Assembly (NCBI GenBank): GCA_019058445.1
Contig: JAHPZA010000010.1
Span: forward strand, 128,001-192,000
DNA from: Promethearchaeota archaeon
Lineage (GTDB): Archaea; Asgardarchaeota; Lokiarchaeia; Sigyniarchaeales; SOKP01
Reading direction: 5' to 3'
DNA: 64,000 nt
Positions 1 to 64,000 of the stretch are shown here, in pieces. Numbering within the stretch: position 1 is the first letter of the stretch; the number at the start of each line of letters is the position of its first letter. The notes beneath the pieces were generated by a model. That model saw only the letters and a list, made by a program, of their open reading frames with translations, did not search any database and had not been told where the DNA came from. The translations under genes were made by a program, and so were the position numbers.

Positions 1-208
1 AGGTGTAGGGTTGAACTTCAAGAAAATAAATTTGGTCAGGTTGAGTGAAAATTAATTGCGACACATAATAGAATGTAGGAAAATCCGCAGCGGGTATAAG
101 AGTAAATCCATCTTTATATAATGCTATAAAAGCCCAGAAAAGGATGCAACAAAGTGGAATTAAAAGAAATAAATTATCAATTATTTTTTTTAAAATAGTA
201 AGAGTCAT
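1..208 (-). CDS. Partial membrane glycosyltransferase (GT87/DUF2029-like), runs off the window start
   Basis: Own translation from ATG at 208: MTLTILKKIIDNLFLLIPLCCILFWAFIALYKDGFTLIPAADFPTFYYVSQLIFTQPDQIY. A TM helix is followed by the DFxxFY motif. Similar to the N-terminus of 52794..54116. Confidence 0.65.
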   Translation of the reverse strand, partial: MTLTILKKIIDNLFLLIPLCCILFWAFIALYKDGFTLIPAADFPTFYYVSQLIFTQPDQIYFLEVQPYT

Positions 209-378
209 AGTTTTAAAGGCTTTATAATTTCCTTAGCGGTATGCTTTTTATCTATGATTTGTAGTAAAAGAAGCTATATAAAGAATTTTAATTATATCAT
301 GTAAATTCTAAAGTAAAAGTGATTTGAATAAAATCATGAAATTAGATCTTATTTTGCAAGGGTTTGTGTTTTTGGGTT

Positions 379-1095
379 TCATGATTTTATTATTTTTTTA
401 CCTCTTAATTTTATTCTAAAAAGAGCAATATTCACATATAGAATTTTTTTTAAATTTAGTTTTGAGACTCCTCCAGCTCTTTCATAATAGGTTATTGGTA
501 CTTCTATAAAGTTTGCTTTACATAACTTACAAGCATATAATATTTCTTCTACTATTTCTGGATTAATTGAAATAAACTCATCTAAATTAAATTTTTCTAT
601 TATTTCTTTTTTAAATACTCGAAATCCACTGGTACAATCTTTAATATTTAAACCAAAAAGAGTTCTTATCAATTTATTTGCTAAGGTTGAAATCTTTTTT
701 CGTAAATTATTTCTCCCTTTTTCTTGTCCTTTTTCTATGAATCTAGAACCAATAAGTACATCATATTTGGGAAAAAATTGTAAAAACACAGGTAAATATT
801 TTGGATGATGTGAAAAATCAGCATCCATCTCGATGATGATATCATTATCTGTTTGAATAAAATATTTTAATGCCTCTACCCCTGCCAATCCCCGTCCTCT
901 CTTACCAGTTCGTTTGATTAACGTTATATTATTATAAATTTTTTGCTTGTCATAAATTATTTTTAAAGTGCCATCTGTGCTATTATCATCTACAATTAAA
1001 ATTTCCTTTTTAAAATTGAATTTATTTAAAATATCTATCAATTTACCAATGTTCTCTTTTTCATTATAAGTCGGTAAAAAGATTAAGATTTTCAT
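379..1095 (-). CDS. Polyprenol-phosphate mannose synthase-like GT2 (DPM1-like)
   Basis: PTYNEKENI, VDDNSTDGT, MDADFSHHP, IGSRF, DCTSGFR, EVPI..ER..G.SKL motifs. Confidence 0.9.
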   Translation of the reverse strand: MKILIFLPTYNEKENIGKLIDILNKFNFKKEILIVDDNSTDGTLKIIYDKQKIYNNITLIKRTGKRGRGLAGVEALKYFIQTDNDIIIEMDADFSHHPKYLPVFLQFFPKYDVLIGSRFIEKGQEKGRNNLRKKISTLANKLIRTLFGLNIKDCTSGFRVFKKEIIEKFNLDEFISINPEIVEEILYACKLCKANFIEVPITYYERAGGVSKLNLKKILYVNIALFRIKLRGKKIIKS

Positions 1096-1321
1096 ACTTT
1101 ATTTGATCAATACTCTCTTTTTTTTTTAAAATTATCCAACTTCATCATCTTTGAATTAAATAATCATAATATCCTTTACTTTTAATATTTGATTTTGAAT
1201 ATATTCTAATTTAAAGGATTTAAATTATTTTTAGGAAATTTCTAAATCAAAAAGTTATAAATATTAAAAATATAGTAATTATTTAATTTAGCATATATAG
1301 AAATATTAATTTGAATACATA

Positions 1322-1747
1322 ATGGTAGAACTGAGAGCAAATTTAATCTCCAGATCTTTTATAACGCAAATGATTAAGTTTGCAATTGTTGGAGCCCTAG
1401 GAACCTTAGTAAATATCTCAATCCTTTATATTTTAACTGAAATCTTTAACATTTACTATATTATCTCAGAAATATTTGCATTTTTTATTTCAGGATTAAA
1501 TAATTACATATTTAATAAGATTTGGACATTCAGTGAAAACTTAGAAGCAGAGGCCATAAAAAAATATTTTAAATTCATAATAATAAGTCTCATTTCCTTA
1601 TTAGTAAATCTGGGTGTTCTTTTTATTTTAGTTGAGGTATATTTAATTTGGTATATTTATGCAGAGATAGGGGCAATCTTTTGTGCCTTTTTGATAAATT
1701 TTTTTGGAAATAAAGTATGGACATTTAATAACAAAACTGAAAAATGA
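1322..1747 (+). CDS. GtrA-family lipid-linked sugar translocase
   Basis: 141 aa, four TM helices, KFAIVG..GTLVN, NYIFNKIWTF, NFFGNKVWTF. Confidence 0.9.
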   Translation: MVELRANLISRSFITQMIKFAIVGALGTLVNISILYILTEIFNIYYIISEIFAFFISGLNNYIFNKIWTFSENLEAEAIKKYFKFIIISLISLLVNLGVLFILVEVYLIWYIYAEIGAIFCAFLINFFGNKVWTFNNKTEK

Positions 1748-1796
1748 GTTACACTATATTCTTTTTTTAAAAATAAACAAGTAAGGCAGTATAAAA

Positions 1797-2873
1797 ATGA
1801 ATGAAATTGATAAATTCAGAAAACAGATTGATAATATCGATGAGAAAATTTTAGATCTATTAAATATGAGAGGAGAAATAGTTAAAAAAATAGGGCTTTA
1901 TAAGAAGAACAATAATATTGAAATATATCAACCCGCAAGGGAAAATGAAGTTATTGACAAGTTAAAAAGTTTAACTAAAGTTTTAAAACCGAATAATATC
2001 GAATCTATTTGGAAGGAGATTATGGGCGCCTGTAAAGTTTTAGAAGGTTCTATTTTTAAAGTTGGATATTTAGGACCCCAAGGGAGCTTTACATATCAAG
2101 CTGCCTTGGATTTCTTTCCAAAAGCAGGTACTGATTTTATTCCATGTAAAAGTATAGTGGAAATATTTGAAAATATAGAAAAAGATACTTTAGAGTTCGG
2201 TGTCGTTCCAATTGAAAACAGTCTTCAAGGGACTGTACGGGAAACTTTAGATTTATTAATTGAAAAAAATCTCATAATATATGGAGAAATAGAAATTAGA
2301 ATTGTACTTAATCTGATTTCTCTTACAAATTCGAATCTCTCAAAAATTAAAACCATCTATTCTCATCCACAGGCTTTCGCACAGGCAAGAATGTGGTTAA
2401 AAACAAATGTTCCTACCGCAAAATTAATTAATATTGATTCAACTTCAGAAGCCGTTAAAAAAGTAAAGGATTCAAATGATGTAACCTTTGGTGCCATAGG
2501 AACGGAATTTGCTTGCAAGCTACATGATTTAAGCATACTTAGCTCGAATATAGAAGATAATCCATCTAATTTTACAAGATTTTTAATAATCTCAAAAAGA
2601 AAAAATGAAATAAGGGGAGAAAGAATAAAAACTTCCATAGTTTACGTAGTAAAACATGTACCTGGTGCATTATATAGCGTATTGAAACCATTTTCTGATG
2701 CAAATATAAATTTAACAAAAATAGAATCTCGACCTAGGAGAAGGGGAAAATGGGAGTATATTTTTCTGATGGACTTTGAAGGAGATAAGGATACTCCTGA
2801 AATTCAAGAAGTTATTGAACATATGACTCATAATGTGATCTGGTTTAAAATTTTAGGCACTTATCCATACTAA
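1797..2873 (+). CDS. pheA: Bifunctional chorismate mutase / prephenate dehydratase (P-protein)
   Basis: N-terminal CM (RKQIDNIDEKILDLLNMR), LGPQGSFT, VVPIENS, SHPQA, NFTRF, ACT domain with LTKIESRP. Confidence 0.95.
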   Translation: MNEIDKFRKQIDNIDEKILDLLNMRGEIVKKIGLYKKNNNIEIYQPARENEVIDKLKSLTKVLKPNNIESIWKEIMGACKVLEGSIFKVGYLGPQGSFTYQAALDFFPKAGTDFIPCKSIVEIFENIEKDTLEFGVVPIENSLQGTVRETLDLLIEKNLIIYGEIEIRIVLNLISLTNSNLSKIKTIYSHPQAFAQARMWLKTNVPTAKLINIDSTSEAVKKVKDSNDVTFGAIGTEFACKLHDLSILSSNIEDNPSNFTRFLIISKRKNEIRGERIKTSIVYVVKHVPGALYSVLKPFSDANINLTKIESRPRRRGKWEYIFLMDFEGDKDTPEIQEVIEHMTHNVIWFKILGTYPY

Positions 2874-2970
2874 AGAATCCTTACTTAGTTTTTTATAAAA
2901 TTAGAAAGTTTTTTACATTAAAAAAAATATATCTAATTTACTCTCTATTACTTAAGAATAGATTTGAGAT

Positions 2971-3687
2971 TTGATAATGACTCTTAGAATTGATGGACGT
3001 AAGGATGATGAGATAAGAAAAACTACAATACAGAGGAATTATCTTAAATATCCAGAAGGTTCTGTTTTAATCACACAAGGCAATACTAAAGTTATTGTAA
3101 CTGCCTCGGTGTTAGATTATGTTCCGAGATTTCTAGAAGATACGGGGACGGGATGGATAACAGCAGAGTATAGCATGTTACCTAGAGCTACACAGGTAAG
3201 AAACAGTCGAGATAAGACAAGAGGAAGAACTATTGAGATCCAACGTTTAATAGGAAGGAGTATTAGGGCTGCTTTTAATTATGAGAAAATTGGTGAGCGC
3301 ACTATTAGAATAGATTGTGATGTAATCCAAGCAGACGGAGGAACAAGATGCGCTTCAATAACGGGAGCATTTGTAGCTGTGTTTGATGCTTTAAAATTCC
3401 TTTATGATGAGCGATTGATTTATGAGTTTCCTAATTATAAAACAACAGCAGCAGTGTCTTTAGGAATAAAAAATTCTGAATTATTGTTGGATTTAGACTA
3501 TAGTGAAGATTCCAAAGTTGATGTAGATTTTAATCTTATTATGAATGAAGATATGGAATACATTGAAATTCAAGGGACCGCTGAGGGAGCAACATTCAAT
3601 AGAAAAAGTTTATTAGAATTACTAAAGTTAGGAGAAAAAGGAATTAAAGATTTAATTGAGATACAAAAACAAGTTTTAAATTTATAA
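2971..3687 (+). CDS. rph: Ribonuclease PH (bacterial type)
   Basis: [55 protein letters not shown]. Confidence 0.92.
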
Positions 3688-3714
3688 TTTTTTCATAAAC
3701 AATTTAGCTTTATT

Positions 3715-4866
3715 CTAATGGGCCTCTATACCTAATTGTTCAGGATGTTCCTGGAAATATTTTACTCCTTCTTTTATAATGTCTAATATCGATCTCGTAG
3801 GATACCATCCTGTATCTTTTACAATTTTATCATTTAAACCGATTAATAAGGGAACTTCACTCGGTCGAAGCCTATTTTTGTCTACAAAAACATCTGCAGA
3901 AACATTGAAAAGACTTTTTGCTAATGTTACATAGTCTGCAACTGTGATTCCTTTTCCAGTACAAACATTATAAGGTTCTGCGAACTTTTTTTTCTCACAC
4001 ACTAAAATATAAGCATTTATAGTATCTTTTACGTGGGTGAAATCTCTGATAGAATTAGGATTTCCAATGATAATATTATTTCTATTTTTTTCTAAAATTT
4101 CTACGATTTGTCTATGAATTACGCTGGTTACAAATTGTATCCCTCTGCGGGGACCTTCATGATTGAATCCGCGTGTAATGATTGAAGGGACTCCATAAGA
4201 GTTATTATATAGCCAAGCTATTTGTTCAGTAGCTACTTTAGTGATTCCATAGACACTTCGGGGGCGAAATGGATTTTTTTTGACATCTTCAGTAACAGGA
4301 ACTTCTTCAGGATCCACTAGTCCATATTGCTCACTGCTGCATGCGACTTGGATACTTTCCAATTCGTCTCCAAACCTTCTTGCAGCTTCAAATATTTTAA
4401 TGGTTCCTTTAATATTGTTAGTTATTACTCTGGCAGGTTCTCTAAAAGAAGTGGGAACAAAGGATTCTGCTGCCAAATGAAAAACTGCATTTGGTCGTAA
4501 TTTATCAAAAATTCTGTAAATTCTTTCAGCACTTGTGATATCTGCTTCGTGTAAAGAGATATGTCCCCGTAAATGCTCAATATTTTCATGCATTGGAACC
4601 GCATGTCTTCGTATTGTTCCATGAACTTCACATCCTAAATCTAATAATTGTTCAGCTAAATGACTCCCTGCAAAGCCACTAATCCCAGTTATTAAAACTC
4701 TTTTATCTTCCCAGAATTTTTCATTTGGTAAAGCAGAAGTACGACTTTTGAAATTAGTAAGATAATCATCGATTTTTTCAGGTTTAATTATGAAACCAAG
4801 TTTTTCAAGTTCATTAACGCGGGGATTTTCTTCAATTACATTTTCAATAGGTATAAGATGACTCAT
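3715..4866 (-). CDS. gmd: GDP-mannose 4,6-dehydratase-family SDR
   Basis: LITGISGFAGSHL, HLAAESFVPTSF, SSEQYG, YGITK, FNHEGPRRG..FVTS, RPSEVPLL. Confidence 0.8.
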   Translation of the reverse strand: MSHLIPIENVIEENPRVNELEKLGFIIKPEKIDDYLTNFKSRTSALPNEKFWEDKRVLITGISGFAGSHLAEQLLDLGCEVHGTIRRHAVPMHENIEHLRGHISLHEADITSAERIYRIFDKLRPNAVFHLAAESFVPTSFREPARVITNNIKGTIKIFEAARRFGDELESIQVACSSEQYGLVDPEEVPVTEDVKKNPFRPRSVYGITKVATEQIAWLYNNSYGVPSIITRGFNHEGPRRGIQFVTSVIHRQIVEILEKNRNNIIIGNPNSIRDFTHVKDTINAYILVCEKKKFAEPYNVCTGKGITVADYVTLAKSLFNVSADVFVDKNRLRPSEVPLLIGLNDKIVKDTGWYPTRSILDIIKEGVKYFQEHPEQLGIEAH

Positions 4867-4970
4867 AGTTGTACAGATTATTAATGTATTATTTATTTTT
4901 AATTTAATTATTAAATTTTAGTGACATTCTTAATAATTGCTTGCGAATTTCAATATAATATGAAAACGCA

Positions 4971-5303
4971 TTAATTTTGTAAAATTTTTATGATTTTTTC
5001 ATTTCGTTCATCAAGATAAAATCTGACTTTTTTTAATTTTAAATAGTTATTATCAGAAAAATCGTGTTTAATAATAGTTAATGATATTATAGAAAAATCT
5101 AAAGTAGCACTTTTATGTTCTCTTTTTCCATTTAAAATATGATTTAAATCTGATTCAAATAAAGTGGAGTATTCTTTATATAGTCTTTTTATATCATATT
5201 TATCTAATTTTTTAATCATGATATCCACGTCTCGATAACTCGAAAAATATTCAATAAGTATGTTGCTTTCTTTTAAAAGTTTCAGAAGTTTTGTAGAGAT
5301 CAT
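4971..5303 (-). CDS. Hypothetical protein
   Basis: 110 aa ORF co-oriented between thioredoxin and gmd; no motif recognised. Confidence 0.5.
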   Translation of the reverse strand: MISTKLLKLLKESNILIEYFSSYRDVDIMIKKLDKYDIKRLYKEYSTLFESDLNHILNGKREHKSATLDFSIISLTIIKHDFSDNNYLKLKKVRFYLDERNEKIIKILQN

Positions 5304-5361
5304 CTGTTATCCTCAAGTTTTATTTGTTCTTTCTTTTACATAATATGCTTCGAACAATTAT

Positions 5362-5676
5362 TTATTTTATAATTTTCTCTATCATACTAATTAAATCTTT
5401 TTTTGATTGAGCTCCAATACGAGAGTCTATTAATTTACCGTCTTTAAATATGCTAAAAGTGGGTACGCCTGTTAACTCATATCTTTGTGGTGTTTTTCGA
5501 TTTCTATCAATGTTTAACTTTGCTATCAAAACTTTCCCATCAAATTCCTCCTCTAATTCATTGAGCACATAGTCCATCATTTTACATGGAACACACCATG
5601 ATGCCCAAAATTCAATTAATACGGGTAATGGTGAATTAATTATTTTTTCATTAAAGTCTTTATCAGTGACATTCAT
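5362..5676 (-). CDS. trxA: Thioredoxin
   Basis: FWASWCVPCK active site, GVPTF cis-Pro loop, 104 aa. Confidence 0.92.
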   Translation of the reverse strand: MNVTDKDFNEKIINSPLPVLIEFWASWCVPCKMMDYVLNELEEEFDGKVLIAKLNIDRNRKTPQRYELTGVPTFSIFKDGKLIDSRIGAQSKKDLISMIEKIIK

Positions 5677-5694
5677 TTTTTTAATAAGATTCTT

Positions 5695-7212
5695 TTAATT
5701 ATCAAATTTTGGTTTAAAACCTTTAATTGGTTTAGTTCCCGGATCATATCTTTCTAACACTTTCATTTCACGTTTTTTTCCTTGCCAAGTTGTTATTGGC
5801 ATAATTGTATGCTTTTTCATTTCTATTCGATTTTTTATTTCTGGCTCTTTTAGTACTGCAAAAATTCTTTCAATCTCTTCTTCTAATGTAATCTGGGGCG
5901 TAAATCCAAAAACATGCGGTAATTTTTTAGATACTACTTCAAAAGGATGGGTATCAGCTTCAACGCGTGGATTTTCTAATCTCTGAATTTTAACATCTAA
6001 ATCAAACTTTTCTTTCCCTACGTGAGCAACTGATTCAGCTAATTCAGAAAGTTTATGTAAACCTGATACTTGGTTTACCACATCATATTGACCAGGTTCT
6101 GGCGGTGAAATAATTAATCTAATCATACATTGCATTGCGTCATTTAGTGCAATAAATCCTCTTATTTGTTCTCCCTTTCCATAAATAGTTAAAGGAATAT
6201 TTACAACTGCTTGAGCAACAAATCTATTAATCACAGTCCCAAACCACTCATCTATATCATAGCGAGTTCTTAACCTATTATCCATTGCCAATTCTTCTGT
6301 ATATACACCAAAAATCACACCTTGCATTACATCATAGGATCTTAGCCACCAATATTTGCATGCTTCCAAAATATTAAATGTATCTTGAACTTTACTTACA
6401 TGATAGAAACTAGCGGGATCTCGCGGGGTTGTTTCACCTCCTAGGCTCCATTTCCTATCATCCCACTCGATAATTGCATCTGCAGGAAATAATCCCTCAT
6501 AAAGCGGTCTGCCTGTTAAAGGAGTTCCGTATTCCCCCATTGTCCCTAACTTTATTAAACTTGTTTCCGGGACAACTTCTTTCATCAACCATAATAATTT
6601 TAATGTGCCTAATACATTATTCTCTTGAACTTTAACTGCATGTTCTAGATCAGCCATACTGTATGGAGCACTTGGAATTTCAGCGTAGTGTACGATAGAT
6701 TCTGGTTTAACTTCTTCTAAAAATTCTCTTAATTTTGCTGTTGCATTAAGATTTAATTTTCTAAAATTAATATTTATCCCAAGAACATCCCTGGCAACTT
6801 CTAACCTTTCTGTCATTCTTTTAATTGGTACAATAGTATGTGCACCCTTTTCCATAACACAATCTCTACGGGTAAAATTATCTAGTCCACTTACTTGAAA
6901 ACCTAATTTCGCCAATTTTAGAGCTAAACTCCATCCTAAATATCCATCAATCCCTAGAATCATTACCTTCATTTCTTTCAATATATACCCATATTCTGTT
7001 GGAGTCCATTCAGGACATTGCTCAAATGTAATATTAGGTTCAAAATAGCCTAATTCAGGTCGTCTTCTGCATTCAATTACAATTTCTTCTTCTTCACCTA
7101 AATCTAAACCCTTATCTCTCGCTTGACCACACGCTCTAAAATCCACGTTCCCCATCAATTTCGCTGCTGGACAATTCCAACAGGTTTTATTAGCATTATA
7201 CATTTTTACCAA
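5695..7212 (-). CDS. sqdB: UDP-sulfoquinovose synthase (SqdB/Agl3) with an extra ~80-aa Cys-rich N-terminal domain
   Basis: LGIDGYLGW, SAPYSM, KLGTMGEYGTP, SFYHVSKVQD, FGTVINRF, ENPRVE are SQD1/Agl3 signatures. Confidence 0.88.
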   Translation of the reverse strand: MVKMYNANKTCWNCPAAKLMGNVDFRACGQARDKGLDLGEEEEIVIECRRRPELGYFEPNITFEQCPEWTPTEYGYILKEMKVMILGIDGYLGWSLALKLAKLGFQVSGLDNFTRRDCVMEKGAHTIVPIKRMTERLEVARDVLGININFRKLNLNATAKLREFLEEVKPESIVHYAEIPSAPYSMADLEHAVKVQENNVLGTLKLLWLMKEVVPETSLIKLGTMGEYGTPLTGRPLYEGLFPADAIIEWDDRKWSLGGETTPRDPASFYHVSKVQDTFNILEACKYWWLRSYDVMQGVIFGVYTEELAMDNRLRTRYDIDEWFGTVINRFVAQAVVNIPLTIYGKGEQIRGFIALNDAMQCMIRLIISPPEPGQYDVVNQVSGLHKLSELAESVAHVGKEKFDLDVKIQRLENPRVEADTHPFEVVSKKLPHVFGFTPQITLEEEIERIFAVLKEPEIKNRIEMKKHTIMPITTWQGKKREMKVLERYDPGTKPIKGFKPKFDN

Positions 7213-7221
7213 TTTAAACTC

Positions 7222-8472
7222 TCACCCTAAAAATCCTACTATATCCTCTACAGATGGACTTTTTACATTAATTTCCTTATTTATTAAGATAAATGAATTC
7301 TCATTATGTTTTCCTGATAAAGTATTTTCTTCTTCAAAAATCTTTTCTTTTCCTATTCCACTTTTCAAATTAAAACCTTTTTTCTCCACCAAAACCATAT
7401 CTGGAGCCCTATTTCTTTCCTTTCCAGAATAGATATCATCTCTTTTATACACTTTTTTAATTACTCTTTGTTTTTCATATTTTAGGTTATAAAAAAGAGA
7501 CTCTAATTCATCTAAAATTATTTTTTCATCTTCCTTTTTCACAGTACCGTTTGGATAAGACCCTTTTTTGTTTATATAAATCCTCCCCGGATCTAAAACA
7601 AATGCTTTTGATCCCTTTGAAATACGATTATATTTTTTTAGGTTTTCTGCTAAAATAAGAAATCCTTGATCCTCCAAGTACGTATTTAAATTAATATTAT
7701 ATTTGTTTCTTTCCATTCCATGATCAGATAATATTATGAATGTATCATCTTCATTTAATTTATTATATATCTCTCCAATAATATTATCAATTTCTTGAAA
7801 ATATTCTAAAAATCTGTGATAAAGTGGATTCTTATAATCTTCATACACATGCCAGAAAAAATGCCCTATCCTGTCACTTCCCGTAATTACAGGCATGAAA
7901 TTATCCCATTTAAGTTCTTTCCATAATAAATCGAAAGTTTTTTTTCTAATATATAAAACTCTAAATAATTCATCAAAAAAAATATCATTGGATTGTTGAT
8001 GGGCGATTTTTGAATCAACATCAATTTCATATCCAATCCCTTGTAATTTTTGGAAATATTTATCAGGATATACTGCTTTTTGTAAATCCAATGCCACAAA
8101 TCCTGCGATATGAATCCCATTTAATTTTTTAGCAGGATATGTTGATGGAACATTAATTATAATGTGTTTTTTTTCTGGTTTTTGGTGCCAAAAAGGTTTA
8201 CTTTTCAAAGCATTAAAATTTGGAAAACTAAGGGAATAAGTATTGTTTATTATATCTGTAAATCCAAATATTCCATGTTCACCAGGATTCTTTCCTGTTA
8301 TTATTGAACTCCAGGAAACTGATGAGATATGAGGAATGGAGGATCTTAATCTTTTAAAAATATATTCGCTTTTTAATTGTTTAAAATTTGGCATTATATC
8401 ATTATTGGATAATTTCTCCATCAATTCGAAGGGAATGCCATCAATTCCGAAAATAACGTTCCTATTCTTCAC
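7222..8472 (-). CDS. Alkaline-phosphatase-superfamily protein (type I phosphodiesterase / nucleotide pyrophosphatase-like)
   Basis: GIDG, ISSVSWSSIITGKNPGEHGIFGF, DRIGH, SDHG, GKH metal and nucleophile motifs. Confidence 0.85.
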   Translation of the reverse strand: MKNRNVIFGIDGIPFELMEKLSNNDIMPNFKQLKSEYIFKRLRSSIPHISSVSWSSIITGKNPGEHGIFGFTDIINNTYSLSFPNFNALKSKPFWHQKPEKKHIIINVPSTYPAKKLNGIHIAGFVALDLQKAVYPDKYFQKLQGIGYEIDVDSKIAHQQSNDIFFDELFRVLYIRKKTFDLLWKELKWDNFMPVITGSDRIGHFFWHVYEDYKNPLYHRFLEYFQEIDNIIGEIYNKLNEDDTFIILSDHGMERNKYNINLNTYLEDQGFLILAENLKKYNRISKGSKAFVLDPGRIYINKKGSYPNGTVKKEDEKIILDELESLFYNLKYEKQRVIKKVYKRDDIYSGKERNRAPDMVLVEKKGFNLKSGIGKEKIFEEENTLSGKHNENSFILINKEINVKSPSVEDIVGFLG

Positions 8473-8608
8473 TTTAATTTTAAAAATTTAAGAGTATTTA
8501 TAAATTTTTAAAATAAGCTATTATTTTAACTATAAACTCTGAAAAAATAGAAAAAGTTATCTTTCTATAAAATTAATAAAAACTTGTTAAATCAAATATA
8601 TCTTAAAG

Positions 8609-9405
8609 ATGAATTCTACAATTCAAATAAAATATATTTTAAAAAGTTTTCTTAGTAAAATATTTAACAGAATTCCTAAGATTCTTAATGAATATGGTTT
8701 GATTTATATTCTTAGGAAGCCATTTTGGTATTCAAAATTTCTTTTTTATGTAAACTACTCTAAATTTAAAATTAGTAAATTAAAAGATCGTTATACTCTT
8801 GAAAGTTTAATTGAATTTGTAAAGTTCAACAATCAAGGGCTAATCAGACCTCTTCAAATAAATTATGAAATCTTAACATTATTGAAGCTATTAAAAAAAA
8901 AAGACCAAAATTTATTCTTGAAATAGGAACTATCTCAGGAGGAACTCATTTTTTGTTTACTCGTATTGCCAGAAAGGATGCTACAATAATTAGTATTGAT
9001 TTACCAAAAGGTATACATGGATATGGCTATAACATATTAAGAATTCCTCTTTATAAATCATTTGCGCGGTCAGACCAAAAGATTTTATTATTTCGTTCAG
9101 ATTCCCATAAAAAAAGTACAATTGACCAAATAAAATCTATTCTCAAAAGTAATAAATTAGAATTTTTATTTATTGATGGAGATCATAGGTATGAAGGAGT
9201 AAAAAAAGATTTTGAAATGTATAGAACACTGGTTAAGAATGATGGTATAGTGGCCTTTCATGATATTATTCCTCAAGCACCTGAAACTCAAGTAGAAGTA
9301 TCAAAATATTGGAATGAAATTAAAAATAATTACATATTTAAAGAAATAATTAAAGATAAGAATCAAAAATGGGCCGGAATTGGAGTTATCTATTATAAAG
9401 AATAA
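8609..9405 (+). pseudogene. Class I SAM methyltransferase (Methyltransf_24-like) split by a frameshift at an A10 run
   Basis: ORFs 8609..8926 and 8953..9405 join by a -1 shift at A10 (8893-8902), restoring RPKFILEIGTISGGTHF. Downstream motifs are FIDGDHRYEGVKKDF and IVAFHDI. Confidence 0.85.
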
Positions 9406-9476
9406 TGAAAAGGGGAAAAGAATAATGATTCTTTTCTTTATATCTTAAATTTCTATTCAATTTTTAGAGGTGTAAT

Positions 9477-10601
9477 TTACTTTAATAATCCTTTTTCTTT
9501 AAGTTCAGTATAAGCTTTATCAGATTTATCTTTTGCTTTTCCTTGCTGTAATTTTACCCATTCAATTAATTCATGAATACCTTCCTTAAATGTTATGTCT
9601 GCTTTATATCCTAATTCTGATGAAATTTTAGAAATGTCCGCAAAGCAATGTCGAATATCTCCTGGGCGAAACTTGTTTGAAACTATTGGCTTAATTTCTG
9701 GATTAATATATCTAGCAAGTGTTTCAGCAATTTGCTTTATACTTACTGCTTCACCAGTTCCAACATTAAAAATTTGGTTTTTTGCTCTTCTTTTCGTTAA
9801 AGAAAGATAAAAAGCTTTGCAAACATCTCGTACATGCACAAAATCTCTCATTTGATTTCCGTCTTCATAAATTATCGGTCTATTCCCATTCAAAAGTCTA
9901 CTGGAGAAAATCGCACAAACACCTGTATATGGATTAGAAAGAGCTTGTCGACTTCCATATACATTAAATAATCTTAAAGCTGTGGTATTTATACCATAAG
10001 TTTCTCCAATTAACATACACATTTTCTCTTGTTCTTTTTTATTTAACGCATAAATCGAGGTACATACTTGAGGTTTCGATTCATTTGTCGGTATGGGTTT
10101 GGCTTTTTTTCCACATATCGGGCAAAATAATTCCCATTCTCCTCTTTCAAGTTGAGTTACACTCCGTAACTCTGGATTTACTTGTTCACAGTTTTCACAT
10201 ATATAACTTCCCTCCCCATAAGTAGACATTGATGATGCTAAAACAAACTTTTTTATAGTATTTGGTTTATTTACTAATATATCAAGAAGTCGAGCAGTAC
10301 CCAGAATATTAACATCTACATATTTATCAATTTGATACATGGATTGACCAACTCCAACCATGGAAGCTAGATGAATAATGGCATCTATATCCTTAAGCGA
10401 TTCAGATAAAATATCTTTATTTCGAATATCATTTTTTAGAAAAGTAATATTTTTTGCTAGATAATTTGGAGGTCTATCATTCATTCCATGAACTTGCGGT
10501 TCTAGAACGTCATATACAACAATTTCATAGTTTTTAGCCAATAGAAAATCAACTAAATGACTTCCGATAAAACCAGCACCACCAGTAATTAAAACTCTCA
10601 T
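9477..10601 (-). CDS. NAD-dependent nucleotide-sugar epimerase/dehydratase with CxxC..CxxC insert
   Basis: TGGAGFIGS, SSMSTYGEG, YALNK, FNVYG, RDFVHV; CENC...CPIC insert. Confidence 0.88.
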   Translation of the reverse strand: MRVLITGGAGFIGSHLVDFLLAKNYEIVVYDVLEPQVHGMNDRPPNYLAKNITFLKNDIRNKDILSESLKDIDAIIHLASMVGVGQSMYQIDKYVDVNILGTARLLDILVNKPNTIKKFVLASSMSTYGEGSYICENCEQVNPELRSVTQLERGEWELFCPICGKKAKPIPTNESKPQVCTSIYALNKKEQEKMCMLIGETYGINTTALRLFNVYGSRQALSNPYTGVCAIFSSRLLNGNRPIIYEDGNQMRDFVHVRDVCKAFYLSLTKRRAKNQIFNVGTGEAVSIKQIAETLARYINPEIKPIVSNKFRPGDIRHCFADISKISSELGYKADITFKEGIHELIEWVKLQQGKAKDKSDKAYTELKEKGLLK

Positions 10602-10813
10602 AATATTCTACTGAAATTTTTTATTAAATTTGATTTTATATGTTTTGTAATTTTTAATCTAAATTAAAGAATTTTATAACTTTTTCATAAGATCTACTAA
10701 ATCATCATATAATTTAGATTAATGATAAATTATTAGAGTTCCTTCAGAATAAAACTTAAATAAATCAAGAGATACAATAAAATAATTAAATTTTAGATAA
10801 CTTCTAAAAATAA

Positions 10814-11818
10814 ATGAATAATTTAGAGATTCCCTTAGTTTCTGTAATTGTGCTTAATTATAACGGTCAAAAGCACCTAAAAGAATGTTTTGACTCTCTT
10901 TATGAGTTAAATTATAATAATGTAGAATTAATCTTAGTGGATAATAATTCAAAAGATAATAGTGTAGAATTTGTTAAAAATAATTATAATAGGGTTAAAA
11001 TTATTCAACTTAAGTACAATTATGGATTTGCTAAAGCTAATAATATAGCAGCAACTCAAGCTAAAGGAAAATATATTGTTTTACTAAATAATGATACATA
11101 TGTGGATATCAATTGGCTAACCGAACTAGTTAAAGTAGCGGAAAGTTCGTATAAAATTGGAATAGTGGGTAGCAAAATCTATTATTATGATAATAAGAAA
11201 CTGATCAGCTATGCTGGAAGTAGTTGCGATAAATATGGGAAAAGTAATCATATAGGAGAAAACAAAACAGATCATCGAATATTTAATACTGATCGGAAAA
11301 CATTTTATGCCTGTGGAGCTTGCTTATTAATTAAAAGAGAACTATATCAAAAAATTGGTCTATTTGATTCACTATACTTCATTTACAACGAAGATTTAGA
11401 TCTTTGTTGGAGGACATGGATTTTTGGATATTTAGTAATGTATGCTTCAAAATCCTTTATTTATCATAAAATTGGACAAGTAATGGGTAAAGAAACACTT
11501 AGACAAAAATTTCTCGGTGAAAGGAATATTTTAAGAACAGTATTAAAAAACTATGAATTGAAAACCTTATTTAAAATTTTCCCTGTATATATAGGAAGAA
11601 GGATCGGTATAATATTAAGATTTTTAGTCCATTTAGACATATTAGCAATTATAATAATCTACATCTATATAAAAGCCTTTTCTTGGAATATAATTCATAT
11701 TAAATCGCTTATTAGAAAACGTAAAAGAATTCAATCATATAGAACTAAAGATGATAGATTTTTAATACAATTTATGAAAGAAACCATAAAATTGGAAACT
11801 TCATTAAGGAATTTATGA
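10814..11818 (+). CDS. GT2 glycosyltransferase (rhamnosyltransferase-like)
   Basis: VIVLNYN, VDNNS, NYGFAKANN, LLNND, GACLLI, EDLDLCWR. Confidence 0.9.
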   Translation: MNNLEIPLVSVIVLNYNGQKHLKECFDSLYELNYNNVELILVDNNSKDNSVEFVKNNYNRVKIIQLKYNYGFAKANNIAATQAKGKYIVLLNNDTYVDINWLTELVKVAESSYKIGIVGSKIYYYDNKKLISYAGSSCDKYGKSNHIGENKTDHRIFNTDRKTFYACGACLLIKRELYQKIGLFDSLYFIYNEDLDLCWRTWIFGYLVMYASKSFIYHKIGQVMGKETLRQKFLGERNILRTVLKNYELKTLFKIFPVYIGRRIGIILRFLVHLDILAIIIIYIYIKAFSWNIIHIKSLIRKRKRIQSYRTKDDRFLIQFMKETIKLETSLRNL

Positions 11819-11916
11819 TTAGATAAAATTTTTATTAACGTTCATGAATATATATTAGAAACATAACTAATTTGAATATTATTACCTAATAATCGTTTAA
11901 AAAGTCTAAAACAAAT

Positions 11917-12987
11917 ATGGAAATCAAAACTTTCATGGGTCGAAAATTGGGCTATATTAATGGGATTTTAAGAAGACAGATTGAAATTGATAAATATTTA
12001 AAAAATCGCGAAGATATTAAACTATCATATGAATTTTATGATGCACCAAAAAATCCAATCGATTTTCTTTCTAAAAGATATATTTTATATCATTGTAAGG
12101 CATATCATAAATCAAGGACTTTAAAAGATAATATAATATTCCATGTATCTTTTCAAAATCTTGCAGATTTAGTACTGTTTTTAAAAAAAGAAAGAACTTT
12201 TGTCACCTGCTATGATATATTTAATTTTTTAGAAAAAAATACCATAAGAAATACCATACTTGCTCAAAAATACGCACTTATGGGACTTAAAAGTTGTAAG
12301 TACATCATCTCAATATCAGAATTCACAAAAAATGAATTATTTAAGAGATTTAATATTCCCAAAGAAAAAATTAGTGTTATTAAATGTGCTATAAACCATG
12401 AAATTTTCTATCCAATCCGACAAAATGAACTCTCAAATTTAATACCTTTCTATCCTAATTATAAGAAAATACTGCATGTAGGAACGGAAGTAAATAGAAA
12501 AGATATAATTACTTTGTTTAAGGCCTTTTATTTAATTAAAAAAAAGTTCAATAATATTAAGTTAATAAGAGTAGGACCTAGGTCACACTCTAAAGTAATA
12601 AAATCATTAGGATTAGAAAAAGATATAATATATTTTAATAATCTTAACAATCAAAAATTAAGAGAAATATATAATTTATGTGATTTATTTATTTTCCCCT
12701 CCGTATATGAAGGATTTGGTTTTCCAGGATTAGAAGCGGCAGCTTGTGGTACTCCTGTGATTTGCTCCAATATACCTATTTTTAGAGAGTTATATGATAA
12801 CTTCCCGATATATTTCCCAGCCCAAGATTATAAAACTCTTTGTAAGATCATACTTAATACTATTAATAATGAAACTATGAAAAAAGAAATGAGTATTAAA
12901 GGAGTAAATATAGCTAATAAATACCATTGGAAAAATTCTGCTGATAAATATATTAATTTTGTGAAAAATATTATAGAAAATATTTAA
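11917..12987 (+). CDS. GT4 glycosyltransferase (MtfB-like)
   Basis: ISISEFTK, FPSVYEGFGFPGLEAAACGTPVI. Confidence 0.9.
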   Translation: MEIKTFMGRKLGYINGILRRQIEIDKYLKNREDIKLSYEFYDAPKNPIDFLSKRYILYHCKAYHKSRTLKDNIIFHVSFQNLADLVLFLKKERTFVTCYDIFNFLEKNTIRNTILAQKYALMGLKSCKYIISISEFTKNELFKRFNIPKEKISVIKCAINHEIFYPIRQNELSNLIPFYPNYKKILHVGTEVNRKDIITLFKAFYLIKKKFNNIKLIRVGPRSHSKVIKSLGLEKDIIYFNNLNNQKLREIYNLCDLFIFPSVYEGFGFPGLEAAACGTPVICSNIPIFRELYDNFPIYFPAQDYKTLCKIILNTINNETMKKEMSIKGVNIANKYHWKNSADKYINFVKNIIENI

Positions 12988-13132
12988 AAATAAACTGTTT
13001 GTGAGTCAATATTTTTTTATATATCAGATAATCAACTTTGTGAGAGTTCCATTTAAAAATATATGATATATACGTTTTACAAAATGAAATTTATATATTT
13101 TTAAAAATTTTAAGAATTAAAGTCTAATTCTC

Positions 13133-14401
13133 TTGAAAGTGTTGAAAATTAAAAGAAGAAATAGAAGCTTTCTCTTAATCTTTGATAAGCTTCGTAACAT
13201 TTCGCTTATTAAAGATACCGGAATGATTCCTTATTATTTTCATCGCAAATATCATTATAGTTCAAAAATATTAACATATAGGAATGATAAAGCATACCCA
13301 TTTTTACAAGAATACTGTAAAGGGCTGGAGTTAGAATTCTTAAAGAGAAGAAGGTTTTTAAATAAAATATTGGGAATCGAAATTCCCGCTTTAATCTATC
13401 TTATCAAAAATTTTAAAAAAATCCATATTTTAGAAGTTATTTGGCTATCAAATAGCTCAATTCTTTATGGAATTCTATATAAAATGTTAAATAGAAATGG
13501 ATTTCTTTACCTAAAATTAGATGCTACTGAGAAAATAAAATACCATAATAAACTTCATCCTCATGGTTATTATGATTACCAATATTATAAAGAACAAAGT
13601 ATCGTTAAAAACCTCATAAATTCCTTTAGAATAATTCTAGGAAAATTTTTTGGCAATTTGTTTTTTAAAAAGTTAGATTTAGCAAGTATAGAAAGTGTAA
13701 AATTATACAAAGATATAAAGGATTATCCAAGAATTAAACACAAGCTAATTTATCTGCCAAATGGAATAGATGATTATTTCCTAAAAGATCTAAATATTAA
13801 AAGGGTAGATTTTAGTAAAAAGGAAAATATCATTTTAACCGTTGGTAGAATAGGATGGGTGGCAAAAGACCATCACATATTTTTAGAGGCTATAGCTAGT
13901 ATAGAAGATTTAAAAAATTGGAAGATTTATTTGGTAGGAGGTATATATGATAAATTCAAAGATTATATATCTCATTATTTTGTAAAATACCCCCATCTCA
14001 AGGATAAGGTTATATTTATTGGTGAAATTCTTGATCGAAAAAAATTATTAGAATTTTATCAGAAGAGTAAAATTTTCTGTTTAACATCAAATGTTGAAAG
14101 TTTTGGAATTGTATTAGTTGAAGCAGGTTATTTTGGTAATTATATTGTCAGTACCAATTTACCATCAGCTCGAGATATAACTTCAAATAGTCAGTTTGGA
14201 ACTCTATTTAAAATTCGAGATACTGCTAGATTAACAGAAATTCTTGAAAATTTAATTGATAATGAAGAACTTATGGAGAAGAATTATCTTAAAATTCAAA
14301 ATCATATCGATAAAAAATTTTTATGGAGCAAGATTATCTCAAAATTATATAGAGAGTTAAATAAAAGAAGCAATTTGAGATTTTCAAATAAACATGGTTA
14401 A
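13133..14401 (+). CDS. GT4 glycosyltransferase
   Basis: LPNGID, VGRIG..K, TSNVESFGIVLVEA. Confidence 0.88.
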   Translation: MKVLKIKRRNRSFLLIFDKLRNISLIKDTGMIPYYFHRKYHYSSKILTYRNDKAYPFLQEYCKGLELEFLKRRRFLNKILGIEIPALIYLIKNFKKIHILEVIWLSNSSILYGILYKMLNRNGFLYLKLDATEKIKYHNKLHPHGYYDYQYYKEQSIVKNLINSFRIILGKFFGNLFFKKLDLASIESVKLYKDIKDYPRIKHKLIYLPNGIDDYFLKDLNIKRVDFSKKENIILTVGRIGWVAKDHHIFLEAIASIEDLKNWKIYLVGGIYDKFKDYISHYFVKYPHLKDKVIFIGEILDRKKLLEFYQKSKIFCLTSNVESFGIVLVEAGYFGNYIVSTNLPSARDITSNSQFGTLFKIRDTARLTEILENLIDNEELMEKNYLKIQNHIDKKFLWSKIISKLYRELNKRSNLRFSNKHG

Positions 14402-14542
14402 TTAATTGATGAGTTATAAGCTATGATTTACTTGGTTACTTAAAAAATATTTTAAATAAATGTTTTTAAAAGTAAATTTACATAAACTTTAAAAATAGTT
14501 TTTATTCTTTATAAAAAAAAAGAATAACTAATAACATAGAAT

Positions 14543-15985
14543 ATGCAGAAAAAAGTTATACTAATTACGATTGATTGTCTGCGAAGTGATCGCTTAGAAA
14601 TTTATGGATGTAAAAGAAATATTGCTCCTAACCTTAATAAATTGAGTAAAAATTCAATAATTTTTAATACTGCTATAAGTAATGGTCCTAATACTCCCTC
14701 TTCATTTTATGCGATGTTTACATCAGAGGTCCCAACATTAAAAGGACGTTATGCTCCCCTTTCCGATAGGTTAGAAACTTTTATAGAAATTATTAAAAAA
14801 AATAAAATAAAAACGTGTGGTATTCATTCAAATCCACATTTAGGAAAATACTTTAATTATCACAGAGGTTTTGATAAATTTGTTGATTTAATGATTCGAA
14901 AAGAAGAAAGTTTTAAAAGGAGATTTTTTAAAAAGTTGAATTTTTTGCTGAATAAACTGAAAATCACAATTTTTATAGATAAATTTTTATCTTCCGAAGT
15001 TTTAAATTTTAAATTCAAAACTAAGGTTAATACTCTTCTTAAAACTAAAGAATTTTTTTCGCCATATGCTGATGCGAAAGCAATTGTATCAGAAGCTATC
15101 AATTGGTTAAACAAAAATTATCGTTCAAATTTCTTCTTATGGTTGCACTTTATGGATGTACATGGTCCATTAATACCTACTAAAACAAACTTTAAAAAAG
15201 TAGCTAAATCATATAATTATAAATTAAATAAGCCGTTTCTATCTTATATTAAGACAAATTTAGATGAAAGAAACTTAAGTAAAAAGGATTTACCAATTGT
15301 TTCAATACTTTACGATGCAGAAATATTATATTGTGATTACTATATTGGATTTCTATTCAATTATTTAAAAAATAAAAAAATATACAATGATACAAATATC
15401 ATTATAACTTCAGATCATGGCGAAGCTTTATGGGAGCATAATTTTACAGGACACTATCCTTATCTATATGATGAGCTCTTAAGAGTACCTCTTATAATCA
15501 AATTGCCATTATCTAATTCTCTAAATAAATTAATTAATACCCAAGTAGAACTAATAGATTTAGCTCCAACTATCTTGGATATTTATGGAATTCCTAAATT
15601 AAAGCGTTTTATGGGAACCAGCTTAATTCCGTTAATTAATGGGAAAGATAATTTCAATCATCCAGAATTCGCCATATCTGCAACTTATAAAAACAAAAAT
15701 AGATCGTTTCATGGATTAATTAAAAATCTTGATGATTGGAAACTTTTAATTAGTATTAGAAGTAAGTTCTGGAAACTGATATTTTCAGAGCAAAGAAATA
15801 AATTTGAATTATTTAATCTTAAAAAAGATCCGAAAGAGCGGAAAAACATCTATGATAATAAAAATGAATTAATCCTAACAATTAAAAGCAAATTAATAAA
15901 AAAAATTAAACCGTTTTTAAAAAGAAGGATTACCGAAAAAGAAAAAATTAAAGAATCAATTGAAAACATTGAAATAAAATTTTAA
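14543..15985 (+). CDS. Sulfatase-like hydrolase/transferase (AlkP superfamily, Thr at the nucleophile position)
   Basis: ITIDCLRSD, NTPSSF, HFMDVHGP, TSDHGE, GH..LYDELLRVPL, DLAPT, ELFNL..DP.E. Confidence 0.85.
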   Translation: MQKKVILITIDCLRSDRLEIYGCKRNIAPNLNKLSKNSIIFNTAISNGPNTPSSFYAMFTSEVPTLKGRYAPLSDRLETFIEIIKKNKIKTCGIHSNPHLGKYFNYHRGFDKFVDLMIRKEESFKRRFFKKLNFLLNKLKITIFIDKFLSSEVLNFKFKTKVNTLLKTKEFFSPYADAKAIVSEAINWLNKNYRSNFFLWLHFMDVHGPLIPTKTNFKKVAKSYNYKLNKPFLSYIKTNLDERNLSKKDLPIVSILYDAEILYCDYYIGFLFNYLKNKKIYNDTNIIITSDHGEALWEHNFTGHYPYLYDELLRVPLIIKLPLSNSLNKLINTQVELIDLAPTILDIYGIPKLKRFMGTSLIPLINGKDNFNHPEFAISATYKNKNRSFHGLIKNLDDWKLLISIRSKFWKLIFSEQRNKFELFNLKKDPKERKNIYDNKNELILTIKSKLIKKIKPFLKRRITEKEKIKESIENIEIKF

Positions 15986-15994
15986 ATCTAAACA

Positions 15995-16969
15995 ATGAAA
16001 ATTCCTAAAGTATCATTAATAATTTTGAATTGGAATAATTGGAAAGACACTATAGAATGCTTAGAGTCTTTGTATCAGATTAACATTGATAAACACGATA
16101 TAATTATTTTAGATTGTGGTTCTAAAGACGGTTCAATCAAGAAAATTAAAGAATATTGCAGTGGTGAACTTGAAGTTTTCTCTCCCTATCTTAAATATAA
16201 ATCTGATAATAAACCAATATCACTTTTTGTTTACGATGAACAAAAATCAGATCATTTGAGTGTTGTTGATAAGTATCTTTCTTGTAATAAAAAAAAATTA
16301 TTCCTTATTTCCTTAAAAAAAAATTATGGTTTTACTGGGGGCAATAATATAGGAATGTCTTTTGCAGAGACTTATTTTAAGCCAGATTATCTGTTTCTAT
16401 TAAACAATGATACAGTTATGATTGACAATATTATTGATGAAATGCTGCATTTATGTGAAAAAAATAATAAAATTGGACTATGTGGTCCAGAAATAAGACT
16501 CTATGGAAATCCAAAAGAAATTCAATTTAAATTAAGATATCAAGGAATCAATAGTCCAACTGAAGTTCCATGGATTTCTGGTTGTGCTTTTCTAATAAAA
16601 TCTGAATTAATCAAAAAAATAGGTTTTTTAGATCCGATTTTTTTTATTTATTATGAAGAGACTGATTATATTCTAAGAGCAAAAAAAGCGAATTATAAAA
16701 TATATTATATCCCTACAAAATCTAAATTATATCATAAATTTGCAGCAACAAACAAAAAAATCAAAGGATTTACACAATATCACATGACTAAAAGCTATAT
16801 TATTTTTATAAAAAAACATTCGAGCAGCAAAGATTTTCATTTTAAATTATCTCAATTTATTAGAAAAGAGATAAAAAAGAATTTAGGAAGAATAAATTTG
16901 TATTTTGTCATAAAAGGAATACTTATTGGATATTTTTTAAGTCTTTTTAGAAGTAGTATCTTAAATTAG
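15995..16969 (+). CDS. GT2 glycosyltransferase
   Basis: IILNWN, NYGFTGGNN, LLNND, SGCAFLI, YEETD. Confidence 0.9.
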   Translation: MKIPKVSLIILNWNNWKDTIECLESLYQINIDKHDIIILDCGSKDGSIKKIKEYCSGELEVFSPYLKYKSDNKPISLFVYDEQKSDHLSVVDKYLSCNKKKLFLISLKKNYGFTGGNNIGMSFAETYFKPDYLFLLNNDTVMIDNIIDEMLHLCEKNNKIGLCGPEIRLYGNPKEIQFKLRYQGINSPTEVPWISGCAFLIKSELIKKIGFLDPIFFIYYEETDYILRAKKANYKIYYIPTKSKLYHKFAATNKKIKGFTQYHMTKSYIIFIKKHSSSKDFHFKLSQFIRKEIKKNLGRINLYFVIKGILIGYFLSLFRSSILN

Positions 16970-16992
16970 AGGGGTACAAATACATTCCTAAA

Positions 16993-18216
16993 TTATAATT
17001 TTTTTTTAAAGAATAGCGCAATGAACATTAAAACATTCAATAAAATCTCTATTACTGTATAAAAAATCATTTTAATCGGGAATGTTAAACCAAACCTTCC
17101 AAAATCTTTTTTATTTATAAACATTCTAAAGAAAATATATTTTCTTACTCTTTTTAAATAAATACTAAAGAAAATAAAAACACCGATAAAAAATAAACCA
17201 AGATGAAAAAACAAGATTATCGGTAGTAAGAATAAAAAAATTGATATTAAAAACAAAAGATAGACTTTTAGTATTGATTTAATACTTTTAGTTTGAAAAT
17301 AATAATTTAACCTATATCCTATATATCTTCTTCTTCGATTATATAATTCTTTATAATTTGTGGGATATTCAGTATATATAGCACTTCGAAAATCCTTTAA
17401 ACGATAAATTCGAAATCCATTGGAAATAATATCTTTTGCTCTAGTAATTTCTTCAATAACTTCTCCCTGTTTTTCTCTAAAAGTGCCAATTTTTTTTATA
17501 ACTTTATAAGTTAAACATGTATTGGGTCCAGACACTTGAACTTCATAATATCTCGTAAATTTACCATTGAAATATCCAATACTGTTTATAAGTAGATATT
17601 TAACCAAATCTTTATCTTCTATGCTTTTTAATGGTCTATTTTCCCCGCAAACAACACTTTCATTTTCATTAATTATTGGATATAACATTCTTAGCAAAAT
17701 TTCGTCAGTTAGATAACAATCGGCATCAATTAAATAGACTATTCCCTCAGATACATAAGCAAGACATTGATTAATTGCTCTTATTTTATTTTTTCCTTGT
17801 ATTTTATATTGCCCTTTCTCTTGACGTAAAAAAATAAAGTTGTCATATTTTTCTTTAAAAGAATTTGCAATTTCAACTGTTTCTTCACTCCCTCCAGCAC
17901 TAATTATGACTTTAATATCAGGGTATTTTAGATTTGCAATTGAAATTAAACAATCTTTAAATACAATTCCTTCATTCCAAGCGGGAATTATAATATTAAC
18001 TAAAGGTAACGATTTAAAATCATCAATTGATATTTGCTCAGGTTCATGGAATTTCTTTAAAATTTTAAGATATTTTCTATCTCTTAAAAAATGAAAGAAA
18101 GTATGATACAAAATAATAATTAATAATATAATAATCATAAGATATTTTGAATTTGAAAAATCTAGAAGATTTTGGATTATATTAATAATAACTGTAATTA
18201 CTTCCATTGAAAACAA
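16993..18216 (-). CDS. Membrane-bound GT2 glycosyltransferase
   Basis: N-terminal TM, IIIPAWNE, IDAD, RRRRY in place of QxxRW, C-terminal TMs. Confidence 0.8.
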   Translation of the reverse strand: MFSMEVITVIINIIQNLLDFSNSKYLMIIILLIIILYHTFFHFLRDRKYLKILKKFHEPEQISIDDFKSLPLVNIIIPAWNEGIVFKDCLISIANLKYPDIKVIISAGGSEETVEIANSFKEKYDNFIFLRQEKGQYKIQGKNKIRAINQCLAYVSEGIVYLIDADCYLTDEILLRMLYPIINENESVVCGENRPLKSIEDKDLVKYLLINSIGYFNGKFTRYYEVQVSGPNTCLTYKVIKKIGTFREKQGEVIEEITRAKDIISNGFRIYRLKDFRSAIYTEYPTNYKELYNRRRRYIGYRLNYYFQTKSIKSILKVYLLFLISIFLFLLPIILFFHLGLFFIGVFIFFSIYLKRVRKYIFFRMFINKKDFGRFGLTFPIKMIFYTVIEILLNVLMFIALFFKKKL

Positions 18217-18301
18217 TATTACAATAACTTATAATTTTAATAAGATAAATACATGTAGATAAAAAAATATTTCTTGCTGAGTAAAGTAGTAAAATTTCTT
18301 T

Positions 18302-19213
18302 TTAGAATATATTTTTATTTTGTAAGCTTTTTATACTCTCTTTAATAACATCTATTTCTTTCGTTTTGTCTTTTTCTTTTTCAAGTTGATTTTTTGAATT
18401 ATCTTCATCTCTTTTATTTTTGAGTATGACCCAGGGAACCTTAACCAAATGTTTTACTCTTAAAAATGGAATATGACTAAATTTCATAAATTCTCCCATA
18501 AGATTGCCATGGTCTGAAGTGATAACAACTTTCCCGTTTAAGTATTCTACAAGATTATATACTTCCTTCATTACTAACTTCAGTGTTCTAATGTATGCAA
18601 TCCATACTCGTTTCAGAGATATTTCCCCTGCTTTAATTACGTCCCATAGCTCGGTTCCCTCAAGATTAAGTTTCGCGTATTTCGGATTATTTCGTATTCC
18701 ATTCATAATCTCAATAAACTCCATATCACCAATATAGGGACGATGTGGCGGATTGAAATGAATTATCATTCTTTTATGAGGATATTTCTTTATTGTGTTT
18801 AAAGTGGCTTTCGTAATTTCTTCAGGGAGAACTGTTTTTAATTTATCGTCCCAACCAAAGTCCCATACTTTTACCACCTTAAAAAATGGATTTATACCGA
18901 AAGTTTTTATTAGATTAAAATCTGAAAAGCGCGGATTGCTAGAGATATAAATTATATCATCAAATTTCCCATTAAAATTCCATTCAATCCATTCTTGTGT
19001 TGTAGAACCACCTGATATAACGAAAGGTACATCCTTTATTACAAAACGAGAAAACATATCATATCTACATGCATCAATGATTATAAGATAGTCCCAATCC
19101 TCATCCATGATATTTATCGCGAATTTTTTTGAATATGGTCTATTAATGGTGTCAATAAGATTTATCAGAATCTTTCGTAATTTTATTCTAGGGATATTTA
19201 TCCTTGAACTCAT
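18302..19213 (-). CDS. AlkP-superfamily protein (archaeal DACRYD family)
   Basis: DWDYLIIIDACRYD, SGGSTT.EW, HF.PPH.PY, ITSDHGN, H....LVKVPW. Confidence 0.75.
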   Translation of the reverse strand: MSSRINIPRIKLRKILINLIDTINRPYSKKFAINIMDEDWDYLIIIDACRYDMFSRFVIKDVPFVISGGSTTQEWIEWNFNGKFDDIIYISSNPRFSDFNLIKTFGINPFFKVVKVWDFGWDDKLKTVLPEEITKATLNTIKKYPHKRMIIHFNPPHRPYIGDMEFIEIMNGIRNNPKYAKLNLEGTELWDVIKAGEISLKRVWIAYIRTLKLVMKEVYNLVEYLNGKVVITSDHGNLMGEFMKFSHIPFLRVKHLVKVPWVILKNKRDEDNSKNQLEKEKDKTKEIDVIKESIKSLQNKNIF

Positions 19214-19267
19214 TTCCTTGTTTAGTTCTTTTCAAAAATTTCTCTAATTTTTAATAAAATACAAATT

Positions 19268-20518
19268 TTAAATTTGTGTAATACATGCTTTTAATCTTCT
19301 AACAATATTATCCCATGAAAACTTTATGATTTCTTCATCAACGATAATATTAGATAAATTTTCATTAACTATATCGAGAAAAAGTTTTTCAACAATCTGT
19401 TGACTTTTTTTAGCATTATTTATTGGAACTACAATACCAAAATTATTTTCCCTAAGGAATTTTGCAGTATATGAATCTTCACGCCCATAATATAGAATCT
19501 TCTTTCTACAACTCAAATAGTCCCAAACTTTAAAACCTATTGTAGGATAATCTAAATCTTCACCTATATGGACTGCTAAATAGCATTGCTTAATTTCTTC
19601 TATTAGTTGTTTTCGTGATAAAAATGGTCCTAAATGTACCAAATCCTGAAGATTCAATCTCTCAATCTGCTTTTTTAAAGAGACATAGTTATATTTACCA
19701 AAAATTTTTAAGGTGAATTTGAATTCTTTAAATATCCCTTTTTTTTTTAGAAGAGCTATGATTTGTAGAAGCGGATTAATATTTCTCTGCCCATATAATT
19801 TTCCAATAAAAGTAAAAATTATTCCATTATTAAAATTATAGTTAAAATCATTAATTTCCCTTAAATTTAAACCATTTTCTATTACACAGATCTTTTTTTG
19901 TTTAAGTTCAGGGAAATATTTTATCAAGAAGTCTTTTAAAGGAGTGCTTATCGCTATTATCATAGTGGCATATTTTAATATTCTCGTTTCGTATTTTAAT
20001 GATATTAGTTTATCTAGATTTTTTCTTTTTCTAATTCCATATATATTATAATTCCAGGGATCTCTATATTCAATAATATAAGGTAAATTGAATTTTCTAT
20101 GCAAAAGATATGCTATTATATGAGAATAGTGAGGGGGGCCAGTAGAATAAATAAATTTTATATCATTATTCTCTTTAAGAATTTTTCTCCCTGCTAAATA
20201 GCCAAAAGGAATCCAATGAATGTAAAAATAAAGGTAAAGAATTCGCATAGATATTTTAAAGAATAATGTTCTCAATCCATATTTTCTTTTTAATTCAATA
20301 ACACGAGTCTTATGAATTTTTAAATTTTGTGGAATTTTCTCAGTTAACTCGTAATCTTTTGGTTCTTTTATTACTTCCCTCCTTGTTAAAATTATAGGAT
20401 TCATCCCTTCTTTAATTAATCTTTTAGATATTTCTAAAGCACGAATGCTATTTTGGTTATTAATTGGTGGAAAGGAATTAACAATAAAAAGAAAGTTCAT
20501 TGAAGGTTGATTATTCAT
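19268..20518 (-). CDS. GT4-like glycosyltransferase
   Basis: SFPP, STGPP.YSH, EYRDPW, ENG, KVWDYL. Confidence 0.85.
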   Translation of the reverse strand: MNNQPSMNFLFIVNSFPPINNQNSIRALEISKRLIKEGMNPIILTRREVIKEPKDYELTEKIPQNLKIHKTRVIELKRKYGLRTLFFKISMRILYLYFYIHWIPFGYLAGRKILKENNDIKFIYSTGPPHYSHIIAYLLHRKFNLPYIIEYRDPWNYNIYGIRKRKNLDKLISLKYETRILKYATMIIAISTPLKDFLIKYFPELKQKKICVIENGLNLREINDFNYNFNNGIIFTFIGKLYGQRNINPLLQIIALLKKKGIFKEFKFTLKIFGKYNYVSLKKQIERLNLQDLVHLGPFLSRKQLIEEIKQCYLAVHIGEDLDYPTIGFKVWDYLSCRKKILYYGREDSYTAKFLRENNFGIVVPINNAKKSQQIVEKLFLDIVNENLSNIIVDEEIIKFSWDNIVRRLKACITQI

Positions 20519-20691
20519 TCTTATTATGTATAATAATTAATTCACTAACTATTATTTCATTTTAAGATTATTATTTTTTTTCGTGATTTTTTCTTAATTA
20601 TATATAATATCTCTAAATTATAGAGCTATTTAATAAAATGAGAATTATAGCAAAATTTAAAAAAAATATTAAGAAAATTTAGGAGATAATA

Positions 20692-22353
20692 CTAATTTTT
20701 TTTTAAGGATATATCGTAATAAGGAAAGGTGTGTTTAATAAAATAGAAAATGGGATTATAAAATATTATAATAATTATCATTGAAGTTATAATTAATAGA
20801 GAGAAGAAATAGAGCATTTTTTTATATAATATATTTTCATTATAGTTAATGTTCAGCTTTTCATTATTTAAAATTAAATTTCCTATTAAAAAACAACATA
20901 ATGGAACAATATGAGAAACCATTCTATCAAAAGATTGAATTAAATGTAAGTTAAGATTGAGTGGTGTAATAAGATAAATGAGAATATAAACTAGAAAATG
21001 GAAAAAACACATAAATAGTAGAAATAATGTATTTTGATTTTTTTTAATAATATTCAAATTAAATATGAGTATAGAAAAAAAGACGAACCAAAATATGATT
21101 CCCCATTTATATGGATTTAAAATTAATATAAATCCTCTTATAAAAATATTGATAAGATCAGAAAAAACCGATTGAATATCAAATATATTTGGATAATGAG
21201 TAATATACTCAGCAGGAAACCCTCTGAAGCTAATGTAAAAAAACCATGGAATATAAATAATAAAACTAATCATAGTATATAATATTGTTAGCTTAAAAAT
21301 ATCTTTAGAATATGTGGTTTTTTTTAGTAATAAAAAAAAATGATAAATAATTAAAATACTAATATTTATAACCAATAAAGCAAGACCTTCTATTTTACAC
21401 CATGCCATAAAACCCATAAAAACTGAGGAATAAACTAAAAACTCCTTTTTTTTTGAATGAAAATAATAGAATAAAAATATCGAACTTATACTATAAAAAA
21501 ATGTAAGTGGCATATCACCTTTTACGTGTATTGCTAGTATAAAGACTTGTCCAATAACTGCATATAACGTTATAATTATGATTGATATTGTTTTATTTAA
21601 ACCCATACCTCTAAGAGAGAAATATAAAAATGAAATTAATGTGAAAAAGTATGTTAATATTAGAATTCTGGAAAATTGAAAATGTTGAAAATAAATGGTA
21701 TAAAAGAAACAAAGATTTAGAGGTACTAACAACGGATATGTAGGATGATGTGTAGAATCAATATTTTCAAAGTTTCCTTCATAGAAAATTAGCTTAGCTT
21801 TTGCATCCCATATAAAAATAGCATCGTAATTTTCAATAGGATAAAAAAACCAAAATATAAAAAGATATACTGAGATCACAGCTAGTAGGAAGATACAAAA
21901 ATACTCAATCTTATTAAATTTTTGTACTTTGATTGTTTTCATAATTTTTTTAATATCATCATTTAAAGGAATATAATTCTTATAATAAATAAATAAAAAA
22001 ATTATAATGACTAAAAGAGGGATAAAAGAAAACCTCGAATGAAATCCTAATAAAATAAAGATAAACATAGATAAACCATTGAATCCTGTACCTAGGCCAT
22101 AACTTAAAGAAACTTTAACAAATGGGTTAAAATCTTTATTTTTAGGTAATAGATTTAAGATTGTATAACCAATAAGAAAAATAATAATTAGTCCTAAAAC
22201 TGTTCCAAAAATTAACCATATATATTGAAGGCTAGATAACAATTTTATATTGTTGAAACTTGGCATATAAATAAAAAATGTTCCAACAAAACAACATGTT
22301 ATTGAACTAAATAGTAAGAAAAAGGTAAGATTGGAAATAAGATTTCTTTTCAT
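20692..22353 (-). CDS. Polytopic membrane protein, probable GT-C fold glycosyltransferase
   Basis: About 13 hydrophobic segments; YDAIFIWDAKAK, HPTYPLLVP, KGDMP, KIEG loops. Confidence 0.65.
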   Translation of the reverse strand: MKRNLISNLTFFLLFSSITCCFVGTFFIYMPSFNNIKLLSSLQYIWLIFGTVLGLIIIFLIGYTILNLLPKNKDFNPFVKVSLSYGLGTGFNGLSMFIFILLGFHSRFSFIPLLVIIIFLFIYYKNYIPLNDDIKKIMKTIKVQKFNKIEYFCIFLLAVISVYLFIFWFFYPIENYDAIFIWDAKAKLIFYEGNFENIDSTHHPTYPLLVPLNLCFFYTIYFQHFQFSRILILTYFFTLISFLYFSLRGMGLNKTISIIIITLYAVIGQVFILAIHVKGDMPLTFFYSISSIFLFYYFHSKKKEFLVYSSVFMGFMAWCKIEGLALLVINISILIIYHFFLLLKKTTYSKDIFKLTILYTMISFIIYIPWFFYISFRGFPAEYITHYPNIFDIQSVFSDLINIFIRGFILILNPYKWGIIFWFVFFSILIFNLNIIKKNQNTLFLLFMCFFHFLVYILIYLITPLNLNLHLIQSFDRMVSHIVPLCCFLIGNLILNNEKLNINYNENILYKKMLYFFSLLIITSMIIIIIFYNPIFYFIKHTFPYYDISLKKN

Positions 22354-22473
22354 TCTATTTAAGTTTCTAAAGTTTTTATTGTTCTGAATAATTTTTTATG
22401 TATAATAAATTTTGTAATTTATTGAATTTCACAAGTTAAATTATTGACTTATTAAATCATTGAAATATATCTA

Positions 22474-24501
22474 ATGAATCTTAAAAAAATTTCATACTTA
22501 TTCAGCTTATTTAAACTCGTAAATGATTATAAACCCTATTTCCTAAATAGAGTTCTATTTAAAAAGTATTTTCATAAAAAATGGATAATTTTACATAATT
22601 CGATGAAAATGGAACAGAAATTAAAGAAATCCTTCAAAAAATCTCAAAATTTTGATAAATTGAGGGAAATTTTTTTTAATAGAAAATTCTTTGCCTTTTC
22701 AAATGATTTAGAAAAAAAAAATATAATTGAATATCTTAAAAAATATAATAATCATTCAATTACAGAATATTTAAACCATGCTAATAATATCATTAGTGGT
22801 AAATTTTCTATATATGAAAAGAAGTATAAATTTGTTAATGGAATAAATTGGCATTACAGTTTCTTTAATGATTATATTTGGAAATTAGAAAAGTCGAATA
22901 AAATAAATATTCGACCTAAAAATAAAAATATAGATGTTAAATATGTATGGGAATTCAATCGGCATCAATTTTTAACCTATTTAGGCTTTGCATATTACCT
23001 TACAGATGATGAAAAATATGCAATTGAATTTAAGAATCTTATTTTACATTGGATTAAAACTAACCCCCCTTTATATGGAATAAATTGGTATTCCGGCTTA
23101 GAAATTTCGATTAGATTAATTTCTTGGATATTTACATTGTATTTTTTTAAAAATTCGACAGAAATAAATAATGACTCTTTTTTTAGAAAGATTTTCATTT
23201 CTATGTTTCAACATGCTTATTATTTAAGATATTTCTATACACGTAGATCATTTAATCATACGGTAGGAGATTTAACAGGAGTATATTTATTTTCAAAGGT
23301 ATTCGCTAAAATCGATCCTATGAAAAAATGGGAGAAAAAAATTTTCAATAAATTAAAGACTAATATAAGACTTCAAGTAAGGGGTGATGGAATAAATATA
23401 GAGCAATCAGTTAATTACCATAAATTCGTACTTGAATTTTTCATATTATTTCTAATACTAAATAACAAAAGGTTGAAAGGAGAGGAAATTTCATTAATCG
23501 AAAAAATGGTAGAATATCTCATTTATATCATCAAGCCTAAAAAGAATTTTCCTTTAATCGGAGATAATGATGATGGAAAAGTACTTATGTTAACAAATTG
23601 GAATAGTAATTCATATTTAGATTTAATTAATTTAGGTTCAATAATATTCAGAAGACAAGATTTTAAATTTATCTCAGAAAAAATTTCTCCAATAAGTTTA
23701 TTATTAATGGGGGAAAGATGTTTTAAGATTTTTAATTCTCTTCAATCTAGAGAACCACAGGAAAGATATAAATATTTTAAGAACTCTGGTTATTTTGTTG
23801 CTAGAAATAATTGGAACAAGGAGTCAAATTATTTTTTCATGGATATGGGGAAATTTGGACCCCAAAATGCCGCACATTCTCACAGTTGCATAGGCAATTT
23901 AATTTATACTCATAAAGGCAAAGATTTCCTGATCGATTCTGGAACATATACTTATAATAAATCGTGGTTTGAAAGGAATTTCCTTAGAAGTAGTAAGGCA
24001 CATAATATATTGGTGATAAACAAAAAAAATCAAGCAACTATTAGCGGATGGTTTTCTTGGAAGAAAAAACCAAAAATTAAAAGAAATTTAATAATTAAGC
24101 ATGACCAGATTAAATTAGTTTGCGTTCATAATGGTTATAATAATTTATTAGTTAAAAGAACATTAGATTGCGATACAATTTTAAATAGTCTTATAATCAC
24201 CGATTATGTAATTCCTTCTCAAGATATAATCCCGGATGATTCATATGAAATTGATATTTACTTTCATTTTGATAAAGATATTAAATTAAAGGTTAATGAG
24301 AAGAACATTATAGTCAATGGAGAATTAATTTTTACCCTTATATCTGATGAAGAATTTAAAATTAATATTGAAAAGACATATTATTCTCCTAAATATGGTT
24401 TTAAAATTGGAATTTCAGTGCTTAACATTCATCTTGAATATTCTTTTGTTAAGAAAAAAGCACTTGAATTTAAAACTGTAATATCACCAATAAATAAATG
24501 A
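22474..24501 (+). CDS. Heparinase II/III-family (alginate-lyase-like) protein
   Basis: DVKYVWEFNRHQ, NPP.YGINW...LE...R, NH, EQSVNYH, AHSH, IDSGTYTY, AHN. Confidence 0.88.
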   Translation: MNLKKISYLFSLFKLVNDYKPYFLNRVLFKKYFHKKWIILHNSMKMEQKLKKSFKKSQNFDKLREIFFNRKFFAFSNDLEKKNIIEYLKKYNNHSITEYLNHANNIISGKFSIYEKKYKFVNGINWHYSFFNDYIWKLEKSNKINIRPKNKNIDVKYVWEFNRHQFLTYLGFAYYLTDDEKYAIEFKNLILHWIKTNPPLYGINWYSGLEISIRLISWIFTLYFFKNSTEINNDSFFRKIFISMFQHAYYLRYFYTRRSFNHTVGDLTGVYLFSKVFAKIDPMKKWEKKIFNKLKTNIRLQVRGDGINIEQSVNYHKFVLEFFILFLILNNKRLKGEEISLIEKMVEYLIYIIKPKKNFPLIGDNDDGKVLMLTNWNSNSYLDLINLGSIIFRRQDFKFISEKISPISLLLMGERCFKIFNSLQSREPQERYKYFKNSGYFVARNNWNKESNYFFMDMGKFGPQNAAHSHSCIGNLIYTHKGKDFLIDSGTYTYNKSWFERNFLRSSKAHNILVINKKNQATISGWFSWKKKPKIKRNLIIKHDQIKLVCVHNGYNNLLVKRTLDCDTILNSLIITDYVIPSQDIIPDDSYEIDIYFHFDKDIKLKVNEKNIIVNGELIFTLISDEEFKINIEKTYYSPKYGFKIGISVLNIHLEYSFVKKKALEFKTVISPINK

Positions 24502-24603
24502 TGTTTCTAAAAATCTTGGTAAATCTTGGTCAAAATATTTTTTTCAAAATAAATTCTTATAAATAACATAAAGTTTTTCAAAATATTTTAAAAACTAAAT
24601 TCT

Positions 24604-26808
24604 TTGAGGATCTTTATGAAAAAGTTATTTATTAATAATAAAGGGCATGTAGTGATTAAAAATGTTAGAGAACCTTTAATTGAAACTAAGGGATCATTAG
24701 TTAGAACTAGTTATGCTTTAATTAGTCCGGGTACAGAATTAATGGTTCTCAAATCGAAAAAAATAGAAAATATGCCTTTAATTAAAAGGTTCATAAAATC
24801 AGAAGTTCTAAGAACAAAAATATTCTCGACATTTAAAAAAAAAGGTATAAAAGGAGTCATTAGTGTATTTAAATCTTATTCTAAAAGGGGGGAATATAAA
24901 AATTTTAAAAGCCCCTCCATTAATTTGAAACCAATTGGTTATAGCTGTTCGGGAATTGTCAAAGATAGTAATATTGATGAATATAGAATAAATGATAGAA
25001 TTGCTTGTGCAGGGATTAATCACGCAGAAGTTATTTTTGCTCCTAAAAATTTAAGTTGCAAAATTCCAAAAAATGTAAGTCTTGAACAAGCTGCATTTAC
25101 TACATTAGGAGCAATTGCGTTACATGGTATTCATAGAGCAGATATTAAATCTGGTGAAAAAATAGGGATAATAGGTGCAGGTTTAATTGGATTGATCACA
25201 ATCCAAATAGCGAAAGCGTGTGGAGCCACTGTATTTGCCTCGGATCTAATAAATAAGAGATTAAATCTTGCAAAAAGGTTAGGCGCAGATATAATAGTAA
25301 ATCCATTATATCATAATTCTAAAATTAAAGTAAATGCTTTGACAGCTGGAAAAGGATTAGATTCAATAATAATATGCGCTTCATCAACTACTTCGAAACC
25401 TTTAGATGATGCTATCGATTTAATCCGAGATAATGGAAAAATTGTTATGTTAGGAGGTTTTCCCATTAAAGTTGATCGAAGTAAACTTTATTATAAGGAA
25501 GCAGACTTATTAATTTCTCGATCATATGGACCAGGTCGTTATGATCCTCATTATGAATATGAAGGATTTGATTATCCTGAAGAACTATTTCCATGGACAG
25601 TTCAGAGGAATATGGAATTTTTTTTAAAATTACTATCTGAAAAAAAGATAAAGGTTAATCCTCTGATTTCGGATATCATTCCTGCTGAAAATGCTAATAA
25701 AGCATATAAACAATTGGAAATTGATTCTATTAAGAATATTGCAATTTTATTAAAATTTACTGATGAAAAAGAAAGTATAGCTATTAAACCGAAAGTTGAA
25801 GTAAGGGGTAAAGAGAGAAATAAATTAGTCTTGGGAATAATAGGGTGTGGTGCATTTCCTCAAGCTAGACATCTTCCATATATCATCTCTAATCCTTATT
25901 GTAAAATTAAGGGTATCTGCACACGACATCAAAAATCAGCTGAGATTTGTAAAAATAAATATCGACCTGAATTTATCACTACTAACTATAAAAAAATTTT
26001 AAAGGATCCTGAAATTGAAACTGTCTTTATATACACCAGACATGATACACATTATAAATTCACAGTTAAGGCATTAAAAGCGGGTAAAAATGTATTTGTC
26101 GAAAAGCCTATGGGTTTATCAAGGGAACAGTGTATTAAAATAAGAAATACAGTGAAGGAAACGAAAAAACAATATATCATTGGCTTTAATCGTAGATATA
26201 GCCCTTTAATAAAGCTTACAAAAGAGCTGCTCAAAGAAAGAGATAATCCAATCATAATAAATTATAGGATAGCAAGTAATTATATACCTGGAGATCACTG
26301 GATCTTTGATCCTGATATAGGCGGTGGACCTATTATTGGAGAATTTTGTCATTTTCTGGATTTAATTTTATATTTGATGAGATCAGAACCAATTGAATTA
26401 ATTGCAAGGGGGGGGTCTTTAAGTCATAAGGGCTTAAGTACATATGATACTTGTTCAGTGATTATCAAATTTGAAAATTCTTCTATAGCAAACCTAATAT
26501 TTACCGATTTAAATGGTCCAGATATGCCAAAAGAGAGAATTGAAGTCTTTTCAGGAGAATCTGCTATAGTAATAGAAGATTTTAAAGAAATGAAAACCTC
26601 AGGTTTTGACTTTGGCAATAAAATTCTTTACGAGCAAGATAAAGGTCATAAAAATGAAATTAATAATATTATTAGTGTGTTTTTAGGAGTTAAATCAGCA
26701 TTAATAAATGAGGATGACGCATTTAGAGCAATGGATCTATGTTTTAAAACAATCGAATCAATAGATACAAGAACATCAATTAAAATAAGTGAAGATTTAT
26801 ATTTATGA
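24604..26808 (+). CDS. Bi-domain oxidoreductase (MDR/Zn-ADH-like + Gfo/Idh/MocA); start may be the ATG at 24616
   Basis: ISPGTE, GYSCSG, GAGLIG, SRSYGPGRYD; then GCG.F, TRHDTH, VEKPM, GFNRRY, GEFCHFLD. Confidence 0.88.
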   Translation: MRIFMKKLFINNKGHVVIKNVREPLIETKGSLVRTSYALISPGTELMVLKSKKIENMPLIKRFIKSEVLRTKIFSTFKKKGIKGVISVFKSYSKRGEYKNFKSPSINLKPIGYSCSGIVKDSNIDEYRINDRIACAGINHAEVIFAPKNLSCKIPKNVSLEQAAFTTLGAIALHGIHRADIKSGEKIGIIGAGLIGLITIQIAKACGATVFASDLINKRLNLAKRLGADIIVNPLYHNSKIKVNALTAGKGLDSIIICASSTTSKPLDDAIDLIRDNGKIVMLGGFPIKVDRSKLYYKEADLLISRSYGPGRYDPHYEYEGFDYPEELFPWTVQRNMEFFLKLLSEKKIKVNPLISDIIPAENANKAYKQLEIDSIKNIAILLKFTDEKESIAIKPKVEVRGKERNKLVLGIIGCGAFPQARHLPYIISNPYCKIKGICTRHQKSAEICKNKYRPEFITTNYKKILKDPEIETVFIYTRHDTHYKFTVKALKAGKNVFVEKPMGLSREQCIKIRNTVKETKKQYIIGFNRRYSPLIKLTKELLKERDNPIIINYRIASNYIPGDHWIFDPDIGGGPIIGEFCHFLDLILYLMRSEPIELIARGGSLSHKGLSTYDTCSVIIKFENSSIANLIFTDLNGPDMPKERIEVFSGESAIVIEDFKEMKTSGFDFGNKILYEQDKGHKNEINNIISVFLGVKSALINEDDAFRAMDLCFKTIESIDTRTSIKISEDLYL

Positions 26809-27018
26809 ACTTTAAGTTAAAAATTTTAAGTTTTATTTACTTTAAAATTGAAATTATAAAAGATATGGGACAGAAATATAAATATAATTTAAAAAAGATT
26901 CTATTCTTATTTAAGATTCAAAATATATAATTCATAAATTATTTAATTCAAGATAAACAATTAAAAAACTCAATATATTATTATAGAAATAAATTAGGAA
27001 ATAATTGGATTAAAATAA

Positions 27019-27978
27019 ATGCAAGATGTTCACATTGGCCCATTTCCTCCACCAATTGGAGGAATTTCAGTGTATTTATATCGATTATCAAAAATAGATA
27101 GAAAATCTTTGTTTATCGATGAAAAAGATATAACGGGTTCTAAAAAATTTAGACTTTGGTTAATTAAACAGTTATTTAGTTTTAAAAAAAAGAATTTTAT
27201 TTATCATTCTCATTTTTTGAAAAATAGATTAATTTTTTATTTTCTTTCTGTTCTATCTATACATGAATTTTCATTAGTTATTCATGGAAGATCTTTAATT
27301 ATTCAATACAATAATTCAAATTTTTTAATAAAATTTCTAATTAAAAGAATGCTAAAGAAAGCAAAATTTATACAAGTCATTAATCCTCAATATAAAGATT
27401 TTATATATAAGTTAGGGGTAAAAAATAAACATATAATTGTCAAAAACGCATTTCTTCCGCCTATTTTAGAAGAAGAACAAAAGATAATAGCCAGTTATGA
27501 AAAAAAATTATTAGAGCTTTTAGAAGTTAAAAAACCAATAATAATAGCTAGCGCTTTTGCCATCCAATTTTATAATAATGTTGATTTATATGGGCTTGAT
27601 TTATGTGTAGAATTAACCAAATTATTAAAGAAAGATTTCCCTAATATTGGTTTGTTATTCATTATTGCAAATGAAAAAACAAATGCTATTTATCTTAAAA
27701 AGATGAAGGAAAGAATTAAGGACTTAAATCTAAATACTAGTTTTTTTATTATAACAGGACAGAGAGAGATATGGCCACTTTTTAGACGTGCTGATTTAAT
27801 GATAAGACCCACATGCGTGGATGGATATGGAGTAAGTATCGCTGAAGCAATCTATTTAAATCGTCCTGCAATTGCCAGTGATGTTTGTAAAAGACCAGAA
27901 GGTACAATACTATTTAAAAATCGTAATTTAGAAGATCTATACGAGAAATGTAAACAAGTTTTAAATAAAAATTACTAA
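27019..27978 (+). CDS. GT4-like glycosyltransferase
   Basis: GPFPPPIGGIS, IRPT..DGYGVSIAEA, ASDV..RP. Confidence 0.85.
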   Translation: MQDVHIGPFPPPIGGISVYLYRLSKIDRKSLFIDEKDITGSKKFRLWLIKQLFSFKKKNFIYHSHFLKNRLIFYFLSVLSIHEFSLVIHGRSLIIQYNNSNFLIKFLIKRMLKKAKFIQVINPQYKDFIYKLGVKNKHIIVKNAFLPPILEEEQKIIASYEKKLLELLEVKKPIIIASAFAIQFYNNVDLYGLDLCVELTKLLKKDFPNIGLLFIIANEKTNAIYLKKMKERIKDLNLNTSFFIITGQREIWPLFRRADLMIRPTCVDGYGVSIAEAIYLNRPAIASDVCKRPEGTILFKNRNLEDLYEKCKQVLNKNY

Positions 27979-28003
27979 ATTTGTAAGTTTTGGTTTTTCT
28001 TAT

Positions 28004-28402
28004 TTACAAATTTATCATTTGCAAAATTAAAATGTTAAATAAAGTAAAAATTAGACAAAATCGTCTCAAAGAAATCCCTTCAAAAAAAACGTTATTCCTA
28101 AAATAAACAAGCCCCCATTGATCATGATCAGGAAGCTATAAATAATCTTTCCTATACTTAAAATTTTCGAGAAAGGATATTCTTGAATGTGGTAATCGGG
28201 GACGATCGAAGTACAACTTTATAACACAACTTTGCCAATGAGAGCCAGTTCTAAGGAAAGAAATAAATGAATGATGATTATTTATGCTTTACTTCATATT
28301 TTTATAATATTCCTTAATCTTATTAAAAAATTTAACATGTCTCTTAATCTTAATTTTATAAATTATACATTTTGAGCTGTTAATAATTAGAATCTTTTTT
28401 AC
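28004..28402 (-). pseudogene. Degraded sulfotransferase-like gene remnant
   Basis: Own translation: ...NMK*SINNHHSFISFLRTGSHWQSCVIKLYFDRPRLPHSRISFLENFKYRKDYL*LPDHD. It resembles the PAPS-binding SxPRTGSxW loop. In-frame stops at 28289-28291 and 28136-28138. Confidence 0.55.
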
Positions 28403-28455
28403 TTTCTCCTTAAATTGAGACTTTTTAATAAGATGTCGTATATAAGCCCTTTTCG

Positions 28456-29553
28456 TTACGGGAAGTATCTACACATGGAATCATTTAAAAATACCTTTTC
28501 GATGATCTCATTGTACGGACCAAATGTACACCGAGGACATGTTTTTGGATCAATATTATTTATCATATTTTTGTGAAAATCACTTCCCCATATCCCTAGT
28601 ATTTCTCTTGGATTTGGGTAATGACTGCATAGTATTAGATCTTTCCGGCCACGCATATCAAAACATAAGTACATATTTCCATCAGCACCGAATGTTGCTA
28701 TTAAAGGGATGGCTCTGCATTTTTTAAATGCTACCTTTCGTTCCATATTTGGCTGAAATTTGTGCCTTATTCCATAAAAGTGAAAATTTTCATCCTCTAA
28801 CTCAAGAGCTTTTTCTATTTGCTCATTCACTACATCTACTACACTACGGAATGCTTCATTAGTCAAGCCATGTAAAGGTTTAATATTGTCAAATCCGACT
28901 GGTCGAGAATGAAAATCTCTTACGCCTAGTTCTTTTGCTAGTTTAGCTGCCTGGTAGATTTCATGAGCATTGTCTGGATGGATTAAGTATTTATATGCGA
29001 CATCACATTTACTATTTATTTTATCAATATGTCTACATAACTTTGCGATATTATCGCAAACTTTCCTAAACATTTCCTTTTTTTTAATACCCTTCAGTTT
29101 TATGTATGTTTCTGCTGTGCCAGCATCCATTGAAAATCCAACCCATCGACAATTTTCAGCCATAACAGCAATATGTTCATCTGTCATAAGAGATCCATTT
29201 GTTATAACGCCATTCTGTATACCATTTTTCTGCCACTGGTATTGAATAAAAGTATTAAAACCTTTATGTGTTAAGGGCTCACCTCCACCAGCAACACATG
29301 CGCTATATGCCCCCCATTCTTTAATAAAATCAGATACTTCGAGCCAATGTTTGATTGGTAAATTTGGAAGTTTGTTATTGATTATATTGTAAGCATTGCA
29401 AAATGGGCAAGCAAAATTGCAATGTCTACTTAAATCAATATCAACTGTAACTGGGGGTAAATAATCTCCTGTGATGCATGCTTCGAGCCACTCTCTCCAT
29501 ATAAGAACCTTTGCGCTATTAAATGGATTCCAAGGACTATTCCATTCTCTCAT
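28456..29553 (-). CDS. Radical SAM protein with SPASM/twitch domain
   Basis: CNFACPFC, GGGEP, ITNG, C-terminal CRA...ADGNMYLC...CPRC. Confidence 0.9.
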   Translation of the reverse strand: MREWNSPWNPFNSAKVLIWREWLEACITGDYLPPVTVDIDLSRHCNFACPFCNAYNIINNKLPNLPIKHWLEVSDFIKEWGAYSACVAGGGEPLTHKGFNTFIQYQWQKNGIQNGVITNGSLMTDEHIAVMAENCRWVGFSMDAGTAETYIKLKGIKKKEMFRKVCDNIAKLCRHIDKINSKCDVAYKYLIHPDNAHEIYQAAKLAKELGVRDFHSRPVGFDNIKPLHGLTNEAFRSVVDVVNEQIEKALELEDENFHFYGIRHKFQPNMERKVAFKKCRAIPLIATFGADGNMYLCFDMRGRKDLILCSHYPNPREILGIWGSDFHKNMINNIDPKTCPRCTFGPYNEIIEKVFLNDSMCRYFP

Positions 29554-29713
29554 AATAATATTCTCCTTGTTTGTGTAATCCTTTATATCCTCCCAAACTA
29601 TTTATTTATCGCTAATTAGTTTTTTAGAGTTAAAATATTCTGATATATATTTGAGTTTCTATAATAATTACTAGGAAATTCCTTTTTCATAAAAGATTTA
29701 TTAGATTTCAATA

Positions 29714-30412
29714 TTAAATTATCTCCTTTATATATTCTTCGGCTGTTTTGAGTTTGAAAACTTCTAGCGTCTCGGTAACATCTTCACAGTAGTGTTGTTC
29801 TACTGCTCCTGGTTTAGTAGTAATCCCAATTTTTAGCATATTTGCCATATCCTCAACTAAAATAGCATTAATACTTCCTAAATTAAAAATTTTATTGCTG
29901 TAATTTTGTTCTATACAAAAAAGAATAAAATTTGCTACCTCTGTGTTGGTGATTAATTGCATTGTTGATTCAGCACTCACATACAGTGGTTTGCCATTCA
30001 TAATATCTTTAAGGACTCCTTTTTTCATGTGCTTTCCAATGATGGCAGAACACCTTAAAATTATAAAATATTTCGAATGGTGACATACAATTTGTTCAGC
30101 CAGCTTTTTGTGAAAACCATATGTGTTTTTCTTATATACATCATAAGACGATATATAAATATATTTCTTAAATTTAAAATCAAATATACTATTGTAAACA
30201 GATAATACAGATTTTTCAAAATCCTGAAGAGGATTTTCATTTGCCCACCACCTTTTACTATTTCCATTGGCATTTATAAATACATCAAAAAATTTGTTGA
30301 TCATATTATTATAATTTTGACGATTTATTGCCTGGATTTCATGGTGCTGGCTTAGCTGTGATAATAATTCTGATCCTAAAAAACCATTTGATCCTAATAT
30401 GCCTATTATCAC
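29714..30412 (-). CDS. Short NAD-dependent epimerase/dehydratase
   Basis: GSNGFLG, YISS.DVY, YGFHK; GTG start with AAGGAG upstream. Confidence 0.8.
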   Translation of the reverse strand: MIIGILGSNGFLGSELLSQLSQHHEIQAINRQNYNNMINKFFDVFINANGNSKRWWANENPLQDFEKSVLSVYNSIFDFKFKKYIYISSYDVYKKNTYGFHKKLAEQIVCHHSKYFIILRCSAIIGKHMKKGVLKDIMNGKPLYVSAESTMQLITNTEVANFILFCIEQNYSNKIFNLGSINAILVEDMANMLKIGITTKPGAVEQHYCEDVTETLEVFKLKTAEEYIKEII

Positions 30413-30690
30413 AGGATTAACTCCTTTAGGTTAGCACATTTTATATTAATATAATTGACTTAAAATCAAATAATTAAAGATTATTAGAAAATAAAAAACT
30501 TGTTATTACTAACAATAAAATATATTTAAAATAATCAAAAATTATACTTTTTCCAAGTAATTCTATTAAACTTAAATTTAATTTGAGATATTCTGCGGAA
30601 ATTTTAAAAATCTGCTGTTTTTAGTTTAATAGCTAATGTTTTAAACTAAAATCATAATTATTTTAAATTTAAACATCAAAAAGGGGGTTA

Positions 30691-31653
30691 TTATAGCTTA
30701 ATCCAATCGTTAATATATAAATCATACCATGTTGGTGGCCCCTGGGGGCCATACCAATTTTTCGGAGCTATTACAATTTTTTTAGGAAAATTATTTAGAT
30801 AAGCTCCCCACCAGCTGAAAGTTGAATTTGAAATTATTTGATGTTTGCAACATGAAATTAAATATAACTCAAGATAATCCTTCTCTCGGGGAAATATAGG
30901 ATTTAAATTAGGAAATTTGTTTTTTATATAGGTTTTAGCCCAATTCGGGCCTAAATTACCAGAAAAAACAACAAATTTCAGATTCTTTTTTCCAAATTTT
31001 TCTTGAAAGTAAGCAACAGATTTTTCATAATAATCAGAAATCGACAAATTAGGAAATACAAGTAGAATGGGATGTATACGAATATGAAGTGCAATTGTGA
31101 TTTTTTCTGTATTAAAAATTTTTGGATATTTGTTTTTCAAATATTCTTTTTCGGAGGGATCAATATAAAATAAGCAAGGAAGTATTTTCTTACGATATTC
31201 ACCAAAATATTTAACACTTTGAAAATATCCATTAAATATTATACCATTTTTGTCTTTTAAATCTGAAATCTGATCAGGACTAGGGATCTCATGATAGGAT
31301 AAGTCTCTTTCTTTAAAGTCAATTAATCTTAAAGGTAAGCGATTTAAAACTACAATCTTACGAAATACTGTATCCCAATAAACTGGTACAGGTTTTAACA
31401 GACTTGGTGATTTTCTAATTTTTTTAAATAAAGGAGTTAATGAATACTTCGATGAATATGCTAATGCATTAGCAATTTGAAAAAGTTGATTGCCTAATCC
31501 ACCGATAATATTGGCAGATACTATTTTCATTGTATTATCTTTAGTTTCAAAATTCAAAATAGCTAAAAGCTTTCTTAAAATTGTAATTTTTCGAACCAAG
31601 ACTTCATAAAAATGTTTAAAACTTTTTTTTTTTTTCAAGAAAGTTGCTATCAT
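30691..31653 (-). CDS. GT11 alpha-1,2-fucosyltransferase family; start may be the ATG at 31530
   Basis: GGLGNQLFQ, GYFQS.KYF, IISNSTFSWWGAYL, APKNW, WIKL. Confidence 0.88.
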   Translation of the reverse strand: MIATFLKKKKSFKHFYEVLVRKITILRKLLAILNFETKDNTMKIVSANIIGGLGNQLFQIANALAYSSKYSLTPLFKKIRKSPSLLKPVPVYWDTVFRKIVVLNRLPLRLIDFKERDLSYHEIPSPDQISDLKDKNGIIFNGYFQSVKYFGEYRKKILPCLFYIDPSEKEYLKNKYPKIFNTEKITIALHIRIHPILLVFPNLSISDYYEKSVAYFQEKFGKKNLKFVVFSGNLGPNWAKTYIKNKFPNLNPIFPREKDYLELYLISCCKHQIISNSTFSWWGAYLNNFPKKIVIAPKNWYGPQGPPTWYDLYINDWIKL

Positions 31654-31983
31654 TATAAATCTTTCTTAATATTGCTTAAAACTCTTATCAAATTTATATT
31701 ATTGAAATTGTATAAATAATTAAAAGATTTAAATCCGAGTTTGTTTTGGTATTATATGTATAACGGTTTAAATATTTGTTCAATTATTGGTTTGACCTAA
31801 ATTGGACATATCTCCATAGATTCTTAAGATCTTTGTTCTTATGATGAAATAATTTTTGAAAAGTGCAATATTAATTAAAATTAATAGAATTATTTAAAGT
31901 AATTAATTCAATTTTAATTACACTAATGAGAAAAATATTTCTTAAAAGGAATAATTTATTATTTACAACTTTAAGCAAGATTA

Positions 31984-32940
31984 ATGACGAAAATGAACAC
32001 ATTAAACTCTATCTCATTTTCAATATTAATGACTAATTATAATAATGCCGAATATATTGAAGAAGCAATAGAAAGTGTAATTTCTCAAACTTATTCAAAC
32101 TGGGAATTAATTATTGTTGATGATTTTTCCTATGATAATTCAATCAAGAAGATTAAATCATATTTAAGTGATAGTAGAATTAAATTAATTATCCATAATG
32201 AAAATATGGGTTATGGAAAAGCACTAATAACTGCCATCGATAAAGCCTCTAACCTTATAATTGGAATTCTTGACTCGGATGATAAACTTGATAGAAACAC
32301 TTTAAAATTATTTGCTGAAGCATATCAAAAAAATCCTGAATTTGGTTTCATATATAGCAATTTATGGGTATGTGATTCAAAATTACAGAATCCTAAAATC
32401 AATATTCAATTTGGAGATATTGATCCTAAAAAAACTAACCTTTTAGAAAGAAGAACTTCACATTTTAAAACTTTCAGAAGAGAGCTTTATTACAAAACGA
32501 ATGGATTCGATCCAAATCAGTCTACCTGTGTGGATGCTGATATTATTTTTAAATTAGAAGAAATCACTAAATTAAAATATATTGATAAGCCCTTATACTA
32601 TTATAGGGTACACCAAAAAGGAGTATCAAGAAAATATTTTTTTAATAATCAACTTGAAGATTATATATCAAAACTAAATGCTTTTAATAGAAGATTAAAT
32701 ACAAATATACCAAATTTAAAAATTAGTGATCTTAAAAAATTATATTACAAGTTAACATTTTTTAAAATAATTAAATTTTGTAAAACAACGAAAAACTTCT
32801 TCAAATTATATAGAATTAAAGATTCAATTAAAAATATAAAGAAAAAAACTCCAGCTTTTTTAATATACCAAATCACTGAAAAATATAAATCCTTAAAAAA
32901 GAAATATTTATATTGGTTCGAATTTAAAAAAGTTCTTTAG
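31984..32940 (+). CDS. GT2 glycosyltransferase
   Basis: YNNAEYIEEAIESV..Q, IVDDFS, LDSDD, LYYYRVH. Confidence 0.9.
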   Translation: MTKMNTLNSISFSILMTNYNNAEYIEEAIESVISQTYSNWELIIVDDFSYDNSIKKIKSYLSDSRIKLIIHNENMGYGKALITAIDKASNLIIGILDSDDKLDRNTLKLFAEAYQKNPEFGFIYSNLWVCDSKLQNPKINIQFGDIDPKKTNLLERRTSHFKTFRRELYYKTNGFDPNQSTCVDADIIFKLEEITKLKYIDKPLYYYRVHQKGVSRKYFFNNQLEDYISKLNAFNRRLNTNIPNLKISDLKKLYYKLTFFKIIKFCKTTKNFFKLYRIKDSIKNIKKKTPAFLIYQITEKYKSLKKKYLYWFEFKKVL

Positions 32941-32964
32941 AATTTTAATTTTTAATTATAATAA

Positions 32965-33654
32965 TTAATTATACTGTTGTTTAATACTCCAATTTTCCCA
33001 TATAAATTTATATTGATAAGTCAAATAATGAGTCTTTCTTAACATTTTTTGTATTTTAATCATTCTGGTTTCTGCATTTGCTATAAAATCATGAAATTGG
33101 ATTTGAATATTGTTAATTTTTGTTATTTCCCCAGAATTAATCAAATCTTCTAGTAAATCATATTCCCCTCCCTCAATATTAATTTTCATCAAATCTATTT
33201 CATTTATATCGTGTTCTTTTATAAAATTTACTGCTCTTACTATTTGACTATTTCGATATTCTTTCCCACCTTTTAAAAAAGAAGATCTATCATTATTTAA
33301 AGATATTTTAGCATTTTTAGTACTATTTCCTAATCCAAATTTAAAAATACGAATTTTTTCATTTCTAGAAAATCTTTTTTCAATATTATTAGCATATTCT
33401 GGAATCGGCTCAAAAACATAAATTCTACAGGAATATTTAGAAAAAATATCACTAGCCCATTGCCCTTCATACCCACCTATGTCGAATACTAAGGAATCTT
33501 CATCTAAATCGTACTCCAATCGAAGAAATTTATCTCGGTTAGCATTTAACCATTGATGAAGGACAATTTGCTTTTCCGTTTGAAAATATTTAGAAATTAT
33601 GAAATTACATAAGAATATAATTTTCTTTAGTAATCTAAGAATTAGTTTGCGCAT
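32965..33654 (-). CDS. FkbM-family methyltransferase
   Basis: FDIGGYEGQW, FEP, MKINIEGGEY, IQFH. Confidence 0.88.
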   Translation of the reverse strand: MRKLILRLLKKIIFLCNFIISKYFQTEKQIVLHQWLNANRDKFLRLEYDLDEDSLVFDIGGYEGQWASDIFSKYSCRIYVFEPIPEYANNIEKRFSRNEKIRIFKFGLGNSTKNAKISLNNDRSSFLKGGKEYRNSQIVRAVNFIKEHDINEIDLMKINIEGGEYDLLEDLINSGEITKINNIQIQFHDFIANAETRMIKIQKMLRKTHYLTYQYKFIWENWSIKQQYN

Positions 33655-33869
33655 TATATAATTATGATAATCAAAAAATATTATATAATAATTTTATAGT
33701 TTATAATTTAAAATTCTTAAATAAGGTTTATCTAGTTTAATCACTAAATCATAGAGCAATAAACAAAAACGTAGTAAGAAGATATGTATAATATGGATAT
33801 TTTTTAGGGGATTTGAAAATCATAATTTAAAACAACAAAATTTATGAAATTAAAACATTTAATTATCTT

Positions 33870-34703
33870 ATGTTAAAAAGAAATGCGATAAAAAGATATA
33901 CCAGACAAATATTAGCAATGATAGAAAAAAATTTATATCTCGAATTACGGATTAAGACCGAATTCATTTATCGTTTTCTAATACCTATTATTGAGCTAAT
34001 TTTATATGTGTTCCTATTCGGGGCGATATTTAAAGCCAGAGAAGGTTATAGTTTAGGTTACTGGAATTCAAGTAATTTTATACTTTTTTTACTTATTGCC
34101 TTTTGTGTCCAATTCTCAAAACCTATTGTCGCCCGATACAGACAGTTATTTATAGGAGAAAAATACTGGAAAACATTAAGCGCTATTATGGTTGCTCCAG
34201 TTAATCGTTTTACTTTACTTTTAGGAGTATTAATTTCAGAATTAGTTTTAATTAGTGTACCTTTCTCCATCGTCTTAATAATTGCATTTATACTTTTTCC
34301 CATATCATTAATTAATTTTATTTTAATTTTATTAATCTTTTTTTCAATTTTTTTAATATTTGGATCTATTGGGTTAATTCAAGGTGCTTTTGCAATTTCT
34401 CACGAGGAGTATATTACATATTTCGGTTTATGTTTAAGATTTATTTTCTTGTTTAGCTGTACTAATTTTCCTAAAGAGATATTTCCTGAAATTTTTCAGT
34501 CTATTGCAGTTTTAAATCCCTTTTATTATGTTTTTGATTTATTAAGACTTACTTGGTATTTAGGAATTGATTATGATGTTGCAATTGCTCTTATCTCGCC
34601 AATTCATATCATTATACTCGTATTATTCACAATCTTATCACCAATTATTTCTGTTTATCTCTTTAATAGAGTGTACAATAAATATGGTATTACAGGATAT
34701 TAA
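33870..34703 (+). CDS. ABC-2 type permease
   Basis: Six TM segments, E..W.TL...MVAPV, FP...FP......LNP.YY..D..R. Confidence 0.85.
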   Translation: MLKRNAIKRYTRQILAMIEKNLYLELRIKTEFIYRFLIPIIELILYVFLFGAIFKAREGYSLGYWNSSNFILFLLIAFCVQFSKPIVARYRQLFIGEKYWKTLSAIMVAPVNRFTLLLGVLISELVLISVPFSIVLIIAFILFPISLINFILILLIFFSIFLIFGSIGLIQGAFAISHEEYITYFGLCLRFIFLFSCTNFPKEIFPEIFQSIAVLNPFYYVFDLLRLTWYLGIDYDVAIALISPIHIIILVLFTILSPIISVYLFNRVYNKYGITGY

Positions 34704-34726
34704 TGAAAAACTAAGGAGAAAAAATA

Positions 34727-35653
34727 TTGTCTGATAATGATGGATATAGTATTGAAACGTTTAACTTAAGTAAAATATATGACCTAAAAGGAAGAAAGAA
34801 AACTATCACTGCTTTAAATAATATTAGTCTGAAAATTAAAAGTGACGAAATTTTTGGATTACTTGGTCCTAATGGGGCTGGAAAAACAACGTTTGTGTCG
34901 ATTTTAACCACATTGATTCATCCTACAAGCGGTTATGCAACAATTTTGGGACATGATGTAGTAAAAGAATCTTGGTTTGTAAGAGAGAATGTAGGTTTAA
35001 TGTTAGGAGGAGAAATGATATATCATAGACTATCTGGTTATAGAAATTTAAAATTTTTTTGTAAACTTTATGGAATCAAGGATTATAAAACAAAAATAAA
35101 TTCAATAATGGAAAAATTGAATCTAACTAAATGGTTACATCAATATGTTTCAAGTTATTCTAAAGGAATGAAACTAAAGTTGGCATTAGCAAGAGTGTTA
35201 TTAACAGAGCCAAAAATTTTATTTTTAGATGAGCCGATGTTAGGATTAGATCCTAAAGCAGTACAAGAGGTTATGAATATTTTAAAAAGCTTAAAGATTA
35301 CAATTCTTCTAACTTCTCATCAAATGGATGTAGTCTCAAAATTATGTAATCGCGTCGCATTTCTTAAAGAGGGGAATATCTTGAAAATTGATACTCAAGA
35401 AAATTTCCAAAAGTTAATAACTGATAAAGTGAATATTAGTTTACGAATATCTAGGGATAAAAATAATTTTATTCGAGCACTATATTCCTTAGATTTTGTC
35501 GATCAAATCCAAGGGGATGAAAGTGACATTAGATTTACAATTAAAAATGAAAATTATTACCCCGAACTGTTTAATTTCCTAAAAGATTATCCTATAACAA
35601 ATATTATGGAAATTAAACCGTCTTTGGAAGATGTGTTTATAAAGTTAACTTAA
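34727..35653 (+). CDS. ABC transporter ATP-binding protein
   Basis: GPNGAGKTT, YSKGMK, LFLDEP, TSH. Confidence 0.93.
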   Translation: MSDNDGYSIETFNLSKIYDLKGRKKTITALNNISLKIKSDEIFGLLGPNGAGKTTFVSILTTLIHPTSGYATILGHDVVKESWFVRENVGLMLGGEMIYHRLSGYRNLKFFCKLYGIKDYKTKINSIMEKLNLTKWLHQYVSSYSKGMKLKLALARVLLTEPKILFLDEPMLGLDPKAVQEVMNILKSLKITILLTSHQMDVVSKLCNRVAFLKEGNILKIDTQENFQKLITDKVNISLRISRDKNNFIRALYSLDFVDQIQGDESDIRFTIKNENYYPELFNFLKDYPITNIMEIKPSLEDVFIKLT

Positions 35654-36583
35654 TAAATTTTTAGCTTTTTCTATGATATTTTCAATATTTAGACCATATT
35701 CTTTTAATACCTCATTTCTTGTTCCAGATTGACAATAAGAGTTATCAACCCCAATAATTTTCATTTTAATTGGATATCTCTCAGAAAAAATTCTTGCCAC
35801 TATACTACCCACTCCACAATAAATATTGTGTTCTTCAATTATTATTACTCCTTTAACATTTTTAACTTCATTAATAAGTTTTTCTTCATCTATGGGTTTA
35901 ATAGTAGATAGATTAATGACTTTTACAGTACAATTTAACTCGTTTTCAATTTCTAAAGCAGATTTCAGGCTCAATATTGTGCCATATCCTGTTCCTATAA
36001 AGCAGATGTCCTTTCCTTTTTTGACGACATCTGGTTTTCTCATTGTGAAGTGATAGTTCTTATTATGCACATTAGTAGATGATTCTCGTGGTATTCTAAT
36101 ATAAAATGGACCTTCATTCTTTAGAGCAAAATCTAACATTTGAACTAGTTCTAAATTATCGACAGGTATTAAAACATTTAAATTTGGGAGTGTGGCCATT
36201 ATACTTAAATCTTCTAATGCATTATGAGTGCTTCCATCTTCTCCTACTATCCCTCCATGTGTGGTAATTATTTTAACATTTAAATTATCATGGCACGCCA
36301 TTCTTATAAACTCCCACGCTCGTCCGGAAGTAAATATAGAAAAACCGCTTACAATAGGAATTTTTCCTGAAATTGCGAATCCCATTGCAGTTCCCAGCAT
36401 ATTTTGCTCGGCAATACCCATATTAAAAAATCTTTTAGGATATTTTTTAGCAAATAAATTCGTTCTTGTTGATGTTGATAAATCACAATCCAAAACTACC
36501 ATATCTTTGTATTTATCTCCTATATTATGTAAATATTTTCCAAAAGCGTCGCGCATATTAATTTCTTCCAGTTTAAGAAACAC
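35645..36583 (-). CDS. Transketolase, C-terminal subunit
   Basis: MRDAFG, GIAEQNM, GEDGSTH, IKPID, EEH...G.GS. Confidence 0.92.
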   Translation of the reverse strand: MFLKLEEINMRDAFGKYLHNIGDKYKDMVVLDCDLSTSTRTNLFAKKYPKRFFNMGIAEQNMLGTAMGFAISGKIPIVSGFSIFTSGRAWEFIRMACHDNLNVKIITTHGGIVGEDGSTHNALEDLSIMATLPNLNVLIPVDNLELVQMLDFALKNEGPFYIRIPRESSTNVHNKNYHFTMRKPDVVKKGKDICFIGTGYGTILSLKSALEIENELNCTVKVINLSTIKPIDEEKLINEVKNVKGVIIIEEHNIYCGVGSIVARIFSERYPIKMKIIGVDNSYCQSGTRNEVLKEYGLNIENIIEKAKNLLS

Positions 36584-37427
36584 CTATTTTTTTCTCAATT
36601 TCTTCAATTTCTTTTATTGCATTTTCATATTCTTCCTTATTTGGGGCACGGCCATGATATTTACTACTATGTTCCATAAATGAAATGTCAGAACCTTTCA
36701 CAAGATATGAAATAATAACAGTTGGTTTCCTTATAGTTTTTTTAGATTTTTGAAATCCACCAATTATTTCTCTAATATTTGAACCATCCACCTCAATAAC
36801 ATCCCATCCAAATGCATCCCATTTATTTGCTAATGGCTCTAAACCCATAATTTCTTCAGTAAAACCATCTGATTGAATTCCATTTCTATCGACAATAGCA
36901 ATTAAATTATCGAGATTGTAGTGAGATGCGGCCATTGCAGCTTCCCATATTGATCCTTCATTCAATTCGCCATCTCCAAGTAGAACATAGATTAATTTAT
37001 CCTTTTTTTTATCTAATTTGGCTGAAAGCGCACATCCAACGCCAATTGATAAACCCATTCCTAAAGAACCCGTAGTAATTTCAATTCCTAATTGATCATT
37101 TTTTACGGGATGTCCCTGCAATTTCGAGTTAACTTTTCTTAATGTAGTTAATTCTTCCTTAGTGATAAGACCAATTTTTGATAAGACAGAATATAAAGCA
37201 GGAGCGGCATGCCCTTTACTTAAAATAAAAATGTCCCTTTCATCCCATTTAGGATTTTTAGGATTAAATTTCATAATTTTCTTATAAAGAAGATAAATTA
37301 AAGTAGCACAGGATAAAGAACCCCCAGGATGCCCTGACTGTGCTAGATAAATCATTTTTAAGATATTTTTTTTAATATCTAAAATATCTAATAATAAATC
37401 GCTTTCTTCAGCTTCATTAATTACCAT
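36573..37427 (-). CDS. Transketolase, N-terminal subunit
   Basis: SGHPGGSLS, LSKGHAAP, LQGHP, GDGELNEG..WEA TPP motif. Confidence 0.93.
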   Translation of the reverse strand: MVINEAEESDLLLDILDIKKNILKMIYLAQSGHPGGSLSCATLIYLLYKKIMKFNPKNPKWDERDIFILSKGHAAPALYSVLSKIGLITKEELTTLRKVNSKLQGHPVKNDQLGIEITTGSLGMGLSIGVGCALSAKLDKKKDKLIYVLLGDGELNEGSIWEAAMAASHYNLDNLIAIVDRNGIQSDGFTEEIMGLEPLANKWDAFGWDVIEVDGSNIREIIGGFQKSKKTIRKPTVIISYLVKGSDISFMEHSSKYHGRAPNKEEYENAIKEIEEIEKKIGVS

Positions 37428-37450
37428 TTTCTAGTATAAAAATTATTTAT

Positions 37451-38446
37451 TTATTCATTAAACTGAGATGTAACATATTTGATTAGTTTTTCTGAATTAT
37501 AGAATTCTACTGGAGGCAAAACAGCAGAAAAAGTTGCACCATAAAGTGCTAATCTAGCGGCTTCTAAATAAGGGATTTTGGATGCAAATGCCAAGCCTAA
37601 TATGGCCATTAGGCAACTTCCTACAGCAACATAACTCCTAACGGGTTGATTTAAAATGGAATCAAATTTTTCTAATCTTTCAGAATCTTTATTATATAAA
37701 TAGGAAATTGATTCAATGTCGTTTAATAGGACATTTTTACATTTTGTTGTGCTTAATATTTTTTTGGCAACTATGGAAATGCTAGTTTCATTACAACAAT
37801 CAATTGATAATGTACCCAGAGCTTTCTGAAGTGTCATTTTAATTAAATCAACATCCTCGTATATATAATAATTAGATAAATTAGGTCGAGCTAATATTGG
37901 GATATTCACATAAGTTTCTTTTAAAACATTAATTAAATTTTGAATAAGAGAATCTTCGAATAGACCCCCTATTCCATAATCTAAAATAAGGATGGCTCCT
38001 AATTCTTTAGGTCTCGATTTTATTACATTTAAAAACTTCTTAATTAAAGATTCGGAAAAATCACTTGAATAATCAGTTTCTAATCTAAGAACATGCTGAT
38101 TCATTGCTTTTATTCTGGTAATTTGAGGTGTAGCTATCTTATCATCTATGATTATTCCCGAAGAATCAATATTTAATTCTTTTATTTTTTTAAAGAAAAA
38201 ATCTCCTTCATAATCATTACCAATTATGGTACAAACTTCTGGAATTCCTCCTAATGACTTTATATATTTTATTACTAATCCAATGCCACCTAAGTAGGAA
38301 AAATTTTCTTCTATTTTTATGTTTGGGACCGGAGCGTCAGGAGAAATTTTATCTGCAAGACCTTTTATGTAATTATCTATTAATGCTTCACCAATAATTA
38401 GGATTCTTTTTCCATTCCAGGTTTTTACTATATCAGCGATTTCCAT
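37451..38446 (-). CDS. HldE/RfaE heptose-kinase-domain homolog (PfkB fold), catalytic motif degenerate
   Basis: ISPDAPVP, LGG, TRIKAMNQHVLRLE, DYG.G; the DVTGAGD motif is replaced by SYVAVGS. Confidence 0.75.
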   Translation of the reverse strand: MEIADIVKTWNGKRILIIGEALIDNYIKGLADKISPDAPVPNIKIEENFSYLGGIGLVIKYIKSLGGIPEVCTIIGNDYEGDFFFKKIKELNIDSSGIIIDDKIATPQITRIKAMNQHVLRLETDYSSDFSESLIKKFLNVIKSRPKELGAILILDYGIGGLFEDSLIQNLINVLKETYVNIPILARPNLSNYYIYEDVDLIKMTLQKALGTLSIDCCNETSISIVAKKILSTTKCKNVLLNDIESISYLYNKDSERLEKFDSILNQPVRSYVAVGSCLMAILGLAFASKIPYLEAARLALYGATFSAVLPPVEFYNSEKLIKYVTSQFNE

Positions 38447-38617
38447 TTTTATATTGTATGAATGAAAAATATCGTTTTTACTTTGTAATATTTATTTTAT
38501 TATTTTATCTTAAAAGATGATTATAATTATATGTCGTATCATAATAATCTTTTTTGGATTTACTGGTTTATTTAAAATGTAATCTCTATCTTAATCATAG
38601 TTTCCCTATTAACTTTT

Positions 38618-39244
38618 TTAATCTATATTTTTTAATTTTTTAATAATAAGATTAGGATCTTTAGCCTTCAGAATTGTACTCGAACTACATAATATATCTA
38701 CATTTTTTAATGTTTTCGCATTATTAAGATTAATTCCACCATCAACACTTATTTCAAATTGATATTCTTTTTTATAACGAGCTAATAAATTAATTTTTTT
38801 TATTACATCTGGAATGAATTTTTGTCCAGACCAACCAGGATGGACAGACATTACTAAAATTTGGTCTATATCTTTTAAAAATGGCGTAATTTCAGAGATT
38901 TCAGTCTCTGGATTAATTACTAATCCCACTTTTTTATTAAAAATTTTAACCTTATCAATTGTATTCTTTATATCATTCTCTGCCTCAAAATGAAAGAGTA
39001 TAATATCAGCGAAATTAATGATTTTATCAATATAATCATGTGGATTATTAACCATCAGATGTGCAACAAGTGGTACACTTGTATTCTCCTTTAATATACG
39101 AAAAGTCTCGAGATTTAGATTCGTATTATTTACAAACTTACCATCCATAACATCCACATGGATAAAATCAATATAATTCAATCCCTTAATTATAGCAACG
39201 TCAAAATTCTCAACAGCGTGGAGTGCAACAGCAACTTTCTTCAT
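38618..39244 (-). CDS. rpe: Ribulose-phosphate 3-epimerase
   Basis: HVDVMDGKFV, HLMV, MSVHPGWSGQKF, VDGGI. Confidence 0.92.
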   Translation of the reverse strand: MKKVAVALHAVENFDVAIIKGLNYIDFIHVDVMDGKFVNNTNLNLETFRILKENTSVPLVAHLMVNNPHDYIDKIINFADIILFHFEAENDIKNTIDKVKIFNKKVGLVINPETEISEITPFLKDIDQILVMSVHPGWSGQKFIPDVIKKINLLARYKKEYQFEISVDGGINLNNAKTLKNVDILCSSSTILKAKDPNLIIKKLKNID

Positions 39245-39251
39245 CTTATTC

Positions 39252-39824
39252 TTATCCGTATAGTTCTTTTTCGACTAAATAACAAATTATATGTCCAACA
39301 GTTATATGGCCCTCCTGAATTCTTGGAGTGTCTGTTGATGGTATCTTTAAACAATAATCAGCAATTTTTTCAATTTCATTTTCTCTTTCACCTGTAAAAC
39401 CTATAGTAATAGCTTCCTTTTCCCTTGCTTTTTGTAATCCTTTAATAACATTGGGCGAGTTTCCTGAAGTACTTATTCCAATAACAACATCGCCTTTGTT
39501 AACGAATGCAGCAACCTGCCTTTCAAAAATTTTATCATAACCAAAATCATTGGCAGTAGCAGTAATTACAGAAGTATTAGTATGAAATGCTAAAGCTGGA
39601 AGTGATTCACGGTTTTTATAAAATTTGCCAACAAATTCCGCTGCTATATGCTGAGCATCAGCCGCACTGCCACCATTACCAAATAGAATCATTTTATTAT
39701 GATTTTTATATGCGCTAATAATAATATTTGAAATTTTTAATATGAGGGATGACAAGTCTTTAATCCTTGTAATAACTTTTATAGTATTTTCTAAACTCGT
39801 AATAATCTCGTTTTCCATTATCAT
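39252..39824 (-). CDS. gmhA: Sedoheptulose-7-phosphate isomerase
   Basis: GNGGSAADAQHIAAE, AND, STSGNSPNV, TPRIQEGH. Confidence 0.93.
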   Translation of the reverse strand: MIMENEIITSLENTIKVITRIKDLSSLILKISNIIISAYKNHNKMILFGNGGSAADAQHIAAEFVGKFYKNRESLPALAFHTNTSVITATANDFGYDKIFERQVAAFVNKGDVVIGISTSGNSPNVIKGLQKAREKEAITIGFTGERENEIEKIADYCLKIPSTDTPRIQEGHITVGHIICYLVEKELYG

Positions 39825-39863
39825 TATTTACTCAATATTTTGTATATTTTAAATTTCATTAAT

Positions 39864-40877
39864 TTAATCATTAACTTTCCAAACTTCGAGACCATTTGGG
39901 TAAAAGTGAAAATTAACGATAATACCCCCAATTTTTTCTAATTCTTGAATTACTAGATATTTTTTACTTGGTTGAGAAAACAATAATAAATGTCCACCAC
40001 CTCCAGCACCTAATAATTTCCCTCCAATAACCCCAAATCTTCTTGAAAGTAGATAAAAATTCTCAACATTTTTATTAGATATTTTCGAGCTTAGACTTTT
40101 TTTAGCCATCCATCCTGTATGTAAAAGCTCTCCAAATTCATTTAATTTCATTACACTATGAGATTCAATAATAGCTTTCATTGAAGTGGCAACGTCTTTT
40201 AAATCTTGCATAGCTTCCATATAAGATTTTTTTTCAATTTCATACCCTTTTAATACTTCATGCTGTATTTCTGAAGAAAAATGTGAGCCACCTACATAAC
40301 ACAAAATTAACCTATATTGTAATTCATTGTTAATTTCTTGGGTAGTATCGATGGGTGTAACTTTCACATTATCTCTAAATTCTATAAAATTAAACCCTCC
40401 GTATGCTGCTGCGAACTGGTCTTGATACCCTCCTTTTTGCTTTAATTCGATCCTTTCTATTTCATAGGCTTTTAAGGCAATTTCATGCCTATTAAGACCA
40501 AAATTATAATATTCATTAAATGCGCCTATAAGTGCTACTGATAATGAAGAGGATCCCCCCATACCAGACCCCGGTGGCAACTCAGAATAAGTTGTGATAT
40601 TAAATCCTTCCTTAATATTTAAAACATTAACTATTGCCTTAAATATTTCAAAATTTTCTTTGTAATTCCTATCACCAATTTCAAAAACTTCTGTGTTATT
40701 ATAATTAACAGAATAGACTTGTATTTTTTTATCTTTTCTTGGTTTAATTGTTACGTGTACATGTCGATCTATCGTGGTATTAATTACACAACCTCCATGT
40801 TCAATACAATATGGAGCCATATCAGTTCCCCCACCTCCAAAACTAACACGAAATGGTGCTTTTGAGCGGACTATCAT
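39864..40877 (-). CDS. hddA: D-glycero-alpha-D-manno-heptose-7-phosphate kinase (GHMP)
   Basis: APFRVSFGGGGTD, PPGSGMGGSS, GGYQDQFAAAYGGFN, GKLLGAGGGG. Confidence 0.88.
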   Translation of the reverse strand: MIVRSKAPFRVSFGGGGTDMAPYCIEHGGCVINTTIDRHVHVTIKPRKDKKIQVYSVNYNNTEVFEIGDRNYKENFEIFKAIVNVLNIKEGFNITTYSELPPGSGMGGSSSLSVALIGAFNEYYNFGLNRHEIALKAYEIERIELKQKGGYQDQFAAAYGGFNFIEFRDNVKVTPIDTTQEINNELQYRLILCYVGGSHFSSEIQHEVLKGYEIEKKSYMEAMQDLKDVATSMKAIIESHSVMKLNEFGELLHTGWMAKKSLSSKISNKNVENFYLLSRRFGVIGGKLLGAGGGGHLLLFSQPSKKYLVIQELEKIGGIIVNFHFYPNGLEVWKVND

Positions 40878-41024
40878 TTTATTTATTCATACCAAATGAT
40901 AATATTTTTTGATTAAATATTTTTAATTAGTTATATATTTTAATCAAATATTGTATGATTTACTAATTCTTTAATTTTTATTAACCATTTAGATAACTAC
41001 TAGAATTAAAATAATATTTTTAAA

Positions 41025-42080
41025 ATGGCTTCAAACGTACTAATTACTGGAGCAGCAGGCTTTATAGGATCACATTTGATTGATTTTTTAATTTCCAAAG
41101 ATTTTACTATCTACGGATTAGATCTACCAGGGAGTCATTTTAAAAATTTAGAGCATTACATTGTAGAAGATTATAATATCTCCCATGATAAAAGACTAAA
41201 AATTATGGGAAACAATATTCAAGTCCCTACTTATCATGATAATTTTAAAATTATTCAATGTAACTTAAATAATAAGAAATTATTAGAGGAACTAATCCAA
41301 AAAATTAACCCAAAATATATATTTCATCTTGGAGCTCAATCATTGATATTACCTTCATGGAAGGACCCAATTAATACAATTGAAGCGAATGTGATTGGTA
41401 CAATAAACATCTTTGAGCCTATAAAAAAATTCAATATTAAAACTAGAGTAATCCTACCAGGAACTGCGGCTGAATTTGGAACTTCTGCTAGTATAGGGCG
41501 TCCATTAAAGGAAACAGATCCATTATTAGCTGTGCATCCGTACGGAATAAGTAAAATTGCAGTAGAGCTTCTTGGCAGACAATATTTTCTTAATTTTGGA
41601 ATTGAATGCGTAATTGTGAGATTTTTTAATCAGACAGGTCCTCGAAAATCATCAGGGGCAGCTGCAGAATTTACAAAAAGAGTTGCTCAAATTGATTTAG
41701 GAATCGCAGAACCCATAATTAAAGTAGGTAATTTAGACTCATATCGTGATTTTACAGGGATAAAAGATACAATACAAGCCCTATGGTTGGCTGCAACTAA
41801 AGGAAAGCCAGGTGAAATATATCATGTATGCTCTGGAAAAAAGATTCATATTCGAACTTTACTGGAAATCGCATTAAGCTTTTCAAATAAGGAAATTGAT
41901 GTAGTGGAAATCACTTCAGATAAATTAAGAAAATCTGATGAAGATATTATAATTGGAGATAATTCAAAAATAAAAAATGAACTAGGATACAAAATTTCTC
42001 AAACAATTGAGGACGTACTTAAAGATATGTATGAATATTGGAAGCTTTACTATAAAAAAAATGGACTTTTAAATTCTTAA
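41025..42080 (+). CDS. GDP-sugar 4,6-dehydratase/reductase-like SDR (paralog 1)
   Basis: TGAAGFIGS, HLGAQS..LPSW, GTAAEFG, PYGISK, FNQTGPRK, GNLDSYRDF. Confidence 0.8.
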   Translation: MASNVLITGAAGFIGSHLIDFLISKDFTIYGLDLPGSHFKNLEHYIVEDYNISHDKRLKIMGNNIQVPTYHDNFKIIQCNLNNKKLLEELIQKINPKYIFHLGAQSLILPSWKDPINTIEANVIGTINIFEPIKKFNIKTRVILPGTAAEFGTSASIGRPLKETDPLLAVHPYGISKIAVELLGRQYFLNFGIECVIVRFFNQTGPRKSSGAAAEFTKRVAQIDLGIAEPIIKVGNLDSYRDFTGIKDTIQALWLAATKGKPGEIYHVCSGKKIHIRTLLEIALSFSNKEIDVVEITSDKLRKSDEDIIIGDNSKIKNELGYKISQTIEDVLKDMYEYWKLYYKKNGLLNS

Positions 42081-42109
42081 GAATTAACAAGATGAATTAA
42101 TTACAAAAA

Positions 42110-43159
42110 GTGAGATATATGGAGCAAATAATAATAACTGGAGCTGATGGATTCTTAGGATCTCATTTAACTGACTTCCTGATAAATAAAGGTTATTTCA
42201 TTTCTGCATTAAAAAAGCCTTCAGGTGAAGTGAATAATTTATATCAATATACCAGTGGTAAACGTAATTTCTCAAAAAAAGAATTACATATTTATCACGG
42301 AAAACGAATTGAAATACCAACCAATCAGAAAAATCTAATTATCCTAGAGTGTGATTTGAAAAATAGAGAATTATTAGCTTTAATTATAAAGAAGTCCAAT
42401 CCAAAATTCATATTTCATTTTGGAGCTCAGCCATTTGTGATCCCCTCATGGGAAGATCCCGTGAATACCATCGAAACAAATGTAATAGGCACAATAAATA
42501 TCTTCGAACCAATAAAAAAATATAAAATTAATTCAAAAATTATCGTAGCATGCTCGAGTGCAGAATATGGAACAACTACCAAGTTAAATCGAGCACTTAA
42601 GGAGACAGATCACCTTTTGGCAATTCACCCATACGGAATCAGTAAGGTTGCTTCCGAACTCCTTGCTCGTCAATATTATATAAATTTCGGTATAGAAAGT
42701 GTTATATTAAGATTTTTTAATCAAACTGGCCCTCGAAAAGTTCATGATGCCTGTTCTGATTTTGTAACAAGAATTGCGCAAATTGAGTTAGGATTAGTTG
42801 AGCCTATAATTGAGGTGGGAAATTTAGATCCATATAGAGATTTCACAGGAATAAAAGACTCGATACAGGCAATATGGTTAGCAGCAACTAAGGGAAAACC
42901 TGGTGAGACTTATAATATATGTTCAAGTAAAAAAATTCAAATACGTGAAGTTCTAAAAATTGCTTTAAGTTTCTCAAAAAAAGAGATCAGAGTACAAGAG
43001 AATACCCCCGATAAATTAAGAAAAACAGATGAAGATATAATTCTAGGTGATAATACAAAAATCAAGAGGGAATTAGGATATAATATTACACAATCTATTG
43101 AAAGCATCTTAAAAGAAATGTTTGACTATTGGATTGACTATTTTCAAAAAAATGAATAG
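42110..43159 (+). CDS. GDP-sugar 4,6-dehydratase/reductase-like SDR (paralog 2)
   Basis: TGADGFLGS, CSSAEYG, PYGISK, FNQTGPRK, GNLDPYRDF; collinear with paralog 1. Confidence 0.8.
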   Translation: MRYMEQIIITGADGFLGSHLTDFLINKGYFISALKKPSGEVNNLYQYTSGKRNFSKKELHIYHGKRIEIPTNQKNLIILECDLKNRELLALIIKKSNPKFIFHFGAQPFVIPSWEDPVNTIETNVIGTINIFEPIKKYKINSKIIVACSSAEYGTTTKLNRALKETDHLLAIHPYGISKVASELLARQYYINFGIESVILRFFNQTGPRKVHDACSDFVTRIAQIELGLVEPIIEVGNLDPYRDFTGIKDSIQAIWLAATKGKPGETYNICSSKKIQIREVLKIALSFSKKEIRVQENTPDKLRKTDEDIILGDNTKIKRELGYNITQSIESILKEMFDYWIDYFQKNE

Positions 43160-43213
43160 ACAATTAATAAATAATAGAGTTTAGATAACAATACAATTAA
43201 AAATTTAAGATTA

Positions 43214-44311
43214 ATGTCAAAAATTATTTATCTAGTTGCCGGCGCGAGACCCAATTTTATGAAAATTGCTCCCTTGATAAGGGAATTAGAAAAAAGAAAT
43301 CTAGAGTATAAACTGATACATACTGGTCAACATTATGATTATGAAATGTCAAAGATCTTCTTTGACAGGCTAGGGATCCCAGAGCCAGATGTATACTTGA
43401 ACATAGGGTCCGCATCTCATGCCGTTCAGACTGCAAAAATTATGATTGAATTCGAAAAAGTTATTTTAAATGAGAGGCCATCAATGGTAGTTGTGGTTGG
43501 AGATGTAAATTCCACCTTAGCTTGTTCGCTTGTTGCAAAAAAGCTTGATATTAAAATTGCACATGTTGAAGCAGGATTAAGAAGCTTTGACCAGAGTATG
43601 CCAGAAGAAATTAATCGAATTCTTACAGATCAGTTGTCTGATTTGTTATTCATAACAGAGCCTTCGGCAGAAACTAATTTAAAAAGAGAGGGCATCGAAC
43701 AGAATAAAATTTATTTTGTAGGAAATATAATGATTGACAATTTGTTAATGAATTTAGAGAAAGCAAAACCACTTAATACTTTAACAAAATATAATTTAAA
43801 ATCAAAAGATTTTGCTCTCATGACGATTCATCGACCATCGAACGTGGATAACGCAGCAAGTTTAGAAAAAATTACAGAAATAATCAATTTCATTCAAGAA
43901 AAAATGAAAATATTCTTTCCTATTCATCCACGTACTAGAAAAAGATTACAAGAGTTCGATTTAGAAAAAAAACTCGTCGGCTCTAATTTAGTTTTAACAG
44001 AACCTGTTGGTTATTTAAAATTCTTAAATTTAATGTTGAACTCCAGAGTAGTTCTGACTGATTCAGGTGGAATCCAAGAAGAAGCTTCTTACCTTAAGAT
44101 ACCCGTTTTAACTCTCAGAAAAAATACCGAAAGACCTATTACAATAGAAAAGGGTACAAATGAACTGGTAGACACTGATTTTGAAAAAATTAAGATGTAT
44201 ATTAATCAAATTCTCACGAGTACCTACAAAACAAGTCAAAAAATCGAGAAATGGGATGGGAAAACCTCTGAAAGAATAGTAAATATTATTGAAAAAGAAA
44301 TAATAGGCTGA
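43214..44311 (+). CDS. wecB: UDP-N-acetylglucosamine 2-epimerase (non-hydrolysing)
   Basis: GARPNFMK, HTGQHYD, HVEAGLRS, PEEINR, TDSGGIQEE, TERP. Confidence 0.93.
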   Translation: MSKIIYLVAGARPNFMKIAPLIRELEKRNLEYKLIHTGQHYDYEMSKIFFDRLGIPEPDVYLNIGSASHAVQTAKIMIEFEKVILNERPSMVVVVGDVNSTLACSLVAKKLDIKIAHVEAGLRSFDQSMPEEINRILTDQLSDLLFITEPSAETNLKREGIEQNKIYFVGNIMIDNLLMNLEKAKPLNTLTKYNLKSKDFALMTIHRPSNVDNAASLEKITEIINFIQEKMKIFFPIHPRTRKRLQEFDLEKKLVGSNLVLTEPVGYLKFLNLMLNSRVVLTDSGGIQEEASYLKIPVLTLRKNTERPITIEKGTNELVDTDFEKIKMYINQILTSTYKTSQKIEKWDGKTSERIVNIIEKEIIG

Positions 44312-44363
44312 AAAATTTTTTTATTGTTCTAATAATGACAATAAAAATAGTAAATTAATAGTA

Positions 44364-47300
44364 TTATTTTATTATCTCAACAAGGATTTTGATTTCTTTC
44401 CCTTGAATTTTAAAAATAAATGGTTTACCTTTTTTTCCTTTACTAATTTTAGTACAACCAATTTCTTCTTTAACAATATCAAGAAAATCTCCTAATTCTT
44501 TTTCTATGTCTATACCATTGATAACGTTGATTATAATTTTTTCTTTAAATCGAGATAAGTTCAACTCTTTACGTATATTTTGGAGGTTCCTAATAAATTC
44601 TCTAGAAAAACCTTCTCTCAATAATTCATTATCTAATTTTGAGTTGATTAAAATTGAGCCAATACTTAAAACCTTAACATCATAGGGATCTTTACCGTTT
44701 TGGTTAATTTGCGCATGCTCTTTTGTGATTTCATACTCTTTTTTATTTATCTTCGTTTTAAATTTTCCTTTAAGCATTTTTTGCTTAAAATCCTCCAAAT
44801 CCATGGAACTTAAGAATTTTTCGATTTTTTCCCGATCTCTTTTAAAATCTTTGCCAATTGCAACCTTATTTAAAATGAGTTCTTCAGTATATAAAGATTT
44901 TGCCTTCTTTTCATCAATAAATTTAATATCTTTAACATTTAGCTCAGATTTAATTAGATTATCAAATTTTTCGACAATAGATTTATGTTTATCATCTAAA
45001 TTCATTAAATATTCTTTAATGGGTTGTCTTATCTTAATTTTCACTTGTTCTCTTAAAGCACGTAAGTCTTGAGTCAAATCAATTACAAACTCCATTTCTT
45101 CAATAATAAAATCATTAATAAATTTCTCTTGTCCTTCTGGGAAATCGGTTAAATGAACTGATTTTGCCTCCTTCATATAGTCAAAATCCTCGTGCATTTT
45201 CAAGAAAACTCTCTCTGTTAAAAATGGAACAAAAGGAGCCATTATTTTATTTAAAATATCAAAATTGTAATAGAGAACATTATAGGTCTCCTGATCTTTC
45301 TCAAGTAATCGCTTTCTTACTAATCGTAAATACCAATTGCTTAATTGGTTAATAATAAAATCTTGGATTATATCTGCAGCTTTAAAAATTAAATAATCGT
45401 CAAGCAATTCTTTCACTTCTTGTGCTAATGAATTAATTTTACTCACTAACCAAATGTCCAGTGGATCATTTAATTTTTGAGGATTAAAATTCAATGAGGG
45501 GGTGATTTCATTATTGATTGCATTATTATGAAATAATAAGAATGAATTCCAATATTTTACAATAAATTGAGATACTATATATCTTACCATATCTACACTC
45601 ATACGTTTTTCTTTATGGGGAGGTCCTGAAACGTAATACAACCACCTAAGTGCATCTGAACCCTCTGAATTAAAAATAGTCCAAGGATCTATGGTATTAC
45701 CTAAACTTTTACTCATTTTACGCCCTTCAGCGTCTAGGATTATCCCATTTACAACGCAGTTATGAAACGCATTTTGGTTAAAAACTACTGTAGCTATCGC
45801 ATGGAGCGTATAAAACCAACCTCTTGTTTGATCCATACCCTCGGCAATAAAGTCAACCGGATAAGCCCCTCCTTTTTCAACCAGATCTTTATTCTCGAAA
45901 GGATAATGATATTGAGCAAATGGAGCTGCTCCAGAATCATACCAACAATCAATCACTTCTGGGGTTCTACTCATATCACTTTTACATTTAGGGCATGGGA
46001 TTACAACCTCATCTATCATTGGTTTGTGGTAATCTTCTAACACCACATTATCCTTAGATAATTTTTTTAATTCATCATAAGAACCTATGGCTAACATATG
46101 GTTGCATTCTTTATCATTACATATCCAAATTGGCAATGGGGTACCCCAAAATCTTTCTCGAGAAATTGCCCAATCTCTCACATTATCTAAGAAATTGCCA
46201 AACCGTCCAGTTCCTATCATTTTTGGAACCCAATTCACTTTGGCATTGGTTTCCAATAACTCTTCTCTGAATCGAGACATCTCTATAAACCACGATTCTC
46301 GAGCATAGTATAATAACGCTCGCTTACATCGCCAACAGAATGGATAATCGTGCGCATAATCTCTTACATCTAATAACTTTCCCATTTTTTTTAATTGATC
46401 GATAACCCATTGATCAGTATCCCATACTTTTTTCTTTCCAATATCTTCTCTATGAATCTTAAAATATTTGCCTGCAAGTTCTGGGATGGATTCATCAAAA
46501 TACCCTTTCTCATCAATTGGCTGTATAAATGGAAGGTCATATTCTTGTCCAACATTATAATCATCCTCTCCAAACGCAGGTGCGATATGTACAAATCCAG
46601 TTGAAATATTGTCTGAAGTGGGTTCAGTATTGACAAAATCTGCTGTTATAACGATAAATCCATTTTCCTCCGATAAATGCTCGAAATATGGGAATAATGG
46701 CTCATATTTCTGATACAGTAAATCTGAACCAAAGAATTCTCTAATTTTTTTATAATTACCTTCTCCTAAAACAGTATCTAATAACGTGGTGGCAATTATT
46801 AGTTTTTCATCATTATATTCGACCAACGAATAGCGCCCATCAGGATTTGCAGCTATAGCAACATTACTTAATAAGGTCCAAGGTGTAGTTGTCCATGCAA
46901 CTATCTTTACATCTTTATAATTCGGATCTAATAGTTTAAAAGTGATATATATGGATGTCTCTGTTATATTTTCATAACCAAGAGAGATTTCATGTGAAGA
47001 TAAGGGAGTTTCACAGCGCGGACAAAAAGGAACCACTTTTTTACCTAAATAAAGCAAGTTCTGATCAAATATTTGTTTTAATGACCACCAAACTGACTCG
47101 ATATAATAATTTTCATAGGTGATATAGGGATTTTTCATGTCCAACCAAAACGCCATTCTCTCTGTTAATTTCTCCCATTCTCTGATATATCTAAATACAC
47201 TTTCACGACATTTCTCGTTAAATTTGTCAATTCCATAATCTAAAATGTCCTTTTTTGTTTTAAGACCTAATTCTTTTTCAATTTCAAGCTCCACAGGTAA

Positions 47301-47543
47301 TCCATGGGTGTCCCACCCTGCCTTTCTTGGAACCCAATAGCCTTCCATAAATTTAAACCGTAAAATTATATCTTTTATGCTTCGTGCATATACATGGTGG
47401 ATACCCGGCAGTCCATTGGCCGTGGGAGGACCTTCAGTGAATTGATACCTACCTAATGGCTTTTCTGCTTCTAAAATTAATTTAATTATTGAAATTGAGT
47501 CCCAATAGTCTAAAATCTTTTGCTCTTCTTCGGGTAAAGTCAT
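44364..47543 (-). CDS. ileS: Isoleucyl-tRNA synthetase (type 2)
   Basis: GPPTANGLPGIHH, GWDTHGLPVE, WTTTPWTL, SRERFWGTP, DQTRGWF, KMSKS. Confidence 0.96.
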   Translation of the reverse strand: MTLPEEEQKILDYWDSISIIKLILEAEKPLGRYQFTEGPPTANGLPGIHHVYARSIKDIILRFKFMEGYWVPRKAGWDTHGLPVELEIEKELGLKTKKDILDYGIDKFNEKCRESVFRYIREWEKLTERMAFWLDMKNPYITYENYYIESVWWSLKQIFDQNLLYLGKKVVPFCPRCETPLSSHEISLGYENITETSIYITFKLLDPNYKDVKIVAWTTTPWTLLSNVAIAANPDGRYSLVEYNDEKLIIATTLLDTVLGEGNYKKIREFFGSDLLYQKYEPLFPYFEHLSEENGFIVITADFVNTEPTSDNISTGFVHIAPAFGEDDYNVGQEYDLPFIQPIDEKGYFDESIPELAGKYFKIHREDIGKKKVWDTDQWVIDQLKKMGKLLDVRDYAHDYPFCWRCKRALLYYARESWFIEMSRFREELLETNAKVNWVPKMIGTGRFGNFLDNVRDWAISRERFWGTPLPIWICNDKECNHMLAIGSYDELKKLSKDNVVLEDYHKPMIDEVVIPCPKCKSDMSRTPEVIDCWYDSGAAPFAQYHYPFENKDLVEKGGAYPVDFIAEGMDQTRGWFYTLHAIATVVFNQNAFHNCVVNGIILDAEGRKMSKSLGNTIDPWTIFNSEGSDALRWLYYVSGPPHKEKRMSVDMVRYIVSQFIVKYWNSFLLFHNNAINNEITPSLNFNPQKLNDPLDIWLVSKINSLAQEVKELLDDYLIFKAADIIQDFIINQLSNWYLRLVRKRLLEKDQETYNVLYYNFDILNKIMAPFVPFLTERVFLKMHEDFDYMKEAKSVHLTDFPEGQEKFINDFIIEEMEFVIDLTQDLRALREQVKIKIRQPIKEYLMNLDDKHKSIVEKFDNLIKSELNVKDIKFIDEKKAKSLYTEELILNKVAIGKDFKRDREKIEKFLSSMDLEDFKQKMLKGKFKTKINKKEYEITKEHAQINQNGKDPYDVKVLSIGSILINSKLDNELLREGFSREFIRNLQNIRKELNLSRFKEKIIINVINGIDIEKELGDFLDIVKEEIGCTKISKGKKGKPFIFKIQGKEIKILVEIIK

Positions 47544-48019
47544 ACTGTATCAGTGATGTTTTTTAAAAATTTCTATCATAACTATAAACATGTATTTTAT
47601 AAGAATTTTGGGATTCTTCTCTAAAAAGACTAACTTCTAGATCAAAATTCTAAATTATAAGAAGATTTATTAGTATAATTGAATATGTTTAGAGCTTTTT
47701 TACGCTCTAATATTAATACATATCTATAATCCTTCATCATAAGGTCATAATTTCTCATAATTTTGATAAACCTTTTATGTAATTTGCAATATTTTAGTTT
47801 TAGCTTAATAGGCCAATAATAGAATTCCAAATATCCAAAATTTCATACTTTATTGATTTAACATGGATATAACACAATTTTCATAATTATAGCTCTAAAA
47901 ATAGTTATTTAAAACCATTAAGTGGCAGGAAGGATCTTCAATGCCATGTAATTACATAACATTAAATACTAATAATTCTTAATTAAATATAATTAAAAAA
48001 TATTAAAAGATGAAATTTC

Positions 48020-48154
48020 ATGAAAACCAGAAATATTCCTCATTTGTCAAACAAAGAAAAAGAATATTTCTTCCAAGGTCTTATGATTGGAATTATAATT
48101 GGTATAATAATTTTTATGTGTATTTCATGTTGTTTTGGTTTGTTGAATAATTAA
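48020..48154 (+). CDS. Small tail-anchored membrane peptide A (44 aa)
   Basis: Own translation MKTRNIPHLSNKEKEYFFQGLMIGIIIGIIIFMCISCCFGLLNN; paralog of 49189..49320. Confidence 0.6.
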   Translation: MKTRNIPHLSNKEKEYFFQGLMIGIIIGIIIFMCISCCFGLLNN

Positions 48155-48181
48155 AACACAATATTAACAAATTGATAAAAA

Positions 48182-48334
48182 TTGAAAGATTGGGATATAG
48201 GGCAAGAAGCGAGAGAATTAGATGAGAGACCGATTTATGAACGAATGAAGATAAAGAAAACTTCAATAAAAAAAATAATGGGTTCTCTTATAATTTACTT
48301 CATTATTATGGGTATTTTCTATATCGTTCTCTGA
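48182..48334 (+). CDS. Small tail-anchored membrane peptide B (50 aa, TTG start)
   Basis: Own translation MKDWDIGQEARELDERPIYERMKIKKTSIKKIMGSLIIYFIIMGIFYIVL; ends 13 nt before the TauE start. Confidence 0.5.
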   Translation: MKDWDIGQEARELDERPIYERMKIKKTSIKKIMGSLIIYFIIMGIFYIVL

Positions 48335-48347
48335 TGAGGATATAACT

Positions 48348-49142
48348 ATGTTTAAACTAATTCTTTTAGTTATAATATTGGCATTTATCTTTGAAACGTT
48401 AGATTCAGCCGCCGGAATGGGTTTCGGAACATGTATGGCTCCATTTTTATTTTTATTAGGATATAGTCCACTTCAGGTTGTGCCTTCTTTATTAATATCG
48501 GAAGCTATTACAGGTTTAATCGATGCCTTTTTTGATCACGAATTTGGAAATGTTCAATTTTCATTTAGACCATTGAATGACCCTACAAAATTAACACTTC
48601 AAGTAGCTATTTTTGGTTGTATAGCAATTTTCTTGTCTATTTTTCTTACATATATTGCTTTTAAATCACCTGTTATGATTATAAAAATATATGTAGCGAT
48701 TTTAGTTTTAACTATGGGGTTTATCGGCTTAATTCGTTTGAAAATTAAAAAAAAAACCGAAATTACCTTAAAACCTAAATTATTTATTGCTTTTTCAGTC
48801 CTTGCTGGATTTAATAAAGGAATTGGAGGAGGAGGATATGGTCCGGTAATAACCATGGGTCAGATTTATTGTGGTGTTTATGAAAAGTCAGCAACTGCGA
48901 TTGTATCTCTCGCAGAAGCCTTAGTATCTATTACAGGCATCTTTACATTCTTGTTGATAACTATAGCCGGAATAGAATTAGATTTAGTACTTTTACCATC
49001 TATTTTTACAGGAGGATTTATCGCTGCTATTTTATCACCATATTTAGTAAGGATAATGCCCAATTTAATTTGGAAAATTATTATTCCTATTTATGCAATA
49101 ATTATGGGAATAATATCTCTATTATTAATAACAATTCTTTAA
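48348..49142 (+). CDS. TauE/SafE-family sulfite exporter
   Basis: About 8 TM, DSAAGMGFG, GFNKGIGGGGYGP; directly upstream of sat/cysC. Confidence 0.85.
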   Translation: MFKLILLVIILAFIFETLDSAAGMGFGTCMAPFLFLLGYSPLQVVPSLLISEAITGLIDAFFDHEFGNVQFSFRPLNDPTKLTLQVAIFGCIAIFLSIFLTYIAFKSPVMIIKIYVAILVLTMGFIGLIRLKIKKKTEITLKPKLFIAFSVLAGFNKGIGGGGYGPVITMGQIYCGVYEKSATAIVSLAEALVSITGIFTFLLITIAGIELDLVLLPSIFTGGFIAAILSPYLVRIMPNLIWKIIIPIYAIIMGIISLLLITIL

Positions 49143-49188
49143 ATATGTGATTTTAACCAAAAAAATACAATAATTCAAGTGAAAATCT

Positions 49189-49320
49189 ATGAGAGATAAT
49201 AGTAAATTAAAAGCGTCTAATAAAGAAAAAAAAATGTTCTTTTATGGTGTTATAATTGGCGTTATCTTAGGATTTTTGCTTGTTATAGTTTTAATTGGAT
49301 TTATTGAATCAAAAATTTAA
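49189..49320 (+). CDS. Small tail-anchored membrane peptide C (43 aa)
   Basis: Own translation MRDNSKLKASNKEKKMFFYGVIIGVILGFLLVIVLIGFIESKI; shares SNKEKxxFFxGxxIGxIxG with peptide A. Confidence 0.6.
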   Translation: MRDNSKLKASNKEKKMFFYGVIIGVILGFLLVIVLIGFIESKI

Positions 49321-49377
49321 AAGAATACCTTTAATTATAGATAATTAATCAAAAAATATAAACGAAATATAAGAAAC

Positions 49378-49617
49378 ATGTCAGAAGAAGAACATAAGGT
49401 TGAATATACTACTGTATCAATACCCAAAATTCTTGCAGATAAAATTAAGGAAAGGATGAAAGGGACTGGATTTGCTTCAGTCTCCGCATATGTAACTTAT
49501 GTAATTCGACAGGTACTTTCTTCAATTGAAGAAGAAGAGAAATCTAAAGAAGCATTTACTAAGGAAGAAGAAGAAAAAGTCAAACAGCGTTTAAGAGATT
49601 TAGGATATATAGATTAA
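49378..49617 (+). CDS. Ribbon-helix-helix (CopG-like) protein with an EEEEKVKQRLRDLGYID tail
   Basis: YTTVSIPK.L..KIK....GTGF.SVS.YV..VIR RHH pattern. Confidence 0.85.
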   Translation: MSEEEHKVEYTTVSIPKILADKIKERMKGTGFASVSAYVTYVIRQVLSSIEEEEKSKEAFTKEEEEKVKQRLRDLGYID

Positions 49618-49641
49618 TAAAAATTAAAAGAGAGAATAAGT

Positions 49642-50787
49642 ATGATTCAACCACATGGAGGTACTTTAATAAATAAGGAACTGCCTAAAATGGAAAAGCA
49701 GCGAATTTTAGCGCAGATTGATGAATTTGAGAAGATTCAAGTAGACTCAGAAACCTGGAAAGTAATAAAGAATATTGCTTTTGGAGTTTTCAGCCCTTTG
49801 GAAGGCTTTATGAATCAAAATGATACTTCACATGTCCTTGACCACATGTATTTAGAAAGCAATATTGCCTGGCCTTTTCCAATTGTACTTGATATCTCCG
49901 AAAGTCAAGCGAATAAAATCAATGTAGATGATAGTGTCATATTAACTGATAATTCAATTACACCAATTGCATTATTGAACGTCAGTGATATTTATAATTA
50001 TAATAAAAAATATTTTGCGGAACAAGTATATGGAACTTTGGATCGCAACCACCCTGGTGTTGAAAAGATATTTAATCAAAAAGAGAAATTAATCGGGGGG
50101 GAAATTTTTCTAATAAACGAGCTTCCCTCAATGTTTCCAGATTTAGACCTAAAACCTTTAGAAACTAGAGTGTTATTTAAAGAAAAGAAATGGGACAGAG
50201 TAGTTGCATTTCAAACAAGAAACCCTCCACATTTGGGGCATGAATATGTGCAAAAAGCGGGTTTAACTTATGTTGACGGATTATTTATTAATCCAGTAAT
50301 TGGGAAAAAAAAATCAGGGGATTTTTTAGATGAGGTTATTGTTGAATCCTATAAGGTTTTAATAAAAGAATACTATCCCAAAGACCGTGTAGTGTTAAGT
50401 ACATTTGAAACCGAAATGAGATATGCTGGACCAAAAGAGGCAATTTTTCATGCAATAGCACGAAAAAATTTTGGTTGCGACCATATTATTATCGGAAGAG
50501 ATCATGCGGGAGTTGGAAATTTTTATGGACCTTATGATGCCCATCAAATCTTTGAACAGTTTCCCGACTTAGGAATAGAACCGATCTTTTTTAGGTCCTT
50601 TTCACGATGTAGAAAATGTGATAGTGTTGTCAATGATAAGATTTGTCCTCATCCCCCGGATGACCATATATTTTTTAGTGGTACAAAAATAAGAGATATC
50701 CTAATTTCAGGGAAAGAACCGACGCCAGATATTATGCGTCCTGAAGTTGCTAAAGTTATTTTAGGATATAATAATCCATTCTGTTAA
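49642..50787 (+). CDS. sat: Sulfate adenylyltransferase
   Basis: PHGG.L, FSPLEGFM, FQTRNPPHLGHE, YAGPKEA, GRDHAGVG, SGTKIR. Confidence 0.95.
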   Translation: MIQPHGGTLINKELPKMEKQRILAQIDEFEKIQVDSETWKVIKNIAFGVFSPLEGFMNQNDTSHVLDHMYLESNIAWPFPIVLDISESQANKINVDDSVILTDNSITPIALLNVSDIYNYNKKYFAEQVYGTLDRNHPGVEKIFNQKEKLIGGEIFLINELPSMFPDLDLKPLETRVLFKEKKWDRVVAFQTRNPPHLGHEYVQKAGLTYVDGLFINPVIGKKKSGDFLDEVIVESYKVLIKEYYPKDRVVLSTFETEMRYAGPKEAIFHAIARKNFGCDHIIIGRDHAGVGNFYGPYDAHQIFEQFPDLGIEPIFFRSFSRCRKCDSVVNDKICPHPPDDHIFFSGTKIRDILISGKEPTPDIMRPEVAKVILGYNNPFC

Positions 50788-50818
50788 TTAAAAATCAAAA
50801 ATATTAAGGAGCAATTAT

Positions 50819-52204
50819 TTGTCTAAAGAGAAAAAAGTGGTGGTCATCGGATTAGACTGTGCTGCACCTAAAACTCTTTTTGAGGATTTCATTGAAGATT
50901 GCCCTAATCTAAAAAAATTAATGACTAACGGAGTTTATGGTAAATTAAGAAGTTCTGATCCCCCGATTACCATTCCTGCGTGGATGGTTATGTCTACAGG
51001 TAAAAAAGCAGGAACTCTTGGGGTATATGGTTTTAGACATCGGAAAAATAACTCATACACAGATTTCTGGGTTGCCAATTCACAAACGATAAAAGAACCA
51101 AAAATATGGGATATTCTTGGAAGTCATGGATTAAAATCCATAATATTAGGTGTTCCTCCAACATATCCTGTGAAACCGCTCAAGGGTAACATGGTTTCGG
51201 GATTTATCACCCCTGATATTTTAGCAAATTTCACATATCCTCCCGAATTAAAAGCAGAAATCATAGAGAATATCGGAGATTATATATTGGATGCAAAATT
51301 TAGAACAAATGCGAAAGAACAATTACTAATTAACATTTATCAAATGACAAAAATTCACTTTAAAACCTTAAAATATTTGATGACAAACAAAGAATGGGAC
51401 TATGTTCAGTGTGTATTAATAGGACTAGACAGACTTCATCATGCTTTCTGGAAATATTATGATAAAACCCATCCAAAATATGAACCAGGTAATATTTTTG
51501 AATCTGTTATTAAAAAATACTATATATACTTAGATCAAGAAGTTGGAGAGATTTTAAACTTAATAGATGAAGATACTATCATTTTCATTGTGTCCGATCA
51601 TGGGGCAAAAGCCATGAAAGGAGTTCTCTGTATTAATATGGCGTTAGAAAAACTAGGCTTGCTAAAATTTAAGACTCCCCCTAAACCCAAAACAAGAATG
51701 CAAGATGCCGAAATTGATTGGAATAATACTTATGCATGGGGATGGGGAGGATATTATGCAAGGATTTTTCTTAATGTGAAAGGTAGAGAGAAGCATGGCA
51801 TTATTGAGCCGGATAAATATGAGGAATGGAGAGATAAATTAATAAAATTACTAAAAGAAATACCAGATATTACGGGAAACAAGATGAATACTAAAATTTA
51901 TCGTCCTGAGGAATTATTTGATATAATACGAGGAGATGCGCCTGATTTATTAGCATATTTTGATGACTTATATTGGAGATCTGCTGGTACAGTAGGATAT
52001 GATTCAATGTACCTTAATGAAAATGATACTGGGCCAGATGATGCGGTGCATGATTATTATGGGATTTTTCTGATCTATGATCCTAAAAAGAAATTGGGAA
52101 AAAAGCTAAAAACGCGTAATATTCTTGATATTGCTCCTACTATTTTAAATATATTTGAAATTGAAATTCCAGGTGATATGGAAGGAAAAATAATAAAAAT
52201 TTAA
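50819..52204 (+). CDS. Alkaline-phosphatase-superfamily protein (type I phosphodiesterase-like)
   Basis: GLDCA, PPITIPAW, DRLHH, SDHG, DDAVH, DIAPT; paralog of 7222..8472. Confidence 0.88.
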   Translation: MSKEKKVVVIGLDCAAPKTLFEDFIEDCPNLKKLMTNGVYGKLRSSDPPITIPAWMVMSTGKKAGTLGVYGFRHRKNNSYTDFWVANSQTIKEPKIWDILGSHGLKSIILGVPPTYPVKPLKGNMVSGFITPDILANFTYPPELKAEIIENIGDYILDAKFRTNAKEQLLINIYQMTKIHFKTLKYLMTNKEWDYVQCVLIGLDRLHHAFWKYYDKTHPKYEPGNIFESVIKKYYIYLDQEVGEILNLIDEDTIIFIVSDHGAKAMKGVLCINMALEKLGLLKFKTPPKPKTRMQDAEIDWNNTYAWGWGGYYARIFLNVKGREKHGIIEPDKYEEWRDKLIKLLKEIPDITGNKMNTKIYRPEELFDIIRGDAPDLLAYFDDLYWRSAGTVGYDSMYLNENDTGPDDAVHDYYGIFLIYDPKKKLGKKLKTRNILDIAPTILNIFEIEIPGDMEGKIIKI

Positions 52205-52224
52205 AAAAATAAAAAAATTGAGAA

Positions 52225-52764
52225 TTGAAAATGGAACATAAGGGGTTTACTCTTTGGTTTACAGGACTTCCATGTTCAGGGAAGTCAGTGCTTGCAGATG
52301 CCGTAGCGGAAGATTTAAAAAATAAAGGGATGAAAGTTGAACGATTAGACGGAGATATTGTAAGGAAAAGCTTAACTAGAGATTTAGGATTTAGTGAAGA
52401 AGATAGAAATAGAAATATTGAAAGGATAACATTTGTTGCAAAATTATTGACTCGTAATGGAGTCGCTGTTCTGGCATCTTTTGTTTCACCATATAACAAA
52501 ATACGAGCTTACTCACGTGAAGAGATTGGCGACTACATCTTAGTTTATGTCAAATGTCCCGTTGGAGTTTGTGAAGAAAGAGATGTGAAGGGAATGTATG
52601 CGAAAGCAAGAGCCGGGGAAATTAAAGACTTTACGGGGATTGATCACCCATTTGAGGAACCAGACAATCCAAATATTACTGTAGAAACAGATAAACAGAC
52701 AGTGGAAGAAAGCAAGCGTATTATATTAGAAGCTTTAGATGAAATGGGATATTTACCAAATTAA
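52225..52764 (+). CDS. cysC: Adenylyl-sulfate kinase
   Basis: WFTGLPCSGKS, LDGD, DLGFS..DR..NI.R, RDVKGMY, FTGID.PFE.P. Confidence 0.95.
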   Translation: MKMEHKGFTLWFTGLPCSGKSVLADAVAEDLKNKGMKVERLDGDIVRKSLTRDLGFSEEDRNRNIERITFVAKLLTRNGVAVLASFVSPYNKIRAYSREEIGDYILVYVKCPVGVCEERDVKGMYAKARAGEIKDFTGIDHPFEEPDNPNITVETDKQTVEESKRIILEALDEMGYLPN

Positions 52765-52793
52765 TGGATAAGTCTTTCAAATCAATAATGAAT

Positions 52794-54116
52794 CTAGATT
52801 AAATCTTTATTTTTTACTCTTTTTATATTAACCTTGTTAAATTTAAGCAATAATAACGAGTACATCATTATACTTAAAAGAAAAATCCATCTTAAATAAT
52901 AGAAGATAATCAGAGGATATTCTTTTAATCCAGGGATATAGTCATATATAAAAAATGTACTCCACGAAAAAAATATGACCACAATTGAAGAAATCCCAAT
53001 TATGACTATTTTATTGCTTTTGAAAAATTCAATCCCATGAACATTCTCATTTAAATGAGGTACATATAATAGGAGCACTAAAGAATATAATATTAATCCC
53101 AATAAGAAAGAATAAGAAAAGATTCCAATAAAAATATAAGCAATTGCAAAATATCCAAACTTCTCTTCAATCATCAATTTATCATTAAACATCAGGATTA
53201 ACGATATGACAAAAAGAGCAATACTAAATACTATTGCGTAATTTCTTATTTCACTTGGAGATAACTCAAGCCATTCTCTTAAATATATGAGTTTGAAATA
53301 ATTAGGCCTACGTGACGGACGATTAAACCCATCTATAAAAGAGAATATTTGAAATGGATAGATAATAAATAAAAAATTCTGAATAAAAAACCATAGGATT
53401 AAAATAAGATATTTTCTCTTATTCTCTCTATTAAATACATTCTTAAGGGAAATATCCTGAAATACGTATATCAATAAAAAAAAAACAAAATAGGGGGCCA
53501 TACCGATAGCAAACACAATCAAACCATAGTTTAAAACATAAAAATCAAACTCCTTAGGCCTCTCCTCTATTCTATATTGAAGTTCTCTTCTAAGAATAAA
53601 AAGTAAAATTACAAATGTGAGATACTTTGATTGGTTAAAATAAAATTGATAATATACAAAATACCCGTTGGAAATTATTAAAAGGAATATAAATCTATGG
53701 ACTTTCTCTTTTGAATCCATAAAAACGAGGATCTTGTTGAATTCTCTTATAGAAAATATACCTAAAACATAATTTATAATAAAAAAAACATAATAAGCAA
53801 TTTCATACGGGATTAATGATACCGTAACAGCAAAAAATAGCGCAAAACTTGGCATATAACGAAAACCACGAACTTCATAAAGATTGGCAGGATTAATAAA
53901 GATTTGCCTGCCAGATTCATAAAAAATAGAAAAATCATTCATTTGAGGATCAAAATCCCAGCTTACTAATGCGTAAATAGCCCATAAACCTATAAAAATA
54001 GGAGGAATTATTAAATATAAATTCTCTTTTATAAGATTTTTATGAAACAAACAAAATAAAATAATAATAAATATGAGGATAAAAATTGTCAAAAAAACTA
54101 TGATATAATTAAGCAA
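52794..54116 (-). CDS. Polytopic GT87/DUF2029-like membrane glycosyltransferase
   Basis: TM then DFSIFY..G....NP.NLY....RYMPSF, FNQ; about 11 TMs. Confidence 0.65.
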   Translation of the reverse strand: MLNYIIVFLTIFILIFIIILFCLFHKNLIKENLYLIIPPIFIGLWAIYALVSWDFDPQMNDFSIFYESGRQIFINPANLYEVRGFRYMPSFALFFAVTVSLIPYEIAYYVFFIINYVLGIFSIREFNKILVFMDSKEKVHRFIFLLIISNGYFVYYQFYFNQSKYLTFVILLFILRRELQYRIEERPKEFDFYVLNYGLIVFAIGMAPYFVFFLLIYVFQDISLKNVFNRENKRKYLILILWFFIQNFLFIIYPFQIFSFIDGFNRPSRRPNYFKLIYLREWLELSPSEIRNYAIVFSIALFVISLILMFNDKLMIEEKFGYFAIAYIFIGIFSYSFLLGLILYSLVLLLYVPHLNENVHGIEFFKSNKIVIIGISSIVVIFFSWSTFFIYDYIPGLKEYPLIIFYYLRWIFLLSIMMYSLLLLKFNKVNIKRVKNKDLI

Positions 54117-54210
54117 TAAGTTATTTCACGCTTGGCTTATGTATTAACATTTTATAAATTAGTTAAATTATCAAATAATCTTAAATTATTCTAAAAATTC
54201 ACATAAAGCA

Positions 54211-54607
54211 ATGCGATTTACGAAAGTTATCGCTGATGTTTTAAATATCTCTGAAAGAACTGCATAGAGACAAGTTGGAGTAGGAAACGCGATAATATAG
54301 GGAAACTTTGACAGTAGCATCATAGAAGAGTACAAAAATGGGAAAATATTTCATACTGAAATGCGTAAAACAATTTAAAAAAATTCGACAAAATGAAAAA
54401 GTTAGAAAGCCAAATGAAAAAGAAAAGAAAATCATTATTATTATTCAAGCAAAACAAAAAAATCAGTAAAACAAATATTGCATTAATTGTAAAAAAGCTA
54501 AAGCATCAACTTGTCCCTGCTGTAATAAAATGGTTATAATTTGTGATAAAGGGTATTTTGTTTTAATGGAAAAGGATACTAAAGCCTGTAAGGATTATGA
54601 AGGTTAA
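54211..54607 (+). pseudogene. Remnant of an HTH + Cys-rich (Zn-binding) protein
   Basis: Own translation MRFTKVIADVLNISERTA*RQVGVGNAII*GNFDSSIIEEYKNGK..., then after frameshifts YCINCKKAKASTCPCCNKMVIICDKGYFVLMEKDTKACKDYEG*. Confidence 0.55.
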
Positions 54608-54645
54608 ATTATTTGTTTAATTCATTTTTTTAGGTTTTTTTCTAT

Positions 54646-56328
54646 TTAATAAATCATTTCAGGAGGCGGAGGTTTCAAACAAAAACCACATTTCCCAAAT
54701 GATTTAATCGTTTGTTCCCAACAATGTTTATGATAAGCTCGCTCACAGTGCGGACATTCAACATGACACGATTCTCTTCGCCCTGCAATTCTTATACCAC
54801 ACGTAGGGCATTCTATTTTATGACATATAACACATGCTACCACAGAAACTTCGAATATTTTCTCTGAAATTAAATTAAATAAATCAATTAAATAGCTATA
54901 AGGAGTCCACTCCTCAAAAAAATCCTTGAATGACGATTGGAGATCAGACTTGATTTTTTCATGAGTATCTATCTCAAACTCATTTAAAACTTTTATATTC
55001 GGCATTTTCATAGGATAATCTTTCGGTAAATTTATCTGAAACTCAAATGTAATGTCTTGAGTTTTCATTTTCCCTTTCATATTTAGCTTTAAAGTTTGGG
55101 TGGTATTTTCATATTTCAAATCCTTATAATGCTCATTTAATAATTCAATTTCAAAATTTATCCGTGAATTCTTATCTACAAGCCACGCGATTTCTCTAAT
55201 AATTTCGACGGGCTCAGATTCATTTTCTTTCCAATTTTTGTAAGAATTTAAAGAATTAATCGGTGTGTGAATAATATTCTGCAACTCAGAGGATAAAATA
55301 ACCTCAGGCGGCTTAGGATAGGCCGTCAAATCAAGTTCTAATACATACTCTTTAAATCCATAAGTCACTAAATGAACCTTTAATTTCGTAATTTCACCCT
55401 CTATTTCTTCACATTTATATTCATTAAGGATTTTCTTAGCCTCATTTTCAATATGTGTTATAATTTGCAGATTATTTTCGATTTCATGCAAAATATCGAT
55501 GATATGCACTGGTTTCTTGACATTCCATTTCTTTAGCATATTTATTGATTCATATGGATTTCCCAAAATGTTTATAAGTTGCTCTGGCAGTGATATGATG
55601 GGTTTTTGTGGATATTCCATAAAATTTATGTCTATTATGAAAGTTTTTGTTATAGTTAGAGTCATATATATTGTAATATCAGCAGGATTTTGCCCTTTTT
55701 GGTCATATGCATAGTACTGCTGTATCAATCCTAATTCTGTACTAATTTCTACACCAATTGGCTGAGGTTCTTCAATACTCTCTTCATATTTTTCTTGTTG
55801 TGTTGTTTTTGAACTCTCTATTGGATAATCTTCAGCTTTTGAGGGGACTTGATCGGTAGGTTCTGAATAAAATAAGGCATCACTAGAATTGATTTGAATA
55901 TTGTTCTCGAGTTCAGGAGGGTAAGCATCAAGATCAGGGGTAATATACTCCTCAGAATCTGCCTGTTCAATTTTTACTTCTGATATTTGAACCGGTTGTT
56001 GAACATTAGTCGTTTTTTTCATTGTTTCTTGTATCTTAAGATTTAACTCTTTTAAAATATCAACTACCGCTGAACCGGGAGTCCACATTCTCAACTTGTT
56101 TAACTTTACATTACCTAATAAATTTTTTATCGCATTATGATATATAAGCTGAGGGGGAGAATCGGGAAAATCTTCACCGAACTTAATCTCTAATTCATAT
56201 TTCTTCTCTGGTGTCTCATACACATGGCCGTATAAATGCGCAATATTCCCTGACACCATCCAAAAAGAAAATTCTGAAGCGATTTTTTGCGCTTCTTTCA
56301 AAATTCGTTGTCCATCCATAGAATTCAC
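54646..56328 (-). CDS. Multi-UEV/RWD-domain protein with C-terminal C4HC3 RING; FANCL-like putative E3 ubiquitin ligase
   Basis: Four [FY]Pxx(x)P...W..(I/L)xx(I/L)xx(I/L) E2-like repeats; C-terminal CVIC..CPTC..C..CPHC....HKHCW.........CGFC. Confidence 0.75.
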   Translation of the reverse strand: MNSMDGQRILKEAQKIASEFSFWMVSGNIAHLYGHVYETPEKKYELEIKFGEDFPDSPPQLIYHNAIKNLLGNVKLNKLRMWTPGSAVVDILKELNLKIQETMKKTTNVQQPVQISEVKIEQADSEEYITPDLDAYPPELENNIQINSSDALFYSEPTDQVPSKAEDYPIESSKTTQQEKYEESIEEPQPIGVEISTELGLIQQYYAYDQKGQNPADITIYMTLTITKTFIIDINFMEYPQKPIISLPEQLINILGNPYESINMLKKWNVKKPVHIIDILHEIENNLQIITHIENEAKKILNEYKCEEIEGEITKLKVHLVTYGFKEYVLELDLTAYPKPPEVILSSELQNIIHTPINSLNSYKNWKENESEPVEIIREIAWLVDKNSRINFEIELLNEHYKDLKYENTTQTLKLNMKGKMKTQDITFEFQINLPKDYPMKMPNIKVLNEFEIDTHEKIKSDLQSSFKDFFEEWTPYSYLIDLFNLISEKIFEVSVVACVICHKIECPTCGIRIAGRRESCHVECPHCERAYHKHCWEQTIKSFGKCGFCLKPPPPEMIY

Positions 56329-56526
56329 AATAAAATATCTAATTTTTGCTCTATATAAAATGATTAAAGATTATTCTTAAAAATCTTTTTAGATGTTTTT
56401 TCGTGAAAAATTATTGATTCATTTCAATTAATTTCTTGAGTATCACAATTATATAATTTTAAGAAAATTCAAATAATCTTATAAATAATTTAATTTTATA
56501 GATTTGAAACCACAACTCATAAAAAG

Positions 56527-59500
56527 ATGTACCAAAAATCAAAAAATAAGCATTTAATATCCTTAATAATATTAATTACCCTTATGTTTATTTTTTCTTC
56601 ATTAACAAACCAAAATTATTTAATAAACTCTAATAATTCTATTTCTGATTATAAGAAGGAATCTGATGAAGAAGATATTAAATCGATCAATCAGTATCCG
56701 GTAATTTCAGATATCAATTATATTAATAGCAAATATAATATATCTGACTGGTGGAATACAACTTTTAGATATCGCATTTGCATAGAATTAGAAGAAATCG
56801 ATTCTATCAACCGATACCAACCATTAGACATATTTTTAGTGTTTCAAGAAAATGAACATTTTGTAAATACATCCCGGTTGGTAAGTTATAATGCGACAGG
56901 ATTGAATGAATGGAGCAATCCAGTACCTATTCAATTATGGAACATAACCTATTGCCAAAATACAAATTATATAAAGACCTGTACAATAACTTTTATAGCG
57001 AATATAACAGCTAATTCGAATAAATTGTACTTCTTTTACTATAATGATAATAATGAAGGAATTGAAATTCCAAATTATAAAACCGAATTTTCTACTATTT
57101 TATCGAATGGAAAACTTAATGTGACTGTTGGACCTCAAGGATCAAAATATCAAGCTTTAATTGAAGAAGGTTATGGTATATCCGAATTTCAAAAAGATGG
57201 AATTAATTATCATACAAAATATTCATTAACTCCTGAGAAGCAGTTAAATCATCAATCTGTTGAGTTATTATTACATTGTGACGAAGAGAGTGGTTCAGTG
57301 ATTTATGACTCTTCTTATAATGAGCTTGAAGGAGATCTCATAGGAAATTCAGAATTTAACATAGGTGTCTTACATAATGGTATAAAATTTGATGGAATTG
57401 GTGATTATATCACATTTGATGATAAATTAAACAGACCATTTGGATCCACAAGTAAAGCATTTACGATTACAATGTGGATTATGCCTACTTCATTGAGTAA
57501 TTCGAGTAGTAATCATGGTGTTATGAATTGCTTTATGGCAAAAGCCAGTAAACCCTATAGTGATAATTTTGAATTAGGAATATTTAAAGAAAATAATACA
57601 CACGGTTTGTTGCATGTATATATTGGAACGGCACTTATACATAAGCAATCGATATATGGTGATGTAATGAGTAATCCAATTTTAACTAATGAGTGGAACT
57701 TTATCGCTGTTAGATATTTTGAAGGAAATGTTGATGTTCAAATTAATGATGTTATTTATGGAAAAGATATAAATAATACAGAACCTTGGGATGGATCCGT
57801 ATATCTTGACCAAGCTAGCGGAAGTCATTTTACATTAGGAGGCACATTAGACAGTGACATCTATTATAATGGAACTTTGGATGAGATTGTTGTATATAAT
57901 AGCTCAATTAGCAATGTTGAAATAAATAATAACAAATTAGCAAAAAAAAAATCATCTATTAATTCTATAATCGAAATCGAGAGTGGTATTATCTTTTCTA
58001 GATATAAAATCCTCTGGAATCCTATTTTTGATATGAATATTGAAGATATTATTACATTCTATAATGATTATAATCTTTGGAATATTTATCGGAGTATATA
58101 TTTTGATAATCCATTTGATCCTGATAAAGCCTCTATGAATGCTCTAAATACGTATTATAATTTAACTGAAATATACAACCAGCAAGAGGGTAAGTATTTT
58201 TATGATAGTAAGGTTAAACAAAATATTATTTCAGCAGGATTTAACGTAGAAAATTATTCCATAATTCATATCCCGAAACCTTATAACGTGAGTTTTGGAA
58301 TTTTTATAGCAGATTATATGGTTTCTGATATTTTATATACTTCTGTATCTGAATTTAAAGGAAAATTAACCTATAACAAGAATATTACAGAATTTACACC
58401 AGGTTCTATTAATGACTTTGATAATAATGATGGAGGGAGTAATTTCAAATTAAATATTGATTTATGGGAATTTATTGATACCATTAATCAGTCAGGAAGT
58501 TTGAATGACAATGATTTATTAAACTATTTCAATAATACTTTAGTTTCACTAAGAAATCCCATAGATATTAAAATTTACCATCAAGAAGCTTTATTTTATA
58601 CATTAGTAATCCATGTTGAGGATATAGATAATAACCCCGTTAATCAAGCCACAGTTTCTCTTTATAACTTGACGAATAATGGAAATATAGATCAATGCAT
58701 ATCAAAACAAAAAACAAGTTTAGGGGGTAATACTACTTTTAAATATCTCAAAAACGATACTTATACTGTAAATTTAACCTATGAGAAGTATGGTCAACCT
58801 GCTTTTCAGGTTATTCATAATCCTGTTAATATAACAGTAAATGAAACAAACTCAGACAGATTTGGTAAAATTACTTACAATTTCTACAATGTAAGTCTTA
58901 CCTCTCTCAAGATGAAAGTGCAAAGAATTGACCCTGATACACATGAAATTAAAGAGCCTGTTGTAAACGCTAATGTATCATTTTGGATCAATAATGGGAG
59001 TGGGAATAAACATATAGGTTATGAGTTAACTGATATTTCTGGTATGGCAATATTTCAGTGGAGAAATTTTTCCTCTGCTAACGATGGAAATATCACTTTT
59101 GCGATAATCTGGTATGACAATCCACATAATATTTCTACAGAGGGAGATTTACTTAAAGAAAATTCAACTCATATCACGTTATATTTTTATAGGGGAAATA
59201 TTATTGTTGTCAATTTGACATCTTATAAATTTGCAACCGCTCTTGTGGAATCTATCCCTGATGGTGTATACATTGGAGATGAAATAACCTTCCAAGTGAA
59301 CTATTCTTATACCATAAATTACACGGATATAAAACCTATAGAAAATGCAAGAGTATATTATTATATTAAGATCGATAATACAAATATAAGTTCAAAATTA
59401 ATCGAATTCAATGAGACAACAATAAAGGGGACTTATAGTACAAAGATTAATACTTCTAATCCTGAAGATCCAAATATTAATTTTTTAGCAGAAATTTCCT

Positions 59501-60702
59501 ATAGGATGGTTATTCACGCTTCTAAAGCAGGATATATCCCTACTACGACAATTATATTATTTGAACTCTTATTTAAAAGCACCAATTTAACCTCTGATCA
59601 AAATTATAGAGAAGTTGTTTGGAATGAAAATTTTACTTTAGAAGTATATTATGAAGATATACATAATTTACCTTATAAAGGAATTGATGGAGCTTCAGTT
59701 AATTATTCGGTTATTGGAATGCCGAATATTAATGGTTCTATTTTCCCAAATGGAATAGATGGGTGGTATCAACTTGAATTAAATAGTTCAATTTTTAATA
59801 TTACAGGTGAATATGATATAAAGATTACAGCAAATAAAAAATTCTATGAATTTAAAACTATTTTTATTGAAATAAAAATCTTAGCAAGACCGACTTTAAT
59901 TAATGGGAAACCGCAGTTACAAAACAAGATATATAACTTGTATTTTGGGGAAATGAGAAATTTTACTATATCTTATACAGATGAGTTTTTAAATGAGACT
60001 ATTATTGACCTTGATGATCAGTCATATATATGGAAGATATATGATGTCGATTTTAAATTAATTGCTCAGGGTGAAAGAAATCTAATTTTAAATGAAGAAA
60101 ATCTTTATGTTTTAGATTCTAAGGATTTCCGTAATTTTCTTGGAACAATTACTTTTGAAATAATTTTATTTAAAATGAACTATGAAGAAAAAGAAATTAA
60201 ACTTATATATAATATTGTTGAAAATGAATTTGAATATGAATTAAGTACAGGTTTTAAAGAGAAGAATATAGAAATGGAAAAAGACATTTCGAAAAAATTA
60301 AGAATTAAGCTTTTTACTCCTTCTTTAGGAAATGTTCCTTTAACTGGAGCAAAAGTTATTTTGAATATTAAAGATAAAGATTATGATTTTATAGAAATTG
60401 AGGATGGCTTATATGAATTAGATTATAAACAAGAAGAAGTTGATACAACTTTTTTTAAATCTGAGTATTTTCAAGGTAAAATAGATATAACTATATATGG
60501 ATATGAAGATAAGAATATCAATGTAAATATTATTATTAAAAGAGAAGAGATTTTTCCAGGAGTACCTATATTTTACTTTTTGCTATTTTTAGGGGCAATC
60601 TTTTTTGTATTAGGAATTACCATAATAGATAAATTAATCAAAATAGAATCTTTTACTATATTAATAAAGAAACTTAAAAAGAATAACGTAATGAAAAAAT
60701 AA
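56527..60702 (+). CDS. Large cell-surface glycoprotein (signal/TM, LamG-like domain, beta-sandwich repeats, C-terminal TM)
   Basis: N-terminal hydrophobic helix; WWN..FRYR; LamG (FDGIGDYI, FTITMWI, W.FIAV.Y, YNGTLDEIVVYN); C-terminal TM plus Lys tail; many NxS/T sequons. Confidence 0.8.
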   Translation: MYQKSKNKHLISLIILITLMFIFSSLTNQNYLINSNNSISDYKKESDEEDIKSINQYPVISDINYINSKYNISDWWNTTFRYRICIELEEIDSINRYQPLDIFLVFQENEHFVNTSRLVSYNATGLNEWSNPVPIQLWNITYCQNTNYIKTCTITFIANITANSNKLYFFYYNDNNEGIEIPNYKTEFSTILSNGKLNVTVGPQGSKYQALIEEGYGISEFQKDGINYHTKYSLTPEKQLNHQSVELLLHCDEESGSVIYDSSYNELEGDLIGNSEFNIGVLHNGIKFDGIGDYITFDDKLNRPFGSTSKAFTITMWIMPTSLSNSSSNHGVMNCFMAKASKPYSDNFELGIFKENNTHGLLHVYIGTALIHKQSIYGDVMSNPILTNEWNFIAVRYFEGNVDVQINDVIYGKDINNTEPWDGSVYLDQASGSHFTLGGTLDSDIYYNGTLDEIVVYNSSISNVEINNNKLAKKKSSINSIIEIESGIIFSRYKILWNPIFDMNIEDIITFYNDYNLWNIYRSIYFDNPFDPDKASMNALNTYYNLTEIYNQQEGKYFYDSKVKQNIISAGFNVENYSIIHIPKPYNVSFGIFIADYMVSDILYTSVSEFKGKLTYNKNITEFTPGSINDFDNNDGGSNFKLNIDLWEFIDTINQSGSLNDNDLLNYFNNTLVSLRNPIDIKIYHQEALFYTLVIHVEDIDNNPVNQATVSLYNLTNNGNIDQCISKQKTSLGGNTTFKYLKNDTYTVNLTYEKYGQPAFQVIHNPVNITVNETNSDRFGKITYNFYNVSLTSLKMKVQRIDPDTHEIKEPVVNANVSFWINNGSGNKHIGYELTDISGMAIFQWRNFSSANDGNITFAIIWYDNPHNISTEGDLLKENSTHITLYFYRGNIIVVNLTSYKFATALVESIPDGVYIGDEITFQVNYSYTINYTDIKPIENARVYYYIKIDNTNISSKLIEFNETTIKGTYSTKINTSNPEDPNINFLAEISYRMVIHASKAGYIPTTTIILFELLFKSTNLTSDQNYREVVWNENFTLEVYYEDIHNLPYKGIDGASVNYSVIGMPNINGSIFPNGIDGWYQLELNSSIFNITGEYDIKITANKKFYEFKTIFIEIKILARPTLINGKPQLQNKIYNLYFGEMRNFTISYTDEFLNETIIDLDDQSYIWKIYDVDFKLIAQGERNLILNEENLYVLDSKDFRNFLGTITFEIILFKMNYEEKEIKLIYNIVENEFEYELSTGFKEKNIEMEKDISKKLRIKLFTPSLGNVPLTGAKVILNIKDKDYDFIEIEDGLYELDYKQEEVDTTFFKSEYFQGKIDITIYGYEDKNINVNIIIKREEIFPGVPIFYFLLFLGAIFFVLGITIIDKLIKIESFTILIKKLKKNNVMKK

Positions 60703-60730
60703 AAAAAATTCCCTCAAAAAATTAGATTTC

Positions 60731-62881
60731 TTATCCCGAAGCTAACTTTCGCAAACTAAAAAATGTACCAAAAAATAAGAAGAGAATAATAAAGGTGATT
60801 AAGTATTGCTTCTTTTTCTTCATGATCTCCTTAAAATAAGTATTCTGAATAATGATTAAATTAAATACAATTAAAAAAGGTAAAAATCTGGAGTTTAATA
60901 GATAAAATGCAGTAAAAACCTCTCCAGCTAGAAATATAGCGACCATAATAGACGCAGTAGCTAATATTGATAAAATGTAATAATTTTGTTTTAAGTTATC
61001 TTTTTCATAAAAACAAATGCCATAAAAAAATAAAAATAAATTAAATATAATGATAGAATAATTTAATATTAATTCGATTATTACTAGTAAAAGTTCTTTT
61101 TCAAGTAGAAATTGGAAAATGAATTGATTAATAAAGAGAATTATAAAAAAAAATATCGGGATTATTGTATACCTAAGATACTTATTATTGTATAAGTATT
61201 GTATTATATTATGTATTTTTTTCAAAAAAGAAAAGAAAAATCTAAAAAAATAATTTAAGAGATTATAAAATTTAAGTATAAGTAAATAACAACCTATAAT
61301 ATAAAAGATTACTAAAAGCGTTATAATCATTATTATTATTAAACTAAAAGAGAAACCTCCTTTTAATAATGGCAGATCTATAATCACAATAAATAAGTAA
61401 CTCTCAAATAAAGAGGAAAGAAAGGGAATTACCTTAAATAAATAATAAGAGATATGAGCAAAAAATTCTTGAATAATGTACCATAAAATTGTTAACATAT
61501 ATAATAAAATTCCATTTGCTAATAAATTATATTTTAGTTTTTTACTTGAAAACCAATATATATTGTTTTGTTTTAATTTTCTTACGCCAAAAAAAAGAAA
61601 ATAAAAATTATAAATTACCACTAAAATAATAAAATAAATAGGTTCTTCAAAGTGTGATAAACAAAGAAAAAAGAAAAGTAAAAATATCATTCCACCCCCT
61701 ACAATTTTAAGTTTAAATTTCTTAATTAAATTAAAATCATAAAACTCAGAAATTAAAACGAAGAAAATAAACATAGTCAATGGTTTTCCTGTAGCATAAC
61801 GGGCAGATTTAGCAAATTGGGAAATAAAAAGCACAATAATAGTTAGGAATATTAAATTTTTATTTTGTTCAGCATTTTCCTTTAAATTTTTTTCGAATAT
61901 TGAATAAATAAAAAATGGTAATGACAGATAAACTATTGGAAAAATATACCACATAACAAAATAGAGATTCATTTTCGTAGATTCCATAAGAATTATTATA
62001 GTAAAAATTCCTGTAGTATATCTATATGGATAAATTATATTAGGATCATATGCGGTTAAAAAAAAGTTATAATCTGAATTAGCATTAATTCCCCTCTTCT
62101 TATACCCATGTAAAGCAATGGAATTTAAATAAGCATCCCAAGATAAATTGTTTTTAACTTGAAGATGAGGTAGAATCCATAAAACATAAATGAATAAAAA
62201 AATAGAGATTAAAATTAAATACTTGTTTTTGGAAAAAAAAATAAGTGAAGTCAAGGAAGATATTGAAATTACTAAAAAAATATAAAATTGGATAGGTATT
62301 CTTCTGAAAAAAGTGAAGTTATCCTGGTAATCGCGATAATTTTGAGAATAATCATTATTTGGTAAATAACTATAAAAAGCTGATAAACACATAAAAAATA
62401 ATGATACTAAAAAAATTGATAAAATAAATAAAATCTTTAAATTTATTTTTTCTCTTATTATGTTAAATTTAAATCTTATCTCGTAAGAAGAATCTTTTCT
62501 CTTTTCAATATTATATTCAGAAAAAAATATTAAGGATAAAATAAAAATTAAATTCAGAATCTGAATTGATGATATTAAATAAATACCTTCGAACTTAAAA
62601 CCAGTATTGCCGCCCGAAAAATAATTGTAAAGAAGAAGATAACTAAAAAACATAAAAATATTTATAATTGCTAGACTAAGAACTGTCGAATAGCCTATTT
62701 TTTCAATTTTACTTGATTTAGGTCTAATTATTGCTATAAAATTATAGCCTGGTAAAAATAGGGTACATAGAATTCCTAAAATAAGGATTATTGGTTGTAA
62801 AAGGATTGAAAATAAGATAAGATACCAATAAATAAATACTATGAGAATCTCAATATATAAAAACCTTCTATAAAAATTCAT
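60731..62881 (-). CDS. Large polytopic membrane protein (archaeal DUF1616/DUF2206-like, possibly GT-C)
   Basis: Many TMs; LFLPGY ... S.VLSL N-terminal motif; WD loop, SH. Confidence 0.55.
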   Translation of the reverse strand: MNFYRRFLYIEILIVFIYWYLILFSILLQPIILILGILCTLFLPGYNFIAIIRPKSSKIEKIGYSTVLSLAIINIFMFFSYLLLYNYFSGGNTGFKFEGIYLISSIQILNLIFILSLIFFSEYNIEKRKDSSYEIRFKFNIIREKINLKILFILSIFLVSLFFMCLSAFYSYLPNNDYSQNYRDYQDNFTFFRRIPIQFYIFLVISISSLTSLIFFSKNKYLILISIFLFIYVLWILPHLQVKNNLSWDAYLNSIALHGYKKRGINANSDYNFFLTAYDPNIIYPYRYTTGIFTIIILMESTKMNLYFVMWYIFPIVYLSLPFFIYSIFEKNLKENAEQNKNLIFLTIIVLFISQFAKSARYATGKPLTMFIFFVLISEFYDFNLIKKFKLKIVGGGMIFLLFFFLCLSHFEEPIYFIILVVIYNFYFLFFGVRKLKQNNIYWFSSKKLKYNLLANGILLYMLTILWYIIQEFFAHISYYLFKVIPFLSSLFESYLFIVIIDLPLLKGGFSFSLIIIMIITLLVIFYIIGCYLLILKFYNLLNYFFRFFFSFLKKIHNIIQYLYNNKYLRYTIIPIFFFIILFINQFIFQFLLEKELLLVIIELILNYSIIIFNLFLFFYGICFYEKDNLKQNYYILSILATASIMVAIFLAGEVFTAFYLLNSRFLPFLIVFNLIIIQNTYFKEIMKKKKQYLITFIILFLFFGTFFSLRKLASG

Positions 62882-62986
62882 TTATTTGAATATTCTCATT
62901 TTATAGCTTTAAAATATTAAATGTTACTTAGTTTTTATATTATGGATATTAACTTAGATAGTGTTAATTTAATTAATCTAATGATT

Positions 62987-63682
62987 TTAATTGGATTTTT
63001 TTTGGGCAACAATTACACAACATTTACCAAAAATATGAAATCTCTTTCTTAATAAAACAGAATTTATAAAAGGAAATTCTACAGCCTCTACTTGGAGTAT
63101 TCTTAAACCAGTATCTCTAATCATTTTCATCCATCCAAAGGATGAATGTGAAAATATATGATAAGGAGATTTACCAATACGTATTTTAAACTTTTCAAAT
63201 AGTCCCGGACCGCTAAAAATTAATATACCATTATTTTTTAAAAGATGATTTATTGAATTCAATACTTTGCAAGCATTCTTTTCTGAAAGATGTTCAAGCA
63301 CATCTAAAGCAGTAATATAGTTAAATTTCATATTATTAAATAACTTGTCAATCTCAAGTATATCTCCCCTTATTATTTTGAAATTTTCCTTTTGAAATTT
63401 TTTTATACACATGTTTATTGATTCTTTATCTAAATCTATTCCATAAATCTCTTCAAATTTATTTTTTACTAATTCTATTAACGCACCAGTTCCCATTCCC
63501 AAATCTAAGAGATTTTTAGATTTCTTGATATAAGTATTGACAATCCTTATTTTTTTATACATTAATTTATTTTTTTTTTTGTAATTCTTATCTAATTGTT
63601 TAAGATTTAATTTTTTAAATGTCATCATCAACAATTTTTTTTTCTTTTTTTTTATATTCAAAAAAAAACTAAAAACATTCAA
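62987..63682 (-). CDS. Class I SAM-dependent methyltransferase
   Basis: LLDLGMGTG, GID, DVLEHL, LKNNGILI. Confidence 0.88.
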   Translation of the reverse strand: MNVFSFFLNIKKKKKKLLMMTFKKLNLKQLDKNYKKKNKLMYKKIRIVNTYIKKSKNLLDLGMGTGALIELVKNKFEEIYGIDLDKESINMCIKKFQKENFKIIRGDILEIDKLFNNMKFNYITALDVLEHLSEKNACKVLNSINHLLKNNGILIFSGPGLFEKFKIRIGKSPYHIFSHSSFGWMKMIRDTGLRILQVEAVEFPFINSVLLRKRFHIFGKCCVIVAQKKSN

Positions 63683-64000
63683 TTTGTTTTAACAGCAATT
63701 TAAGTTTCTCAATATCAACTAGAATATTATTTCCTATACTGTAATCTTCCCTATTTTTTGAAAGCGGTCTTCCTTCACCAAGAAGATAATAATAATCTAA
63801 GTTTATTTGATTACTTAAAGCAAAATAACAAGTATTTATATATCTGGGAAAAAAAATTTCGATTACTCGCGTTTTTGGTTTACAAAATACAAGATTAACC
63901 AATCCAGCTCCATGGGGGGCAATAATAATTTTGGCGGATTGAAAAATTTCTACTTGTTTTATAAATTCAATATCCTCAAGAAAGACTTTCTTAAATCCAT
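63669..64000 (-). CDS. Partial GT61 (DUF563) glycosyltransferase, 3' end; starts beyond the window
   Basis: Reading frame extends to the window edge: GFKKVFLEDIEFIKQVEIFQSAKIIIAPHGAGLVNLVFC...VIEIF. Confidence 0.85.
   Translation of the reverse strand, partial: GFKKVFLEDIEFIKQVEIFQSAKIIIAPHGAGLVNLVFCKPKTRVIEIFFPRYINTCYFALSNQINLDYYYLLGEGRPLSKNREDYSIGNNILVDIEKLKLLLKQIECF

Follow-up and report, generated by a model that had tools for sequence, protein, structure and literature searches.

Described RWD-RING ligases and the Lokiarchaeial gene

The closest described counterparts of the protein analysed here are FANCL (PDB 3k1l, 3zqs, 7kzp_L, 6sri_q), in which three non-catalytic E2 folds are followed in order by a C4HC3 RING of the two-zinc type, and Listerin/Ltn1 (PDB 8aaf_e, 9gy4_F), in which an RWD domain runs directly into a C4HC3 RING, in a chain that also has a long HEAT/ARM arm and a ribosome-binding N-terminal domain. 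RBX1, RBX2 and APC11 are small stand-alone RING-H2 proteins, and the RBX1-type RING holds three zincs (PMC3166285). BABAM2/BRE (PDB 6gvw_C) is a scaffold of non-catalytic E2 folds in tandem, is linked to JAB deubiquitylases and has no RING, whereas our protein has one. In archaea, operons of ubiquitin, E1, E2 and a small RING (PMC5654768) and an Asgard UEV-Vps23 (10.1101/2023.07.25.550441) belong to the same pathway, and such neighbourhoods recur around relatives of the gene described below. The E3s in these studies are small or single-domain RINGs, the UEV is single and no multi-RWD RING fusion is described; Asgard-type E1/E2/RING cascades do function in vitro (PMC5654768; 10.1101/2023.07.25.550441). 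One Asgard RWD-like sequence has been mentioned without such an architecture (PMC6601020), and it may belong to the present family. We found no publication on a multi-RWD RING family in a search to which subscription papers and most supplements were closed, and a 2026 structural-clustering preprint held nothing relevant to it.

We have analysed a stretch of 64,000 nucleotides (the window) of contig JAHPZA010000010.1, from an Asgard archaeon of the Lokiarchaeia, which carries an intact open reading frame on its minus strand (54646-56328; features in Table 1). The start is probably the ATG at 56319 rather than the upstream GTG at 56328, because the database protein has 557 aa and the homologues begin at the same Met; residue numbers are counted from the GTG, as in the original prediction, and not from the ATG. 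The four repeat motifs and eight zinc ligands quoted in that prediction were all found where it had placed them (the codon of C499 starts at 54834). With 325 homologues, the best 120 of these at 55-76% identity, the frame is not a chance one. Pfam gave UQ_con (E 6e-11 for the protein) and RWD above cut-off. An AlphaFold2 model of the full protein, built on 66 homologues, consists of four helix/beta-meander/helix units (pLDDT about 65-92), with the linker disordered and the tail weaker, so that four RWDs, linker and RING use up the chain entirely. A scan for promoters and terminators, with bacterial patterns, was near chance.

Table 1. Features of the RWD-RING gene, in window positions
Feature	Position	Strand	Remarks
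Family gene, 557-aa protein	54646..56319	-	RWD1 - acidic linker - RWD2 - RWD3 - RWD4 - RING (most likely three-zinc)
Repeat 1, non-catalytic E2/UEV/RWD fold	56005..56319	-	pLDDT 82-92; Z up to 11.8 to E2s
Linker, acidic and Pro-rich, predicted disordered	55750..56004	-	pLDDT < 50
Short linker motif YITPDLxAYPP	55905..55956	-	conserved in 148/175 full-length members
Repeat 2, RWD fold	55465..55749	-	AlphaFold2 model and HHalign
Repeat 3, RWD fold, close duplicate of repeat 2	55171..55464	-	HHalign E 3e-19
Repeat 4, most E2-like and most distinct RWD	54850..55170	-	Z 11.2 to RWDD1; Pfam RWD above cut-off
RING, C4HC3 core C499/C502/C525/C528/H533/C536/C547/C550	54679..54834	-	all invariant or nearly
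Putative third zinc site C507/C510/C521/H535	54724..54810	-	in register with RBX1/APC11

Dead E2 folds and a cysteine-rich RING

The original prediction had read the chain as four UBC/RWD folds devoid of HPN and catalytic Cys, with an acidic, Pro-rich linker between the first and the other three, and both parts were borne out. Structures of E2s, of the Tsg101 UEV and of RWD domains align to units 1 and 4 at Z 10-12, the helix, beta-meander, YPxxxP turn and helices that define RWD/UEV domains (PMC6601020) are present in the repeats, and alignment to real Asgard E2s shows the HPN and catalytic Cys region to be absent from all four. The linker has 20 D/E, 9 P and 4 K/R in 85 aa, and its conserved motif is a possible docking or self-inhibition motif. 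Repeats 1-3 align with one another at HHalign E values of 3e-19 to 2e-12 and are far nearer to one another than to any FANCL domain; repeat 4 aligns with the others more weakly (1e-7 to 1e-10). The simplest reading is that the copy number of the front repeats rose within Asgard archaea, and the agreement with FANCL's count of three therefore need not be inheritance. Repeats 2 and 3 superpose on the FANCL double RWD with a TM of 0.62 by target (Atlas shape search), and the repeat-2 type of RWD also occurs singly in unrelated Asgard fusions (Zn-ribbon-RWD, RWD-JAB). Repeat 4 matches the Listerin-type UBC_like profile of Pfam at E 1e-4, below cut-off. It is joined to the RING by a helix, as in Listerin and FANCL, and not by a strand as in the RBX1 type.

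That the C-terminus is a RING was confirmed. Its eight core ligands are conserved, it is among the most conserved parts of the protein and, folded alone (pLDDT 85), its top 50 structure matches were all of RING/U-box type, which disposes of a PHD, C1 or zinc-ribbon fold. The best match was Ltn1 (Z 7.3, rmsd 1.8, 55 aligned), followed by LTN1 (6.2), FANCL (5.1-5.2) and APC11 (5.1). The C4HC3 description stands for the core and not for a plain two-zinc form: conservation of 98-100% extends beyond the eight quoted ligands to H503, C507, C510, C521 and H535, and the last four of these, overlooked before, make up the putative third site. Against PDB the RING profile found RBX1 first (E 1.3e-6), then RBX2 (7e-5) and APC11 (2e-4), bearing in mind that a Cys-rich profile favours Cys-rich targets. 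In the profile alignment the inserted CxxC of RBX1, its next Cys and the His before its sixth ligand fall on C507, C510, C521 and H535, and in RBX1 these residues bind the third zinc. Our RING differs from the RBX1/APC11 type in its C4HC3 core and in lying within a 557-aa multidomain chain, and the RBX1 type is not its best structural match; the Pfam profile zf-rbx1 stayed below cut-off.

The relatives of the protein bear on the same point. The position of H535 is Ala, Asn, Arg or Gly in those that lack the insertion and nearly always His or Cys in those that have it. We rejected the idea that the ligands were lost together in many independent events, since the family tree, made from an alignment that included the ligand columns, requires one change within the RWD-RING family plus probably one separate case (P0227). 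The co-variation thus supports the site, although not statistically. Also rejected was C507/C510 as the first ligand pair, which is how short Pfam and PDB matches align, because relatives without the insertion retain C499/C502. Most likely, as far as sequence can tell, the RING holds three zincs. The insertion may be specific to Lokiarchaeia, and it is quite possible that the likeness to the third site of RBX1 arose by convergence. A search for stand-alone small three-zinc Asgard RINGs gave strong matches only to pieces of the RWD-RING family (a word-seeded search, hence weak evidence). An almost identical three-zinc RING occurs in fusions with beta-helix/NosD and other RWD-less proteins (P0173-P0194, e.g., P0175 and P0179), and therefore moves as a module.

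The E2-facing side of the RING is unusual. An Ile adjacent to the RING and facing the E2 is invariant in 175/175 full-length members, and the canonical E2 surface is otherwise absent from all of them, with Thr in place of Trp, Gly in place of the Pro in the last Cys pair and Leu at the linchpin. The Trp in question belongs to the E2-binding surface (PMC5654768). The Pro is kept in divergent members and the Trp in a form from Jordarchaeia. A FANCL-like tail, seen in the original prediction, is shared only in part; the Trp stands at Cys+1 and not at Cys+4, and the last pair, CGFC, has no Pro.

Family range, gene neighbourhood and ubiquitin system

The family of three to four RWDs plus RING spans Lokiarchaeia. 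Named homologues are from Asgard archaea, mostly Promethearchaeota/Lokiarchaeia, and in a search of 379 genomes of the phylum each of the six families of Lokiarchaeia with a match had full-length ones; families outside the order of the window's host often carry two paralogues, and beyond the class the matches are partial. Relatives of 350-430 aa, one of them named Helarchaeota, have three RWDs and a RING and are missing repeat 1. Two longer ones (P0144 and P0148, 670-690 aa) have four RWDs, and in P0144 a second RING is weakly matched at the N-terminus. One member of a divergent branch bears the name Thermoplasmata. In Jordarchaeia/Freyarchaeota there is a RING protein of 286 aa with two RWDs, a distant look-alike whose tie to the Lokiarchaeia family is weak (about 28 bits, vs. 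20 for an ordinary E2). With its FANCL-like spacing and Trp this protein (L098:1501-2361) is a better candidate for a FANCL-type RING than the window gene; its counterpart in the complete Freyarchaeum genome is an open frame of only 198 aa.

The window shows the gene on its own, between a membrane protein gene and the divergent gene of a large surface protein (56527-60702, 1391 aa, with a laminin-G domain). About 60 of 80 related loci (Lokiarchaeales) have an Ile-tRNA-synthetase-type gene downstream, directly adjacent (77-536 bp away) in 46 counted loci. In the window the two genes are separated by genes for a TauE exporter, ATP sulfurylase, a phosphodiesterase/sulfatase-fold protein and APS kinase (48348-52764), and this looks like an inserted sulfate-activation block, as the two adjoin in most relatives. 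In two genomes a three-RWD RING paralogue comes after archease, RtcB, a Roadblock gene and a small ORF (L096, L097, about 800-6300).

Other members of the family lie among ubiquitin genes. A more distant relative, a three-RWD RING gene, heads a Ub-E1-E2-JAB-RING operon, the Helarchaeales gene is directly 5' of E1, E2 and JAB, another relative's gene overlaps a JAB gene and yet another precedes a RING gene. The two-RWD RING gene of Jordarchaeia abuts Ub-E2-E1. A search of the host genome for ubiquitin, E1 and E2, proposed along with the original prediction, turned up ubiquitin (genome C10, about 495.8 kb), two E1s, two intact E2s and JAB. The genes form a Ub-E1-E2-JAB-RING operon and, on the same contig, a second E1/E2 pair. 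The E2 that adjoins the Helarchaeales gene is 63% identical to the E2 of the second pair (genome C10:386570-387082) and 40% to the other, which makes the former the likeliest partner as judged from sequence. Cullin gave no match in this host genome, which is 92.6% complete.

Some further observations concern the ubiquitin genes themselves. The ubiquitin of the host operon ends in Ala-Gly, not Gly-Gly. A coiled-coil RING gene lies between this operon and a proteasome-beta-like gene, and a second protein with a C-terminal ubiquitin-like domain is encoded nearby (L081:4285-6372 and 13770-14660). The host genome also encodes, on C3, an RWD fused to a Prok-JAB domain (L085:4185-4841) and a protein with a VWA/Ssl1 domain and two RING-like fingers, a TFIIH p44-like layout (L086:4154-5392). 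In Hodarchaeales a zinc-ribbon and RWD gene is found between E2 and ubiquitin-like genes (L101:1360-3014 and L100).

A probable ubiquitin ligase and its relation to FANCL and Listerin

We consider it probable that the protein serves the ubiquitin system of Lokiarchaeia as a single-chain RING E3 ubiquitin ligase, a role already proposed by the original prediction and supported by the gene context of the relatives. Its basis is observed: a RING fold behind four non-catalytic E2/RWD folds, strict conservation, the ubiquitin operons of relatives and the ubiquitin, E1, E2 and JAB genes of the genome; E2 binding and catalysis are inferred. The RING, stiffened by the putative third zinc, would dock the E2~ubiquitin thioester and repeat 4 would position and support it, while repeats 1-3 might bind substrate, ubiquitin or partner subunits and the flexible linker could allow repeat 1 to reach out or to autoinhibit. 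The last RWD and the RING are the same kind of module as the ends of Listerin and FANCL. Observations that speak against a ligase are the loss of the canonical E2-binding Trp, Pro and linchpin in every full-length member and the absence of ubiquitin genes near the window gene itself.

The first of these is also why we keep in view a main rival, unlikely as we think it: a non-catalytic adaptor or partner, in effect a BABAM2-like multi-RWD scaffold binding ubiquitin or a JAB deubiquitylase, whose RING would no longer activate an E2 or would be the passive half of a RING heterodimer. BABAM2 is second to FANCL in the Foldseek search (E 1e-6), the overlap with a JAB gene in a relative and the RWD-JAB fusion of the host genome would fit, and the same RING also sits on beta-helix proteins. 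Against this, the RING is among the most conserved parts of the protein, and Pro and Trp do persist, in divergent members and in the Jordarchaeia form, respectively. Moreover, many active RINGs have neither Trp nor linchpin, and RBX1 and FANCL themselves lack the Arg linchpin.

Returning to the ligase, two narrower versions of it can be considered. One is a Listerin-like translation quality control, in which the RWD4-RING tail would ubiquitylate stalled nascent chains and repeats 1-3 would replace the HEAT arm. The Listerin module is both the best contiguous sequence match, yeast Ltn1 giving a single alignment over both RWD and RING (E 1.3e-6, 27.3 bits) with identical core spacing (C-x2-C-x4-H-x2-C), and the best RING structure match; the Listerin-type UBC_like profile is found weakly in 18 of 38 members vs. 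two each for FANCL d1 and d2; and tRNA synthetase and archease/RtcB are among the neighbours. We nevertheless hold this role to be quite improbable. The HEAT/ARM region and the Listerin N-terminal domain are missing, three more RWDs and the putative third zinc site are present and Trp and Pro are replaced; a Z below 8 is middling, the neighbours may reflect plain synteny and the C-x2-C-x4-H spacing is frequent among the other RINGs of this genome.

The other version, a true FANCL orthologue in which repeats 2-4 and the RING would share their ancestor, domain for domain, with ELF, double RWD and RING and which would monoubiquitylate a DNA-repair clamp, we regard as quite improbable too. The FANCL-like domain order proposed originally was recovered: FANCL is the top Foldseek match of the whole chain (E 3e-8), ahead of BABAM2 and Ltn1, and in the two Atlas searches no cluster other than the protein's own came closer, whether by features (0.89, a lead only) or by shape. 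The module profile matches chicken FANCL (E 3e-6), relatives of 350-370 aa share its size and order, and the Jordarchaeia RING has the C-x4-C spacing and Trp of FANCL and reaches E 2e-4, below cut-off, with FANCL_C. However, the whole-chain TM is just 0.2-0.3 with an rmsd >20, FANCL and Ltn1 tie in whole-chain score, and artificial E2-RING fusion constructs equal or beat FANCL, so that such scores report layout. None of the profiles FANCL_d1, d2, d3 and FANCL_C reached its cut-off (the best for this protein was FANCL_d1, E 0.09), the last RWD and RING scored 18.1 bits against FANCL vs. 27.3 against yeast Ltn1 (with different profiles), and FANCL was outside the top 60 for the RING profile and the broad profile A4, an absence that does not amount to exclusion. 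Compared with FANCL, our protein has an extra N-terminal repeat and the acidic linker, and its RING has C-x2-C with Thr at Cys+4 in place of C-x4-C-x4-H-x2-C-x3-W, putative third-zinc ligands, and a gap of 10 residues from the sixth to the seventh ligand, about half that of FANCL. Repeats 1-3 are mutual duplicates, and the Jordarchaeia protein is only weakly linked to the family. Conserved neighbours of the related loci include no repair genes, and FANCD2/FANCI gave no match in the host genome (92.6% complete; search without positive control). The specific forerunner of FANCL proposed by the original prediction is not supported by this comparison, in which the Listerin module matches better and the putative third site is of RBX1 type, and neither are FANCL orthology and a role in DNA repair. 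The protein resembles an RWD-RING ligase in the way it would work, yet lacks what defines FANCL, Listerin and RBX1.

The likeness to FANCL and Listerin may reflect descent or convergence. A tentative idea, possible although somewhat doubtful, is that FANCL and Listerin end in a module whose archaeal sister is the Asgard RWD-RING module and, in the strongest form, that the putative third zinc site of the Asgard module is ancestral to that of RBX1/APC11. If so, the fused pseudo-E2/RING ligase would predate eukaryotes, and in the strongest form a single Asgard family would be linked to three core ligase lineages of eukaryotes. The family provides a concrete sequence set for the origin of eukaryotic RWD domains and RWD-RING ligases, a question raised before (PMC6601020), and with E1, E2 and ubiquitin of the same genome identified a direct assay is possible. 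Asgard archaea are among the closest microbial relatives of eukaryotes. The archaeal E3s characterised to date are small RINGs; this one is multidomain, class-wide and strongly conserved, which suggests that the design of FANCL and Listerin, with dead E2 folds and a RING fused in one ligase, was already in use in Asgard archaea.
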